Assembly: GCA_050331735.1 (NCBI GenBank)
Contig: JBHJGN010000077.1
Location: 5,062-69,061 of the forward strand
DNA: 64,000 nucleotides
Reading direction: 5' to 3'
DNA from: Cyanophyceae cyanobacterium
GTDB taxonomy: Bacteria > Cyanobacteriota > Cyanobacteriia > Cyanobacteriales > JBHJGN01
Shown: positions 1 through 64,000 of the stretch, one piece after another
How the letters are laid out: every line of letters begins with the position of its first letter
Numbering within the stretch: position 1 is the first letter of the stretch
Position numbers and translations under genes: made by a program
Notes under the pieces: generated by a model
Database searches by the model: none
Told to the model about the DNA's origin: nothing
Seen by the model: only the letters and a program-made list of their open reading frames with translations

Positions 1-871
1 GAAGTAGTGCGATGGTTGGTCCACTCCACAGCAGATAGTAAGCATTCTTGGCAAAGTCGCCCAGGAAGTATCCTTGGCTCAGCCACTCTTGAAGGCCATC
101 GTCCCAGAGCCAGTTCCCGGCTCCCGCAAAGTGATAGGGGGGATAATTCATCGCTAAATGTCTAGCCCAGAGGTAGTAAGCCACGACTGGAAGCAGCACC
201 AGTCCGGCGGTGATGCCAATCGGAATCAGCCGCTTAGCGGTGAGCTGCTGTTTGCGGTGCAGAATCGCAAAGAGGGCATAGAGCATCGGAATCCCGATCG
301 CTAAGCCAGGAAGCTTGGTCAATACCCCCCACGTACACACCAGAGCAGCCAATACCAGGTAGCGCCAGCGATCGCTTTGCAGATAAACCACGAACAGCCA
401 GAGATTGGTGGTGACGAGGGAAACCATCGCCGGGTCGGGCAGAAACGAGCGCTCGATGAAGATTCCACCCGGGAGTAAGGCCATTACCGCAGCGCTGGCT
501 AAGGCTCGTTCTACGTCCCAGACGCGGCGAGCGAGCTGGTAGAGGGCAAAAATTCCCCAGACTCCAAACACGGCAGCCACAGAGCGTCCGACCCAGTCGT
601 GTTGACCGACAACGGTGTACAGAAGAGCCGCGAGATAGCTAACGGTTTGGAATTCGCGTCCGTTATAGCTTGGTCCCGGTCCATCCCAGCTAATCTCTGG
701 GTAAAAGATATTCCAGCTATGGCGATAGAAATTATCCGCCATCATCGCCGTGCTGGTTTGCCGCCAGCTAAAGACATCAACGAAGGGCTGATCGATGCGG
801 TAAAATCTCAGCGCGGCGGCTAAGGCGAGAATGGCGAGCAAAAGATAGGGGGTGGAAGACTTAAATTTCAT
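1..871 (-). CDS. Glycosyltransferase family 39 (ArnT/PMT-like) integral membrane protein; N-terminal part only, gene runs off the window start
   Basis: Absent from the ORF track because it is open at the window edge. My reverse-strand translation from ATG 871..869 reads MKFKSSTPYLLLAILALAAALRFYRIDQPFVDVFSWRQTSTAMMADNFY... and stays hydrophobic and multi-pass, like ArnT/PMT_2 N-termini. GAGGAG lies just upstream. The ATG overlaps the TGA of the upstream ABC ATPase (ATGA). Confidence 0.65.
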   Translation of the reverse strand, partial: MKFKSSTPYLLLAILALAAALRFYRIDQPFVDVFSWRQTSTAMMADNFYRHSWNIFYPEISWDGPGPSYNGREFQTVSYLAALLYTVVGQHDWVGRSVAAVFGVWGIFALYQLARRVWDVERALASAAVMALLPGGIFIERSFLPDPAMVSLVTTNLWLFVVYLQSDRWRYLVLAALVCTWGVLTKLPGLAIGIPMLYALFAILHRKQQLTAKRLIPIGITAGLVLLPVVAYYLWARHLAMNYPPYHFAGAGNWLWDDGLQEWLSQGYFLGDFAKNAYYLLWSGPTIALL

Positions 872-2109
872 CGACTCCTCTCGTGTCCGTGCAATACGTT
901 GTTCATCCGCCACCGCAGCGGCGGACTCAACACTCCTTGAGCAGATGCTGGTGAGTTAACCTGCAACGAGTACACGTGCCAGTGGTAGTCGTAGGCATAA
1001 GCCCAATCAGTGCGGTACACTCCCACATCTACAAAGTATTGTCCGCCGTTTAGGTCTAGGCGCTCGAGGTGAAGCTGGAGCTGTCCAGTCTCTTGGAGGG
1101 GTGGAAGCGGTGTTTCCTCTGTATGGGTGTCAAAGCAAACCTGAGCGTCTGCACGGCTGATCGAGACGCTGAACCTTGCTGATTCGACTCGTTGAGCCGT
1201 TCGGTACTCAATTTCGATGCTCAGCGGAGCCCCGCTTGGCATGGCTGAAGGCAGCAGCCGCACATCCGTAATTTCGACTTCTAACGAGCCGAAGCGGTTA
1301 TCGTTGACGCGTAGTTCTACCCCAGAGCGAGTGAGCTGAGGTGGTCGGTTGGGGGTACGCTGTTGGGTTTGCGATCGCATTTCGCTCGCGTACTGCCCCA
1401 CCACTACCCGCGGTTCCCCCGAGGCGACGACCTGTCCCTGCTTGAGCCACAGAGCACGATCGCATAGCTTCTCGATTTGCCCGGTGTCGTGAGAAATCAA
1501 GACAATCGCACAGCCTTGTTCTTTGAGTTGGGAAATTCTGTCTAAGCACTTTGCCTGGAACGACAAATCTCCCACTGATAGAAACTCATCCACTAATAGG
1601 ACATCAGGTTCGGTGTGGACAGCAACCGAGAAAGCCAACCTCATCTGCATCCCGGTGCTATAAGTCCGCACTGGGTTATCAATAAACTGCTCTAATTCGG
1701 CAAACTCAACAATTGCTTCAAAGCGTCGCGCGACCTCTCGACGGTCCAACCCGGAAACGATAGCTGTCACAAACAGGTTTTCTCGTCCTGTCAGGTCGGG
1801 GTGAAAGCCAGCTCCCAAATCTAGCAGTGCTCCGATCCGTCCGCGAACCCTCACTCTCCCTACATCAGGACGACCAACGCCACCGATAAGCTGGAGTAGG
1901 GTGGATTTACCAGCTCCGTTGTGACCGATAATTCCTAGCATTTCGCCCGGAAAAACAGTCAAGCTAACATCGCGCAATGCCCAAAAACGTTCAACTGGTC
2001 TTAAGCGCTGAAACCCTGATAGAACTGTCTCCATAATCGTGCGCGGTTGCTCTGTCTGATAGCGGTTAAAGCGCTTGCCTAGTCCCTGGACAACAATAGC
2101 TTCGCGCAT
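868..2109 (-). CDS. Polysaccharide/O-antigen ABC exporter ATP-binding protein (Wzt/TagH-like) with C-terminal beta-rich extension
   Basis: ORF 868..2322 trimmed to ATG 2109 (MREAIVVQGLGKRF), 1 nt after the permease stop. Walker A GHNGAGKST, signature YSTGMQMRLAF, Walker B LLVDEFLSVGD. A roughly 150-aa C-terminal domain follows, as in Wzt proteins that bind the polymer terminus. Confidence 0.85.
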   Translation of the reverse strand: MREAIVVQGLGKRFNRYQTEQPRTIMETVLSGFQRLRPVERFWALRDVSLTVFPGEMLGIIGHNGAGKSTLLQLIGGVGRPDVGRVRVRGRIGALLDLGAGFHPDLTGRENLFVTAIVSGLDRREVARRFEAIVEFAELEQFIDNPVRTYSTGMQMRLAFSVAVHTEPDVLLVDEFLSVGDLSFQAKCLDRISQLKEQGCAIVLISHDTGQIEKLCDRALWLKQGQVVASGEPRVVVGQYASEMRSQTQQRTPNRPPQLTRSGVELRVNDNRFGSLEVEITDVRLLPSAMPSGAPLSIEIEYRTAQRVESARFSVSISRADAQVCFDTHTEETPLPPLQETGQLQLHLERLDLNGGQYFVDVGVYRTDWAYAYDYHWHVYSLQVNSPASAQGVLSPPLRWRMNNVLHGHERSR

Positions 2110-2110
2110 T

Positions 2111-2893
2111 CTACAGTTCCTCCACAAAGCGATCGCTCTGTTGCCGAAAAATATGCAGACCAACCGGAAGAAAGAGAGCGGTGAACCCGCTAATGATGAG
2201 CAGCGGCAGCCACTGGGGTTGGGTGCCACCGAGCAGAACATCTCGATAAGCGGTGACGATATGGACCATTGGGTTGAGAAAATAGAGAGACTGGTAGCCG
2301 CTGGGGACGTTACTGACGGCATAGAAAATGGGGGTGAGATAGAAAAATAGCTGTAGGAGTACCCCTAGAGTGTGCTGCGTATCGCGGAAGGTGACATTTA
2401 AAGCGGCCAGGATATAGGCGAGACTAACGGTAAAGGCGAATTGCAGGGCTTGCAGAATGGGCAGCAACAAGACCGTTGGCTTGAGGGGAATGCCGTCAAT
2501 CAGTAAGAAGACGATTAAAACGGGAAGTGCGAGCAGAAAGTGAATTAACCCGGTCGTGGTAATGACGATTGGCAAAATTTCGTTGGGAAACCCAGGCTGG
2601 CGAATCAAAGGGCGATTGGCAATAATCACTCCAGTAGCCTGAAAGAGTGAGTTTTGAAACCAAGTCCAGACTAGCAACCCCGTAAAGACAAAGGACGCGT
2701 ATTGTGGAATTTCTACCTTCAGCACCAACTGGAAGACAAACGCAAACACGGCCAACTGCAACAGCGGATTAATCAAAGTCCAGGCAACGCCAAGAACGGA
2801 GCGCTTATACAGCAGCTTCATGTCGCGGGCAACTAGTTCCCGCAGCAGATCGGTTAGATAGGGAAAACGCCACCGAGAGCGAGTGTGAACCAT
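2111..2893 (-). CDS. ABC-2 type polysaccharide exporter permease (Wzm-like)
   Basis: 260 aa with about 6 hydrophobic helices and an ABC-2 permease N-terminal pattern (LLRELVARDMKLLYKRSVLGVAWTLINPLL). Sits directly upstream of the ATPase. Confidence 0.85.
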   Translation of the reverse strand: MVHTRSRWRFPYLTDLLRELVARDMKLLYKRSVLGVAWTLINPLLQLAVFAFVFQLVLKVEIPQYASFVFTGLLVWTWFQNSLFQATGVIIANRPLIRQPGFPNEILPIVITTTGLIHFLLALPVLIVFLLIDGIPLKPTVLLLPILQALQFAFTVSLAYILAALNVTFRDTQHTLGVLLQLFFYLTPIFYAVSNVPSGYQSLYFLNPMVHIVTAYRDVLLGGTQPQWLPLLIISGFTALFLPVGLHIFRQQSDRFVEEL

Positions 2894-2906
2894 AGAGAAT
2901 TCTGAA

Positions 2907-5570
2907 CTAGTTGCTAGTTGCTAGATGGTCAACAGTCTGGCGAGCTTGACTTTCCTCTCCGGAGCGTTCCGCCACTGGAAGATAGGGGCGGCTCCGTCCT
3001 TCCCGTTTGACTCGTTGATAGGACTGCCACAGCGACCAAGGACCAGCCAAATTCCCGGTTATTTCTAGCCCCACCAGTGAGAGAGGATAGGTGCTCTGCC
3101 CCAGCAAGCGGTTTTTGATTTGCTCGGCATGGTAGATGGGCAACGCGACTAAAATCTGCACCAGTCCACGCCAGTCACCATCCAGAAGCCAAGTTGTTAG
3201 GTTATAGGAAACGTGTCCTTTGCTGTAGCCGTAGATCTGGCGGCGGAGGGATTCAAGTTGGCGACGGTGTTTGTGCCACACATAGGCCCGTGGCTCATAG
3301 ATAAGCGTGTAGCCAGCTTTGAGCACCTTGTAAAACAAATAGGTATCTTCGCCAACCCCAGACGGCATCCCCGGACCGAGGGTTTCTTCCATCAAACCAA
3401 TCTGGGGATGATGCAGCATACTAGCCCGAAAAGCGGCGTTAGCGGTCGCTCCTAAGCTCCAGGTTGGGATTGCTATTCGGGGGGAAGATTCGAGCCACTC
3501 TCCGTCTACTTCTTTCGGGTCAAAGCCACGCCCCAAACCGCCGTAGGTCTCGAAGAACTGCTGGGGAGAGGTTTCCAACTCAATCGGCAAGACGTGTCCG
3601 GTGACTACCATGACGTCTGGTCTGGCAAAGGGAGCGAGTAACTTTTCTAGCCAGTCGGGAGGCACCGTTACATCATCGTCAGTGGCAACGACAATATCGC
3701 CTGTACTGGCCACAAAGCCAGCATTTCGGGCATAGGCGAGTCCCTGACGTTCTTCGCTCACTAGCTTGACACCGGGAAATTCGGCGACCACGGGTGGCGT
3801 TAAGCCGGAGGCTGGATGGTTATCCACCACAATAATTTCCACCGGGCGAGAGGTGATTTGGGCCATCAGACAGCGCAGACAGTTCCGCAAATCGTCCGGT
3901 CGATCGAAGGTTGCTAAGTTAATCGTGATAGCAACGGGGTCAGGCAGTCGAGACGATGTCGCTGCTTGAGACTGAACGGAGAGTCGGTTTTGCAGCGCAG
4001 TCTGAGCCTGGGACCAACAAACAGCGGTGCTGAGGTCGCTATCCCGATAGAGTAATTGTGGGGCTACTGCGTTGACAAGCGCTTCCCGCAGACGGGCCGC
4101 GCTCACGGGTTGATATTGATGAACAATATCGGCACTTCCGAGAGGCTCGTCATTGCAAGTGATAAAAATTCTGACCTGGAGAGAGTCTGTTACGTCGGTT
4201 AGGGGGTGTATCGGCTGATTTAGCTCAACTCGGCGGACAGCCATCCCACTAGAACCACCTTCAGCGGGGCTTTGAGCGGAGACTGACGTGCCTGGTTCGA
4301 CCGGAGTCAGAAGACCAAAGGTTGTCGCAATGTGAGCCGCGTTGCGGCGGGCTTTGGGATAGCGTGTTAGCCCGATGAAGACACCTTTTAATTCAGCAAC
4401 GACTAAATCCCGTGGCAGTTGAGTGGGATGCTTGAGGGTGATCCACAGGCGGCGGAGATGCCAATACAGCAGCCACCACAGCCCTATTTTGACAAAGGAC
4501 AGGCGCTCCTCCCGGTAGGCTAAAGCTCCGCAGACGAAGTAAGCATACAGGCCAATCCCGTTGTTGGTAATCTGCGATCGCAGCCGAGTATACTCCCGTC
4601 GGTGGCGGTGGCGGATCACGGCCCTTGGTTCGTAAACGAGGGTATGCCCTCCTTTAAGAACTCGCAGGAACATCTCTAAATCTCCGCAGCCGTTGGTAAC
4701 GGTGCCAACATCTAGAGCCGGGTCAAAGACTCCAATCTCAGTAAAGACGCAGCGACGGTAAGCCATATTCGCCCCCGTCCCGAACTGTCCAGTCCCCAAG
4801 AGCTGCCAGGGCATCTGGCCTCGACCCACTCGATACCACTGCCGTTCAAAGCCGCGCCCAAAGCCGCCATACTTTTCAAAGAGAACCTGCGCTTCGGTTT
4901 CTAGCTCGTAGGGCACAACCAGCCCGGTGACGGCCATTACTTCAGGATTTTCGGCAAAAATCTGAGCAAGCGCCTTGACCCAGCCAGGATCGACTACGAC
5001 ATCATCATCGGTGTAGGCAATGATGTCGCCTTTAGCCTCTAGGATGGCGCGATTTCTGGCCCAGTTCAAACCCGGACGCGGTTCGCAAACGTAGCGCACT
5101 GCGGGGAAATTCGGCACCAGCTTCTTCGTAGCGTCGTTCGTTGGGGCGTTATCGACAACCAGGATGTCGAGATGCGGGTAATCTAATTGCTCTAGAGACT
5201 CCAAGCAGAGGGCCAAGTCTGAAGAGCGATCGCGAGTACAAACGGCAACGGTTACCAGCGGATAGTCCTCGGTGTATTCAGGAGGCGGAACCGTCCATAG
5301 ATTCTCCAGGCGCAGTTCTTCCGGCTTGAGTGCTGCCCCCAAACCGTTTTCCAAAAGTTGCTTAATAATGGTCCAGCTATGCTCGGCAAGAATCAGCTTT
5401 TTTAAAGTAGTGGCGAGGCAGCAACCATTCACAATGGGAGCTTTAACAGTGCCGACCGGAACGTTGTGGAGACGAACGAGACCCTGTACACCCATATATC
5501 CGTCTAGATTCTCAATCGTCACCAGCGGACGGCTCAGTTCAATATCAACAATTTTGAGCGGATAAAGCAT
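2907..5570 (-). CDS. Bifunctional glycosyltransferase with two GT2 (GT-A) modules
   Basis: 887 aa. Module 1: VTVAVCTRDRSSDL, ILVVDNAPTND, AYTDDDVVVDPGW. Module 2: AITINLATFDRPDDL, IIVVDNHPASG, VATDDDVTVPPDW. Confidence 0.8.
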   Translation of the reverse strand: MLYPLKIVDIELSRPLVTIENLDGYMGVQGLVRLHNVPVGTVKAPIVNGCCLATTLKKLILAEHSWTIIKQLLENGLGAALKPEELRLENLWTVPPPEYTEDYPLVTVAVCTRDRSSDLALCLESLEQLDYPHLDILVVDNAPTNDATKKLVPNFPAVRYVCEPRPGLNWARNRAILEAKGDIIAYTDDDVVVDPGWVKALAQIFAENPEVMAVTGLVVPYELETEAQVLFEKYGGFGRGFERQWYRVGRGQMPWQLLGTGQFGTGANMAYRRCVFTEIGVFDPALDVGTVTNGCGDLEMFLRVLKGGHTLVYEPRAVIRHRHRREYTRLRSQITNNGIGLYAYFVCGALAYREERLSFVKIGLWWLLYWHLRRLWITLKHPTQLPRDLVVAELKGVFIGLTRYPKARRNAAHIATTFGLLTPVEPGTSVSAQSPAEGGSSGMAVRRVELNQPIHPLTDVTDSLQVRIFITCNDEPLGSADIVHQYQPVSAARLREALVNAVAPQLLYRDSDLSTAVCWSQAQTALQNRLSVQSQAATSSRLPDPVAITINLATFDRPDDLRNCLRCLMAQITSRPVEIIVVDNHPASGLTPPVVAEFPGVKLVSEERQGLAYARNAGFVASTGDIVVATDDDVTVPPDWLEKLLAPFARPDVMVVTGHVLPIELETSPQQFFETYGGLGRGFDPKEVDGEWLESSPRIAIPTWSLGATANAAFRASMLHHPQIGLMEETLGPGMPSGVGEDTYLFYKVLKAGYTLIYEPRAYVWHKHRRQLESLRRQIYGYSKGHVSYNLTTWLLDGDWRGLVQILVALPIYHAEQIKNRLLGQSTYPLSLVGLEITGNLAGPWSLWQSYQRVKREGRSRPYLPVAERSGEESQARQTVDHLATSN

Positions 5571-5589
5571 CGGAATAACCTTTCTAGAT

Positions 5590-7656
5590 CTAGACGAGCA
5601 GTAACAAGCGGTGGAGTAAGTTTCCGACTAGCAGTTTGAAGCCAATGATGGTTTTTCGCTGACTAAAATCCGTCAGGCTGATGTCGTTAACTTGAACAGG
5701 ATACTCGCGCTGATTCGCGAGCGCTAAAGTATTTCCCCCAGTTTGCTGCCGGAGCAACCCTAACAAGCTTTTGGCTGACAGCGTATACAGACCGTACCGC
5801 CAAACAGGAGTTACCCAGTCCGATTTTAGGGCTTGATACAGCCAAAAGAGCGTTTCTTGATGCTTGCCTTGGAGGTGACTTTGACGCGCCAGGTATATAT
5901 AAAAACTACTACAGGACAGACGAAACAGAGCCGAGTTGATTTCTGGATGTTTGTGTCGAATATCCTGCAACATCAGCGAGTGAGATTTTGCCATTGTAGT
6001 GTAGTCTTTGGACATGCTGCCGGATATCTTTCGATAGCCGACGAGGAACTCCGGCACGACACCAAATTGATAATGCTCGGCAATGCGGAGATAAAGCTCC
6101 CAGTCTTCACAGCCTTGAGCCTGCTGTGCTTTTAGCTGGCCGTTATAAGCGCCAAGGCGCTCAATACAGGCGCGTCGGAATAAAGAGGCGCTGGAATTCC
6201 CGATAAAATTATGGCAGATCAGGGTTTTATAAACATTGCCTTCGATGGCGGCAGCTCGGAATTCTCCGGTGAGGACATCGTCCTCATCAATGTCTACTGA
6301 CCAGGAATAAACTAATCCAATAGACGAATCTTGCCTGAGGCGCTGGACCTGTTTTTCCAGGTTCTGGGGATACCAAATATCATCGGCATCGATGGGCGCA
6401 ATCAATTCTCCCCGTGATTTTTCAATGCCTAAATTGCGGGCAGCGGCGACTCCGGCATTGGGCTGCTGAACGAGAACGAGGCGCTGGTCTTGCTGAGCAA
6501 GGGATAAAATGATGTTGGCTGTTTGATCTTCTGAACCATCATCGACCACGATCACTTCTATGTTGCTGTAGGTTTGATTTAGAATAGAATAGAGCGTCTT
6601 TTCAATAAAGCCTTCAGCATTGTAGGCTGGCACAATCACTGAAACGAGAGGCTCGGTTGTGCCGTGACGCTGTTGATGCCAAGCCCAGGCGTGAGCGAGA
6701 ATATCTTCTAGGTCTGGATACTGAGGTTGCCAACCTAACACTTTTCTCGCTTTCTCACTGCTTGCCACTAGAATAGGCGGGTCTCCGGGTCGGCGATCGC
6801 ATTCTTTGACTTCAATATCTTTCCCGGTTATGCCTCTGGCCACCTCGATCAGTTGTCTAACTGAAAAGCCATTGCCGTTGCCCAGGTTAAATACGTCGCT
6901 GCGTCCTTCTCTGAGCAAGTACTCCAGCCCCAACACATGGGCTTGGGCTAGATCGCAGACGTGAATATAGTCCCGAATACAGGTTCCGTCGGCTGTCGGA
7001 TAATCCGTACCGAAGAGAGAAAGACTGTCTCGTTGACCTAAAGCCGCGAGCAAGACGAGGGGAATCAGATGGGGCTCGGGATCGTGATCTTCCCCTAGTC
7101 TGCCTGTTGGGTCTGCCCCAGCAGCATTAAAAAAGCGAAAGATGACTGATTTTAAGCTGTAAGCCTGCTCAAAATCGGCGAGCATTCTTTCGACCGCTAG
7201 CTTGCTGGTTCCGTAGGGATTAATCGGATTTTGCGGATCGTCTTCCCGGATCGGAATGGCGGGCGGCACTCCGTAGGTGGCGCAGGTTGAGGAGAACACC
7301 AGATACTGGACCGAAGCAGCGACCATCGCTTCTAGTAGGGTGAGCGTGGTAGCAACGTTGTTGCGGTAATACTTGGCTGGCTGGGTAAACGACTCGCCGA
7401 CGTAGGCAGAGGCGGCAAAATGGATGACGGCGGAGATCGGGTGGGTTTTAAAGATGCGCTCGAGTAGAGAGCGATCGCCAACGTCCCCAATGACTAGTTC
7501 GGTTTGCCAGTCTTGAGCAACAAAGTCTGGATGCCCGCAGGTTAAGTTATCAAGAACAACCATCCGATAGCCTTTACTGCGTAAGACCTGTACAGCATGA
7601 GAGCCAATGTATCCAGCTCCGCCTGTTACCAGCAACGTTGACTGATTGTGAAACAC
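5590..7656 (-). CDS. Fusion protein: UDP-glucose 4-epimerase (GalE-like, N-terminal ~335 aa) + GT2 glycosyltransferase (C-terminal ~350 aa)
   Basis: GTG start. Rossmann motif TGGAGYIGSH and catalytic YGTSK in the first third. This continues in frame into VSVIVPAYNAEGFIEKTL, VVDDGSED and DADD, which are typical of GT2. Confidence 0.8.
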   Translation of the reverse strand: MFHNQSTLLVTGGAGYIGSHAVQVLRSKGYRMVVLDNLTCGHPDFVAQDWQTELVIGDVGDRSLLERIFKTHPISAVIHFAASAYVGESFTQPAKYYRNNVATTLTLLEAMVAASVQYLVFSSTCATYGVPPAIPIREDDPQNPINPYGTSKLAVERMLADFEQAYSLKSVIFRFFNAAGADPTGRLGEDHDPEPHLIPLVLLAALGQRDSLSLFGTDYPTADGTCIRDYIHVCDLAQAHVLGLEYLLREGRSDVFNLGNGNGFSVRQLIEVARGITGKDIEVKECDRRPGDPPILVASSEKARKVLGWQPQYPDLEDILAHAWAWHQQRHGTTEPLVSVIVPAYNAEGFIEKTLYSILNQTYSNIEVIVVDDGSEDQTANIILSLAQQDQRLVLVQQPNAGVAAARNLGIEKSRGELIAPIDADDIWYPQNLEKQVQRLRQDSSIGLVYSWSVDIDEDDVLTGEFRAAAIEGNVYKTLICHNFIGNSSASLFRRACIERLGAYNGQLKAQQAQGCEDWELYLRIAEHYQFGVVPEFLVGYRKISGSMSKDYTTMAKSHSLMLQDIRHKHPEINSALFRLSCSSFYIYLARQSHLQGKHQETLFWLYQALKSDWVTPVWRYGLYTLSAKSLLGLLRQQTGGNTLALANQREYPVQVNDISLTDFSQRKTIIGFKLLVGNLLHRLLLLV

Positions 7657-8284
7657 TGAATACCTGCTCTTAAGACTTGCTCAAAATCATTTCAGAGTCT
7701 TAGACAGGCGATGGCAGCAATAGATGGGCAATTCCATACTTTTGTCTAATCAGCTTGTGACTTTTTTCGATCTTTCAAAGAGTATCAAATTTGGCATGTT
7801 TTTGAAGCATTTAAGTAATTACGATAACTAATCAGTTATTGGTTTATTCATGTGAAATGTGACTATTGACTGGCAAATCAGTATCTAAAGCGACAGAGGC
7901 AGAAATTTCAAGGTTTCTTCTGAATTAAAAAGTGAGTTAATTAGATGCTTTATTGATGATTAAGTGTGGTAAAAGATTAGCTTGCTGAACGCAGCCCCCG
8001 GAAGTGATTCCGGGTGAACGTTTAGAACCAGTTAGCAAACCAACGTCTCGATACCACAAGTCTTCTTGCCCGTATCCTTTGAACATTGCTAACTACAGGT
8101 ATTTGCTATTAGTAAATTATCTGCGCCTCTAGATCAAACTTCAGGGTTCATGCTGAGCTAACCTTAAACGTTAGTTAATCAAGGAATCATCGATAATTTG
8201 AAGGCGTAAGCTCGACGGACGGTTCGAGTGCTGAAGCTTCTGACCGCTGAACGTTGAGAAACTAACCCAGTAAGGAGAAACGGC

Positions 8285-9652
8285 ATGACCACTCTGCTAG
8301 TCAAAAACATTCGGACGCTAGTCACAATGGATGAGTCGCGACGGGAAATTGAACAGGGAGCTTTGTTCATTCGGGATAACGTTATCGAGCAGGTGGGTAA
8401 GACGGCAGAGCTACCGCCAACGGCGGATGAAGTTTTAGACTTACAGAATCGTTACGTTGTCTTGCCGGGTTTAGTCAATACGCACCATCATTTTTTCCAA
8501 ACCCTCACTCGCGCCGTTCCCAACACCCAAAACAAAGAACTGTTTGGCTGGCTCCAAGGTCTTTATCCCCTGTGGTCGAATCTGACCGCAGAAGGGGTTT
8601 ACGTCAGTGCTCAAATGGCGGCGGCGGAACTCATTCTCTCTGGCTGCACGACAGCGAGCGATCACCTCTACCTGTATCCCAACGGCGCTCGCTTAGACGA
8701 CGAAATCCAGGCCATTCAGGAGATTGGCCTGCGCTTTCATGCTAGTCGGGGCAGCATGAGCGTGGGTGAAAGTCAAGGCGGACTCCCCCCCGATTCTTTA
8801 ACTGAATCAGAAGCCGACATTCTCAAAGATTCCCAGCGACTTATTGAACAGTATCACGACAACAGCCGACACTCGATGCTGCGAATGGTGCTGGCTCCGT
8901 GTTCTCCTTTTTCGGTATCTCAAGACCTGATGCGAGAATCGGCTCAGCTTGCTCGCGCCTATCCGGGGGTGAGACTGCACACCCATTTGGCAGAAACTCA
9001 GCCGGATGTCGCCTACAGCTTAGAAAAATTCGGCACGATCCCCGGCGATTACGCCGAAGCGGTCGGCTGGCTAGGGAACGATGTGTGGCACGCTCACTGC
9101 GTTCACCTCAGTGACGAGTCGATTGGTAAATTTGCCCGCACTGGTACAGGAGTCGCTCACTGTCCGGGGAGCAACATGCGTCTGGCTAGCGGCATCGCTC
9201 CGGTCAGGAAAATGCTCAATCGGGGAGTTCCAGTGGGTCTAGGAGCAGATGGTGCCGCTTCTAACGATGCGACTAATCTGCTCAACGAAGCGCGGCTGGC
9301 CATGCTGTTGGCTCGCGTTGGCAGCGGCGATCCCCTGGCGCTGACGGCTCGCCAAGTCCTGGAACTGGCCACTCGTGGAGGCGCTCGCGTTTTAGGGCGA
9401 GACGATGTTGGCTATCTGGCTCCCGGCATGTCTGCCGACTTTATTGCCTTTAACTGCGATCGCCCTCACTTTGCCGGTGCTCTCCATGATTTGGTAGCCG
9501 CGCTGGTGTTCTGCCACTCCGACAGCGTTGACTACAGCTTCATCAACGGCAAAAAGATTGTCGAGCGGGGACGATTGACCACCGTTGAACTAGAGCCGCT
9601 AGTCGAAAAAAACAACCAACTCGCTCAGAAACTAGCTAATGGGGAAAGGTAA
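8285..9652 (+). CDS. Amidohydrolase-superfamily deaminase, 8-oxoguanine deaminase-like
   Basis: LPGLVNTHHHFFQTLTR, LSGCTTASDH, LAPCSPFSVS, RLHTHLAET, HCPGSNMRLASG, GADGAASND. Collinear, from memory, with characterised 8-oxoguanine deaminase. GGAG RBS before the ATG. Confidence 0.75.
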   Translation: MTTLLVKNIRTLVTMDESRREIEQGALFIRDNVIEQVGKTAELPPTADEVLDLQNRYVVLPGLVNTHHHFFQTLTRAVPNTQNKELFGWLQGLYPLWSNLTAEGVYVSAQMAAAELILSGCTTASDHLYLYPNGARLDDEIQAIQEIGLRFHASRGSMSVGESQGGLPPDSLTESEADILKDSQRLIEQYHDNSRHSMLRMVLAPCSPFSVSQDLMRESAQLARAYPGVRLHTHLAETQPDVAYSLEKFGTIPGDYAEAVGWLGNDVWHAHCVHLSDESIGKFARTGTGVAHCPGSNMRLASGIAPVRKMLNRGVPVGLGADGAASNDATNLLNEARLAMLLARVGSGDPLALTARQVLELATRGGARVLGRDDVGYLAPGMSADFIAFNCDRPHFAGALHDLVAALVFCHSDSVDYSFINGKKIVERGRLTTVELEPLVEKNNQLAQKLANGER

Positions 9653-9880
9653 AGCGCCGCAGGCGCGGGGAAAGCAGCGAAGCTGCTGGGAAAGGGGGAA
9701 AGGGGAAGGGGAAAAGGGGTGAATGAATCAGCTTGCTCCTTAGCTCTGTGTTCTTTTCCCGTCGCGAACGCGACAATTTACCCCTTCCCCGTTCTGGAGG
9801 AACAGATTTCCCTTTCCCCTTTTCCCGCCGCGACAGCGGCTTTCCCCTGCGCCTGCGGCGCTTCCCCGTTCCGGAGGGAC
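9641..9880 (+). repeat. Mosaic intergenic repeat R1: GGGGAAA tracts, complementary TTTCCCC tracts and GC-rich 13-14 nt mini-hairpins
   Basis: The left arm is G-rich (gggaaagggggaaaggggaaggggaaaagggg) and the right arm is C-rich. Mini-hairpins are GCGCCGCAGGCGC, GCAGCGAAGCTGC (9674-9686), GTCGCGAACGCGAC (9761-9774), GCCGCGACAGCGGC and GCGCCTGCGGCGC. Related copies lie at 27005, 31631 and 33071. Confidence 0.85.
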
Positions 9881-11695
9881 TTAGAAAGTAAACTGAGTCC
9901 GCACATGCCCCACAAAAATGTTGGCATTGTCGTCGAAGTTGTTGGGGTTGGCGATAAAGTAAAAGGCGGGATAAAGCCCGATGTTGTCGGTTAAGGGGAA
10001 GAAGTAAGCTCCTTCGAGCTCGTACTGGACTCCGCCATCGCCGCCGCCAGAGACGAAGAATTCCCGACCATCGCGGATCGAGTAGGGAATCAGATAGGAA
10101 ACCGTGGCGATCGCTCCTTCTTTGAATAGGTCGGGGAACGCGACTCCTAGCTGGAGCGACTGCACCTCTACTTCTTCAGATTCGCGTCCTTCAATATCGA
10201 GATTAGAGATGCTGTAGCCGTAGCGACCAAAAACGCCGATGCGCTCGGTAATCAGCCAGTCGAAATTGACGCTAAAGACGTCAGCCGCGAGATCGTCGAG
10301 TTCTCCGCCTTCTGGTCCCGCATCAACGAAGCCGCCAATCGGTTCTCCGGCTGCTCCGCCGATTTGCCCGTCGATGGCCTCGCGGCGAGCGCGGTTGTAC
10401 AGAAACCGGAGGTTGATGCGATCGCTCGGAGAAAAGGTGACTTCGGCAGTGATGGAATTGGTACCGTCGAATAAACCTTCTTCGGGATCGGAGGCGGTAT
10501 TAAAGCCCGGAGTAAAGGCGAGAAATTCGGTATTTTCCCCGAGGTAGGCCGCTCCAAATCTAAACTGCTCAGAAATATCCCAAATGGCTGCTGCTCCCGA
10601 ACCGCGGTCGATCATGTTGAGTAAGGTACTGCCGCTAGAGTTGAAGCTGCCGGCCCCGTTAAGAATAAAGGTAAAGCGATTATTGTCGAAGTAGCGATAC
10701 CAGTTGATGCGGGGTCCAACCACTACCTGAAGACTATCGGTGGCCGCAAAGCTGTAGAACAGTTCCCGGATTAGGGTGTTATTGTCTCCCCCTCCAGCAG
10801 ACTGGTCGAGGAAGGGAACCCCATAGGTATTAAATAAGCCTGCCGAGACAAATTGATTAGCGGGAGAGTTACTGTTACCAGAGGCAAGCTGAATGGTTAA
10901 GTTATCTCTTCCCGTAAAGGACGTGTTTAAATTCAGCCACACCAGATCGCTTAAGACAATCTCCGGGTCGTCATCGACGACTCGCGTGACGGGTTCGCTG
11001 GCGGTTCGTTCGGCGCGAAACGCATCTCTGCCCTCGGCGAGAATATCGCCATCGGAAAATGCACCAGTTAAGTTGAAAAACGCTTGTCCAATCAGTTTAG
11101 TTGTTGTGGAAAACTGATTGTCTTCTAGGAACGCTACGCGACCCTCCAGATTATCAATCCGTCCGCCAATCGTTGCCAGTTCTGCTTCAAACTCCTGCGC
11201 TAACCTTTGGAGCTGCTCAAGATCTTCTGGCGCAATGCCGCCGCCGCTGGAAGCGATCAGGCTTTCAACGGCGTTTAAGCAGGAGTTCAACCCCGCCGCA
11301 AATTCATAGCGAGTCAGGGCGCGGTTTCCGCGATAGGTTTGGTCGGGGTAGCCTTCGATGCACCCGTAGCGCTCGACTAAACTCCGCAGCGCCTCAAAGG
11401 CCCAGTCTCCCGGAGAAATGTCCCGCAACTGCTCGACGGTGGTAACTTGCTGCATTGGGGTTGCTTCTAGCTCCCCTAGGTCGTTGTAGCTGTCCATGCG
11501 GTCGAGGGCGGGATTGTAGGGAAGCTGGGCGACTTGAGCCTCCCGCTCAGTTACCGTCTCCTCCGCAAAGGGCATTTCCACCGCGGTTGGGTCTAGCCCA
11601 GCACCGGAATGGGCGATCGCCGGAAGCGGCAAACCGGTAATTATTGCGGCTGGCAACGTCCATTGCCAAATTTCAGTCCATCGCTTGCTCATCAA
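9881..11695 (-). CDS. Outer-membrane porin, SLH domain + OprB-type beta-barrel
   Basis: Signal peptide, then an SLH motif (WAFEALRSLVERYGCIEGYPDQTYRGNRALTRYEFA), a coiled-coil linker and a long beta-strand-rich region ending in ...HVRTQFTF. This is the usual cyanobacterial SLH-OprB architecture. Confidence 0.8.
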   Translation of the reverse strand: MMSKRWTEIWQWTLPAAIITGLPLPAIAHSGAGLDPTAVEMPFAEETVTEREAQVAQLPYNPALDRMDSYNDLGELEATPMQQVTTVEQLRDISPGDWAFEALRSLVERYGCIEGYPDQTYRGNRALTRYEFAAGLNSCLNAVESLIASSGGGIAPEDLEQLQRLAQEFEAELATIGGRIDNLEGRVAFLEDNQFSTTTKLIGQAFFNLTGAFSDGDILAEGRDAFRAERTASEPVTRVVDDDPEIVLSDLVWLNLNTSFTGRDNLTIQLASGNSNSPANQFVSAGLFNTYGVPFLDQSAGGGDNNTLIRELFYSFAATDSLQVVVGPRINWYRYFDNNRFTFILNGAGSFNSSGSTLLNMIDRGSGAAAIWDISEQFRFGAAYLGENTEFLAFTPGFNTASDPEEGLFDGTNSITAEVTFSPSDRINLRFLYNRARREAIDGQIGGAAGEPIGGFVDAGPEGGELDDLAADVFSVNFDWLITERIGVFGRYGYSISNLDIEGRESEEVEVQSLQLGVAFPDLFKEGAIATVSYLIPYSIRDGREFFVSGGGDGGVQYELEGAYFFPLTDNIGLYPAFYFIANPNNFDDNANIFVGHVRTQFTF

Positions 11696-11746
11696 TACCT
11701 CACACCTAAATTAATCGAACTTTTAGCGAATAACGCGTTATTTTGC

Positions 11747-11763
11747 TGCATACGGCATACAAG
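11747..11763. promoter_or_regulatory. Candidate GntR-type operator S1 (TGCATACGGCATACAAG)
   Basis: Two direct GCATAC hexamers 1 nt apart. Its core is the reverse complement of site S2 at 11929. Lies in the divergent porin/gntR intergenic region. Confidence 0.3.
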
Positions 11764-11921
11764 CTAGAACAAAATTTAGGGGGCAATTGTTAAGCAGGCT
11801 ACAATTATGGACAAACGTGTAGGGATTCGATTACATTCCAAAAAGAGTTCCTTGGGGCTGAAACAGCTTCAGTTTCTAAGAATTCCGATGCGAGAGAGTT
11901 TGCTCCCTCCCCTTGGCTCGC

Positions 11922-11945
11922 TATAATGTGTATGCTGTATGCAAG
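11922..11945 (+). promoter_or_regulatory. Putative gntR promoter -10 box (TATAAT 11922-11927; TTGCTC 16 nt upstream) abutting candidate operator S2 (TGTATGCTGTATGCAAG 11929-11945)
   Basis: A sigma70-like TTGCTC-N16-TATAAT lies about 65 nt upstream of the gntR ATG. The operator-like double hexamer GTATGC-t-GTATGC begins 2 nt after the -10 box. Confidence 0.35.
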
Positions 11946-11990
11946 AGAAACAGCCTGTTTTCTAGTTTAAAGTGGTTTTCGGCTTGACCT

Positions 11991-12689
11991 ATGGTTGCTA
12001 TTCAACGAAGTAAATCCCTACGAGAGCAAGTCTATCAAGCCCTGCGTAAAATTATTTTGGCAGGAGATTTAGCATCAGGAGAACGCATTGTCGAAACCCA
12101 GTTAGCTCAACGGTTGAAGGTGAGCCGGACACCGATTCGTGAAGCGATCGGGCAACTCCAGCGAGAGAAGCTAATTGTTTCCAACCTCAACGGCGGTTTT
12201 AAGGTCGCGACGCTCTCGACAGAAGATGCTATTCAGCTCTACGACTGTCGGATTGCGCTAGAGCAGCTCGCGATCGCGAGCGCTTGCGAACAGGCGACTC
12301 CTCAGCAGTTAAAACAATTAGAAAACTACGTGCTGTCAGCAGAATTAGCCGAATCGGAGCTGAATCAACGAGACAGCCTAGAGCGATTGGAATTAGACTA
12401 TCAGTTTCATCGCCTGATCGCCGAAATTTCGGGGAACCAATGGTTGCTCACTCTGCTCGATCAGGTATTTGACAAGATGGCCCTGCTTAGGATTCAGACT
12501 ACCAAACATAATCCGCAGGTGTTGGAAATCCGGTTGGAGCATCGGCAAATCTACGAGGCGATCGCCACCAGAAACCCGGAGTACGCCCGAAAAACGATTA
12601 AAGAGCATCTGAGCGCGAGTAAAGTCAGAGTGGTGCGGGAACTAGAAAACTTGCAGCAACAAACGCAGAATATTACCGAAGGAGAATAA
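11991..12689 (+). CDS. GntR-family transcriptional regulator (FadR/FCD subfamily)
   Basis: N-terminal winged HTH (LAQRLKVSRTPIREAIGQLQREKLI) followed by an all-helical, FCD-type C-terminal domain. Confidence 0.85.
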   Translation: MVAIQRSKSLREQVYQALRKIILAGDLASGERIVETQLAQRLKVSRTPIREAIGQLQREKLIVSNLNGGFKVATLSTEDAIQLYDCRIALEQLAIASACEQATPQQLKQLENYVLSAELAESELNQRDSLERLELDYQFHRLIAEISGNQWLLTLLDQVFDKMALLRIQTTKHNPQVLEIRLEHRQIYEAIATRNPEYARKTIKEHLSASKVRVVRELENLQQQTQNITEGE

Positions 12690-12695
12690 CGTTCA

Positions 12696-13100
12696 ATGAC
12701 AGCAGCGATGGCGACCAAGCGAGTGTTTATCTGTGGTTCGGCGCTCAGAGGTCAGCCCGATCATCAAAATCTTCAGTCAGCAAAATTTATTAAGCCAACT
12801 AAAACGCTGCCGCAGTATCGCCTCCACGCCGCCGAAAACGGGTGGCATCCAGCCATTTATGCTGTAGCAGAGGGCGGCGTTAGTATTCCGGGCGAAATTT
12901 ATGAAATGACCGACGAGCAGTACGACTACCTGCTTGCCAACGAGCCTCCTCATATGTACCCCGACACCGTTAATCTGGAGTCAGGAGAACAGGCGATCGC
13001 CATGCTCTACCCCCAAGAACTAGTCGAAAAACATCGCTGGCCCGATATTTCCGATATTGGTGGCTGGGCAGCCTATAAACTTTCACAGCAGGAAGAGTAA
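12696..13100 (+). CDS. Gamma-glutamylcyclotransferase-fold protein resembling the allophanate hydrolase C-terminal domain
   Basis: 134 aa. RVFICGSALRGQPDHQNL...YRLHA...EGGVSIPGEIYEM follows the pattern I recall for AH C-terminal/GGCT-like proteins. Starts 6 nt after the gntR stop, so it is probably co-transcribed. Confidence 0.45.
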   Translation: MTAAMATKRVFICGSALRGQPDHQNLQSAKFIKPTKTLPQYRLHAAENGWHPAIYAVAEGGVSIPGEIYEMTDEQYDYLLANEPPHMYPDTVNLESGEQAIAMLYPQELVEKHRWPDISDIGGWAAYKLSQQEE

Positions 13101-13214
13101 AATTATGTTCCTAGTTAACTCAAAGTTCTGCCGAACTCAGGTTCCGGCGGCTGCTTTGAGCAAGCTCGATGGTTTCAGTTCGCCGTCTACTACATTTCCT
13201 ATTTACTTGAAAAA

Positions 13215-14525
13215 TTACAGAGCTTCTACCAACTTTTCTTGAGATTTCTTGACTTTTGAACACCAGTTTTTGTATCTATGCAAAATTTCTGCGTAGGAAA
13301 CAGTGGACTCATAGAGAGCCTCAAATAGTGGTGGGAAAAAACGTTTGGGAAAGAATCGATGCAGAACTGTAGCGACACGCTCTTTAATAATAAACTCAAT
13401 AAACAATGGTTTAGATAAAGGAAGAGTATTACTACTAAGCTCGCTCGCCGCGTGAGTATCAGCCAAACGGCAAGTCGTAAATTGTTCTAGCACCAGCTTT
13501 AAGTCGTCGGCATATTGATTCAAAAGCTGGTTGAGAACAACCACATCCTCAAGAGCGCAATTGCACCCTTGACCAAGAGCGGGGGATACAGCATGAGCAG
13601 CATCGCCAATGAGTAAGGCGCTATCGGAATAGTGATAGTGGCTACAGCGAATGGTTAACGTAGTGGCAATAGGTCTTTTGAGAAAAGCTGCCGCTTCTGA
13701 TTCAGGCATGAGTTGACCGACTTGGGGAAAATTTTGCTCAAAGAATTGCAGAACTTCTGCTTCGCTCTTAAGAGCAGTGACTCGTTGATCTCCTCTGGGA
13801 AAGCGAATAATCCCGCTCATTGTGCCGTCAGCTTGATGCAGCAGAATGACTCCGATGCTGCCATCTAATCTCCAGGCATGAATCTTACTCGGTTCAAGGG
13901 CAATCTGGAGTTTTTCATTGCTCCCAGAGGGCAGGAAAACTGATTTGTAGTCATCAGAAACGTATTTTTGTTCCAATTCAAATAACTTAGTATTTAAAAA
14001 ATGTCTTCTCACAACAGAACGTGCTCCATCTGCTCCCACTAAGAGGTCATAAGCAATAGATAAATATTCTGGTTCTGTTGAGGCTAGATTTTGAAAATTT
14101 GCTGTCTTCGCGTCTAAGTCTATATGGGTACAGGAGCATTGAAAATATAAATTTAAGCGGGAATTGGCAAACTTTTGTAGGGTATTTAATAAGACTTTTG
14201 TAAAGTCAGTGCGATCGAGGGCGAATAAGGGCTTATTTCTGATAACAACTATCTGCTTCCCATTTTGCTGATGAACAATATTCCCCCACATCTCTACACT
14301 GATCGCTAAAACGGCTTCTTCTAAACCTGGTATTTTCCGTAAGGCGTTCATTCCTCTGCCGCTTAAACTAATCGGAAAAGTTCGAGACTTAGAAACGGAT
14401 ACAGTTCTCGGATCGGGGCGACGCTCGTATATATCTATCTGATATTTGTTATCGCGGGCCAGTAAATAGTGAGCGAGAAGAAGGCCGCTTGGTCCGGCAC
14501 CAACAATGACAACTTTTTTAGACAT
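13215..14525 (-). CDS. Class A FAD-dependent monooxygenase (kynurenine 3-monooxygenase/UbiH-like)
   Basis: Start moved to ATG 14525 (MSKKVVIVGAGPSGL dinucleotide fold); the track offers TTG at 14552. FAD fingerprint GDAAHAVSPALGQGCNCALED. Confidence 0.75.
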   Translation of the reverse strand: MSKKVVIVGAGPSGLLLAHYLLARDNKYQIDIYERRPDPRTVSVSKSRTFPISLSGRGMNALRKIPGLEEAVLAISVEMWGNIVHQQNGKQIVVIRNKPLFALDRTDFTKVLLNTLQKFANSRLNLYFQCSCTHIDLDAKTANFQNLASTEPEYLSIAYDLLVGADGARSVVRRHFLNTKLFELEQKYVSDDYKSVFLPSGSNEKLQIALEPSKIHAWRLDGSIGVILLHQADGTMSGIIRFPRGDQRVTALKSEAEVLQFFEQNFPQVGQLMPESEAAAFLKRPIATTLTIRCSHYHYSDSALLIGDAAHAVSPALGQGCNCALEDVVVLNQLLNQYADDLKLVLEQFTTCRLADTHAASELSSNTLPLSKPLFIEFIIKERVATVLHRFFPKRFFPPLFEALYESTVSYAEILHRYKNWCSKVKKSQEKLVEAL

Positions 14526-14565
14526 ATCCAGCGTTTCTAATGGTTTAAGCAAAATATTTTATTGT

Positions 14566-14597
14566 TAGTGGTTAAGCTTGTTTTTAACTAACCACTA
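14566..14597 (-). terminator. Stem-loop TAGTGGTTA-N14-TAACCACTA between the DUF4278 gene and the monooxygenase gene
   Basis: Perfect 9-bp inverted repeat in an AT-rich context, but with no clean U-run. It could be a terminator or a regulatory hairpin. Confidence 0.3.
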
Positions 14598-14706
14598 CCC
14601 CAAGCTCAACTTCTCAAAGTGCAACTAATGAAGTAGATTGGATTTTACTTGGGTTTTCTTGAGTTAGAACAATGTATGTGATTGATTGTCATAAGGTATA
14701 CAGGAT

Positions 14707-14889
14707 TCATGGTAATAATTTGATGTACTCTCTTCCTCGATACTTAAGAGTAAAACCGTTTTTAAGCGTTGCATTCCTCGTCTTTCCAATCTGATAAGAG
14801 ACTCCCCGATACTTGCCATTAATCGTTTTATCGGTTGCTGAGCGGGTTAAGTTAGATTGGTAAGAAATACCGCGATAAATGAGCTGCAT
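14707..14889 (-). CDS. Small DUF4278-type protein
   Basis: Start moved to ATG 14889, preceded by AAGGAGAAAAAG. MQLIYRGISYQ...KYRGVSYQ...KYRGREY has the repeated YRG-x-SY pattern of cyanobacterial DUF4278 proteins. Confidence 0.65.
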   Translation of the reverse strand: MQLIYRGISYQSNLTRSATDKTINGKYRGVSYQIGKTRNATLKNGFTLKYRGREYIKLLP

Positions 14890-14983
14890 CTTTTTCTCCT
14901 TAAATTTTCGTGTTGTTTTTTTAATGGCTACCAAGCGAACTAACTGATGCACTTATAGCTAAAACGATGGCAGGTTAAAGAGT

Positions 14984-17014
14984 TCATCTAAAGGTTGTCG
15001 GAACAGAAACAGTAGACACCCGATTTTGAGCAAAATGTTCTAATAACATGCGGTGATAAAATACATAGCTACCACCCACTTTTTTCATCAACAGTCGTTC
15101 TGAGGCGTAGTCAAGAAAGTGAGCTAGATTCCTAGGAATTAAACCCTTAGCCCATAATATAAGTCGTAGGTTGACGTGTTGAATGCAGGCCATTCCGCCT
15201 CCAAAAAGTAGCCCTAAAATCAGTCCCCAACTGATTACAGAAGTGATTGACTTTAATCCTTTAGGAAATAAACTAATCGGAAAAGGAAACAAAATGATTG
15301 GGATCAAAATTAGCCAACTAGCTAATGCGACGATCGCGGCATTCGTGACCGATTTCCGAATACCTTGGTTAGGGATAGTTTTTGTCTCTATTTCTGAGCC
15401 TCTTAGCCCACGGATTAATCCGATAATTAGTCCTAAAATTACTCCTAAAAATAGTCCAAATACTATTATTGTTAAGCCATTGCTTGGCTCTTTCCAAGTC
15501 AGGTAACACCACACTACACTAATCGGGGACAAAATTCGACTCCAGCTTAGTCCATCCCTTAAACCATTAAGCAGATCTTTTCGCGTTTTTTTCCAAGGCC
15601 ACGTCAAAGTTTCAAAGGTTTTTATTTCTGCTTTATCGCTTCCAAACCATAACAAAACAAGTCCCCATGTTACTCCGTTGATCGCTAATACTTTAAAAAG
15701 GTTAATTTTTTCGTTATGCAAGTCTAAAACATAGCCTAGTAACAAGATTAATAGAACAACCAGCATCCCCATCAGTATACTTCCCACTCGATAAAGTCTT
15801 CTTTGGAGATTAGGCTCCAACCAATAGGGCTGCATTCTCTCAATTAAAAAGACAGATTGAGCTCCCTGAGACATCCGCTGTGCCAGCCAAGTTAGCCAGT
15901 ATATTGACCTATCTTTCTGGTATTGCTGAACTCCTTTACGCTTGAACATCCGATCAATATAAGTATCGAACAGGTGATGACGGCGTTCTTCACTTGAGCA
16001 AAACTGCTGTAATAGATCTTCTACTGACCAATCTTGATAAGCAACACTCATAATACTGAGAATTAGAGGAGTTTGGGCAAAACGTTCTAATTCTCGATCT
16101 TGCTGTAATAGCGTTCTTAAGCCAGCGAGGGAATCACCTGCTTCTGCTAAAAAACGATCTACTTGTTTTTTTGAAAGAGGTTTAATACAGATAGCACTGC
16201 TAAGTTGCAAACGCGCTGTCAGTGCCTCATAATCCTCGACTCGGCTACAAATCACCATCTCAGTAATATTATGAGTTGTGATAAATTGATTTAAAGCTCT
16301 AACGCAAGCGTTGCGCTTTCCAGCTTGTACTTCATCTAATCCATCAAGAAATAGAATTAGCTGTTCCTGTTCAATCCAAGGTTCGCTTAGCGTTTTGGGA
16401 ACTTGATATTTATCTTTTAGTTCTTCAATTAGCCATTTTTCTATGGGTTGCTGCTTGTATTCCCAAGAAGATAAGTTAAACACTACGGGGATAGGCTTCG
16501 TTAAATCTTTTTCGGTTTGAGCGATCGCTTTTTTGGCTAGCTGTAATAAAGCAATCGTTTTTCCTGAACCAGGCTCTCCTAAAATTAATAGGGTTTTACC
16601 TTGTCCGGTTTGATTCAAAATATCTGTTGATTTAAGTTGGTCAAAAGACTTATCCAAGTCTATTGCTATATCTTCAACGCCTGTAAAAGGTCTAATTACC
16701 GCACTTGAATTTTTTTCCCAGTCGAGGTTAATGACATTATTTCTATAGAGAGAAGAGTTGAGAAAACCCTCGATCCAAGACTCTTTAACTTTGCGCAATA
16801 AGGTGATTCGCTGTCTATATTCGTGTTGAGTTAATACTTGGCGCACTACTGGAGTTTGACCTAACCAGTCCAGATCATTCGTGACGCGATCGCGATATTG
16901 CTCGCGACTGAGAATGGTAATGTTGTGATTGTGAACAGTGTTATTGTCACCAACCGCAAAGCCTTTTGCTGAAGCTTCAAACCTTTGATTGTATTTAGCA
17001 CTACGTTCAACCAT
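14984..17014 (-). CDS. NACHT-family STAND NTPase (NLR-like) with N-terminal short signalling motif and about 6 transmembrane helices
   Basis: Start moved to ATG 17014 (MVERSAKYN) with GGAG 8 nt upstream. Walker A LILGEPGSGKT, Walker B LILFLDGLDE. Hydrophobic helices span ORF residues ~417-620. C-terminal YVFYHRMLLEHFAQ resembles the NACHT-associated YxFxHxxxQEYFAA helix. No TPR/WD40/LRR repeats. Confidence 0.8.
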   Translation of the reverse strand: MVERSAKYNQRFEASAKGFAVGDNNTVHNHNITILSREQYRDRVTNDLDWLGQTPVVRQVLTQHEYRQRITLLRKVKESWIEGFLNSSLYRNNVINLDWEKNSSAVIRPFTGVEDIAIDLDKSFDQLKSTDILNQTGQGKTLLILGEPGSGKTIALLQLAKKAIAQTEKDLTKPIPVVFNLSSWEYKQQPIEKWLIEELKDKYQVPKTLSEPWIEQEQLILFLDGLDEVQAGKRNACVRALNQFITTHNITEMVICSRVEDYEALTARLQLSSAICIKPLSKKQVDRFLAEAGDSLAGLRTLLQQDRELERFAQTPLILSIMSVAYQDWSVEDLLQQFCSSEERRHHLFDTYIDRMFKRKGVQQYQKDRSIYWLTWLAQRMSQGAQSVFLIERMQPYWLEPNLQRRLYRVGSILMGMLVVLLILLLGYVLDLHNEKINLFKVLAINGVTWGLVLLWFGSDKAEIKTFETLTWPWKKTRKDLLNGLRDGLSWSRILSPISVVWCYLTWKEPSNGLTIIVFGLFLGVILGLIIGLIRGLRGSEIETKTIPNQGIRKSVTNAAIVALASWLILIPIILFPFPISLFPKGLKSITSVISWGLILGLLFGGGMACIQHVNLRLILWAKGLIPRNLAHFLDYASERLLMKKVGGSYVFYHRMLLEHFAQNRVSTVSVPTTFR

Positions 17015-17030
17015 TTTAAGTCTCCAGCAG

Positions 17031-17402
17031 CTAAGAGCCAAATGTATTTGTTTGAGTGTTGCGATCGCCGAATTGACCCCCTTTAACTTCCCCTTGAAAC
17101 AGCATGTTATATTTACCTGCTGCTGTTTCTTTAGGATCTAACTGTTTTAGTATTTCCTGAGCTTTTTCAACAATTTTCTCGTCTCGATCGGCACCAACCT
17201 CAGTTAATTTCTTTTTGAGTGGAGCTTCATAGGTGTCAGGGTCTTTTTCGTATTCTTCTAAAACCATTTCTGCTTTTGGTTCGCCATCAAATTTATGCTT
17301 AATTAAAGTTTTTAAGCCTTGATAAGCATCTGGAGCAACATCTCTAGCCGCTTTTACTGCTCCAGCAACCAGTGCAGCAAGAATTAAAGAAATTGGTTCC
17401 AT
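17031..17402 (-). CDS. Small Bell-like protein with N-terminal hydrophobic helix and C-terminal amyloid-signalling-type motif
   Basis: 123 aa with a GAGGA RBS. The N-terminus MEPISLILAALVAGAVKAARDVAPDAYQGLKTL is followed by a charged helical middle. The last ~26 aa (GKYNMLFQGEVKGGQFGDRNTQTNTF) match the N-terminus of the next gene. Confidence 0.6.
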   Translation of the reverse strand: MEPISLILAALVAGAVKAARDVAPDAYQGLKTLIKHKFDGEPKAEMVLEEYEKDPDTYEAPLKKKLTEVGADRDEKIVEKAQEILKQLDPKETAAGKYNMLFQGEVKGGQFGDRNTQTNTFGS

Positions 17403-17584
17403 TACTCATTATTCCTCTGTTAGTTCAATTTTTGGAGTTGAATTATTCGCTAGATTCAACCCGAACGATAATTTTAAATCTGCAACAAATTTAAAGAAGT
17501 AAAGGAATAGGAGGTTTTCTGATTTAATTACACGCCATATCTGCTATCTGCGTTTAATATTAATTTGATTCTTTATCCCTCGAT

Positions 17585-17640
17585 CTCATAAAGCTCATTC
17601 CGAAGCTCTTGAGAAATCTCATCTAAAAACTCATAGAAAA
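17585..17640 (-). promoter_or_regulatory. CTCAT (ATGAG on the coding strand) array, copy 1, upstream of the Bell/NACHT pair
   Basis: CTCAT at 17585, 17594, 17618 and 17630 (spacings 9, 24, 12). The block AATCTCATCTAAAAACTCATAGAAAAG is nearly identical to one at 24929-24951. Confidence 0.4.
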
Positions 17641-17647
17641 GTTGGTC

Positions 17648-20600
17648 TTAAACAAAGATCGATTTATAAATGCGGTTCTGAACTTTTAAAGTTCCCTGTT
17701 GCTTAACGACTAGCCCCGATAACAGCAGTTCTCTTTCCTCGGGGCTATTATCTGAAACTATTGCACCTCGGTGTAAAATTTGTCGATAGAGTTCTAGTAG
17801 TCGGACGGACTGTTTGCTCTTGAGCAGGCGATCGCGGATCGTTCTCAAATGCTCGGGTTCATCCTGATATTCCCAATTCTCGACGATCTTGGTTCGCACC
17901 AAGTTTTCGAGCCACTCGGCTTCTTGGTTAGCAGGGATTGAAGAGGAAGCATCGCGGATAAGTTTGCAGAGCTTTTGGGTTAAAAAGGGCTGTCCGTTCG
18001 TCCAGGCAAACACTTCTTTGAGCAGCGTTTGTGGATTATTCACTTTGTCCATTAATCCTTGCAGCAACGGTTGCGCTTCATGCTGTTTAAAGCCCTCTAG
18101 TTGAATCGCCTGACCGATGTTAAAGGGGGTTCTTTGATAGTCGGTTGCTAAATCGCTCGGAGTAGCGACACCAAAAAAAGCAAAGGTTAGGCGTCGATAC
18201 TCTGGATCGATACTGCGCTGATTGTAGCAGGAGCGTATCAGCGCCAAAAAGTCATTAACGGGAAAATTCAGGCTTAAGAGGCTATCAAGTTCATCGATAA
18301 AAATAACTAGATTGGGAAGAGCATTATCTTGGCACTCGACTTCAACTAACAAAATTTCTCGAATAAACTGACTCAATTTTTGTACTGGAGAAAGATCTTC
18401 TTGCTCTCGCCACCAGGTTTTTAAATCGACTGTCCTCAGCAAACCAAAGCCATACCATAGCTCTACGGCTAATCCCTTATACCATTGTTCGGGCGTAACG
18501 CTTTCGCTGCCAATCCGAGTCAGATCGATCGCTCCGCAGCTAAACCCTTCGTGCTGGAGGTGACGCATCATGCGCACCATCAAGCTTGACTTGCCCATCT
18601 GCCGAGGATTGAGAACATGACAAAACTCTCCTCGTTTTAACGCTTTATAAAGACAGCGATCCGCCGAGCGTACCACATAAGTCGGGGCATCCATCGGCAA
18701 ACTTCCCCCCACTTGATAGTCAAACTCAGAGGATTGTTCGGCACTTCTGAGCAGTTCATTTTCAAACATGAGTTCTGCTTGAGTCGCTTGGAGAATTTCC
18801 AAGGTTTGCGATAGCTCTTGAGTGCGTTCTGAAACTCGTTGTTCGAGGGTGCGATTGTAGCCTGCTAGCTGTTTGTAGAGACGGGCATTTTCGATAGAGA
18901 TAGCGGCTTGAGCGGAAAGAATCTTTAAAACTTCTACGCGATCGCTAGTAAAGGCACCGCTGGTTAAATTATTTTCTAAATAGAGAATCCCGATCAGTTG
19001 ATCTTGATGAAGCAAAGGAGTACAAAGAATCGATTTGGGGTGAGTCGCCACTATGTAAGGATCGCCGCTAAACTGTTTTGCCTCAGTCGCGTTGTTTAGC
19101 ACAACGTTTTTGTGGGTGCGGGCAACATAGTGAACGATGGCAACGGATAGAATTGGTGCTTGGCAATCGTCTACAGAGTCAATGGCAATTGATTGCAGAA
19201 CAGCCACCTCATCAGCCTCTACTGCTCCTCCCGCTTCAATTGTTAAGTGATCCTCGTTTGCTAGAATCAGAAAGCTTTTTTGAGCGCCAGCATTCTCAAT
19301 GACAGTTTTCATCAAATTTTTGAGCAATTGGCTCAGCGCGATCTCCCGCGAAATTGTCTGCGAAGCTTTGATAACGCTGGCTACATCTAATCCTGCCTGG
19401 GTCAAGGTTGAAGATAAGCGGTTGGTCGATTCTGAGGCTAAATGTGGGTATCGTTGCTCTAGGTGCTTCACCTTGGCGTGTGCGCCCCATCTTTGGTAGG
19501 CATAATGAGCATCCTGTATGTAGTGGCGAGCAACATGATTCTCCTGAGCTAGGTAAAATTGACCAGCCAGTTCGCAGGCAAGAGCTTCTTCATTAAGATA
19601 GTTGTTTTCCTGAGCCAGCATAATAGCCTGGTCATACTGCTCTCGGGCTTCTTGAACTTGCCCCAACACTCGGCAACGTTCTGCCTCGACTAAATGAAGC
19701 TTGTGTAAAAAATTCATGGGAGCACTTCGCGCCCACGTTCGTATCTGCTTTTGATTACTGGCTACTTTTGCTAAAATTTGTTTCTGTTCAACGGCTAAAG
19801 ACTGAGGGTAGACCGCCAGTCGTGCTAAAGAGTCATAAAAGTAGAAGAGGGGACAAAGCAGCGTTCCTGTAGAGGTGTCTACATAGGGTTCAGCACAAAC
19901 AGCATTTTCAAACGCTTCCTGATACTGATTAAACAGGTAGCAGAGAATTAGTTTGTTGAGATACAGATAGTAAATAGTTGAGCGTTGATTTCTTTGCACA
20001 TAGAGAGGAAGTTCCTGTTCTTCGTTATAAACCTCCCCGACTAGACGGTAGGGTTCGTCTTCTCCAATCAGGTTCAGAACAATTTGATGGATCAGAGTGT
20101 CGTTTCTGAGCTGATTAATGGTACTGCTATAGGTAGTGATTTCCTGCTCTAATTCAGGTAGGGGACGAGCAGCGCTGAAATAGGAAAGATAACAATAGAT
20201 TTGGATAGATAGAGCGGCATGTTCAAGATCTCCCGTGGCTAAACCACTGTGATAGGCAGCTAATAAGGCGCTAAACGTCTGGCTAATGTGGAATTTCCCA
20301 GGAATTGTAAAATAGGTGGTCACAAAGAGGGTCATCGCTTTGAGTTCTTTCGCGTTTAACCGCTCTAACAGACGCAAAGCAAGCTGACCGAATTGGTAGC
20401 CAAGCTCAAAGTTTGCGGCTCTACAGAGAATCAATCCGTAATTCGCATAGGCATGGGTATGAGCAACAGCGTTGCCATAGTGAAGAGCCAAATTAATTTG
20501 GGCAAAGATAATGAGCGGCAACAGGTGAGGACGGGCTATATAGGCGGCAGGGCAGAGAGTGAGTAGGATACGGGTAGCGGCAATTTTGGTCGGATCGCTC

Positions 20601-23269
20601 ATCAAAGGCGCATCCAGTAAGTCTTGAGGCTGTTTTTGTGCCAAGGATTGTTGCAGCGTCTCGAACCCCAAGCTCACGTCAGATTCAGAAGGCTGCGTCG
20701 GTAAATTCACGCCGAGGATTTTCAGCACCGAGATGCCAAGCTGGAGGGCTTCGGTAAATTTTTTCTGGGCTTTGAGCGCTTGGATTTCGATTTCGTGAAC
20801 TTTCACCTGCTCTAAGTCAGATTGAGCCTGTTGCCGTACCGCCTGAACTAACTGCTCCATCCGCCTAAAATCGTGGTTGAGATAGGCTGCCTCTGCGGCG
20901 GCGGTGTGTAGAGCTAGCGATAGGTCGTATTGCTGCCAGTTTGCTTCAAGTAGTTCTAAGCCGACGGTAAAGTAGGTGAAGGCAGATTGATGGGCGGCTG
21001 ATGCTTTCGCGATCGCTCCTGCCTGGAGATTTAAGCGGGCGAGTTGCTCTCGCTCTGGACGGTGGGAGAGCAGTGACCGTCCCTGGTTGAGCTGATTAAC
21101 AATCGTAAAGGGGTCCGATTCTAGGGGGGTGTGTTTGAGCAACCGTTGACCAATCTGCCAATGCACAGCCTGGGTTTCTGCCTGGGGAATGAGGCCATAG
21201 ACCACCTGCTGGATGCGATCGTGGGCAAACTTGTATCCGGCTGATTTTGATAAACCGTTTACCTCCAGCGACCTTAGCGTGTAGCTGTCGTTCAGGGGTA
21301 GAATATATCCCTCGGCGATCGCTGCCTCTAAATCTACTGCTACTTCCCGAGCCGTTTTTTCAGAGATAATCGCTAATCGGTCTAAAGTAAATCGGTTCCC
21401 CAGGCAGGCGGCTAATTTCAACGCGGCCTGAGTTGGTGGCGTTAGCTGTTTGACCTTCTCCGCCATCAATTGGGCGACATTATCCGCAATCGGCTGGGTT
21501 TGAATCTGCTTCAAATCCCACCGCCATTGCCCTCGTTCGTCATCAAATTCGATCAGCGATCGCTCGTGTAGAGATTTCAAAAACTCGCTGACAAAAAAAG
21601 GATTGCCCCCCGTTTTTGCCTGTAACATCGTTGCCAGCGGACTGGCGGTGGTGGAGTCAACCCGAAAAGTATCGCTGAGCAGTTGGCGAGTATGGGTTTG
21701 GGTTAGGGGCAACAGCGAAATTTGATTAACGGTGATAGAAGACTCGATTTCCCTTAAAGTGAGCAGGAGCGAACTCTCGCTTACTTCGTTGTCTCGATAG
21801 GCTCCAATCAGCAGCAAGTATTGGCTATTTCCAGCCGTGAATAACCGTTGAATAATTTCAAGCGTGGCTCGATCTGCCCACTGCAAATCGTCTAAGAAGA
21901 TGACGAGGGGATGTTCCGGTTGAGTAAAAACTTTAACAAAATCTTGCCATACCCGATGAAAACGATTTTGCGCCTCTGTCGGCGCAAGGTTTGGGAGGGC
22001 TGCTTGGGAACCGATAATCAATTCTAAGTCGGGCAGAACATCGAGCATCACCTGTCCATTTGCCCCCAAAGCCACCAACAGTTTTTCCCGCCATTCTGCA
22101 ATCTTGGGTTTACTTTCAGTCAGTAGCTGTTGGATTAATGACTGAAACGCTTGAATTAGGGGAGCATAGGGAATGTTGCGCTGTAGCCGCTCAGATTTCC
22201 CAGAGATAAAGTAGCCTCGCTGACGGGTCAGGGGCTGATACACCTCCTGCACCAGAGCGGATTTACCCACCCCTGAATGTCCGCAAATCACCATCATTTC
22301 GCTAGCGCCTTGGCTCACGCGATCGCAGGCAGCTAATAAGCGAGCCAACTCTGCTTCTCTTCCGTAGAGCTTTGGGGAAATTTGAAACCGATCGGAAATA
22401 TCCACTTGACCTAATGGAAAGGAAGCAATTTGCCCTTGGGTTTGCCACTGATGCCAACAGTGTTCCAAATCTGCCTTGAGTCCAAAAGCCGATTGATAGC
22501 GATCTTCGGCGTTTTTGGCCATCAGCTTGAGCACAATGTCTGAAATTGCCGGGGGAAGGTTGGCATTATGTTGATGGGGAGGAAGCGGAGATTTGGCAAT
22601 ATGGCCGTGAATTAATTCCAGAACATCCTCTGTAGGAAAGGGCAACCGACCAGTGAGCAGTTCATAAAAGGTTACCCCGAGAGAGTAAAAATCCGTTCGC
22701 TCATCGATTGCCCGATTCATCCGCCCCGTCTGCTCTGGGGAAATATACGTTAATGTTCCCCTTAATACCTTTGGATGACGAGTTGAGTTTTTCGGGGTCA
22801 GTAGGAGCGAGCTACCGAAGTCGATCAGTTTGACCTGCTCAGTCGCGGGACTCCAAACAATATTGGACGGGTTGATATCGTTGTGGACAACGTGCTGTTG
22901 ATGCACTTGGGCAAGAATACGAGCAAGTTGAATGGCAAGCGGGAGAAACTCCGTGACAGAGAGAGGGCGCTCTTCAATCACCCGATCGAGAGCTTGCCCC
23001 CCAAAATCCTCTAAAACCAAGAGCCAGCGGTCCTGCTCATTCTCTAAACCATAGACTTGTACTACCCCTGGCAAGTTAAGTTGATTGAGTTTTTTGGTGG
23101 TTTCATACTCCTGTCTAAACCAAGCAATTTCCTCGGGTGTCGGGTAAGGCTGTTTGAGAAATTTGAGAATGACGGGTTGACAATCTGCTAATCGTCGTCC
23201 GCGATAGACTTGCGAGCTAGCGCTTTCGTGAAGCTGTTCGATAATTTGGTAGTCTAAAACACAAATCAC
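17648..23269 (-). CDS. Multidomain signalling NTPase: Ser/Thr protein kinase + AAA_16-type STAND ATPase + TPR-like helical array + GAF + coiled coil + C-terminal AAA-like (AAA_35-type) NTPase
   Basis: GTG start with GGAG 6 nt upstream. Kinase motifs [18 protein letters not shown] (aa ~6-270). P-loop GHSGVGKS with [12 protein letters not shown]. Long helical repeat region. GAF ([19 protein letters not shown]...ILYLENN...ISIENARLY). Coiled coil. Last 359 aa: [34 protein letters not shown]. Confidence 0.8.
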
Positions 23270-23287
23270 GACGCTCTCCGTTTGCTT

Positions 23288-24817
23288 CTAGAACCAGGTC
23301 AGATGTCTAGGCTGCCGTTGTTGCCGTTCAGCAGATCGCTTTTGCAGTGCTTCTACCAAGGCTTTCTCACTTGTGTCTTCTGGGGAGGGACCGTACAAAA
23401 TCCCGACAACCTTTTTCATCTTCTCCACGTCGTAGTGATGTTCGCCATGTTCGTGTTCGTGACTAGGACCAGCCCAAGGGGAATCGGTGTGAACCCACTG
23501 CCCTTTCTCGAACCAATCTACGCCTTGAATAACCGTCTTCACCACCTCACCGGGATGAGCCGCTTCATGGGCGCTGAACCAGTCATTGATGCGGTCATCC
23601 ACCCAGCCGTGCAGCCGCCAGAACACCGGGTTGACGTGAGAGGAATAGAACTCGCCCAAAAAATCGTATTCGGGGCGATCCCAAAAGTCACGGATGTCGT
23701 TGTCTTCCCGTCCAGATGGCAGTACGCCGAGCGCGGGATGATAGGGGGCTGATGTCCAACGCATGTGCATATCGTTATGAACCGAGTACTCAAGCAGTGC
23801 ACCAAGTTCTCCGAGCGAGAGGGTACTGAGGTACTGTTTGTTCTTAAACTCCCGGTCCCACCACGCCATCCGCGACCAGTAGTGTCCGTCTGTCTTTAAT
23901 AGAGCAATGCGGCGGTTGGTGATTTCGTCGGTCGGATCGATCCAGGCTGGAGGAATAGCAAATCCGTCTGGGTTGCCGGGGGTGGGGAGAACTGGCGGGT
24001 CTTCCTCGTAGTCTGGTTCGGCTCCCACAGAACCGGGACGGGGAATCGTCGGCCATCCGGCGATCGGCTCCTGTCCAGCTTCCTTGATCTTGCGATTCAC
24101 TTCTTGAATCATCTGTCGGTGCATGAAGAGAAAGTCCTCACCGGAGCCATTGCGAATTAGGGGAGCACCTGTCGCATCGACTGACGGACGTTCTTCTTCG
24201 CCGCCTGGTTGCCATCCAAGTTCTCGAATTGCCTGTTTTTTCTCTTCGTTGATCATCGGATTAAGCCACAATCCGCGCACACTGTGCCAAACGGTATGGT
24301 GGAGCCGATGGTGTTTCGATGCCAGCATCTTGAGAACTTCCTGTGGAAGCGGAATGACCGTTCTTGGCTCAGGGAAATCCCGTTGAACAGCAACGAAAGA
24401 GGCTACTACGCCAGCCGGACTATCCTCGCCATGCTCCACAGTTCGGATTACCGTTCCTACCAACGCAGGTCGCTGATTCTTTCCGTTCGGCCACTCAGGG
24501 ACAAAATAGGCGACGTAATCGTACACCCACCCCTGGGCAAATGTTCCCAACACGCCAGTCCCTTGAAATCTTAGGGAAAATGGGTTGCCTGTCTGGAGCG
24601 AGCCTTGGAGTGAGAGTCGGGCGTCATTCATCTTCGGCGGGTCACTCCTAAAGGCAAGCTGTCCGCGAATCGTCCCAGGCTCGGCAGCCGCCTCAAATAC
24701 CATCTCACCTTCCCCAAAGATGAGGTTTTTGAGCTTGTCACAATCATCGCTGACTGGCTCAGTAATGTTGTTATAGCTGCGGTAGGTCCAAGCCCCGCTC
24801 AGAAATTCGTTGGTCAT
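23288..24817 (-). CDS. Divergent tyrosinase-like (type-3 copper-like) protein with N-terminal beta-rich domain
   Basis: FLFMHRQMIQEV resembles FLPWHRxxLxxFE. HNDMHMRW resembles HNxVHxWxGG. NPVFWRLHGWVDDRI resembles DPxFWLHHAxVDRLW. There is also a His cluster, HHRLHHTVWH. The canonical CuA His at -9 is missing and the CuB spacing is longer than usual. No signal peptide. Confidence 0.4.
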   Translation of the reverse strand: MTNEFLSGAWTYRSYNNITEPVSDDCDKLKNLIFGEGEMVFEAAAEPGTIRGQLAFRSDPPKMNDARLSLQGSLQTGNPFSLRFQGTGVLGTFAQGWVYDYVAYFVPEWPNGKNQRPALVGTVIRTVEHGEDSPAGVVASFVAVQRDFPEPRTVIPLPQEVLKMLASKHHRLHHTVWHSVRGLWLNPMINEEKKQAIRELGWQPGGEEERPSVDATGAPLIRNGSGEDFLFMHRQMIQEVNRKIKEAGQEPIAGWPTIPRPGSVGAEPDYEEDPPVLPTPGNPDGFAIPPAWIDPTDEITNRRIALLKTDGHYWSRMAWWDREFKNKQYLSTLSLGELGALLEYSVHNDMHMRWTSAPYHPALGVLPSGREDNDIRDFWDRPEYDFLGEFYSSHVNPVFWRLHGWVDDRINDWFSAHEAAHPGEVVKTVIQGVDWFEKGQWVHTDSPWAGPSHEHEHGEHHYDVEKMKKVVGILYGPSPEDTSEKALVEALQKRSAERQQRQPRHLTWF

Positions 24818-24930
24818 GATGTTCTCCTTGGTTCGCGGTCGGTTATCAGCTTGCGGCTATATACTCTACAGGCATGAGCATGGCGGCTTTAAGCTGTGCT
24901 TCATAGTATTCTTGCTCTGAGCCTTTTAAT

Positions 24931-24956
24931 CTCATAAAACTCATAGAAAAGCTCAT
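24931..24956 (-). promoter_or_regulatory. CTCAT array, copy 2, upstream of the tyrosinase-like/kinase genes
   Basis: CTCAT at 24931, 24940 and 24952 (spacings 9, 12). AATCTCATAAAACTCATAGAAAAG matches copy 1. Lies 115-140 nt upstream of the ATG at 24817. Confidence 0.4.
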
Positions 24957-24978
24957 AAAAAACTTAGGCGATCGCCCT

Positions 24979-26358
24979 CTAGCTCTCAAAAACCGATGTG
25001 ATGGACAGATGTTGTCCCTTGGTAAAATACTGCCGATACAGTTCGCACCCGGCGATCGCGCGATTGCCGCAAAGTTTAATTAACCCCATACTGCATAGCT
25101 TGTGGGTTTGAATCGGATCTAAGGAAACAGGTTCAGCGGCATTTAGAACCTGATGAAGAGCCTGCATCAACTCAGGCTGTTGTTCTAGGGTGGCCCAATG
25201 ACGCTGCAGGTGATGAGCATATATTCCTGTCGCCGTGAACGCCGTTTTTAGCAGTTGCGATAGCGTTATTTCTCCCCGATTCAGATGATAGAGTGCCAGA
25301 TTCACCAGTGCAGGATGACCCCCGACTAGAGACATCAGTTGCTGGGCTTCTTTGTCATCCGTCCAGTCCAGTCCGTAACGTTGGGCTAGGAGCTGTACTT
25401 CCTCTGGAGTAAAATCCTCTAACTGAATGGGTAGCCCGACATTGAATGGGGATTGGTTACAGTCGAGAGGAACGTAAATTTCTGTTGAGTGAACCACAAT
25501 CAGACGCAGCTTTCGCCAAATCGGTAATCTTTTTGTTTCTTCGTACCACGACCGCAACAGCGGTAAAAAATCCTGCGCCACCTGCGGATGCTCGAAAATC
25601 TGGTTCACTTCATCTAGCGCCAAGACGAGGGGAGCGTCGATTGACTCTAATAAATAGTCTCGAAAGTAAAGGGTGCAGCTCAGATTACTGCCCAAATCTT
25701 TGTCCCAATACTCGTCTAGCATCGGTTTAAGCTCAAGCTGGCGAGAGATACTCGTACACAGCCAGCGCAAAAATTGATTCAAATTACCCAAAATTGATTG
25801 CTCGACTTGCTCTAGGTTCAGGCTGACGGTATGGTATCCCAGGTGAGAGGCGTAGTTAAGGCTCCTCAGCAGCAGTGAGGTTTTCCCCATTTCTCTCGGA
25901 GCCTTAATCCGAATTAACGCTCCTGATTTTCTCACTTCTCGCTCGACTTGTTCCTTAACAGAAGAGCGTTCGAGGTAAAAGGGAGAGTCAAGCGGAACTG
26001 AGCCGCTGGGGTAGCAAGGTGACGGATCCTGGTTGACATGGGGGAACGCTTCCGCCAGAGGTGACCTTAAAGGTCTTGTTTGAGGGTCGGGTCTGGTGGT
26101 GACGTAAGACTCCAGTAATCCCCGACAGTTCTTTTTGGTCACGCGCTGACCGACGACCTTAGAAAGTCGCTGATACAGCTCTGGGGCAGCAACGTTGGTA
26201 AAGTAGCCAGGACTATAGCCTGCCTCGATTGCAATCTGGTTGTAGGTTTTATACTGCCAAATACCCTGTAGGATCAGCATTTCTGCGGGATTGAGGGGTC
26301 GATTTTGGCTCTCAATGAGCTGGCGGTCAACAATTTTACAGAGATTATCTAAATTCAT
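24979..26358 (-). CDS. AAA-like (AAA_35-type) NTPase with N-terminal HTH-like module of the type labelled vWA-MoxR-associated N-terminal domain
   Basis: The N-terminus LNPAEMLILQGIWQYKTYNQIAIEAGYSPGYFTNVAAPELYQRLSKVVGQRVTKKNCRGLLE fits a cyanobacterial N-terminal module I recall. Then YPSGSVPLDSPFYLER, Walker A REMGKTSLL and Walker B LVLALDEVN. This part is paralogous to the C-terminal 359 aa of the 1873-aa protein. Confidence 0.7.
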   Translation of the reverse strand: MNLDNLCKIVDRQLIESQNRPLNPAEMLILQGIWQYKTYNQIAIEAGYSPGYFTNVAAPELYQRLSKVVGQRVTKKNCRGLLESYVTTRPDPQTRPLRSPLAEAFPHVNQDPSPCYPSGSVPLDSPFYLERSSVKEQVEREVRKSGALIRIKAPREMGKTSLLLRSLNYASHLGYHTVSLNLEQVEQSILGNLNQFLRWLCTSISRQLELKPMLDEYWDKDLGSNLSCTLYFRDYLLESIDAPLVLALDEVNQIFEHPQVAQDFLPLLRSWYEETKRLPIWRKLRLIVVHSTEIYVPLDCNQSPFNVGLPIQLEDFTPEEVQLLAQRYGLDWTDDKEAQQLMSLVGGHPALVNLALYHLNRGEITLSQLLKTAFTATGIYAHHLQRHWATLEQQPELMQALHQVLNAAEPVSLDPIQTHKLCSMGLIKLCGNRAIAGCELYRQYFTKGQHLSITSVFES

Positions 26359-26466
26359 AAGCCAATCTCCATCGAGTTTTACAGAGCGTTTCAGACTATG
26401 TAATTGAGCTGGCAGCTCCGGCGGAACGTTGAGCGTCGAGAAGAGGGCAAACTAACTGCTAATTAG

Positions 26467-26622
26467 CTAATACCATTTACCGAAAGTAGTCAGATAGTTC
26501 CCAAACTAACCAACAATTGGAGGTTCAAGGGGAAAGAGCTGCTGTGCTTCCCTTTCCCCTTGACCCCTTCCCCTTTCCCCCAACTCATCAAGTCTCCTAT
26601 TACTTTTTCTAATTGGTATAAG
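26467..26622. mobile_element. MITE-like element, copy A (~156 bp)
   Basis: Terminal inverted repeats CTAATACCATTTACCGAAAGTAGT ... ATTACTTTTTCTAATTGGTATAAG. Internal GGGGAAAG/CTTTCCCC hairpin core. Two more copies lie at 43991 and 44197. No coding capacity. Confidence 0.75.
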
Positions 26623-26738
26623 ATGCCCGCTCATTTTTGTTCCATTGCGTCCTCCTTATTGTCTACTGATTTGAGTTTTACTTCTGTCTTCTGGTTTATC
26701 TTTATTGATTAATCATTGACACAGTTTTTGCTAGAGGT

Positions 26739-27004
26739 GTGCTCATGTGGTCTCTTAAAGCTTCGCGCCAGGGATTAACCCAAATCAAACGAGCGATCGC
26801 CTTCACGCCAAATGGGCAAGTGCTAGCCAGCAGCAGCACCGATGGAACGATCCGACCCTGGGATATGAAAATCGGACAAACTGTGAAGCGGCTGCGCCCG
26901 CCAAGACCCTATGAGGGGATAAATATTGCTGACGTTGGGGGTTAACGGCAGCCCAGGAAAACGCCCTGATTGCCCTAGGAGCAACTCGATCTAGGGGCAA
27001 TTAA
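26739..27004 (+). pseudogene. Collapsed remnant of a WD40-repeat STAND/signalling gene
   Basis: The 68-aa ORF joins an N-terminal SLKASRQGLTQIKRA motif to one WD40 blade (IAFTPNGQVLASSSTDGTIRPWD) and the usual C-terminal tail RPYEGINIADVGG. The rest of the tail (GLTAAQENALIALGA) continues in the +1 frame. Confidence 0.55.
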
Positions 27005-27162
27005 GGGATGGGGAAATGTCCGGTGCGGAACGGGGAAAGGGAAAAATATTGCTGTGCGACGGCAAAGAAATACAGGGTCAAGGAGCAAACTGATTGATGT
27101 CTCCCTTTCCCCCTTACCCTTACCCTTTTCCCTTTTCCCGCAGCTTCGCTGCTTCCCGGTCC
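27005..27162 (-). repeat. Mosaic GGGGAAA/mini-hairpin repeat R2
   Basis: Contains GTCCGGTGCGGAAC, the exact reverse complement of the R3 hairpin at 31775. Also has C-rich tracts and GCAGCTTCGCTGC (27140-27152). Overlaps the 3' end of the AllC-like ORF. Confidence 0.85.
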
Positions 27163-28391
27163 AACTTCAATAAAGTCAGCAGTAGAACGTTAGCCCCCTG
27201 GGTACACTGTTCGGGGGAGGTATATTCGCTTTTGTCGTGGGAAACTCCTTGCTCGCTGGGAACAAAGATCATGCCCATGTCGGTAATCAGAGCCATTTCT
27301 TGAGCATCGTGACTGGCGCGACTGGGTAGATGGGTATAGCTCAAATTTAGCTCTTGGCAGCTCTGGGCGATCGCCTCTTGCAAGCTGGGTTCGGCTAGGG
27401 CGGGTTCGTTGTGCAGACAGGGATGGAGGCGAATTTGGGTATGGGTGGCGACGGCAATTTCTTCGAGGTGAACGCGCAACTGATCCAGCAGGCGATCGAT
27501 ATGCAGACTAGATAGGTCGCGGATGTCTAAGCTCATTTCTACCCAACCGGGAACGACATTTGCCGCATTAGGCCGAACATTCATTTGACCGACTGTGGCG
27601 ACCTGCTGCCCCGGAGTATGGGCAATTTGGTTGACGGCTAAAACAACCTGCGCCGCAGCCACTAAAGCATCGCAGCGCATCTGCATTGGGGTTGTCCCAG
27701 CGTGGTTTGCCCGACCTCGAACGGTAATCGTAAAGCGTCGTTGTCCGACAATCCCTTCCACAACGCCAATTTGTTTGCCCATCGTTTCCAGGACTGGTCC
27801 CTGCTCAACATGCAGTTCGACGAAAGCGGCGATCTCTTGAGCACTCCGGCGAGCGTGAGGAATCTGGTTCCAGCGACCGCCAACTCTTTCTAAACAGGTA
27901 TAAATATCAGTGCCGTCGGGACGGCGGTAGTAGCCCGGATCGTTAACCACTCTGCCAGAAATGGCTTTAGAACCAATCATGCTGCCTTCTTCGTCGGTAA
28001 AGACGATCACTTCTACAGACCGATTGAGCACAATTTGCTGTTCTTGAAGTACGCGCACCACTTCTAGTCCGGCCAAGACTCCGTAGGCTCCATCGTAGTG
28101 ACCGCCGCAGGGAACGGTGTCGATGTGAGACCCGGTTGCCCAAGCGGGGGCATCGGGAGATTTTCCAGGATATCTACCAATAATATTGCCTGCTGCATCA
28201 ATGCGGACCTGCATGTGGGCTTCGTGCATCCAGTGCTGAATCAAACGGCGGGCTTCAACATCTTCGCTGCTGTAGGCAATCCGCTTCACGCCGCCATCGG
28301 GCAGTTGACCAATTTGAGCCAGACGAGCAATGCTGTGATTGAGGCGATCGCCATTCACTAATACCTGTTCTTTGTTTGGGCTAATAGTCAT
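27120..28391 (-). CDS. allC: Allantoate amidohydrolase / M20-family carbamoyl-amidohydrolase
   Basis: GSHIDTVPCGGHYDG, FVELHVEQGPVLE, GIVGQRRFTITVRGRANHAGTTPM and SRASHDAQ are collinear with AllC as I recall it. The last 11 codons (EAAKLREKGKG) are encoded by repeat R2. Confidence 0.75.
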   Translation of the reverse strand: MTISPNKEQVLVNGDRLNHSIARLAQIGQLPDGGVKRIAYSSEDVEARRLIQHWMHEAHMQVRIDAAGNIIGRYPGKSPDAPAWATGSHIDTVPCGGHYDGAYGVLAGLEVVRVLQEQQIVLNRSVEVIVFTDEEGSMIGSKAISGRVVNDPGYYRRPDGTDIYTCLERVGGRWNQIPHARRSAQEIAAFVELHVEQGPVLETMGKQIGVVEGIVGQRRFTITVRGRANHAGTTPMQMRCDALVAAAQVVLAVNQIAHTPGQQVATVGQMNVRPNAANVVPGWVEMSLDIRDLSSLHIDRLLDQLRVHLEEIAVATHTQIRLHPCLHNEPALAEPSLQEAIAQSCQELNLSYTHLPSRASHDAQEMALITDMGMIFVPSEQGVSHDKSEYTSPEQCTQGANVLLLTLLKLDREAAKLREKGKG

Positions 28392-28487
28392 CGTTCCCTG
28401 CCAATGCGACTAAAGAATGCTTTCTGCTGCATTGAAGCTCTCATTTAGAAAAATAAATATTATATGGACTAACAAGCAAGCAGAATC

Positions 28488-28505
28488 CTGTATACAGTGT
28501 ACAAG
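28488..28505. promoter_or_regulatory. Candidate GntR-type operator S3 (palindrome CTGTATACAG; TGTATACAGTGTACAAG)
   Basis: Lies about 100 nt upstream of the allC start in the allC/permease divergent region. Shares 11 invariant positions with S1 and S2 (TG.AT.C.G..T.CAAG). Confidence 0.35.
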
Positions 28506-28649
28506 CAAATTAAGTTCCTGTCCGCCAACTGAGATACCAAATGCTCTGTCGTACAGCGACGAAGCCCGGGAGCATCGCTCGTCGATTTGCTGTTTTTTCG
28601 ATAAACTGTGCGATTTGATACACTGAGTGATTTAAAAATCTGTAATTCT

Positions 28650-28667
28650 CTGTATACAGAATGCAGT
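28650..28667. promoter_or_regulatory. Candidate GntR-type operator S4 (second CTGTATACAG palindrome; TGTATACAGAATGCAGT)
   Basis: The same perfect 10-bp palindrome as S3, located 150-200 nt upstream of the permease start. Confidence 0.3.
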
Positions 28668-28817
28668 AGCAGGCAAGTGATGGTAGGTTGGTCAGTCTTA
28701 CATGAACTGAGTATTCGGACATACCGCGATGGCATGAGTAAATAGCCCTGAAGGGTTCCAGTCCCGTTAGCCGTAAGCTGTTTCAGTGTTACCCACACCC
28801 TCCTCGTCTCTTTCCTA

Positions 28818-30245
28818 TTGGCTCCATCAATTACAACACCGCTCAAAATTATGGTACAGCCCAATCGAGAATTAGCCTTAGAAGAAGTTCAGTCTGAAGC
28901 CTCCTCTACCATCGAATCGGATCTAATTTACGGGTTAGAATCCCGCCCGCCATTTGTCGAATCGGTGTTCGTTGCCCTACAGCACGTTTTTGCCTGTTTT
29001 GTCGGCATTATTACACCGGGTTTAATTATTTGCTCGGCGCTACAGGTACCGCCAGCCGATACAACCTTTATTCTCAGTATGTCCTTGGTTGTTTCCGGAA
29101 TTGCGACCTTTATCCAGGCCAAAAGAATTGGACCAGTTGGTTCGGGACTGTTAAGTGTGCAAGGAACGAGCTTTGCTTTCCTCGGACCGATTATTGCCAC
29201 CGGATCAGCCGTGACGGGGGCGGGGGGAACTCCTCAAGAAGCACTGGGGCTAATTTTTGGCCTCTGCTTTTTTGGGGCTTTTGTTGAAATTTTTATCAGT
29301 CGCTTTCTGCATCTGGCTAACAAAGTCATTACCCCATTAGTAACGGGAGTCGTTGTCACCCTGATTGGCTTGACCTTAATTCGGGTCGGAATTACCAGCA
29401 TTGGCGGTGGCGTACCGGCCCAAAATAACGAAACTTTTGGTAGCCCAACCTATTTAGGGGTAGCGTTTTTAGTGTTAGCGGTCATTGTTGTGCTCAATAG
29501 CCTCAACAACAGCTTTTTGCGGATGTCGTCGATTGTGATTGGTTTAGCAGTAGGCTATTTGGTTTCTATTCCCCTGGGACTGGTAGACTTTAGCAACCTG
29601 GCAAATTTACCAATAGTGGCCTTTCCGATTCCCTTCCGCTATGGCTTTGGATTTGACTGGGGAGCGTTTATTCCCTTTGCTTTTCTGTATTTGATTACGG
29701 CCATTGAATCTATCGGCGACCTAACGGCAACGTCGGCCATTTCTGGCGAACCGATTGAAGGGGGCACCTATTTCCGCAGACTCAAAGGAGGGGTATTGGG
29801 CGATGGCGTGAACTCAATGATTGCGGCTTGTTTGAATACGTTTCCTAACACAACCTTTAGCCAAAATAACGGCGTGATTCAGCTAACTGGAGTAGGCAGT
29901 CGCTACGTCGGCTACTTTATTTCTGCGATTTTTATCATTCTCGGTTTGTTTCCGCTGGTGGCAGGAGTTTTTCAGGCATTACCTCAGCCGGTGTTAGGCG
30001 GTGCTACTATCGTTATGTTTGGAACAGTCGCCGTGGCGGGAATTAAGATTCTCTCCTGCGTTAATCTAACCAAGCGTAATTCCATCATTCTCGCCCTGGC
30101 GTTGGGCTTGGGCTTAGGCGTAACCTTCGTGCCGGAAATTCTTGATACTTCGCCCCCGCTGGTGAAGAATATTTTTTCTTCTGGGATTTCCACAGGAGGA
30201 ATTACTGCTTTGTTGCTGAACCTGGTTTTACCCGGTCGAGAGTAA
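28818..30245 (+). CDS. Nucleobase:cation symporter-2 (NCS2) family permease, xanthine/uric acid type
   Basis: About 13-14 TM helices with the NCS2 pattern (QHVFACFVGIITPGLI, SVQGTSFAF, TAIESIGD, FSQNNGVIQLTGV). The track start is TTG 28818; ATG 28851 (MVQPN) is an equally plausible start. Confidence 0.85.
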   Translation: MAPSITTPLKIMVQPNRELALEEVQSEASSTIESDLIYGLESRPPFVESVFVALQHVFACFVGIITPGLIICSALQVPPADTTFILSMSLVVSGIATFIQAKRIGPVGSGLLSVQGTSFAFLGPIIATGSAVTGAGGTPQEALGLIFGLCFFGAFVEIFISRFLHLANKVITPLVTGVVVTLIGLTLIRVGITSIGGGVPAQNNETFGSPTYLGVAFLVLAVIVVLNSLNNSFLRMSSIVIGLAVGYLVSIPLGLVDFSNLANLPIVAFPIPFRYGFGFDWGAFIPFAFLYLITAIESIGDLTATSAISGEPIEGGTYFRRLKGGVLGDGVNSMIAACLNTFPNTTFSQNNGVIQLTGVGSRYVGYFISAIFIILGLFPLVAGVFQALPQPVLGGATIVMFGTVAVAGIKILSCVNLTKRNSIILALALGLGLGVTFVPEILDTSPPLVKNIFSSGISTGGITALLLNLVLPGRE

Positions 30246-30465
30246 TGGGGAGTAGTTGATGGTTGATTGTTCCTCAATCATCACGCTTGTATTCCTGACT
30301 TTACTGGTTTGAAGAGCGTGTCTGGTGGAAAAATTGCTTGGACGCAAATTAGATTACAGACACAGAAGATTTAACAGTAGATGATTAAAGCAATCAGTCA
30401 CCTGATGAAGCAAAGAATATGTACTATCCACCTACTGCTGTTACTTATACCTAATTTATAAAGCA

Positions 30466-31629
30466 ATGTACGAACTTAAAGCAGTAATCATCGGCGCGGG
30501 CATGGCAGGATTAGCCGCAGGAATTGCGCTGCGTCAATCGGGCTACAGCGTCGAAGTTTACGAAAAAACCAGGAAGCTGCGCCCTGCGGGGGCGGGGATT
30601 TCTTTGTGGTCGAACGGCATCAAAGTACTCAACAAACTCGGACTGGGCAAGGAAGTTGCGGCCATCGGCGGACAGATGAACCGCATGGCCTACCGCACCC
30701 ATACCGGTGAATTGCTCAACGATGTCAACCTTCTTCCTCTCGTTGAACAAGTGGGTCAAAGACCCTATCCCGTCTCGCGAACTGACTTACAGCACATCAT
30801 GCTCTCGGCCTTTGGCGAAGGAGACGTGCGCTTAGGAATGCGCTGCGTTGAGGTCAAGCAGGACCAAGACAGCGCCACAGCAATTTTTGAAGACGGCAGT
30901 ACAGCAACCGGAGATGTTATCATCGGCGCAGACGGCATTCACTCGGTTGTCCGAACCTATCTGGCGGGTCAGAAAATTGAGCCGCGCTACGCGGATTACG
31001 TCAACTGGAACGGCTTGGTAGAAGCCAGTCCCGATTTAGTCGATAAAGACGCTTGGATAATCTACGTTGGCGAGGGCAAACGCGCTTCGATGATGCCAGT
31101 GGGGAATAACCGCTTTTATTTCTTCTTTGGCTGTCCTAAACCCAAGGGAACAGAAATTCCCCCCGGTGGCATTCGTGCGGAGTTGGAAGCCACCTTTAAA
31201 GGCTGGGCGCAACCCGTCCAAAACCTGATTCAGCAACTCGACCCCGAAGACACGAATCGCTTAGAAATTAGCGACCTCGATCCGCTTCCTCATATCGTCA
31301 AAGGCAGAATTGCCCTCGTCGGAGACTCCGCCCATGCTACGACCCCGACCCTGGGACAGGGAGGCTGTCAGGCGATGGAAGATGCCGAAGTCCTCTGTCG
31401 CTACTTAGTAACAACCAACATCAGCGTTGAAGATGCCCTAAAGCGCTATGAAGCCGAACGCAAGGAACGAGTCTACAACCTGACTCTAAAAGCTCGCAAG
31501 CGCACCGATACGATTTACAACAAAGACCCAGAAGCCACTCAGCAGTGGTACGAGCAACTCAAGCACGAACAGGCTCAAGATGTCACTGATGCGCTTGCTA
31601 AAGTGATTTTAGCAGGGCCGTTTCATTGA
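30466..31629 (+). CDS. hpxO: FAD-dependent urate hydroxylase
   Basis: Near full-length collinearity with Klebsiella HpxO as I recall it: IIGAGMAGLAAG, YVNWNGLVE, VGEGKRASMMPV..RFYFFF, GDSAHATTPTLGQGGCQAMEDA. Confidence 0.85.
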   Translation: MYELKAVIIGAGMAGLAAGIALRQSGYSVEVYEKTRKLRPAGAGISLWSNGIKVLNKLGLGKEVAAIGGQMNRMAYRTHTGELLNDVNLLPLVEQVGQRPYPVSRTDLQHIMLSAFGEGDVRLGMRCVEVKQDQDSATAIFEDGSTATGDVIIGADGIHSVVRTYLAGQKIEPRYADYVNWNGLVEASPDLVDKDAWIIYVGEGKRASMMPVGNNRFYFFFGCPKPKGTEIPPGGIRAELEATFKGWAQPVQNLIQQLDPEDTNRLEISDLDPLPHIVKGRIALVGDSAHATTPTLGQGGCQAMEDAEVLCRYLVTTNISVEDALKRYEAERKERVYNLTLKARKRTDTIYNKDPEATQQWYEQLKHEQAQDVTDALAKVILAGPFH

Positions 31630-31630
31630 A

Positions 31631-31788
31631 GTCGCTCCGCGACGGGGAAAGGGAAAAGCAGCGAAGCTGCTGGGGAAAAGGGCAAAGGGGAAGGGGAAAA
31701 GGGGAGATGAATTAGCTGGTTCCTAAACCCGATGTTCTTTCCCCGTCGCGAACGCGACAGTTTTCCCTTTCCCCGTTCCGCACCGGAC
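31631..31788 (+). repeat. Mosaic GGGGAAA/mini-hairpin repeat R3
   Basis: GTCGCTCCGCGAC, GCAGCGAAGCTGC (31658-31670), a G4-type tract at 31672-31704, GTCGCGAACGCGAC (31745-31758) and GTTCCGCACCGGAC (31775-31788). Closely matches R1. Confidence 0.85.
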
Positions 31789-31796
31789 ATTAATTG

Positions 31797-32306
31797 ATGC
31801 AGCACTATACCCTCTCACAGTTAAACAGCATGACCCAAGAAGCGTTTACGGCTGCTTTAGGGGAAATTTGGGAAGAGACTCCAGAAATCGCTTGTAGAGC
31901 CTGGAATGAAATACCGTTTTCGGATGTAGATGCTTTACATCAAAGTATGGTGCGAATAGTCGAGGAAATGAGCGACTCTGAACAGCTAGCCCTGATTAAA
32001 GCCCATCCAGATTTAGGCAGTAAAGCCAAGATGGCAGATGCTTCAGTTCGAGAACAAGCAGGAGCCGGTTTAGACCGCTTAGATGCTCAAGAGTATGAAC
32101 GGTTTCAAGAACTGAATCAGGCTTATAAAAATAAGTTTGGGATGCCCTTTATTATTGCCGTGAAGGAGCATACCAAGGCAAGTATTTTGGCCGCTTTTGA
32201 AGCTCGATTACGAAATGCGATCGCCCCAGAAAAACAGCAAGCTTTACAAGAAATTAGTAAGATCGCCCGCTTCCGTTTAGAAGCAGCCATTCACTCACCC
32301 CGCTGA
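31797..32306 (+). CDS. uraD: 2-oxo-4-hydroxy-4-carboxy-5-ureidoimidazoline (OHCU) decarboxylase
   Basis: LNSMTQEAFTAALGEIWEETPEIA, LIKAHPDLGSK, SVREQAGAGLD and YKNKFGMPFIIAVK are the family's hallmark motifs. Confidence 0.85.
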   Translation: MQHYTLSQLNSMTQEAFTAALGEIWEETPEIACRAWNEIPFSDVDALHQSMVRIVEEMSDSEQLALIKAHPDLGSKAKMADASVREQAGAGLDRLDAQEYERFQELNQAYKNKFGMPFIIAVKEHTKASILAAFEARLRNAIAPEKQQALQEISKIARFRLEAAIHSPR

Positions 32307-32348
32307 AGGATAACAGCATTAGTGAACGCCGAGTCAGGCTAGCGTTGT

Positions 32349-33062
32349 CTAGGTAAATAGCATCCCCGCTCTAAGACAGACGTAAACACAGACTCCTGCC
32401 AAAAACCAGCCAAAACTCGAAGACTTTGGCGAAGGCAACTCCTCATAAAAAACATTGAACATAATAGAGCCTGCCAAAATGGCAATCAGAAAATCAGAAA
32501 CGACTTCATTGGCCGGTTCAGTAAAAACATCAATGAAAAAAGCCATAAAAATGACGCTGACCAAACAATAGCGTCCCCAAGAACTAAATAAGGAGCGATG
32601 CTTTTTGGTCAGACCATAATCATTGTGGAGAATATGGAAACTAATAGAAATTAGATACAGTAAAGTAAAGGGGAAAAGCTGCTTAAATTGCTCAGGAATA
32701 GCGTAGATCAGCAAACCATTATATAAACTATAAAAGCCAAGCTCAATCGCAAAAATTAAGCGAGACTGAGATAGTCTCTGGCCATTGTTCTGCCAAACGA
32801 GACTCTGCATCCCGTAGAAAATGAGAAAGCCCAGTAAAACAACCAGGTAAATAGAGGTTCCGAGAAGGTGTTCCCCCTGGTCTAATTCTGGGAGCAAGTG
32901 GATAAAGACGTAGGTAATCGCCATGCCACCACTAAAAGAAGCGGCCATTTCTTCTTCGCGGAAGAGAAGACGGTGAAGAGGCTGGGCCCAAATATGAATC
33001 GCCGATAGCGCGACCGCCACCAGTAAGGTGAGTCCAATGACTTCTGGGTTGGCAGTGAACAT
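32349..33062 (-). CDS. Integral membrane protein of unknown function (7-8 TM)
   Basis: Hydrophobic throughout; contains HLLPELDQGEH. No family assignment that I can support. Confidence 0.5.
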   Translation of the reverse strand: MFTANPEVIGLTLLVAVALSAIHIWAQPLHRLLFREEEMAASFSGGMAITYVFIHLLPELDQGEHLLGTSIYLVVLLGFLIFYGMQSLVWQNNGQRLSQSRLIFAIELGFYSLYNGLLIYAIPEQFKQLFPFTLLYLISISFHILHNDYGLTKKHRSLFSSWGRYCLVSVIFMAFFIDVFTEPANEVVSDFLIAILAGSIMFNVFYEELPSPKSSSFGWFLAGVCVYVCLRAGMLFT

Positions 33063-33070
33063 GGCAGAAA

Positions 33071-33329
33071 GTCCCTGCGGGACGGGAAAACTGTCGCTTT
33101 GCGACGGGGAAAGGGGAAATTGTCCCTGACGGGACGGGGAAGGGGTAAGGGGAAAACTGTTCCTCCGGAACGGGGAAAGGGGTAAGGGGAAAGGGGCAAG
33201 GAAAATTTGTCCAGTGCGGGACGAGGGAAAAACGCAGGGTCTCAGGAACTAGCTATCAGTCCTTCCTTTTCCCCTTCCCCTTTACCCTTTACCCCAGCAG
33301 CTTCGCTGCTTTGCCCGCGCCGTCGGTGC
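33071..33329 (-). repeat. Mosaic GGGGAAA/mini-hairpin repeat R4 (longest copy)
   Basis: Five GTCC/GTCG-type mini-hairpins alternate with GGGGAAAGGGG tracts, followed by a C-rich arm and GCAGCTTCGCTGC (33297-33309). Fills the whole gap between two minus-strand genes. Confidence 0.85.
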
Positions 33330-35473
33330 TAGACTAGAGTGATTTCTTCATTTAATTCACTCTCTTGGATGCCTTGCATAACCTGACCCTTAGCGCCAGC
33401 AACGGTGATTTTGAACTCGCTGCCGGCTCTTTGTTTGTAGAAGAGCAAGTAGCGTAACGCCTCAGTTGAGATCGAGTTGAGCTCTTCCATGTTGAGAACA
33501 AGCCCCTGAATGCCGTGGATTTTCTCTAACTGTTCCTTGAGATATTTCAAGCTACTTGGCTCTAGAGCCCCCGATAAGTTAAGCTTGGCTACTCCCTCGT
33601 TGACTTCCATCAGATCGGCATCAAAATCAATTCCGGCAGGAACGAGGCGAACTCGGACTTTCATCTCGGTTTTGTCAGCAGGGAGTTTAACCGTTAGCGC
33701 CATCGGGTCGAAATCTGTATAAGGGCGCTCGTTGAGCCACACTTCCCCAATGTGTACACTTCCTTGGGGTAATAGATCGGGCGCGACCCGCAAGAGGTTG
33801 TCTGGGAACGCGCTTGCTGTCGGCTTGAAGAAGAAATCCATCGGTTCCTTCTTGATCAAAAGGTTGGTATATACCGCCGCTAGGTAGCACAGTTCAAAGG
33901 AATGATAGCCCGCCATCGAGTGACTGCCCTTGCCGCGCTCGGTGCCTAAAGAATAGGGCTGGCCGTTGGCTAATACGTTGAAGTAAACGCCGCCAGACTC
34001 GGTATCGAGGAACCAGCTATTGTAGAAGGACGTGCCTTCGCGGGCGAAGCGCAGAAAGTCGGGGTTGTCGCGGTAGACTCCGGCCATGATGTAATAGGCG
34101 AGGATGCCCTGCTCCTGCTGCCACCAAGCTTTGCGGTCGTGCCAGACACAGCGATGGAACTTCTCTCCTGGAGCCAGCACCCGTTCGAGCACGTCATACC
34201 AGCCGCCCCGCTGGCGATCGCATCCAGCATCGGGAATGATCTGGCCAATTTTCTCGGCAAACTCCTTGTACTCCGCCTTGGGCTTGAGGCTATACATCCG
34301 GGTGAGGTTCCAGGCAATTTTGAGGTTATGACCCACCACCGCTCGGTTCTGCTGCCATCCCCAGTGCTGATCTTTGGTCCAGTCATCAAAAAACTTTTCT
34401 TGCACAAAGGGGCTTTCGCCATAGTCTGGGAAGTGGGCGGTAATGGTGTCAAAGGTGTATTCAAGAAAGTCTGCGTATTCCTGAGCGCCTGTTGCTAGCC
34501 ACAGATTGATTAAGTAAGCCGGCGCATGATCGCCCACTGAGTTCCAATTCTTTCGCGCTCGATTCTGCTTGAGAGACTCGCTGTAGGGGCTGAGCGTAAT
34601 CGGATCGATGTGGGAATAATAGCCGCCTTTGTCGCTTTTATCTTTAAAGAAGCGGTGAAAGAAGGAGACCGTGGCTTTGATATCCTCCATAATTTGCGAA
34701 TCGCCCGTAATCCGATAGGTCTGAGTCGGACCCGCCAAAGCATAGATCTGTTCGTAGCACGGAATGGCATCGTAGTCGTCGCCAAACTCTGAAGCAAAGA
34801 TTTTCTCTTCGGTGCCGTCTTCTTTGAGGTCAACAGCATGATACCAGTAGCAGATGCCCTCGCCGCGATCTTGAAAGCGCAGGTGTTCGCGCAGGTAATC
34901 GGTTCCTTTTTGAGCCGCTTCTAGGTAGCGGTCATCGCCAGTGAGGAGATAGGCAGAGGCAAAGCCGTAGACCAGGCGAGAAATTGTGTCCGTTTCCTGA
35001 CGACCCGCTTTTTGCTTTTGCCCCGTAATCGTTAAACTAGTGCGGTACTCCGAATAGTCAATGTCGCCCCCTTCTAGGGTTCCAAACTCGGCTTCCAGGT
35101 AGAAGTCTGCGAGCTGCTTAATCTGCTTAATCCACCAGTCTTGCGCCTCAAAGCGGTACTCGTGCTCTTTACGACCGAGAAAGACAATGTGCTTGGCTTC
35201 AAACTTGTACTCTCCATTCAATCCATCGGGGTAGAAAATGCCGTAAACAAACAGATAGCGATCGCGGGTGAGCATTTCCTTCAGTTGTCCGCTCGCATCC
35301 TGATAGGGTTCGCCCAAATTACGCACCAGTTCGGCATACAGGGTAGGAGTTAGATAGACAAGAAACTCGCGCTCGTCGGAGGTTTTTAAGCCGAAGGCAT
35401 TTTTATCGGCATCGTATTGCGTGACGTAGCCAGCAATGAGATCTGAAAACGGAAATTCGATTCTCTTAGTCAT
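33329..35473 (-). CDS. (alpha/alpha)6-barrel AGE/glycoside-hydrolase-like protein with C-terminal STAS domain
   Basis: The central region shows patterns I associate with the N-acylglucosamine 2-epimerase superfamily (ICYWYHAVD, YEQIYALAG, VGHNLKIAWNL). The last ~100 aa (LNLSGALE...LVLNMEELNSISTEALRYLLF) look like a STAS/anti-sigma-antagonist fold. Confidence 0.5.
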   Translation of the reverse strand: MTKRIEFPFSDLIAGYVTQYDADKNAFGLKTSDEREFLVYLTPTLYAELVRNLGEPYQDASGQLKEMLTRDRYLFVYGIFYPDGLNGEYKFEAKHIVFLGRKEHEYRFEAQDWWIKQIKQLADFYLEAEFGTLEGGDIDYSEYRTSLTITGQKQKAGRQETDTISRLVYGFASAYLLTGDDRYLEAAQKGTDYLREHLRFQDRGEGICYWYHAVDLKEDGTEEKIFASEFGDDYDAIPCYEQIYALAGPTQTYRITGDSQIMEDIKATVSFFHRFFKDKSDKGGYYSHIDPITLSPYSESLKQNRARKNWNSVGDHAPAYLINLWLATGAQEYADFLEYTFDTITAHFPDYGESPFVQEKFFDDWTKDQHWGWQQNRAVVGHNLKIAWNLTRMYSLKPKAEYKEFAEKIGQIIPDAGCDRQRGGWYDVLERVLAPGEKFHRCVWHDRKAWWQQEQGILAYYIMAGVYRDNPDFLRFAREGTSFYNSWFLDTESGGVYFNVLANGQPYSLGTERGKGSHSMAGYHSFELCYLAAVYTNLLIKKEPMDFFFKPTASAFPDNLLRVAPDLLPQGSVHIGEVWLNERPYTDFDPMALTVKLPADKTEMKVRVRLVPAGIDFDADLMEVNEGVAKLNLSGALEPSSLKYLKEQLEKIHGIQGLVLNMEELNSISTEALRYLLFYKQRAGSEFKITVAGAKGQVMQGIQESELNEEITLV

Positions 35474-35500
35474 TGGAGTTAATCCTTCGCTTGATAACAG

Positions 35501-37606
<2,106 letters not shown>

Positions 37607-37645
37607 ACAATGAGCGGCGATCGGTTGTTGACCGCCAGGTGTTGG

Positions 37646-39187
37646 TTAGCAGATATCTTCTGCTAGAATCTTGTCCAGACAGCGTTCTGCAAAGGCGGCG
37701 ATGGTCAGCGCCGGATTGCACGCGGCGGCTCCTCGGGGAATAAGAGCGCCATCTACGACGTACAGACCGGAATACCCGTGGACGCGACCGTAAAAATCGC
37801 AGGCTTTCCCCATCACTGCCCCGCCCAGAGGATGAGCCGTGACCCCACTATTGGCAGTCGTTTTGAGATTAGCTGACACCGTGGTGGCTTTTTCTGGAAA
37901 TCCATGCACGGGAGATTGATAGTGTCCCGAAAACTCCTGCATCGACTCTGGCGAAGGCTCCTGCTCTCGGGCCTCATCGAGGAGAGAGAGGGTGTAATTA
38001 ACCGTTTCTAGAAGCTTCTGAGCACCGGGCGTTTCCTGGGGCCAGTGGAGCTTTACCGAGTCTGTCGCCGCATCATAGCGGAACTCGCCCGTATCTTGAG
38101 GAATGCTCATTCCCAAGAAAGTCAGAGTTTGCTCTGGAGAATCCCATTCAGGGAATACAATAATCGTTTGCGGTCCGTGGGGGTTATCTTCGTGGCGAAT
38201 GGCAACCGAGGCGGGTCCGCCCTGACCGCCGTTGGTCGGCTTCCCAACGCTATGCACTGCAAAGGTATCGCCGTTATTGCCCCACTCCTTGCCAATGTAC
38301 TCGTTAAGTTGGGGAAGAGTCCCTGTGGCTTTGGCGCGAGTCAGGAGCTTTGCGGTTCCCATAGAGCCTGCCCCCATAAACAGATAAGAACAGAGGATTT
38401 CGCTCGCCTCCAGTACCTGACCAGACTCATCGATTTTATTGTAGGTGACGCGAAATCCGGCTTCGTCCTCATAGATGCCAGTGACGACATGCAGCGGACG
38501 CACATCCACAAACCCGGTTTCCTCCGCCTCTTTGAGATAGTTTTGATCCAGGCTATTTTTGCAGCCACTGTTAATGCCGTACCAAATTTCTCCCGCAATA
38601 GCGGCTGGTTTTTTCTCCCCACGAATTTCTTGGCGAATCACCTCCCAGTCACTGCCAATATTGAGGCGCATGGTCGGTAGGCTTGCTTTGTCTGCCTGTT
38701 CGAGGAAAACCTGCGACGAAAGATAGTAGTCGGTTTCTAAAACGTCATCCGGAATTGAATCTGCCTTGAGCTTCTCAATCACTCGCGGATAATAGACGGT
38801 ATCCATTTCTTCGTAGCTGATGGACTGGGGAAAGATTTTGGAGAAGCTGGCTTCGGTCGGCTGAAGCAGCACCGTGTTATAAACCAAAGACCCGCCGCCC
38901 ACGCCAGAAGCCGCCCATACGGTAATTCCGTCTTCTATCAGTTGCTCAACAATTCCGGTATAAACATCAATGGGTTCCGGGGTAAACAACACGGTTTTCT
39001 CGCTGAGCCAAGCGGCACGTCCATCCGGGTGACGATAGGTGGCAAAGGTATCTTGAGCTTCGGTAATGTTCCAGCGTCTGCCGCGCTCTAACACCACGGT
39101 TTCGATTCCCGCTTTGCCAAGCCGATAAGCAGCAATCGAGCCACCGAAACCGCTACCAATCGCTAGTGCTTTTACTTTTTCACTCAT
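37646..39187 (-). CDS. GMC-family FAD oxidoreductase, cholesterol-oxidase-like
   Basis: Start moved to ATG 39187 (MSEKVKALAIGSGFGGS). C-terminal HPLGGAVMGKACDFYGRVHGYSGLYVVDGALIP is collinear with cholesterol oxidase-type GMC enzymes. Confidence 0.75.
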   Translation of the reverse strand: MSEKVKALAIGSGFGGSIAAYRLGKAGIETVVLERGRRWNITEAQDTFATYRHPDGRAAWLSEKTVLFTPEPIDVYTGIVEQLIEDGITVWAASGVGGGSLVYNTVLLQPTEASFSKIFPQSISYEEMDTVYYPRVIEKLKADSIPDDVLETDYYLSSQVFLEQADKASLPTMRLNIGSDWEVIRQEIRGEKKPAAIAGEIWYGINSGCKNSLDQNYLKEAEETGFVDVRPLHVVTGIYEDEAGFRVTYNKIDESGQVLEASEILCSYLFMGAGSMGTAKLLTRAKATGTLPQLNEYIGKEWGNNGDTFAVHSVGKPTNGGQGGPASVAIRHEDNPHGPQTIIVFPEWDSPEQTLTFLGMSIPQDTGEFRYDAATDSVKLHWPQETPGAQKLLETVNYTLSLLDEAREQEPSPESMQEFSGHYQSPVHGFPEKATTVSANLKTTANSGVTAHPLGGAVMGKACDFYGRVHGYSGLYVVDGALIPRGAAACNPALTIAAFAERCLDKILAEDIC

Positions 39188-39261
39188 GCTTTTCAATCTC
39201 AATTTAATTGATGTCCTCAGCTAACGAGCTGAGCAAAACTGCTAGTGATGTCTCTACAGGC

Positions 39262-39876
39262 TCACTGATGTTCAATTTCTTTGATAAAAATCTCCATAAA
39301 CCGCTCGGTCACGGCAGGGTGTTTACCAGAAATGAGATCGCCATCAACGTAAATATCAACGGTTCCTTCGTCGCCGAAGATAATTTCTGCCCCAGCGTTG
39401 GCAACATCGCAGATAATATTGTGGGCGCAGGTGACTTTTCTGCCCTGAAGCAGCTTCTGATCTGCACAGAGTAACCAGAGGCTGTGACAAATGGTTCCCA
39501 CCTTGATGCCTGGGGTCTTCATTACTTGGCGCAGGAATTCCACTGCCGGAGCCTGATTGGGTTGTCCAGGTTGAGGTTTGGGCTGGTAGCGGAGGCGATC
39601 GCTAGCATAAGCGCCAATGCAGATAAATCCCTGATATTCAGTTAGCTCAACATCTTTAAAATCCTTAGTAACGGTAACGTGTTCCTCAACAGTTCCGTTA
39701 TCAGGGTTACTGCCAAACTTAAGTTCAGAATTACCCCATAGGTAAGAAATATACTCAACTTCATAGCCTCGCTGAGGAAAATATTCGTTAAACAAACGGA
39801 ATTCTGTCGGATCAAAATGATCTTCAATCAGAACCCCGATTTTTCCTGCGGCTGCTCCGCTCGGCGTTATTTTCAT
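39262..39876 (-). CDS. DJ-1/PfpI (class I glutamine amidotransferase-like) family protein
   Basis: GVLIEDHFDPTEF, a nucleophile-elbow-like ICHSLWLL, and a size of 204 aa. Confidence 0.65.
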   Translation of the reverse strand: MKITPSGAAAGKIGVLIEDHFDPTEFRLFNEYFPQRGYEVEYISYLWGNSELKFGSNPDNGTVEEHVTVTKDFKDVELTEYQGFICIGAYASDRLRYQPKPQPGQPNQAPAVEFLRQVMKTPGIKVGTICHSLWLLCADQKLLQGRKVTCAHNIICDVANAGAEIIFGDEGTVDIYVDGDLISGKHPAVTERFMEIFIKEIEHQ

Positions 39877-39985
39877 GATTTTATTTTCAGTTAGTTATCT
39901 AAACTCTTTAAGCGCCAGCCTTTAAAATACAAGCCTAATCACTTTGACTTATTTATTGTTTAAAAATTCTTTTGACATTATTGTG

Positions 39986-40009
39986 TCTACAAACGATGCT
40001 GTGGGTAGA
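39986..40009. promoter_or_regulatory. Shared promoter-region motif, copy 1 (TCTAC-N14-GTAGA within ATTATTGTGTCTACAAACGAT)
   Basis: Upstream of the DJ-1/GMC genes. About 80% identical over ~35 nt to 40760-40795. Confidence 0.3.
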
Positions 40010-40117
40010 TTAATGCTTTTTTCTAGCTGATAATATATTTTGTCGATTATTATATCTCTATCCCTTTAAATTCTTGATGGACAAGCTAACTAAAATTACT
40101 CAAAGCCGGCAATCAAC

Positions 40118-40720
40118 TTAAGTTTTTATCAGCTTCAATAAATTATCGGGAGCAAAAACATCGCGGTAGAACGTCAGTTGTTCGCTCTTGAAATAGCAGC
40201 CGCCTCGATGTCCACGTCGTACCCAGCAAACGCTTCCTTTAGCCAGAGTTTCGTTGGTTTCATCATCAAAACAGTTCCACTCAAAATGAACAAACTCTCC
40301 CCAAAACATCACAATAGGCCAACACATTGTGACACCAGGTTGAGCAATTAACGCCCACCAATGTTTTTCTCGCGGCTTTTGCTCTTCTAAACCGTAGTAG
40401 GGACCGTCCTGACAGAAATAAACAAGGTCATTGCGATATTCAAGCGTTAAAATATCTCCTCTACCTTGCCTCAGTGCCTCGCAATGAGTCGGCCACCACT
40501 CTTTGTTCTCTTTTTCAATTTGGGTCAGAGGATAATTACGATCGATAGCAGGAAGCGTAGAGTCTTTAAGTTGAACAAATGTTTCAGCCTTTTCGATCAG
40601 AGTCTGCTGCATCTCTTGAGAAACTAGACCAGGCTTAGAATAGTTGGCAGCTAAATCTTGATAATAGTTGTTTCGCTTTTTCATCTGTGCCACCTTTTTT
40701 GCTGACAATAGTTTAGCCAC
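40118..40720 (-). CDS. Hypothetical protein (possibly NTF2/SnoaL-like fold)
   Basis: 200-aa ORF with coding-like composition. Trp/Cys-rich C-terminal half. The fold guess is weak. Confidence 0.4.
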   Translation of the reverse strand: MAKLLSAKKVAQMKKRNNYYQDLAANYSKPGLVSQEMQQTLIEKAETFVQLKDSTLPAIDRNYPLTQIEKENKEWWPTHCEALRQGRGDILTLEYRNDLVYFCQDGPYYGLEEQKPREKHWWALIAQPGVTMCWPIVMFWGEFVHFEWNCFDDETNETLAKGSVCWVRRGHRGGCYFKSEQLTFYRDVFAPDNLLKLIKT

Positions 40721-40769
40721 AGCTACGACTGTGCGACATCGGTGAAGACATGCAAAGAATATTGTTTTG

Positions 40770-40793
40770 TCTACAAATAATCAGTAGATCTAC
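40770..40793. promoter_or_regulatory. Shared promoter-region motif, copy 2 (TCTAC-N9-GTAGATCTAC)
   Basis: Lies in the divergent region between the hypothetical gene and the ABM gene. Includes the perfect palindrome GTAGATCTAC. Confidence 0.3.
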
Positions 40794-40969
40794 TAATTCT
40801 TAAGAAAAAATACTGTGGAAATTACTGGTTTCTTCTGCTGTTTTCGTTTTTAGTAATCTTTACTTAAAAAGTCTGTGCAACAACGCTCGCTCACACCTAG
40901 AAAAAAGACTAGGATCACCTACAGCAAAACAGTGATAGGATGCTGCCTGTAGAGTTCAGTTAACTACAG

Positions 40970-41608
40970 ATGCCGACAGTCGCTACTAACAATGACGTTG
41001 TTACAGTCATCATCATTTTTGCCGTTGAACCTCAGCGCCAGCAGGAACTCATCGACACCATTAAGGAATTTTTGGCAACGGTTAAGCAACAGCCCGGTTT
41101 TGTCTCTGCTAGCTTGCACAAAAGCATCGATGGCCAAAAAGTGGCTAACTACGCCCAGTGGCAAAGCCAGAAAGACTATCTAGCTTTTATCAATAACTCT
41201 GAGGTACAGGCGCAGGGGAAAAAACTCGGAGAATTTGGTTCGCCTGACTCTCATCTCTACCAAGTTGTCGTTTCTGAATCGAAAGCAGGCACTCCTAAAA
41301 TTACTCAGGGAGGCTACATTACCCACTTTGCTGAGTTTCGGATGTCGCCAGAAAATCAGCCTCGCATGGTGGAATTAGCGCGCATACACGTTGGTAAAGC
41401 GATGGAACTGCCGGGGCTTGTCTCAGCTAACTTTCACCGTAGCCTCGACGGAACTCGCGTGATTAACTACGGACAGTGGGAAAATGCCAACGCCATCGAA
41501 GAACTTCGCCAGCAGCCCGGTTTTGGTTCAGAAGCTCCCTATTGGGAAGGAATCGCCGAAAATGAATTTCATCTCTATGAGGTGGTGCACACTGAACCTG
41601 CGGATTAA
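40970..41608 (+). CDS. Tandem ABM (antibiotic biosynthesis monooxygenase-like) domain protein
   Basis: Two ~100-aa repeats, each with the ferredoxin-like ABM pattern (VTVIIIFAVEP...PGFVSASLHKSIDGQKVANYAQWQS, and ITHFAEFRM...PGLVSANFHRSLDGTRVINYGQWEN). Confidence 0.75.
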   Translation: MPTVATNNDVVTVIIIFAVEPQRQQELIDTIKEFLATVKQQPGFVSASLHKSIDGQKVANYAQWQSQKDYLAFINNSEVQAQGKKLGEFGSPDSHLYQVVVSESKAGTPKITQGGYITHFAEFRMSPENQPRMVELARIHVGKAMELPGLVSANFHRSLDGTRVINYGQWENANAIEELRQQPGFGSEAPYWEGIAENEFHLYEVVHTEPAD

Positions 41609-41619
41609 GCTATACCTCC

Positions 41620-42261
41620 TTAAAGGCTGTTCGGATCGATGCCCAGTTCTCTGAGCTTTTCCGCTAACCTCTGCGCTCTTTGTGCTTCTTCTTCGTGGGA
41701 TAGAAGAATCTTATCTGTGGCTGAGTCGTAAAATCTTAGCTCATCGCGAAGCTGTAACTCTAGCCCTAGCACGTCGCTCTTTAGAGAAGCTTCATCGGGA
41801 GAAATTGGCTCCATCTGCTGATAACTTCCCTTAACCAACCGTAAGCCCTGAAGCCTTGGTTTCAGGTAATCTCCAGTCGGATCGTATTGAAAGTACTCTT
41901 GCACACCCAAAGCAGCGTATAAATTCGGCTTGGCGTTTTGATCTTCTTTCTTTGTACTTTTAGAAGTAATTTCTAAAACAAAATCTGGTGTTTTTCCTTC
42001 TTCCCACACTTTATAGGAACGGCGATTTTGCTTATTTATGCCAAGAACAACAAATACATCCGGTGCGACTACGGCAGCAGGATTTCCCTGTTCGTAATAG
42101 ATAAACAAATTTCCAGAAACATAAACATCCTGCCGATTCTGAAAATAAATTCTTAAGACTTTAACAGCATAAATCAAAGAGTCTCGCGTTTGATCGCTTT
42201 CTGCCATTGGCTTTCCGTCTGAATCTGGATATTCAATTTCCGTAAGTTCAGTTGAAGCCAT
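41620..42261 (-). CDS. Uma2-family (DUF820) endonuclease-fold protein
   Basis: YPDSDGKPMAES, YVSGNLFIYYEQG, PDVFVV, PDFVLEITSKST and EYFQYDP are hallmarks of the abundant cyanobacterial Uma2 family. Confidence 0.85.
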   Translation of the reverse strand: MASTELTEIEYPDSDGKPMAESDQTRDSLIYAVKVLRIYFQNRQDVYVSGNLFIYYEQGNPAAVVAPDVFVVLGINKQNRRSYKVWEEGKTPDFVLEITSKSTKKEDQNAKPNLYAALGVQEYFQYDPTGDYLKPRLQGLRLVKGSYQQMEPISPDEASLKSDVLGLELQLRDELRFYDSATDKILLSHEEEAQRAQRLAEKLRELGIDPNSL

Positions 42262-42391
42262 GCTCGCCGCCTCCGATTTGACTTAAATTGATACTAGCAT
42301 TCCCAGAGATATCCAAGATACAGTAACGGTTTTCGGCTAACAAACTAGTAAATTTGTCAATCAGTAAATAAACTTATAATTCTGAAGAGAA

Positions 42392-43975
42392 ATGGCAAAC
42401 ATTGTTAAACAGCCGTGTGATGAAGGAGTTATTCACTCCAAGTCCTGTACCTCTCCTTGTCAAAAGAATGCCAGAGTTTGGGTGCTGGTGGCGACGATTC
42501 TTGGCTCTAGCATGGCGTTTATTAGCAGTACGGTGGTGAATGTGGCACTGCCTACTCTTCAGGAGCAGCTTGGCGCGACGGTGGCTGGTGCTCAGTGGGT
42601 AGTAGAATCCTACGCGCTATTTGTGGCGGCTTTGATGCTGGTAGGCGGCTCGCTAGGCGATCGCCTGGGACGCCGACGCATCTATGCGCTCGGCATCGGT
42701 ATCTTTGCCCTGGCTTCGGTGTGGTGCGGACTGGCTCCCGATATTACTCAGCTCATCGTAGCGCGGGGAGTCCAGGGAGTTGGCGGTGCGCTGCTCATTC
42801 CCGGGAGTTTAGCGATTATCAGTGCTGCTTTTACCAGCGAGCAGCGCGGCGGGGCGATTGGCCTGTGGTCAGGCTTTACCGCGATTACTTCGGCGGTGGG
42901 TCCGGTGTTGGGAGGCTGGCTGATCGAAAATTTCTCCTGGCGCTGGGTGTTTTGGATGAATATTCCGTTAGCCCTCATCGTCCTAGCCGTAAGTTACTGG
43001 CGCGTTCCCGAGAGCCGAGATGAGGAAGCGACAGCTCGCCTCGACTGGCAGGGAACGCTCCTTGCCGTGTTGGGATTGGGAGGCGTGGTCTTTGGACTGC
43101 TAGAGTCTGCGAGTTTAGGATTGAGTCATCCTGTTGTTTTGGGAGCGATCGCCTTTGGAGTGATAGTGTTGGCCGGGTTTGTGTTTGTAGAGGCCCGCAG
43201 TGCTTCCCCCATTATGCCCCTCAACCTGTTTCGCTCCCGAACCTTCAGCGGTGCTAATTTACTAACGCTGCTGCTGTATGCAGCTTTAGGCGGAGTCTTA
43301 TTCTTTCTGCCGTTTAACCTCATTCAGGTCCAGGGGTACTCGCCCACGGCAGCCGGAGCCGCGCTGGTGCCGTTCCCCATTATCATGTTTTTCCTCAGTC
43401 GCTGGTCTGGAGGCTTGGTCAGTCACTACGGAGCTAAGCTACCGCTTATTGTTGGTCCCACGGTAGCAGCGGCGGGATTTGGGTTAATGGCCCTTCCTGG
43501 CGTTGGTGGCAGCTACTGGACCACCTTTTTTCCCGCCGTTGTGGTGCTGGGGTTAGGAATGGCGGTATGTGTCGCCCCGCTAACAACGGCAGTAATGGAT
43601 GCGGTGATGGTGCGCTATTCAGGAGTCGCCTCGGGCATCAATAATGCTGTCTCTCGCATTGCCAGCTTACTGGCGATCGCCCTTTTGGGTATTGTCGTGC
43701 TCAGCACCTTTAACGGCAGCCTCGACCAGCGCCTTGCCCCGCTCAATCTTTCTAGCGAAGCTCAGCAGTTTCTCAACGAACAGCGCATCAACCTCGCCGC
43801 CGCCGCAGTGCCTCCGGGATCGAGCGATGAAGTCGCGGCAACAGTGAGAGAGGCGATCGCCTGGGCTTATGTAGATGGCTTTCGCGTGGTCATGTTTATT
43901 GCCGTTGGCTTGGCGCTCCTCAGCGCGATCGTCGCCGCGACGATGATTAAAAGTCAAAAGAAACAAAGGGCTTGA
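42392..43975 (+). CDS. MFS transporter, DHA2 (EmrB/QacA, 14-TM) type
   Basis: VNVALPTLQEQLG, GGSLGDRLGRRRIY and LIVARGVQGVGGALLIPGSLAII, with about 14 hydrophobic segments. Confidence 0.85.
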   Translation: MANIVKQPCDEGVIHSKSCTSPCQKNARVWVLVATILGSSMAFISSTVVNVALPTLQEQLGATVAGAQWVVESYALFVAALMLVGGSLGDRLGRRRIYALGIGIFALASVWCGLAPDITQLIVARGVQGVGGALLIPGSLAIISAAFTSEQRGGAIGLWSGFTAITSAVGPVLGGWLIENFSWRWVFWMNIPLALIVLAVSYWRVPESRDEEATARLDWQGTLLAVLGLGGVVFGLLESASLGLSHPVVLGAIAFGVIVLAGFVFVEARSASPIMPLNLFRSRTFSGANLLTLLLYAALGGVLFFLPFNLIQVQGYSPTAAGAALVPFPIIMFFLSRWSGGLVSHYGAKLPLIVGPTVAAAGFGLMALPGVGGSYWTTFFPAVVVLGLGMAVCVAPLTTAVMDAVMVRYSGVASGINNAVSRIASLLAIALLGIVVLSTFNGSLDQRLAPLNLSSEAQQFLNEQRINLAAAAVPPGSSDEVAATVREAIAWAYVDGFRVVMFIAVGLALLSAIVAATMIKSQKKQRA

Positions 43976-43990
43976 GTCGATTCATGCCTT

Positions 43991-44147
43991 CTTATACCAT
44001 TGACCGAAAGGAGTGAGATAGTTCTCCTAACTAACAAAGAGTTGGCTCTTAAAAGGGAAAGGCTGGCTGTGTTTACCTTTCCCCCTTACCCTTTCCCCTT
44101 TTTCCCAACGGATCAAGTCTCTCATGTCTTTTTCTAATTGGTATTAG
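43991..44147. mobile_element. MITE-like element, copy B
   Basis: CTTATACCATTGACCGAAAGGAGT ... TCTTTTTCTAATTGGTATTAG. Collinear with copy A. Confidence 0.75.
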
Positions 44148-44196
44148 CTTGTGATTGATCATCTGGTAATTTTTAAACTTCGTGTAACCCTGCCGA

Positions 44197-44360
44197 CTTA
44201 TACCATTTATCAAAAGTAGTCAGAGAGTTCCCCAAACTATCAAAGAGTTGGAAGTTAACTGGGAAAAACTGGTGCCCTTTTCCCCTTCCCCTTGACCCGT
44301 TCCGATAGGAACTATTTTCCCCAACCAACCAATCTCATTACTTTTTCTAATTGGTATTAG
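44197..44360. mobile_element. MITE-like element, copy C
   Basis: CTTATACCATTTATCAAAAGTAGT ... ATTACTTTTTCTAATTGGTATTAG. In tandem with copy B, separated by 49 bp. Confidence 0.75.
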
Positions 44361-44427
44361 ATATATCCTTTAATCCTGTCTGCCTGACACATCTTTTACT
44401 CTCGCCCCACCTATAGGCTTCATCCGC

Positions 44428-44940
44428 CTAGGAAGAAAGGTGAGTTTCTAGATGAAGTATGGCGATCTCAAAACCCATTGCACGATAGGCAGCGAGCGCG
44501 TCCTTGTTGGTGGCGAGCACCATTAAGTTGATGCGAGAGATACCACGCTGACGGGCGAAGCGGCGGACCGCCTCGACCAGAGATCGCCCGACACCAGCAC
44601 TGCGTGCTGTCTTCGTTACCGTAAGGTCTTGCAGGTAAATCTGCTCTGGTGGGTCATCCAGAATGTCCTCCTCCGCCACGCAAAAGGCAAACCCAACGAT
44701 GGTGTCGTCTTTTTCTGCAACGAAGAGGGACGCATCGCAGTCTGGGTCAGCAAGTTGCTCCTCAAATTCCCGGATATAGGCATTGCTAACGTCGGGTTTT
44801 GCTGAGCGGCTCACCCGCAGAGGTCGCTCATAGGCTTGAAGCTCTTCGTGCAGTGCCAGAACTGCTGGGCGATCAGGTGGCTCATAGATTCGGATAAGCA
44901 CTTCGCCCGACCTGCGCTTTCCTTCTTCAAACTGTTCCAT
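44428..44940 (-). CDS. GNAT-family N-acetyltransferase
   Basis: 170 aa. Acetyl-CoA motif A: LTVTKTARSAGVGRSLVEAV. Confidence 0.75.
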   Translation of the reverse strand: MEQFEEGKRRSGEVLIRIYEPPDRPAVLALHEELQAYERPLRVSRSAKPDVSNAYIREFEEQLADPDCDASLFVAEKDDTIVGFAFCVAEEDILDDPPEQIYLQDLTVTKTARSAGVGRSLVEAVRRFARQRGISRINLMVLATNKDALAAYRAMGFEIAILHLETHLSS

Positions 44941-44971
44941 ACTTAAGTGCCTGACACCTCTTTTTTATGAA

Positions 44972-45265
44972 CTACCAGTCATTGCTACCTTGGCGCTTCC
45001 GCCCCTTCCGTCGCCTGTTGCTACCGGGAGGCGTACGGTGAGCCCCAAAATACTTCTCACTGCGATAGCGCAACCAAACTCTCAGCACTTGAGGAATTTT
45101 TTCTTTCTGCTCCTTGGTCAACGTATTGTATAGCTGTAGCGCTCGTTCTCTTTCCCGGCGGCAGGCAGCATTATTATGAGCATCCCAGTAGCTCCGCGCT
45201 ACCCGAATCCGGCGACAAACTTCTTTAACGAGGGCTTCTCCGGTTAGCGCATCGGGATCGACCAT
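44972..45265 (-). CDS. Hypothetical small protein with strongly basic C-terminal tail
   Basis: 97-aa ORF ending 31 nt upstream of the GNAT gene. The tail is GSNRRRKGRKRQGSNDW. No family recognised. Confidence 0.4.
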   Translation of the reverse strand: MVDPDALTGEALVKEVCRRIRVARSYWDAHNNAACRRERERALQLYNTLTKEQKEKIPQVLRVWLRYRSEKYFGAHRTPPGSNRRRKGRKRQGSNDW

Positions 45266-45344
45266 GAATCAGTACCGTTTTTCTTCACCTTAGCATTCAC
45301 TTCAACAGAGACTAAACTATCCTCTCAAAGCGATCGCAATTGCC

Positions 45345-45827
45345 GTGAAACTGACATTTCAACCCTTTGAAAAAGAGTACGCCCTGGCAATTCTTCAGTG
45401 GCGCTACCCTGCCCCCTATGATTGCTACAACTTCAACGCTAGTACTTTTCAGGAGGATTTGAGCTATCTGCTTAACGAGCAAAACGCCTTTTTTGCTATT
45501 TTGAACCAACAGGGAGAACTTGAAGGCTATTGCTCTTTTGGAGCGGATGCTCAAGTACCAGGAGGTTACTACAGGGCTGAAGCTCTAGATATTGGGTTGG
45601 GGATCAGACCAGATTTAGTAGGTCGAGGGTATGGCAAACAGTATGCTCGGACGGTGACAGAGTATGGATCTATTCGATATCGCTCAAAGCAGTTACGGGT
45701 AACAATCGCAGAATTTAATCGGCGAGCACAGCGAGTCTGGCAGCAGCTAGGTTTTGAGCAGGTGGAGAAGTTTGTCAAAATCGGGACGGAAGAAGAATTT
45801 GTGGTCATGCTCAAGGCAGAAGCCTAG
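45345..45827 (+). CDS. GNAT-family N-acetyltransferase
   Basis: 160 aa. GIRPDLVGRGYGKQYA motif A-like segment, with beta-strand/helix alternation typical of GNAT. Confidence 0.65.
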   Translation: MKLTFQPFEKEYALAILQWRYPAPYDCYNFNASTFQEDLSYLLNEQNAFFAILNQQGELEGYCSFGADAQVPGGYYRAEALDIGLGIRPDLVGRGYGKQYARTVTEYGSIRYRSKQLRVTIAEFNRRAQRVWQQLGFEQVEKFVKIGTEEEFVVMLKAEA

Positions 45828-45903
45828 GCAACAGCAAAAAGGACAAGACGCTTAAATCATTTTCCTCTGTTGACTGATACTGATAACTGAATCTACTTAT
45901 TTT

Positions 45904-47127
45904 TTAATCAAAGGAAATCAGTTGCTCAGAATCTGCTCTCCCGTAAGAAACCGTATCGACGACTTCTCCTTGAGGACTAATCAACTCAACGGTATCGCCA
46001 TCGTTATTAAGCGCCATGTCCTGTCCCTCACGGAGGAGCTGCCGCTGCTCTCCTGGCTGTAGGGTTCCTAGTAGATCTAATTGCCAAGTTAGTCCAGTGC
46101 GATCGCGCAGTTGCCATCCTGCTAGGTTAACCGCCTCCTGGCTGTTATTAACAAGAGTGGCGGCTTCGCGCAAAGATTCGTCTCCCTCTGGGTTGGGCAG
46201 CAGGGCAGCGATGCCGATATTGGGGGTAGCGTCAGCACCCCCGTTAGCAGTGCTGCTGACAACATCAACCTGAATTTGCGCAGCAACCGGATAATGGTCC
46301 GAGTATCCTCGTTCTTCTTTCTCACAAACGGGTTGCTCTTGAAACAAAATTTGTGACTCTGCCCGCCACTGCTTGGCCTCTCCCGCCAGAAACACAAAGT
46401 CTAGGATGCTGTCGAACCGCGAGTCGCACTGAGTTCCCGTTGGGGGACAAGTACCGCTGCTCAAACACGGTGGTTTTAGCCAAGTAAACGTATCGTCCTG
46501 GGTAAAAATTCGGTACGCCTCATTTCCCTCTTGGGTTTGAATAGAAACGTCAAAGTTGTAGTCACCAGCAGCAATCACGGGCAGAGTTTGCTCTCGCGCC
46601 CAATTACGCAGGTTCTCGGCCTGTCGCTGTCGCTTCTGTTCGTCGCCCCGGTTAAAGTGATTAACGGTAAACAGAAATTCCTGTTTGTTAGGTAAAAATT
46701 CAAAGCGCCCGACTAACGGGGAACGAGTGCCGCCGAAGCCAGAGAGTTCTTCACTCTCAATGAGCCGGAGGCGCTGCGGGTTAAACAGAATTTGTAGGCG
46801 ATCGCTCCCTCCAGTTTCACTTATCCTCGATTCATAGTTGACTCCACTACGGGAAATAGCCTCCTGAAAGACCTGTGCATCTTCGTCACCTCTTACTTCC
46901 GATAACCCCCAGAGATCGGCTGGTTCAATCTGTTGAATATCTTCAGCAACTTGTTGCGGATTGGTATCGTTGATATCGTCGGATTCAACGTTATAGCTAA
47001 TAATCGTGAGCACATCAGTTGGTTGTGCCCAAACTGGCAGAGGCAAATTGAAGCTCACAACCAAAAAGCAAGCCATTGCTAGCACAAAGCGTTTCCAGAC
47101 CATGATTAATCCTGATACAGTCATCAA
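45904..47127 (-). CDS. Secreted endonuclease/exonuclease/phosphatase (EEP) family protein with C-terminal lamin-tail domain
   Basis: Signal peptide. EEP motifs TIISYNVE, GDYNFD and SDHYPV. The C-terminal LLPNPEGDE...VNLAGWQL...LNNDGDTVELISPQGEVVDTVSY is an LTD pattern. Confidence 0.75.
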   Translation of the reverse strand: MMTVSGLIMVWKRFVLAMACFLVVSFNLPLPVWAQPTDVLTIISYNVESDDINDTNPQQVAEDIQQIEPADLWGLSEVRGDEDAQVFQEAISRSGVNYESRISETGGSDRLQILFNPQRLRLIESEELSGFGGTRSPLVGRFEFLPNKQEFLFTVNHFNRGDEQKRQRQAENLRNWAREQTLPVIAAGDYNFDVSIQTQEGNEAYRIFTQDDTFTWLKPPCLSSGTCPPTGTQCDSRFDSILDFVFLAGEAKQWRAESQILFQEQPVCEKEERGYSDHYPVAAQIQVDVVSSTANGGADATPNIGIAALLPNPEGDESLREAATLVNNSQEAVNLAGWQLRDRTGLTWQLDLLGTLQPGEQRQLLREGQDMALNNDGDTVELISPQGEVVDTVSYGRADSEQLISFD

Positions 47128-47394
47128 TTAGATACAGCTTGCCTCAACCCAATTTCGGATGCTTTACCAACTTCTCGCCTCCGAGGGGCGCTGTCAACGA
47201 TAGGATTTAGCGATCGCGGTGTCATTACTAGCCAGTGTCAGTAAGCATCTCTGATCTGCTCTCCCAATTTGAAAATCAGCCATCCATGAGTGATGGCCTG
47301 TATGGAGAAGTGGCAAGCATTCAACGAGAGACTCCTCTGCCTAAAGACAGAGGAAAGCTTTCTGCCTCCTGCCTTTCCACTCCTGCCTCCTCAA

Positions 47395-47712
47395 CTATCC
47401 AGCAACGCTCTGAACTTTAGTCATGGTGACCGTGAGAATGCCATCTACTAATTCAGCCCTCACGCGATCGCACTCAATCGGCATCGGTAGCGAAACCACA
47501 CGCTGAAAATAACCGTGGTGCATCTCGCGGCACACCACATCGTCCGGCGCACAGTCTCTTTCGCGGTGCTCTCCAGCAATCAAAATGGCTTCTGAACCGA
47601 CTTGAACCTTCAACTCTTTTTTATTGATTCCAGGCAGTTCAGCCTTCAAAATAAGCTGAGAGTTTGTTTCTTGCAGATCAATGGCGGGGGTCCAAGAAGT
47701 GGTGCTTGTCAT
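47395..47712 (-). CDS. Small heat-shock protein (Hsp20/alpha-crystallin family), short form
   Basis: WTPAIDLQETNSQLILKAELPGINKKELKV...GYFQRVVSLP...RAELVDGILTVTMTK. Confidence 0.8.
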   Translation of the reverse strand: MTSTTSWTPAIDLQETNSQLILKAELPGINKKELKVQVGSEAILIAGEHRERDCAPDDVVCREMHHGYFQRVVSLPMPIECDRVRAELVDGILTVTMTKVQSVAG

Positions 47713-48013
47713 AGTTCCTCCGGTGCAGCTACGGGGGGCGCTGCTTTTCGTTTTACGTTCAATCTAAAAGAAAAGTGTGAGGAAACTGTGGGGATCGTCC
47801 GCTTCTAATCATCTGTATCCCGCCAATTTCTGGCCCGCTCCTGGTCTCCCACCTTCCGACCCAACCAGGTTCTCGCTCATTACACCTTCTCAGCCATCTC
47901 TACTCGTACCTCCATCGCTTCAGGAGCGAAGTCATCTAAATCGTCAATATTCAGAATTTTTTAAGACTTATTCGTTAGCCTAAGCTACAAGTTTAAAATT
48001 AGTCTCTATCAAA

Positions 48014-49450
48014 ATGACATTTTTTCGCCGTCTCTTCGGTCGCATAAAGTTGTGGCGGCAAATCGATTCATCGTCTCTGCGGGTTAATCTTACTGTCGGT
48101 ATTGCAGCGGTTTCAGCTATTGGATTAGGAAGCGTTGCTATCTGGACTAGCTTGAGAATGCAGCATATTTTGATTTCGACTCAAAAGGAAAACGTGCGCT
48201 ATATCGCCGATCGCTTTCCTCATGATGTAGAAATATACATTGAAATGGTGTCTCTAAGGGCTGCCGTCCAAAGGGCGATCGACAATCTTACCTCTGGGAA
48301 TACCGTCCTGTGGGTGAAAGCGCCAGACGGTGAAATCATTGCTCGCTCTGCGGCGTTAGCGGTGGATAGCAACGAGTCGGCTTTACTCTCAGTCAGCCAT
48401 GTTCCTCCTTATCTAGAGGTGGAAGTGGTTAACGGACGTTCTTGGCTGTTGTGTGTGGCTTCTTTAGAAGTGGATGGAGCAAACCTGGGTCGATTCTATA
48501 TCGCCAGGGACGTTACAAACGATCAAATTATGTTTTCTGATTTGATTCTTAATTTGAGCATCGCTAGTCTGATTGCCATTGTTTGTATGACCGTGGCAAT
48601 TGCTCTCTACATCCGCAAATCTCTTCAGCCGCTCCACAAAATTAGTCAATTAACACAAATGATCTCCGCAGAACGTTTAGGAGAAGCTCATATTCAGCTA
48701 GAAAATGCCCCGAGCGAAGTCAGAGAATTGGCGCAAACCGTTGACAGTATGCTCGTTCGGTTATCAGAAGCTTGGGAACATCAGCGACAGTTGGTGAGTA
48801 ACGTTTCCCACGAGTTACGCACTCCCCTCACCATTGTGTCCGGTTATTTACAGAGTACGCTGCGTCGCGGCGATAATCTCACCGAAACTCAGCGAGAATC
48901 GTTAGAGATGTCGGCTTCAGAAGCTCAGCGCACAATTCAACTGCTGCAGGATTTGCTCGACCTGGCGCGGGCCGAAAGTGGCAGAATGCACTTGACGCTG
49001 CAACCGCTAGAAATTAATCAGATTGTGGCTGAAGTAGCGCAAGCCGCTAAACAATACAGCGATCGCCCGATCAAGGTGGAAATTAGTCCTCATCCGATTT
49101 GGGTAAAGGTCGATGGCAACCGTCTCAAACAAGTCCTTCTCAATCTGGTTGATAATGCCGTCAAGTACTCGGATCTTCAGCCGATTACGGTTAAGCTGGC
49201 AGAAGCAGACAAAACAGCGATTGTACAGGTATGCGATCGCGGGGTGGGGATTGCTCTCGCGCAGCAGGCCCGAATTTTTGAGCGGTTTTATCGCGTTGAT
49301 GAAGCCCGGAACCGAGCAGGCGGGACGGGTTTAGGATTATCAATTGTCAAAGTTCTTGTCGAAGGCATGGGCGGGACAGTGGCTGTTCGCTCCCAGCTCG
49401 GTGAGGGCAGTACTTTTACCGTGACTTTTCCAACGGTTAATCGCCTGTAA
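48014..49450 (+). CDS. Sensor histidine kinase (2 TM, HAMP, HisKA, HATPase_c)
   Basis: H-box VSNVSHELRTPLT, N-box LLNLVDNAVKYS, and G-boxes DRGVGI and GGTGLGLSIV. No adjacent response regulator. Confidence 0.9.
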   Translation: MTFFRRLFGRIKLWRQIDSSSLRVNLTVGIAAVSAIGLGSVAIWTSLRMQHILISTQKENVRYIADRFPHDVEIYIEMVSLRAAVQRAIDNLTSGNTVLWVKAPDGEIIARSAALAVDSNESALLSVSHVPPYLEVEVVNGRSWLLCVASLEVDGANLGRFYIARDVTNDQIMFSDLILNLSIASLIAIVCMTVAIALYIRKSLQPLHKISQLTQMISAERLGEAHIQLENAPSEVRELAQTVDSMLVRLSEAWEHQRQLVSNVSHELRTPLTIVSGYLQSTLRRGDNLTETQRESLEMSASEAQRTIQLLQDLLDLARAESGRMHLTLQPLEINQIVAEVAQAAKQYSDRPIKVEISPHPIWVKVDGNRLKQVLLNLVDNAVKYSDLQPITVKLAEADKTAIVQVCDRGVGIALAQQARIFERFYRVDEARNRAGGTGLGLSIVKVLVEGMGGTVAVRSQLGEGSTFTVTFPTVNRL

Positions 49451-49767
49451 TCTGCTTTGACTGGCGCGCTTGCTTGTGCTGACAATGGTTAAGTAACTCA
49501 GCTCGGATTTAATTGGGCAGTTTCAGTAGCGAGTCGATGGTGATATTGCTTGCCAAAACCCGACTCCCTTTTCCCTCGGCGATAGCTGACAATCTCGGTT
49601 AAGTCGCGAACAAAGGTGCAGGTCTCAAGATTTTCTTCAGTAAAACCAATTCTGTTTTTAAAATAGGTTGTGCTGATCGTTCAGCTCAAATTTAGGGAAC
49701 TCTTGCAAAAAGAGACGTTCTTCGCGATAAAAAGCCTTACTCTTTAAACAGACTTCTAATTGACGCT

Positions 49768-50931
49768 ATGACTTCCACGACCGTAAAAGTTCCTTTTGTC
49801 GATCTCTCTCTCCAGCATCACCCGATCCATTCTCGCCTAGAACAGGCAATGCTGGAGGTCGTTCGGCAGGGAGACTTTATCTTAGGTCAGGCGTTAACCG
49901 AATTTGAAACAGCGTTTGCTCAGGCTTGTGGAGTGGAGTACGGCGTGGGAGTGGCTTCGGGAACCAGTGCGATCGCTCTCGGTCTCCAGGCCTGCGGAAT
50001 CGGAGTCGGTGATGAAGTGCTGATTCCGACGAATACCTTTATCGCCACCGTCATTGGCGCACTCCAGGCCGGAGCTACGCCCATTTTAGTTGATTGCGAC
50101 CCCCATACGGCCCTGATCGATTTAGAAGCTGCCGCTCAAGCGGTTACCTCCAGAACCAAAGCCGTGATTCCTGTGCATCTCTACGGGCAGATGGTCTCCC
50201 CGCGTCAGCTTCTCGATTTTGCCGATACCTACAATCTGCTCGTCTTTGAGGATGCGGCTCAAGCGCATTTGGCTTATCGAGAAGGGTTTCGCTCTGGCAG
50301 CGTCGGAACGGCGGCTGCTTTTAGCTTTTATCCCAGCAAAAATTTAGGGGCGTTTGGTAACGGAGGCATGTTGGTCACTGGGGATGAGGCTCTGGCTAAA
50401 AAGGTGCGCAGTCTCCGCAATTACGGCGCTCCCCAAAAATATTTTCATACCGAACCGGGAACCAACAGCCGTCTAGATACGATTCAGGCGGCTGTCCTCA
50501 AGGTGAAGCTGCCTTACCTGCCTCAGTGGAATGAAGCCCGCTATCGGGCAGCGCAGCAGTACGACCGTTCCTTGAAATTGACCCAACATTTTCTAAGCGC
50601 CATCGAGAACCAAAGCGGCAGTGGCCACGTCTATCATTTATACGTTGTTCAACTCCATCCCGAAAGAGATCGTCAAGTCATTCAAGAGCAACTCGCCTCT
50701 CGCGGTATCCAAACCGGCATTCACTATCCCGTTCCCTGCCACCTGCAGCCGGCCTACAAATATCTCGGCTATCGGCTTGGTGACTTTCCCTGCGCCGAAG
50801 CCCTGAGTAACCGAATTTTTTCCTTACCAATGTATCCTGGCATCAGCGATCACCAAATCCAGTTTGTTTGCGAGCAGCTCTCTCTCTTGAGCGACTCTTT
50901 CCTCGGTTGTCAAAATCAAACAATTGTTTAA
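49768..50931 (+). CDS. DegT/DnrJ/EryC1/StrS-family PLP-dependent sugar aminotransferase
   Basis: GDEVLIPTNTFIAT, FEDAAQAH, and FSFYPSKNLGAFGNGG with the PLP lysine. Confidence 0.85.
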   Translation: MTSTTVKVPFVDLSLQHHPIHSRLEQAMLEVVRQGDFILGQALTEFETAFAQACGVEYGVGVASGTSAIALGLQACGIGVGDEVLIPTNTFIATVIGALQAGATPILVDCDPHTALIDLEAAAQAVTSRTKAVIPVHLYGQMVSPRQLLDFADTYNLLVFEDAAQAHLAYREGFRSGSVGTAAAFSFYPSKNLGAFGNGGMLVTGDEALAKKVRSLRNYGAPQKYFHTEPGTNSRLDTIQAAVLKVKLPYLPQWNEARYRAAQQYDRSLKLTQHFLSAIENQSGSGHVYHLYVVQLHPERDRQVIQEQLASRGIQTGIHYPVPCHLQPAYKYLGYRLGDFPCAEALSNRIFSLPMYPGISDHQIQFVCEQLSLLSDSFLGCQNQTIV

Positions 50932-50969
50932 TACTCGTCAGTACAGGCTCTCTAACCCCGGTTAATATC

Positions 50970-51842
50970 GTGCAAACTCGTAAGCTATCTCTCGTCTCGC
51001 AAAACTGGCTCAACTTCCTCATTTTGGCTTGTTTGGTGTTGCTATATGCTCCAGTTCTGGTTCACTGGTACGATGGCTGGCTTAATAAAACTATCGGCAT
51101 CGAGCACGAGTACTTTAGTCACGGCATTATTGGATTACCGTTTGCTGGCTACCTGAGCTGGATCAACCGCAAGAAATGGCGACGACTTCCCAATCAGGCT
51201 CACCCTTTCGGTGCCGGATTGCTGGTGGTGGGAGCCGCCATGTACTTGACGGGAACTCCGCAGCTAGTTAACTTGTCTTTCCCCGCGCTCTTGAGCGGGT
51301 TAGTTCTGTGGCTTAAGGGAGTCCCTGGCTTGCAGATGCACAGCATTCCGCTGCTGTTGGTGCTGCTGGCTACGCCAAACGCCATTCCCTACCTGATTAC
51401 GCCCTATACGCTGCCGCTTCAGCAGTTTATTGCCGGAACTGCCGCGTTTATTTTGCTTCAGTTTGGTCTGGAGGTATCGGTACAGGAAATCTACTTAACA
51501 GTCGGTGGCCGGATTGTTGAGGTCGCTCCCTACTGTGCTGGATTAAAGATGCTGTTTACGAGCCTTTATGTCGCTTTTATGCTGCTCTGCTGGACAGACA
51601 ATCTCGGCGATCGCCATAAGATGACGCTGCTTTTGAGCGGCACTGCGATCATTGCCGTTATTTCTAACATCCTGCGCAATACTCTCTTGACGTTCTTCTA
51701 CGGAACGGGTCAAGAAGAGCTATTTCACTGGCTCCACGATAGCTGGGGCGGCGACCTCTATTTGGCTGGAACCCTCGGTTCCATTATCCTCCTGCTCAAG
51801 GTTCTAGATTCAGGCCCGCTAGACTCTCCGCGCACCCCCTAA
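50970..51842 (+). CDS. Cyanoexosortase A (exosortase/EpsH family)
   Basis: The track ORF starts at 50868, inside the aminotransferase gene. I prefer GTG 50970, giving ~290 aa. Multi-pass membrane protein with EHEYFSHG, EVAPYCAGLKML (Cys) and LRN motifs. Confidence 0.7.
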   Translation: MQTRKLSLVSQNWLNFLILACLVLLYAPVLVHWYDGWLNKTIGIEHEYFSHGIIGLPFAGYLSWINRKKWRRLPNQAHPFGAGLLVVGAAMYLTGTPQLVNLSFPALLSGLVLWLKGVPGLQMHSIPLLLVLLATPNAIPYLITPYTLPLQQFIAGTAAFILLQFGLEVSVQEIYLTVGGRIVEVAPYCAGLKMLFTSLYVAFMLLCWTDNLGDRHKMTLLLSGTAIIAVISNILRNTLLTFFYGTGQEELFHWLHDSWGGDLYLAGTLGSIILLLKVLDSGPLDSPRTP

Positions 51843-51856
51843 GCTCTTTCGGAACA

Positions 51857-52555
51857 ATGGAAACTCCCAAATCTCGCCCCTCAAGCTTTCCTCGGCTTAA
51901 AGGTCGCTCTCGCTTAGCCCTAGCACTGCTGTTAGCGCTGTTGCTGGGCATCGCCGCTGTTCCTGGCTACTTGTCGGGAAACTGGCTATGGTCAGACCTT
52001 CCCGAGACTGATTTAACGGCGGTCAGAGCCCTTAAACAAGGACTATCGCTACCGGGTTGGGAAACCATCGACCAGGCCACTGTCCGAATCGGAAGTCACC
52101 AATGGTCTGCTCAGTTAATGAGCAACGCAGAGCAACAGGCGACGCTGTTTCTCTTACCTCAGACCTACTATCGCAATCAGCCAGAAGTAGAGTGGATGGA
52201 TGTTCGGGGAGCAGAGCGCTGGAAAACAGATTCCTCCCAGACTTTGCAGTTTTCTCTACCCCAAACCAACACGGTGACGGCGCACTTTTTTCGCGCCTGG
52301 AATCAGCGAAATACCTTTGCCGTAGTACAATGGTACGCCTGGCCCAGCGGCGGGCACTACGCTCCGGCGCGCTGGTTTTGGCTCGATCAGCAGGCTCAAC
52401 TAAAGCGACAGCGCGTTCCTTGGGTGGCCGTTTATCTGAAAATACCGATTACTCCCCTGGGAGAGTTAGAGGCTGAGCGTACTCAAGCAGAATCGTTAGC
52501 CAAAACGGTGCAGTTAGCGCTGCTTGCTGGTCCGTTGCAGCCTCCCGCTCCCTAA
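51857..52555 (+). CDS. Cyanoexosortase A system-associated protein
   Basis: An N-terminal TM anchor followed by a ~190-aa periplasmic domain. Sits immediately downstream of the exosortase, as in the described cyanoexosortase A pairing. Confidence 0.6.
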   Translation: METPKSRPSSFPRLKGRSRLALALLLALLLGIAAVPGYLSGNWLWSDLPETDLTAVRALKQGLSLPGWETIDQATVRIGSHQWSAQLMSNAEQQATLFLLPQTYYRNQPEVEWMDVRGAERWKTDSSQTLQFSLPQTNTVTAHFFRAWNQRNTFAVVQWYAWPSGGHYAPARWFWLDQQAQLKRQRVPWVAVYLKIPITPLGELEAERTQAESLAKTVQLALLAGPLQPPAP

Positions 52556-52581
52556 CTGATGTTTACGCTTCCGTTGAGTAA

Positions 52582-53796
52582 ATGATGTTTAACTTACGAC
52601 AGCGAGTCGCCCTGTCTCTAGCTAGCTTCCTGGCTTCCAGTCCTGGATTAGGAGCGCTCGCGGTGATTGGGGAGCCTAGCGTGGCTCAAACGCCGCCAAC
52701 GGTTCCTACCCTAGAACCGCCTTCCTCCATCGAGCAACCGCCACAGCCCGCGCCGCTGGTGCCTCTGCCCACCGCTCCTGACTCCTCTCCTCCTGAAACC
52801 TTTAGCCCAATTAATCCTCCCCCACGGGGATTTGAGCCCGAGCCCTTTGAAGAAACTATTCTCAACGAATTTACAATTTACCGTCTGGACGTTGGCGATG
52901 CGATCGCCGTTCGCGTTGAAGACTTTCCCGAGTTTAATTTCAATAGCGTTGTCGATCTCGATGGCAACGTCATTGTCCCGGTATTGGGGGAAGTTTCGGT
53001 CCTGGGGCTCACCTTAGAAGAGGTCGAAACAAAACTTGCCTTTGAGCTGAATCGGGCTTTTTTAAGAGAAAGACCAGAAGTCATTGCAACCCTGTCCGGT
53101 GTGCGACCGGTAGAGGTGACGATTGCCGGAGAGGTTGTCAGACCCGGTTTCTATACGGTCGGTCCTGCGTCTCGGCTGAACCAGGTGCTAACAGTGGCTG
53201 GGGGCAGTACAGAGAAGGCAGATTTGCGAAGAATTATCGTCCGCCGTCCGCTGCCTGATGGCTCTACCATCGAAACCAGTGTTGACCTCTATACTCCACT
53301 ACAGTCGGCTACCAGTTTACCATTCGTCCGCCTTCAGGGAGGGGACACGATTATTGTCTCTCGATTAGAAGTAGGAGCCGATGAAGACTATGATACAACC
53401 CTCATCGCTCGCTCTAACTTACCTCAGCAGCAGATTCGAGTGCGGGTTTTAGTTCCTGCACGTACCGGAACAGCTCTGCGAAGCGTGGCTTTACAAAGCG
53501 GCAGTACTTTTCTTGATGTGGTGGCCTCTCTTCCATCGCAGGAGCCTCTGCTGGTCGATCGGGACGTCGCGCTGCTGCGCTTCGATCCTGAGAGAGGGCA
53601 AATTGTGACCCAAGAGCTAGATGCTGAGGCCGCGATCAAAGGAGATGTGTCTCAAGATGTACCGCTGCGAGACGAAGACCTGATCGTGGTCAGCCGGACC
53701 TTATTAGGCGAAATCTTCAACGCCTTTGACACGATTACTCGACCCATCCGGACCTTCTTCGGGTTTAGACGTTTCATTGAAAATATTGTTGACTAA
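52582..53796 (+). CDS. Polysaccharide export protein (Wza-like, Poly_export + SLBB domains) with Pro-rich N-terminal linker
   Basis: YRLDVGDAIAVRV...PEFNF...VDLDGNVIVPVLGEVSVLGLTLEEVE, then GEVVRPGFYTV and a repeated SLBB-like segment. Confidence 0.75.
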   Translation: MMFNLRQRVALSLASFLASSPGLGALAVIGEPSVAQTPPTVPTLEPPSSIEQPPQPAPLVPLPTAPDSSPPETFSPINPPPRGFEPEPFEETILNEFTIYRLDVGDAIAVRVEDFPEFNFNSVVDLDGNVIVPVLGEVSVLGLTLEEVETKLAFELNRAFLRERPEVIATLSGVRPVEVTIAGEVVRPGFYTVGPASRLNQVLTVAGGSTEKADLRRIIVRRPLPDGSTIETSVDLYTPLQSATSLPFVRLQGGDTIIVSRLEVGADEDYDTTLIARSNLPQQQIRVRVLVPARTGTALRSVALQSGSTFLDVVASLPSQEPLLVDRDVALLRFDPERGQIVTQELDAEAAIKGDVSQDVPLRDEDLIVVSRTLLGEIFNAFDTITRPIRTFFGFRRFIENIVD

Positions 53797-54020
53797 GGCG
53801 GGAGCAATTCGGGACAGAAATCGAGTAAATTAATCTTAATAAACCTGATTAAATTGACCACGATTAGAACCAGCAGCAGCAATCGCCCCAGCAGATTGAC
53901 CTAATATTTGTCCAAAAGCACGAAAAAATTTATAACATTAAGGATGAGCTGCATCCAATTTAGTTCATTAAGCTTTAGATTAGCTTCAAACCAAGATAAT
54001 ATTCGCTGCCCATAACTGCT

Positions 54021-56189
54021 ATGAGTCCACCGATCGTTAAGCGCTTTCTCATTGCTCTGGAAGAAAATAAGCTGCTAGGATTACTGGTCTTTCTCCTTTG
54101 TCTAGGAGTATCTGGGATTGTGGCTCTCCAGCCGCCACCCCCCGAACCCAGACCGGTCTTCCGAGCAACCGGAGCCCTGGCTCCCACGAACGCTACGCCT
54201 GCTTTTACCAGCACGGGAAATCAGCTTCAGGAACGAGGAAAGAGAATTACTCAAAGTATGCTGCTAGCCCCGCGAGTGCTGAGAGAGGTGTCTGAGCAGT
54301 TGGATATTGCTCCCCAAGAAATGAGAAGTCTGCTCCAGAACAAGCTGATTATTGACTTTCCGGCAGAAGAGTCTGAATCTAACCAAATTACTCTCAACTA
54401 CAACGATGCCAATCCAGAAGAGGCAGAAATTGTTCTGGAAACGTTTATGGACGAGATGATCGAGTATAGCCGCTGGCTCAATACTTCGCAGTTACGCACG
54501 AGAATTGAAGCCCTTGAAGAGCGCTTAACTCAGGTCCAGCAGGATCTGATTGCTGCAGAGGAAACCTTCTATCGGTATATTAGCGGAGAAGGCTCATCAC
54601 TCCTAGCGGTTCAAGACGGAAGTTTATTTAACGGAATTACCAACAGTCAGCGACGGCAGCGCGACCTCCGGGTTGCTCTTGAAGGCATCGATGGCGAAAT
54701 CAGTACCCTGGTGGCTCAGCTCGGGTTGACCCCCGAGCAAGCCTATACCTCTGCCGCTCTCAGCGCCGACCCAATTATTAGTAACCTCCGCTCTCAGCTC
54801 TTGAATTTGGAGCTACAGCTAGAGCGTTTGCGGCAGGACTACAAACCAGAAGCTCCCAGAGTGGTAGATTTACGCAAGCAGCAGCGGGTGACGGAACAAC
54901 TTCTCCAGCAGCGAGCCTCAGAAGTCATTGGCGATGATGGCATTCTCACGCCGCTTCCCAGAATTCGCCAGGAGAGTAATTTAGATCCGGCTCGGCGAGA
55001 ACTGGCAAACCGCCTAATCGCTCTTCAAAGCCAGCGCGAGAACCTTATTCAGCAACTGCAAACGGTCGAAGATACCGAATTGGGACTGCGGCAGCAGTAC
55101 GAACAGTTTCCTGATAAGCAGGTTGAGCAAGCGCGGCTAGTTCAGGCGGTAGAAAGCCAGCGCATTCTATATCAAACAATCTTGTCGGCGCTAGTAGATG
55201 CGCGTTCTGCTGAAGCAGAAACGCTGAGCTCCCTGGCGACTGCTCAGCCACCAACTGTGTCTAGGGTCAGACCCAATCCTCCCCCCGATAGGAATCCAGT
55301 TTTAATTATTGGGGCTGGCGCTGGTGTTGGCGTCCTCGCCGCTGCGGGCGTACTCTTTTTACTAGCAACGGTGGACGATCGCCTGCACACCGAACAGGAG
55401 CTCCAGCAGGTTCTCTCCGAACGAGAAGTGCTGCTTCTGGGGCAACTGCCGTTTATTCTCAGCTACGACGATTGGGGACGGGAAACTCCCATCCTGCTAG
55501 ATTCTGATTCCAACTATCTGTCTTTTTACGAACGAGTCCGCAGCAATATTCGCCGTCTTGGCGAAGAGCCAGCCAAAGTCGTCCTAGTGACGAGTGCCTC
55601 CGACGGCGAGGGCAAGAGCGTTAGCGCCTATAATCTAGCGATCGCCTCTGCCCATGCTGGTAAACGAACGCTGCTGATTGAAGCCGATTTGCGCTCGCCC
55701 TCCAAAGCGCAATCGCTGAACGTTGAACCCGACTCAGAGGCCAGAATTGAACCCCTGCGCTACTATGCGTCTCGCAGCGATTCCATTACCCTCGTTCCAG
55801 AAGTTGAAAATCTCTACGTCCTGCCTAGCTGTGGACCGCAGCGGCAGGCAGCGGCAATCATCGAATCGAGCGAACTCCAGCGCTTACTTAGAGACGCTCG
55901 CGGTCGCTTTGATATGGTCATTATTGATAGCCCCTCCCTGTCTCGCTGCAATGATGCCTTGCTGCTAGAGCCGCTCACCGATGGACTTGTGCTAGTCACT
56001 CGACCGGGAACCACTCGCAGCAGCCTGCTCGGAGAAGCGATTGAGCAGTTTATAGAAGCAGAACTCCCGCTACTCGGAGCGGTCATTAACGATGTCGATA
56101 CTCTCGTGTCTCCATCGGAGCTCGTCACTGAAGAACCGGAAACGACAGAGGAAGATTCTGTTAATCCCCCAGTCGGGACAAGAGCCTGA
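54021..56189 (+). CDS. Polysaccharide co-polymerase / BY-kinase-like protein (Wzc/GumC-like)
   Basis: TM1, a long coiled-coil periplasmic region, TM2, then a P-loop domain: TSASDGEGKSV (Walker A), LLIEADLRSP (A'), MVIIDSP (B). There is no tyrosine in the last 40 residues. Confidence 0.75.
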   Translation: MSPPIVKRFLIALEENKLLGLLVFLLCLGVSGIVALQPPPPEPRPVFRATGALAPTNATPAFTSTGNQLQERGKRITQSMLLAPRVLREVSEQLDIAPQEMRSLLQNKLIIDFPAEESESNQITLNYNDANPEEAEIVLETFMDEMIEYSRWLNTSQLRTRIEALEERLTQVQQDLIAAEETFYRYISGEGSSLLAVQDGSLFNGITNSQRRQRDLRVALEGIDGEISTLVAQLGLTPEQAYTSAALSADPIISNLRSQLLNLELQLERLRQDYKPEAPRVVDLRKQQRVTEQLLQQRASEVIGDDGILTPLPRIRQESNLDPARRELANRLIALQSQRENLIQQLQTVEDTELGLRQQYEQFPDKQVEQARLVQAVESQRILYQTILSALVDARSAEAETLSSLATAQPPTVSRVRPNPPPDRNPVLIIGAGAGVGVLAAAGVLFLLATVDDRLHTEQELQQVLSEREVLLLGQLPFILSYDDWGRETPILLDSDSNYLSFYERVRSNIRRLGEEPAKVVLVTSASDGEGKSVSAYNLAIASAHAGKRTLLIEADLRSPSKAQSLNVEPDSEARIEPLRYYASRSDSITLVPEVENLYVLPSCGPQRQAAAIIESSELQRLLRDARGRFDMVIIDSPSLSRCNDALLLEPLTDGLVLVTRPGTTRSSLLGEAIEQFIEAELPLLGAVINDVDTLVSPSELVTEEPETTEEDSVNPPVGTRA

Positions 56190-56242
56190 TGTCAGTAACC
56201 AGCAACTAGTAACCGACGTCATGACGTTACCCTGATCGCTGT

Positions 56243-56932
56243 TTACTGATCGTTGAACAAACCGAGCAAAGGGCCCAGAAGAACTCCAAACACAAATCCT
56301 CCCGCATGGGCCCAGTAAGCAATGCCGCCAGCGTCAATATCGCTGGTGGCACCGAGGCTAGCAACGCCGCTCAAAGCCTGCTGCACAAACCAAAAGCCTA
56401 GAAAAAAGACGGCTGGAATTCTCAAGGTGGTAATGAAGAAGCCTAGGGGAACAAGCGTCAGGATGCGCGCCTGCGGGAAACGAATAATGTAGGCTCCCAT
56501 GACTCCGGCGATCGCTCCACTCGCTCCGAGGGAGGGAACGCCTGACTGCATGCTGAAAAACCACTGGGCAAGGGCGGCTAACGCCCCACAGAGCAGGTAG
56601 AAAATAATATATCGGAAGTGTCCTAGCCGGTCTTCGATGTTGTTGCCAAACACCCAGAGAAACAGCATATTTCCGCCAATATGCATCAAGCCACCGTGAA
56701 GAAACTGGGAAGTAAATAGGGTCAACCATTCCGGCACGGGCTGGTTAATGTTGTCTCCTCCAAAGCTGGCGCTCAGTTCTTCGGGAACAACGGCGTAGAG
56801 CTGAAAAAAAGCGTTTAACTGCTGAGAGTTGAGGCTCAGCTCGTGAAAAAAAACCACCACGTTAATGGCTATTAGCGCATAGGTAACGTAAGGAGTGATT
56901 CTGGTGGGATTGTCGTCGTGAAGAGGAACCAA
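56243..56932 (-). CDS. Rhomboid-family intramembrane serine protease
   Basis: FLHGGLMHIGGNMLFLWVFG, GASGAIAGVMGAY (catalytic Ser) and YWAHAGGFVFG (His). TTG start. Confidence 0.85.
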   Translation of the reverse strand: MVPLHDDNPTRITPYVTYALIAINVVVFFHELSLNSQQLNAFFQLYAVVPEELSASFGGDNINQPVPEWLTLFTSQFLHGGLMHIGGNMLFLWVFGNNIEDRLGHFRYIIFYLLCGALAALAQWFFSMQSGVPSLGASGAIAGVMGAYIIRFPQARILTLVPLGFFITTLRIPAVFFLGFWFVQQALSGVASLGATSDIDAGGIAYWAHAGGFVFGVLLGPLLGLFNDQ

Positions 56933-56960
56933 AGCTGCCTTTCCTTTTTCTACAGGTCAA

Positions 56961-56986
56961 CCCCTCTAAAGCTAGTTTTAGAGGGG
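56961..56986 (-). terminator. Perfect 10-bp stem-loop (CCCCTCTAAA-gctagt-TTTAGAGGGG) downstream of petE
   Basis: Lies 31 nt after the petE stop and before the rhomboid start. Only a short U stretch follows on the transcribed strand. Confidence 0.45.
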
Positions 56987-57016
56987 TCGATTACCAAAAA
57001 TCCACGCGGAGATTAA

Positions 57017-57427
57017 TTATTCCACAGTGATTTTAGCGACCATACCAGCGCCTCGGTGAGGCTGGCAGTAGTAAACATACTCTCCAGCAGGAGCATCATC
57101 TGGGAAAGTAGATTTGTAGGAGTCCCCGCTAGAAAACAGCAGCTTATCGTGAGAAAGATTCTTGCTCAGATCTTTAGCGGCATCGGGGACTTTGGAGACA
57201 TCAAAAACGGCGTTATGAGGAGCGAGTTTATTATTGACCCACTCTACCGTGTCCCCAGGCTTAATGGTTAAATTTTCAGGGACAAACTTGAGTTGACCAT
57301 TGTCGGTCCCCATTTTAACGGTATGAGTCTCTGCGGCAGCCGGAGCAGCGGAAAAAACGAAACTGCTAACTACAAGCAGGACCGTAGACAAAAATAAGGC
57401 TAGTCTTGACATCATTGTTGCTTTCAT
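57017..57427 (-). CDS. petE: Plastocyanin precursor
   Basis: Signal peptide, then [31 protein letters not shown] and [18 protein letters not shown] (Cu ligands H, C, H, M). Confidence 0.95.
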
Positions 57428-57576
57428 TCTTTTACCTTTTGTTACAATTCTATCTTGAAATTCACTAAGAACTTAAAAAATTGCTCACGAATGAATGGCT
57501 CAGTTCAGTGCTGAGTAAGTTGACGTTTGGGAATGCGGAGGTCAGCATTGAGGACGTAGCGAATAACATCCTCGCG

Positions 57577-58065
57577 TTAGTTATAAACCTTACCGCCTCC
57601 CCACATTTTGCCGCGAACTTTGGGCTGAATCAAAATGTGTCCAGCAATCGCTTTAAGATCTTCGTCAGTCAGATTGCGCATTTCTGGATAGAGGTCAGCT
57701 CTTTCTGTATTGGGATGCAGAAGGGTAATTTCTGCTTCCCCATCGTAGGTAACAGGATGTTTCATGTAGTCTACAAGAGCCACAATGTTATCTTTCGGAG
57801 GTTCTGCCCCCGCCAGAGTTTCTAAACCCAATCCAACGTTAGGATTCGTTTTCGTTCTGCCTCCCGCATGACACTGAGAACAGGTATCGTTAAACAGGCG
57901 CTTGCCTCGCTCTACCTCTTCAACAGAAAGAACAGTTTGCTGTCCTGATTCATTCAGCGTGACTGTCCGAATCTCGGGATCAACTTCAACAGCGGCTGCA
58001 CTACCGATCCCTTGCAACGCAAAGCAGAGGGTAACTACAGCTACTAAAAGCAATCGTTTTAGCAT
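57577..58065 (-). CDS. psbV: Cytochrome c-550 (PSII extrinsic protein PsbV) precursor
   Basis: Start moved to ATG 58065 (MLKRLLLVAVV), preceded by GAGGAG. Heme motif CSQCH, and C-terminal MWGGGKVYN. Confidence 0.9.
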   Translation of the reverse strand: MLKRLLLVAVVTLCFALQGIGSAAAVEVDPEIRTVTLNESGQQTVLSVEEVERGKRLFNDTCSQCHAGGRTKTNPNVGLGLETLAGAEPPKDNIVALVDYMKHPVTYDGEAEITLLHPNTERADLYPEMRNLTDEDLKAIAGHILIQPKVRGKMWGGGKVYN

Positions 58066-58151
58066 TATTCTCCTCGAATTTGACCTAGTGATGAGCACCA
58101 AAAAACAGAGGTTTAATCTTCGCTCTTGAGGAAACTCATAATTTTCTGGCA

Positions 58152-58349
58152 TTACTGAACAGCGTTGGTTTTGTTTGACTGTACTTCAGACAAAATTTGA
58201 GCAATGACTGCTTTGGCATCTTCTAATGCTAAACAGGTCTGTTCGTTTTTATAGGTAATTCCTGAGCGATCGCAAAGATGAAAGACATCCTCGACTGCCA
58301 GATCGTACTCGGCGGCAATATCCGCAATTGACAGCTCTGCAAAACCCAT
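58152..58349 (-). CDS. Small conserved-looking protein, IF2_N-like helical domain (tentative)
   Basis: 65 aa. LSIADIAAEYDLAVEDVFHLCDRSGITYK resembles the IF-2 N-terminal-type motif. The function is unknown. Confidence 0.35.
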   Translation of the reverse strand: MGFAELSIADIAAEYDLAVEDVFHLCDRSGITYKNEQTCLALEDAKAVIAQILSEVQSNKTNAVQ

Positions 58350-58592
58350 AACTAATCGTTTGCCTAGAGGGTAAAGATTAAACGGTACTGATCAATATCA
58401 TGCCATTTTATCAACACATTTCTTCAAGAGGCTTCTAATCATTCGATTGACAGCAAGTTTCTGAGCAGACGCCCTTGAGCAAGACGTGTCGTCCGTCAAG
58501 CTTAATTTTGATAAACAAGAGCAGATGATGTTCAATAACGCTTCTCCCCAGAGCCACCCTACTCGGACCTGAAAAACTTTAGCATAGGAGTA

Positions 58593-60173
58593 ATGCCCTC
58601 TTCCTTAGCCGTTATGACTCTCACTGAACGAATCCTCTCGCCACTTCCCGGTAATGTCTTAGCCAGATTACGACAAGCTGACCAGATGTGGCACAATCTG
58701 CGCGGAGGAAATCACGAAATTCCCGAGGTAATCACAGAAAGTAAAGAATCTTTAAGCTGCGAATGGGATGTGATAATCAGTGGCGGAACCCTCGGGATTC
58801 TTCTCGCCACTGTGCTTCAAAAACAGGGCTGGCAAGTCGCTTTACTAGAGCGAGGGTTCCTCCGAGGCAGAGATCAGGAGTGGAACATTTCGCGGCAAGA
58901 ATTAACGGTGTTTCTAGAGCTAGACCTGCTTACAACGGCAGAACTAGAGCAGGCGATCGTGACCGAGTACGAGCGAGGGCGTGTTAGTTTTTATCAAGGC
59001 TGCGAGCTCTGGGTGACAGAGGTACTCAATATTGGCATCGATCCGGTGTTTCTCCTCGAAACTCTCAAGCAGAAGTTTTTGGCGGCAGGAGGCCAACTTT
59101 TAGAGCAGACACCGTTTCAATCGGCAACCGCTCATCCCAATGGCGTGGCGGTCACAGCGGGCCATACCCAGTTATCGACCCGCTTGCTGATCGATGCGAT
59201 GGGACATTTTTCTCCGATTGTGCGACAGGCTAGAGCCGGAGCCAAACCCGAAGGCGTTTGCCTCGTCGTGGGTAGCTGTGCGCAAGGCTACTCCAAAAAC
59301 GAAACCGGCGATTTAATTACGTCTTTCACTCCGATTCGCCACCAGTGTCAGTACTTCTGGGAGGCATTTCCAGCGCGAGACGGCAGAACGACCTACCTGT
59401 TTACTTATCTAGATGCCCATCCTCAACGTCCCAATCTGGAATTTTTCATGGAGGAATATTTGGGCCTGTTGCCGGAGTATCAAAATATCGCCCTTTCCCA
59501 GCTTCAGTTTCAGCGGTTTCTGTTTGGCTTTTTTCCTTCCTATCGCCGGATGCCTGTACGGATGCCCTGGCCGCGAATTTTGCCAGCCGGAGACAGCAGC
59601 GGCAATCAGTCTCCCGTCAGTTTTGGCGGCTTTGGGGCTATGGTCCGACACCTCAAGCGTCTGTCTTTAGGAGTTCAAGAAGCACTCGAAACAGATACTC
59701 TAGGGCGAGAAGCGCTCCACCTGCTGCAGCCGTATCAACCAAACATCTCTGTCACCTGGCTTTTTCAAAGAACAATGAGCGTGGATGTCGAGCGGTCAGT
59801 TCCTCCCAATCAAATTAACCAACTGATGAGCGAAGTTTTCACCGTCATGAATCGTCTTGGAGATGACGTTCTCAAGCCTTTTCTTCAGGATGTTGTGCAG
59901 TTCTCTGCTCTTTCTAAAACTCTTCCGCTAGTTGATCCCAAGTTAGTGCTGCCCATTGTGGCTCAAGTCGGCATTGCTCCTCTCGTTGACTGGAGCATTC
60001 ACTATGTCAATTTGGCCATTTACAGCGGTCTCTATCCCCTTGGAAAAGCAATTCTGCCCCTCTGTCAAGATTTACCGGCCCGTCAGCAGTATTATTATCA
60101 TCGCTGGCTAGAGGCGTGGAAGTACGGCTCTGGGGGCGACTATGGTAAGCCAGATCATTCCATTGAGCAATAG
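58593..60173 (+). CDS. FAD-dependent oxidoreductase of the lycopene-cyclase family (CruP-like)
   Basis: WDVIISGGTLGILLATVLQKQGWQVALLERGFLRGRDQEWNISRQEL matches the CruP-type N-terminus as I recall it. Confidence 0.5.
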   Translation: MPSSLAVMTLTERILSPLPGNVLARLRQADQMWHNLRGGNHEIPEVITESKESLSCEWDVIISGGTLGILLATVLQKQGWQVALLERGFLRGRDQEWNISRQELTVFLELDLLTTAELEQAIVTEYERGRVSFYQGCELWVTEVLNIGIDPVFLLETLKQKFLAAGGQLLEQTPFQSATAHPNGVAVTAGHTQLSTRLLIDAMGHFSPIVRQARAGAKPEGVCLVVGSCAQGYSKNETGDLITSFTPIRHQCQYFWEAFPARDGRTTYLFTYLDAHPQRPNLEFFMEEYLGLLPEYQNIALSQLQFQRFLFGFFPSYRRMPVRMPWPRILPAGDSSGNQSPVSFGGFGAMVRHLKRLSLGVQEALETDTLGREALHLLQPYQPNISVTWLFQRTMSVDVERSVPPNQINQLMSEVFTVMNRLGDDVLKPFLQDVVQFSALSKTLPLVDPKLVLPIVAQVGIAPLVDWSIHYVNLAIYSGLYPLGKAILPLCQDLPARQQYYYHRWLEAWKYGSGGDYGKPDHSIEQ

Positions 60174-60242
60174 ACACTGTAGACTGATGAACAGAACCCC
60201 GCCCCAAAAACGACAGGGCTGACTTTTACTGCTTCAGATCCG

Positions 60243-61100
60243 TTGGTGGCAAACGGGGGCAACTCTGATGTTGATTTGACAGTACCACCTGTGAATTTCT
60301 TTTGGCAGCAATTTGAGCAAGAATGTCAGTTGCCGGATGAGCAGATTAATCTGGCAAAAGCCGCTCTGTGTTTTGCCGGATTGGAATATCCCGACCTCGA
60401 ACTCGGCGAGTATCTCAATGCTCTAGACACAATGGCTCAAGAGCTTCAGGAACGCTTACCGGAGACTGATTATCCTTTGAAGATTCTTCAAAGTATTAAC
60501 CAGTATCTGTTTGGCAATCTCGGATTTCGTGGCAACACAGCAGACTACTACGATCCTCGCAATAGTTTTCTCAATGATGTCATTAATAGACGCGTTGGTA
60601 TTCCTATTACTCTCTGCGTCATTTACCTAGAAGTTGCTCAGCGAATCGATTTTCCGATGGTGGGGATCGGGATGCCGGGGCATTTTCTGATTCGTCCAGA
60701 TTTTGCTGAAGCGGGAATTTATGTTGATCCCTTTGAGCAAGGGGAAATTCTCTTTGAACAGGATTGTCAAGAACGGCTTCAGCAGATTTATCGTCATCCA
60801 GTACAAATTCAGCCCCATTTTTTAGCAACCGTGAGCAAGCGGCAAATTCTGGCGCGGATGCTGACTAACCTCAAGCTCATTTACTTGAACGGTCAACAGT
60901 TAACTAAAGCGATCGCTATTATTAACTTATTGCTGCTGGCGTTGCCCAGCCGTTCCCAGGAAATTAGAGATCGCGGCATTCTCTACTACCAGCTCAATCA
61001 GTGGCAACAAGCCGCTCAAGATTTAGCCGCTTATCTAGCAATGATGCCCGAAGCGGACGACGCAGACATCATTCGCCAAATCCTTTCAGAAATTAGTTGA
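60243..61100 (+). CDS. SirB1-like protein (transglutaminase-like N-domain + TPR C-domain)
   Basis: YYDPRNSFLNDVINRRVGIPITLCVIYLEVAQRIDFPMVGIGMPGHFLIR, followed by C-terminal TPR-like helices. Confidence 0.7.
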   Translation: MVANGGNSDVDLTVPPVNFFWQQFEQECQLPDEQINLAKAALCFAGLEYPDLELGEYLNALDTMAQELQERLPETDYPLKILQSINQYLFGNLGFRGNTADYYDPRNSFLNDVINRRVGIPITLCVIYLEVAQRIDFPMVGIGMPGHFLIRPDFAEAGIYVDPFEQGEILFEQDCQERLQQIYRHPVQIQPHFLATVSKRQILARMLTNLKLIYLNGQQLTKAIAIINLLLLALPSRSQEIRDRGILYYQLNQWQQAAQDLAAYLAMMPEADDADIIRQILSEIS

Positions 61101-61103
61101 GCT

Positions 61104-62066
61104 TTGGTAATGACTCAAGACGCTAGCACCTTCTGGAGCGTTGTGATTCCCACCTACAACCGCCAGCCGATCTTAGAAAAATGTTTACAGGCACTAGAAA
61201 ACCAGCAGATTACGCAGGGGATCAGCGGTTATGAAGTAGTTGTCGTTGATGATGGCTCGACTGACGGCACTCTAGAGTGGTTAACGTCCCAAACCGAGCA
61301 GTTGCCTCACGTGCGCTCACTGATCCAGCAGCACCAAGGACCAGCCGCTGCTCGTAATCGCGGGGTTGAGGCAGCTAGAGGCGATACGATCGTCTTTATC
61401 GATAGTGATTTAGTTGTGACTGCCACCTTTCTTCAGGCTCATGCCGATGCCTTAGACGCAGGCGCTAAAAAATGGGGAAGCACTCGCCTGTTCACCTATG
61501 GGCGGGTAGTTAATACCTGTAATTTTGCCGCTCCCACCTCAGAACCCTATAAAATTACCGATTTTTCTGCGGCCTATTTTGCCACGGGCAATGTAGCGAT
61601 CGCTCGTTGCTGGCTGAAGCAGTCTGGAGGCTTCGATCCCCAGTTTCAACTTTACGGCTGGGAAGATTTAGAATTAGGGGTCCGTCTCAAAAAACTAGGA
61701 CTCAAGTTAATTAAGTGTCCCGAAGCGGTCGGCTACCATTGGCATCCTCCTTTTAGTCTTGAGCAGCTTCCTCGCCTGATTGAGAAGGAAATTCAGCGGG
61801 GACGGATGGGAGTACTTTTTTATCGAAAGCATCCCACCTGGTCAGTAAAAATGATGGTTCAGATGACCTGGCTGCATCGTCTTTTGTGGGGGGGATTGAC
61901 CCTGAACGGCAGACTCAACGAGCATTCTTTAGCCCCTCTATTGCAGTGGCTGATTGCTCACAGGAAGCCTCAGCTCGCCCTAGAAGTCGCCCGTGTTTTC
62001 CTCAACTGGTACAGTGTCAAAAGTGTGTATGCGGCTTATACGGACGCTCAAAAAGTTGACACTTGA
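61104..62066 (+). CDS. GT2-family glycosyltransferase
   Basis: WSVVIPTYNRQPILEKCL, VVVVDDGSTDGT and FIDSDL. ATG 61110 is an alternative start. Confidence 0.8.
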   Translation: MVMTQDASTFWSVVIPTYNRQPILEKCLQALENQQITQGISGYEVVVVDDGSTDGTLEWLTSQTEQLPHVRSLIQQHQGPAAARNRGVEAARGDTIVFIDSDLVVTATFLQAHADALDAGAKKWGSTRLFTYGRVVNTCNFAAPTSEPYKITDFSAAYFATGNVAIARCWLKQSGGFDPQFQLYGWEDLELGVRLKKLGLKLIKCPEAVGYHWHPPFSLEQLPRLIEKEIQRGRMGVLFYRKHPTWSVKMMVQMTWLHRLLWGGLTLNGRLNEHSLAPLLQWLIAHRKPQLALEVARVFLNWYSVKSVYAAYTDAQKVDT

Positions 62067-62227
62067 AATTTTCGCTCTTAGATTTGAAGTGCCAAATAAA
62101 CCTTTGGGTTTTTTAGCATAGCTCTTTATTTGCTCTCAGAAAACTCAAAGATACAAATGTTTTCACAAGAAAAATCTTTTAAGCGGTCTCGACCGCTCCT
62201 TCAACAGTATTTAATGAGGAGATACTT

Positions 62228-63535
62228 ATGAATTTATTATTAATCGGTGTTGCTATTGGTTTGGCCGTAGCTGGCGTTCTTTACTGGCTCCAGCACAAAA
62301 AACTTGCTCAAAAGAGCCAGGACATCAAGCAGCTACGACAACAGCTAGAAAAGTCAGAGCAAGCTCATGAAGCTCGCAATCAAGAGCTGGTGCTCTCCCT
62401 GCAACAAGAGTATCAACAGCAGTCAAATCAAAAGATTCAAGATTTAGAGCATCAATATCAAAAGCGACTACAAGAACTAGAGCAGTCTTACCAGTCCCAG
62501 ATGCGTGAATTAGAAGCAAAGAGCGAATCTCACGTTCAGGAGTTGAATCGCTATCAGGCTCAGCTTCAAGAAGCTCACAGTTCTCAGCAACAGCTACAGG
62601 AGTTGGAGCAATCGTATCAAGCTCAAATGCGCGAGCTAGAAGCCGTCTGTGAGTCTCGTGTGCAGGAATTAAATCGCTCTTATCAGGCTCAGCTTCAGGA
62701 TGTTGAGGCTTATACTGCTCGGATTCAGGAGTTAGAACAGTCTCAAGCTCAGCTTCAGGATGTTGAGGCTTATACTGCTCGGATTCAGGAGTTAGAGCAG
62801 TCTCAAGCTCAGTCTCAAGCAGAAATTAGTGCCCTCAAGCAGCATCATGAGGCACAAATTCACCAGTTAAATCAACAACTACTAACTCCGGACACTCAGG
62901 AGGCGACCTGGGAGGGCGATGATACTGATATCGAAACCGATGATGAGCAATGGATTGAACCAGATGAGGATTTCAACACGCAGAGCCAACAGCTCCTCGA
63001 TTCTCAGGACGAATCAGAGCTAGTTCAATTAGAGAATGATTCTCCGAACGAGTTTGAGCTTGAGCTAGCAGAAGAGAATGCCAGTGCGCAGAGCCAACAG
63101 CTCCTCGATCCTGACGAGTTGGATCTAGTCCCGTTAGAGGACGAGCCGACGAACGAGTTTGGCTCAGATGAAGACGCTTTAGACGATCAAATTCAGCAGC
63201 TCACCGATCTTCTGGATGATGATTTTGAATCTCCAGAAGATGAAAACCTCGATGAGCAAATTGAAGAGCTATCGAGTGCTTTTAATGAGGAGGAACAATC
63301 GGAAGCAGATGTTACCATTGACGACTCCGCGCTTGAGGCAGACGAAGCGGCTCTAGACGACCAAATTCAGCAGCTTACCGAACTTCTTGATGATGATTTT
63401 GACTTTTCCAACTCGGCATCTGAGCCACTAGAAATATCAGAAGATAACCTGGACCAGGATTGGTTAGATTCCACAGATTCGGTGGCGACACCAGAAAAAA
63501 GTCACGAACAAACCGCAGAGACAAAGCCAAATTAA
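62228..63535 (+). CDS. Membrane-anchored, Gln/Glu-rich coiled-coil protein with highly acidic repetitive C-terminal half
   Basis: N-terminal TM helix (LLLIGVAIGLAVAGVLYWL). Heptad-like ELEQSYQ.QMRELEA repeats. The acidic repeat ALDDQIQQLT.LLDDDF occurs twice. AGGAG RBS. Confidence 0.7.
   Translation: MNLLLIGVAIGLAVAGVLYWLQHKKLAQKSQDIKQLRQQLEKSEQAHEARNQELVLSLQQEYQQQSNQKIQDLEHQYQKRLQELEQSYQSQMRELEAKSESHVQELNRYQAQLQEAHSSQQQLQELEQSYQAQMRELEAVCESRVQELNRSYQAQLQDVEAYTARIQELEQSQAQLQDVEAYTARIQELEQSQAQSQAEISALKQHHEAQIHQLNQQLLTPDTQEATWEGDDTDIETDDEQWIEPDEDFNTQSQQLLDSQDESELVQLENDSPNEFELELAEENASAQSQQLLDPDELDLVPLEDEPTNEFGSDEDALDDQIQQLTDLLDDDFESPEDENLDEQIEELSSAFNEEEQSEADVTIDDSALEADEAALDDQIQQLTELLDDDFDFSNSASEPLEISEDNLDQDWLDSTDSVATPEKSHEQTAETKPN
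62687..62812 (+). repeat. Tandem duplication, 2 x 60 bp (+6 bp), inside the coiled-coil gene
   Basis: Units 62687-62746 and 62747-62806 differ at one base. They encode AQLQDVEAYTARIQELEQSQ twice. Confidence 0.95.
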
Positions 63536-63571
63536 GACGGCGAGTTGACAGCTCGAGCTCTAGTGGATTAT

Positions 63572-64000
<429 letters not shown>

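Follow-up and report, generated by a model that had tools for sequence, protein, structure and literature searches.

The locus analyzed here raises the question of what a tyrosinase-like gene is doing between two regulator-type genes of a cyanobacterium, and whether its product might serve them as an effector. The 509-aa open reading frame predicted by the earlier note is present at positions 23288 to 24817 (stop included) of the window, that is, the whole 64,000-nucleotide stretch, and like all the features described below, it lies on the minus strand. Between an upstream in-frame stop and its own start codon, no other start is possible, and it ends with a TAG codon at 23290 to 23288. The gene is real, since its product has 750 homologs at an E value of ≤1e-5, one of them an NCBI entry of identical sequence that comes from a Cyanophyceae MAG.

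By its sequence, this protein is a PvdP-family tyrosinase, related to PvdP, a copper enzyme of Pseudomonas, and devoid of a signal peptide. PvdP was found in PDB with E values of 2.5e-72 (single sequence) and 4.9e-119 (family profile), and the identity between the two proteins is 32 to 33%. The NCBIfam model tyrosinase_PvdP (NF051454) gave 306.6 bits (E = 2.8e-91), about half of its equivalog cutoff of 625 bits. In the Pfam scan, the profile PF00264, a search for which had been proposed as a check, did not match even at E ≤ 1, and taken alone this result would have led to a wrong rejection of the tyrosinase identity. The silence of the Pfam tyrosinase and hemocyanin profiles as an argument against a type-3 copper site is overruled by the PDB, NCBIfam, and fold matches. 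The sole Pfam match of the protein, WDR35, is spurious.

The AF2 model (pLDDT 93.5, pTM 0.90) shows a β-barrel of eight strands and, behind it, a helical domain of the dicopper type, and PvdP chains were its only full-length matches in Foldseek (E of ~1e-32, TM of 0.7 to 0.79, ~490 aligned columns). The same combination of a streptavidin-like barrel and a type-3 copper domain is found in the structures of PvdP from Pseudomonas aeruginosa (PDB 6eys, 6eyv, and 6rrp to 6rrr), on which the whole chain superposes. The barrel covers aa 8 to 145 (24383 to 24796, DSSP strands of the model) and alone matches streptavidin and avidin with a target TM of ~0.7, which agrees with the β-rich N-terminal domain perceived earlier from the sequence. 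The original description, a type-3 copper protein resembling tyrosinases that carries an additional β domain at its N terminus, was thus correct and can be sharpened to the PvdP subclass. The same barrel domain also occurs as a stand-alone gene of ~135 aa in oxidase operons on rhizobial plasmids.

Seven histidines are invariant in 55 family members, and six of them (H174, H178, H233, H347, H351, and H403) align with histidines of PvdP, which points to H174, H178, and H233 as CuA ligands and to H347, H351, and H403 as CuB ligands. The seventh, H129, is found in the barrel and is extra relative to PvdP. The four motifs in which the putative ligands reside all lie where the earlier note had placed them. 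HHRLHHTVWH (aa 169 to 178; 24284 to 24313), a histidine cluster that had seemed oddly far upstream, would supply H174 and H178, both invariant and aligned with PvdP His216 and His220 (6rrp numbering). FLFMHRQM (aa 229 to 236; 24110 to 24133) would provide H233, aligned with the His of FFFMHR in PvdP. No His is found at the canonical −9 position from H233, as had been remarked, the stretch between aa 179 and 232 being free of histidines and the distance from H178 to H233 being 55 aa. For CuB, HNDMHMRW (aa 347 to 354; 23756 to 23779) aligns with MHDWLHMRW of PvdP and contains the candidate ligands H347 and H351 together with the invariant N348, which follows the first CuB His and is replaced by Asp in PvdP. 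The third would be H403 in NPVFWRLHGWVDDRI (aa 396 to 410; 23588 to 23632), where P397, F399, and W400 are invariant as well in the 55 family members. This CuB helix, NPVFWxxHGW(I/V)DDRI, is nearly identical to the PvdP stretch VNPVFWSFHGWIDDRI. H351 and H403 are 52 aa apart, compared to the ~22 aa that the earlier note takes for Streptomyces. Farther downstream there is a His-rich loop, SHEHEHGEHH (aa 452 to 461; 23435 to 23464), modeled with low confidence (pLDDT of <50 at aa 454 to 457); at least four His within 30 aa past the PWxGP motif were counted in 50 of 98 homologs.

With the canonical tyrosinases (PF00264; for example, Streptomyces MelC2 and Bacillus megaterium TyrBm), the protein shares the logic of the dicopper four-helix core, the CuB pattern H-x3-H...H, and an FxxxH-type helix for the third ligand. 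However, the CuA pattern is H...H-x8-H in canonical enzymes and H-x3-H plus a His 55 residues on in the window tyrosinase, which also adds the barrel domain and lacks a caddie gene. A signal peptide, which had been reported as missing, is impossible in this protein because the conserved WxYRSF motif already begins at residue 10 (at offset 7 to 11 in 98 of the 120 closest homologs). The location is probably the cytoplasm, whereas “periplasmic” appears in the titles of the PvdP structures. The lack of a signal peptide is no proof of a cytoplasmic location, as Streptomyces tyrosinase hitch-hikes on its caddie protein for export. Some canonical tyrosinases are intracellular, such as Streptomyces MelD, which has been reported to detoxify phenolics (PMC9454253).

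PvdP hydroxylates and oxidizes peptide-bound Tyr (PMC6206403), and a tyrosine sitting in its active site gives way to the substrate (PMC9305348). By homology, the product of the window gene would be a two-domain type-3 copper oxidase that binds O2 between two coppers, ortho-hydroxylates a phenol, and then converts the catechol to an o-quinone. The phenol is most likely the side chain of a peptide- or protein-borne tyrosine, since peptidases of several classes (M10 in six cases, S8, M14, M36, M1, and C1) are the commonest neighbors of the homologs and NRPS modules adjoin two of them, one being a Scytonema homolog of 75% identity. The C-terminal region differs from that of PvdP and ends in LTWF-COOH (aa 506 to 509; 23291 to 23302). 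This tail may act as a plug of the active site that substrate or processing would have to open. It is conserved in the one syntenic relative (see below), and a Phe among the last three residues (TWF, SWF, or xxF) was found in 68 of 120 homologs. A latent oxidase with its site plugged by an aromatic residue is also the concept shared with arthropod prophenoloxidase and hemocyanin, to which the family profile matched weakly (Manduca phenoloxidase 3hhs, E = 0.0036; 3ixv, E = 0.43), with no significant overall similarity. The likening of the window tyrosinase to arthropod immune phenoloxidases is a speculative analogy.

Downstream from the tyrosinase gene, positions 17648 to 23269 encode a protein of 1,873 aa with Pkinase, AAA_16, GAF, and AAA_35 domains (Pfam). 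As had been described, its GTG start codon (at 23269) is separated from the tyrosinase stop by an 18-nt spacer, AAGCAAACGGAGAGCGTC (23270 to 23287), that contains a GGAG. A Leptolyngbyaceae MAG (locus L010) keeps the order AAA_35 gene, tyrosinase, and kinase gene, with a tyrosinase 73% identical, proteins diverged by 27 to 48%, and a conserved position of the kinase start codon. In the window, the tyrosinase and kinase-STAND genes are indeed nearly coupled. This is not conserved, the L010 spacer measuring 180 nt, and we discarded a conserved translational coupling on these grounds. Scans for promoters and terminators were uninformative, with counts no higher than in shuffled sequences, and there was no terminator between the two genes. 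With 18 nt and no terminator between them, cotranscription is nearly unavoidable, and the tyrosinase gene is almost certainly transcribed together with the kinase gene. Upstream, an intergenic region of 161 nt (24818 to 24978) holds an AAGGAG ribosome binding site and a TAGAGT −10-like element, the latter common to the window and L010. A Tyr-rich small open reading frame of 36 codons in this region was considered as a precursor peptide and rejected, as it is not conserved in L010. Beyond it lies the gene of a 459-aa protein (24979 to 26358) with HTH_VMAP-M9 (precomputed PF26355) and AAA_35 (504 bits in Pfam). More than 6,000 homologs of this putative NTPase occur in cyanobacteria, and the mean column identity, taken across orders, is 77%.

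The genes on either side of the tyrosinase make up a recurring cyanobacterial pair, HTH_VMAP-M9/AAA_35 followed by Pkinase-AAA_16-GAF-AAA_35. In a census of 80 metagenome loci, which were selected through their similarity with the AAA_35 gene and do not make up a complete survey, 21 of the 34 AAA_35 loci with at least 9 kb of flank had the kinase gene on the same strand and downstream, and 2 of 25 had it on the same strand and upstream. The gap between the two genes measured between 100 nt and 7.9 kb and was either empty or occupied by genes of several recurring families, encoding an RPE65 dioxygenase, YcaO with Amidohydro_2, a TP_methylase with TPR, rSAM/SPASM proteins, or an amine oxidase. 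More than 20 other loci carry same-strand cargo in this slot. The window follows the cassette order (26358 to 24979, 24817 to 23288, and 23269 to 17648, all on the minus strand), although a tyrosinase is a rare occupant, found in two genomes (the window and L010). Such an arrangement would make the tyrosinase a variable-slot cargo under the control of the HTH-NTPase and kinase pair, with an accessory oxidative enzyme deployed in response to a signal. A role as regulated cargo is plausible.

AfsK/AfsR of Streptomyces, a Ser/Thr kinase and an HTH-STAND regulator, control specialized metabolism. In the cassette, a gene encoding a Hanks-type kinase is likewise paired with one for an HTH and P-loop NTPase protein, the pair flanks accessory enzyme genes, and the kinase protein matched the NCBIfam AfsK model weakly (E = 1.4e-8), but the domain families differ (HTH_VMAP-M9, AAA_35, AAA_16, and GAF in the window). 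The logic of the cassette would most likely be analogous to this control of specialized metabolism. The NTP-dependent conflict systems of multicellular bacteria (Kaur, Burroughs, Iyer, and Aravind, 2020; PMC7159879) have in common with the cassette the name HTH_VMAP-M9, STAND-like NTPases, payloads that vary, and an enrichment in cyanobacteria of filamentous or multicellular habit, but their vWA-MoxR, VMAP-C, and effector-associated domains were not found in the window genes examined.

A linkage of the whole family to AAA_35 or kinase-STAND genes, which the earlier note had proposed as a check, did not hold. The neighbors of the window tyrosinase were recovered in 1 of 88 homolog loci, which is L010, and none of the STAND, kinase, or AAA_35 families is among the top neighbor families, so that we discarded this linkage as a trait of the tyrosinase family. 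The closest homologs otherwise have unrelated neighbors, NRPS, S8 peptidases, or ThiF, and kinase and AAA_35 neighbors were absent on the short metagenome contigs with close homologs (P0003, P0004, and P0007). Besides peptidases and NRPS modules, the family is found next to intradiol-dioxygenase domains, multicopper oxidases, RHS toxins, and, in some cases, a Bil-like ThiF/JAB system. The Pseudomonas loci have a constant PvdM-type neighbor (~460 aa), plus others.

Several readings compete with that of a regulated cargo. The gene might be a true PvdP orthologue maturing the chromophore of a pyoverdine-like siderophore, as PvdP is the only characterized homologue and one of the NRPS modules mentioned above adjoins the Scytonema homolog. 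This is very improbable considering that 306 bits is far under the cutoff of 625 at an identity of 32 to 33%, that the signal peptide is missing whereas PvdP is periplasmic, and that PvdM, PvdN, PvdO, and NRPS genes are absent among the annotated genes in the ~29 kb (8.3 to 37.6 kb) around the cyanobacterial gene, which lies in a regulator cassette, while PvdM-type neighbors are constant in Pseudomonas. The low score, the lack of an export signal, and the lack of pyoverdine genes nearby led us to reject PvdP equivalog status. Hemocyanins share the type-3 copper site and yet are not oxidases, and the weak match of the family profile to hemocyanin and phenoloxidase, together with the His-rich loop and the possible plug, could fit a catalytically silent fold that binds O2, copper, or another ligand. 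However, the six putative ligand histidines and the Asn beside the first CuB His are all invariant, and the family neighbors are mostly enzymes acting on peptides or aromatics, so there is very little to expect from this option. It is more conceivable, if still rather doubtful, that the tyrosinase is a fortuitous neighbor, an independent accessory enzyme with its own promoter (one that detoxifies or catabolizes phenolics or forms a pigment) inserted between regulator genes. The highly heterogeneous neighborhoods of the family, the upstream region with a −10-like element also present in L010, the nonconserved spacer, and the precedent of intracellular MelD as a phenolic detoxifier (PMC9454253) are consistent with it, as is the insertion-like position of the segment from 14.9 to 26.4 kb, which interrupts a purine-catabolism gene set. 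Against it, the gene order was kept in a second genome despite the divergence of the proteins, same-strand cargo fills the slot elsewhere, and cotranscription with the kinase gene can hardly be avoided.

The idea put forward with the original description was that of an immune or abortive-infection effector, with STAND-like NTPases and the kinase sensing an invader and the tyrosinase flooding the cell with quinones, as in arthropod prophenoloxidase cascades. The recurrent cassette supports this idea only indirectly: conserved NTPase/switch genes with a swappable payload slot, as it has them, are a hallmark of conflict systems, and HTH_VMAP-M9 (PF26355) was first defined in vWA-MoxR conflict-system proteins (PMC7159879). 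Moreover, the segment adjoins a NACHT gene in a low-GC stretch, RHS toxins or the Bil-like system accompany some homologs, and the conserved Phe tails at the C terminus, like the peptidases next to some homologs, are reminiscent of zymogen activation. On the other hand, PADLOC-DB v2 gave no family for the tyrosinase and the AAA_35 protein and only generic kinase models for the kinase domain. The AAA_35 partner carries an HTH and is extremely well conserved across orders, unlike arms-race sensors, and the RPE65, YcaO, methylase, and rSAM cargos resemble tailoring or metabolic enzymes rather than toxins. Tyrosinase, RPE65, and YcaO are unmentioned in the text of PMC7159879, and the tyrosinase-STAND linkage is confined to two genomes. 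An effector role is unproven and, in our opinion, unlikely; what the window contains is a real but uncharacterized oxidase gene rather than a demonstrated immune effector.

On balance, we lean toward a PvdP-type oxidase carried as cassette cargo under signal-dependent control, and not as a hard-wired immune effector. A more specific and only tentative proposal is that the flanking pair represents a previously undescribed, widespread cyanobacterial sensor/regulator cassette with an exchangeable slot, from which the tyrosinase would be deployed by a signal to yield a reactive quinone or a modified peptide. In the literature open to searching, we found no description of such a cassette, with its swappable enzyme cargo. 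If the payload reading is true, the tyrosinase would be a bacterial and intracellular counterpart of a regulated phenoloxidase. Should the cassette work as a unit, a single regulator pair serving many payloads would offer a simple handle, which could help to find the sensed signal and to see whether oxidative enzymes can be regulated bacterial effectors.

To our knowledge, PvdP is the sole studied member of its tyrosinase subclass and is known solely as a periplasmic pyoverdine enzyme. The wider PvdP-related family, in which PvdP itself and domain-only proteins are counted, comprises ~280 clusters at E ≤ 1e-30. The window gene belongs to a signal-less clade of this family, whose members are usually located next to peptidases and other oxidases, and this pattern suggests an unexplored tyrosine-directed chemistry on peptides or proteins inside cells, where copper enzymes are rare. 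The distribution of the clade is patchy, with members in cyanobacteria, Firmicutes, planctomycetes, actinomycetes, acidobacteria, and Nitrososphaerales archaea.

The 509-aa ORF at 23288..24817 (-) contained every feature quoted in the earlier note, which had taken its product for a tyrosinase-like protein: HHRLHHTVWH (aa 169 to 178), FLFMHRQM (aa 229 to 236), HNDMHMRW (aa 347 to 354), and NPVFWRLHGWVDDRI (aa 396 to 410). Its start is the first start codon available past an in-frame stop, with AAGGAG 7 nt 5' of it. The Pfam search returned neither PF00264, the profile proposed for checking the assignment, nor any other tyrosinase or hemocyanin family, a result that on its own would speak against a type-3 copper protein but is overridden by the PDB, family-profile, NCBIfam, AlphaFold2, and Foldseek evidence. 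PvdP of Pseudomonas aeruginosa matched residues 67 to 453 in a PDB sequence search (E=2.5e-72), and a profile of 55 family members recovered it at E=4.9e-119, together with weak matches to Manduca phenoloxidase (E=0.0036) and scorpion hemocyanin (E=0.43). The AlphaFold2 model, with the family alignment as input (mean pLDDT of 93.5 and pTM of 0.90), showed eight beta strands in residues 8 to 145 followed by a helical domain, as expected from the beta-rich N terminus noticed earlier. In Foldseek searches against the PDB, the only full-length matches were PvdP chains (E~1e-32, TM of 0.67 to 0.79, ~490 aligned columns), while streptavidins and avidins matched the N-terminal part alone. By fold and ligand conservation (see below), the protein is of the PvdP type, and the structural part of the earlier reading was a good one. 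It differs from the PvdP equivalog in score (306.6 bits and E=2.8e-91 against NCBIfam tyrosinase_PvdP, far under the 625-bit equivalog cutoff), export signal, and pvd neighborhood, and is a new, uncharacterized variant. An antisense 156-aa ORF with a TTG start (23282-23752 (+)) lies inside the 3' end of the gene; it is without support and presumably spurious.

Seven histidines are invariant in the family alignment (H129, H174, H178, H233, H347, H351, and H403), and H170, H173, and H394 are conserved in at least 90% of members. H174, H178, and H233 align with PvdP His 216, 220, and 271, and H347, H351, and H403 with His 375, 379, and 432 (6rrp numbering); H351 and H403 are 52 residues apart. 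The CuA histidine at the canonical -9 position is indeed missing, with no His in residues 179 to 232. Homology and conservation instead predict the H-x3-H pair H174 and H178 as two CuA ligands in the PvdP subclass. Both are invariant and face PvdP histidines, so the upstream histidine cluster that had seemed unusual is no oddity.

PvdP is a periplasmic enzyme (PDB titles; PMC9305348), and its reaction is the hydroxylation and oxidation of D-Tyr in ferribactin, a peptide (PMC6206403). In contrast, the window protein and its relatives have the motif M..G.WTYRSF right at the N terminus. Of the 120 closest homologs, 98 have it beginning 7 to 11 residues in, and no longer N terminus among these 120 resembles an export signal, in line with the lack of a signal peptide noted before. 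Two other differences from PvdP are the invariant barrel histidine H129, which is the clade's own, and the residue after the first CuB histidine, an invariant Asn in the clade and Asp in PvdP. About half of the clade carries a His-rich, poorly modeled loop, here SHEHEHGEHH (aa 452 to 461, 23435-23464 (-)); half of the homologs have at least four His over the corresponding 30-residue stretch, as in EHDHEHSGHSEHDGGH and YEHGHDHGHDHGHED, and the loop may serve for copper capture by a cytoplasmic cuproenzyme. An aromatic C-terminal residue was also very frequent in the homologs, TWF being the commonest ending, with Phe among the last three residues in 68 of 120. The window protein ends in LTWF (aa 506 to 509, 23291-23302 (-)), and TWF, SWF, SHF, SRF, and VGF endings occur across phyla. 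Since a tyrosine fills the PvdP active site until the substrate displaces it (PMC9305348), the analogy suggests that the TWF tail could be an equivalent plug. The most likely reading is that of an active PvdP-type dicopper oxidase, its activity being predicted, that would work inside the cell, with a peptide or protein containing tyrosine, or some other phenol, as its substrate.

The PvdP-related family in its wider sense has few members: a search of 1.84 billion representative proteins gave 1135 clusters at E<=1e-3, and 280 when the threshold was E<=1e-30. Its taxonomy is patchy, with members in cyanobacteria, Bacillus, Paenibacillus, Rhodopirellula, Stieleria, Streptomyces, Nonomuraea, acidobacteria, rhizobia, myxobacteria, and Nitrososphaerales archaea. 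The 18-nt spacer AAGCAAACGGAGAGCGTC is present as described between the tyrosinase stop (ending at 23288) and the kinase-STAND gene, which encodes 1873 aa and starts with GTG at 23269. This start position is confirmed by L010, a Leptolyngbyaceae MAG, in which the ortholog begins with an ATG that aligns with the GTG. A conserved linkage of the two genes could not be sustained: when 88 homolog-encoding loci were searched with the proteins of the window neighbors, only L010 had it. There, a tyrosinase 73% identical to the window protein has an AAA_35 gene upstream and a kinase-STAND gene downstream, 180 nt away versus 18 nt in the window. Other close homologs follow an NRPS C-A-T module (Scytonema, 75% identical), precede S8 peptidases, of which one carries a fused intradiol-dioxygenase domain (74%), or follow a ThiF gene (71%). 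Among 56 non-pseudomonad loci, the commonest immediate neighbors were peptidases (M10 in six, plus S8, M14, M36, M1, and C1), which may fit proteolytic activation of an enzyme with a C-terminal plug. Also recurrent were Dioxygenase_C (~6 distinct loci), multicopper oxidases (4), RHS toxins (4), and NRPS modules (2), and the kinase, AAA_35, and STAND families were absent among the recurrent neighbors of these loci. The barrel domain occurs on rhizobial plasmids as a separate gene of ~135 aa, 38 to 44% identical to the window barrel (5001-5417 in L174, Rhizobium plasmid NZ_CP071682.1; 4001-4402 in L175, Mesorhizobium plasmid NZ_CP080523.1). The operon form there is multicopper oxidase, tyrosinase, LodA/GoxA (CTQ) oxidase, barrel, and FAD oxidoreductase, an arrangement that associates the barrel with oxidases generally; DJ-1/PfpI, cytochrome P460, and YCF48-like genes are found in these operons as well. 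In three Pyrinomonadaceae MAGs (L020, L021, and L024), ~355-aa members without the barrel adjoin multicopper oxidases of ~780 to 810 aa, and in a Vicinamibacterales MAG (L022) a full-length 495-aa member lies beside a similar one.

The flanking genes provided, as a by-product, the more interesting result, a two-gene cassette with exchangeable enzyme cargo. The 459-aa protein encoded upstream (24979..26358 (-)) combines an HTH_VMAP-M9 domain and an AAA_35 NTPase; it has >6000 cyanobacterial homologs at ~70 to 77% identity, with a mean column identity of 77% among 25 members from different orders. The 1873-aa protein served as query against 80 loci with this family, collected from metagenome contigs. 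Of the 34 loci whose downstream flank reached 9 kb or more, 21 have a same-strand Pkinase-AAA_16-GAF-AAA_35 gene of ~1900 to 2090 aa downstream, but only 2 of the 25 with an equivalent upstream flank have one upstream on that strand. The two genes are thus a recurrent cyanobacterial pair (17648-26358 (-) in the window; loci L090 to L171). They are separated by 100 nt to 7.9 kb, with nothing between them in five loci, and the remaining gaps hold same-strand genes in recurrent sets: an RPE65/carotenoid-cleavage-type dioxygenase (11 loci), a YcaO-ThiF-wHTH protein with an Amidohydro_2 protein (8 loci), a TP_methylase with two TPR proteins (5 to 6 loci), a radical-SAM/SPASM enzyme with an unknown protein (4 loci), a flavin amine oxidase (1 locus), and a sigma-70 factor with unknown proteins (1 locus). 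The PvdP-type tyrosinase occupies the slot only in the window and L010. Full-text searches, covering open-access papers only and hence weak evidence of novelty, found no description of the cassette.

The window kinase protein is 54 to 57% identical to the kinases of cassettes with other or no cargo versus 52% to that of L010, and its AAA_35 protein 76 to 77% identical to many others versus 68%, although the comparison is soft, the L010 assembly having 2.3x coverage and frameshifts. The cargo therefore does not simply track its flanks, and exchange between cassettes would give these identities. The L010 AAA_35 gene (2582-3786) is split into two ORFs of 160 and 205 aa, which, given the coverage, is probably an assembly frameshift rather than a pseudogene. 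The VILK Lys and the DFG and SPE motifs are retained in the window kinase. Its catalytic loop, HNDINPSN (22800-22830 (-), aa ~125 to 135), has Asn at a position that is usually Lys in Hanks kinases, and the enzyme may be specialized or weakened.

The tyrosinase would be expressed in this lineage as cassette cargo and, because only 18 nt and no terminator separate the genes, would be cotranscribed with the kinase gene. Taken together, the kinase, the GAF domain, and the HTH of the AAA_35 protein suggest a system in which transcription of accessory enzyme genes depends on a ligand and on phosphorylation. In function, the nearest analog is AfsK/AfsR, the one support for which is a weak NCBIfam match of the window kinase to AfsK. 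The earlier note had proposed, by analogy with animal immunity, an effector under the control of STAND or kinase switches, a functional idea that is only partly supported. The variable cargo slot, an HTH domain that conflict-system proteins also have (PMC7159879), the adjoining NACHT gene, and the low-GC flank are in keeping with that proposal, but PADLOC gave no matches for the tyrosinase or the AAA_35 protein, the AAA_35 partner is extremely conserved, and the remaining cargos look biosynthetic, so that we consider a role of the tyrosinase in immunity improbable.

The segment at ~14.9 to 26.4 kb (NACHT gene, 123-aa ORF, kinase-STAND gene, tyrosinase gene, and AAA_35 gene) looks like an island inserted in a catabolic cluster. 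It is bracketed (8285-14552 and 27120-32306) by genes of the purine/urate-catabolism type, with an M20 peptidase, a xanthine/uracil permease, an FAD monooxygenase, and an OHCU decarboxylase on one side and a paralogous FAD monooxygenase, a GntR/FCD regulator, and an amidohydrolase on the other. GC content falls to 0.39 at 14 to 18 kb, a low-GC stretch where the 685-aa NACHT NTPase gene and the preceding 123-aa ORF (14984-17402 (-)) lie directly downstream of the kinase-STAND gene. The ORF overlaps the NACHT start by 11 nt and gives only a faint HetE-N-like signal (E=0.18).
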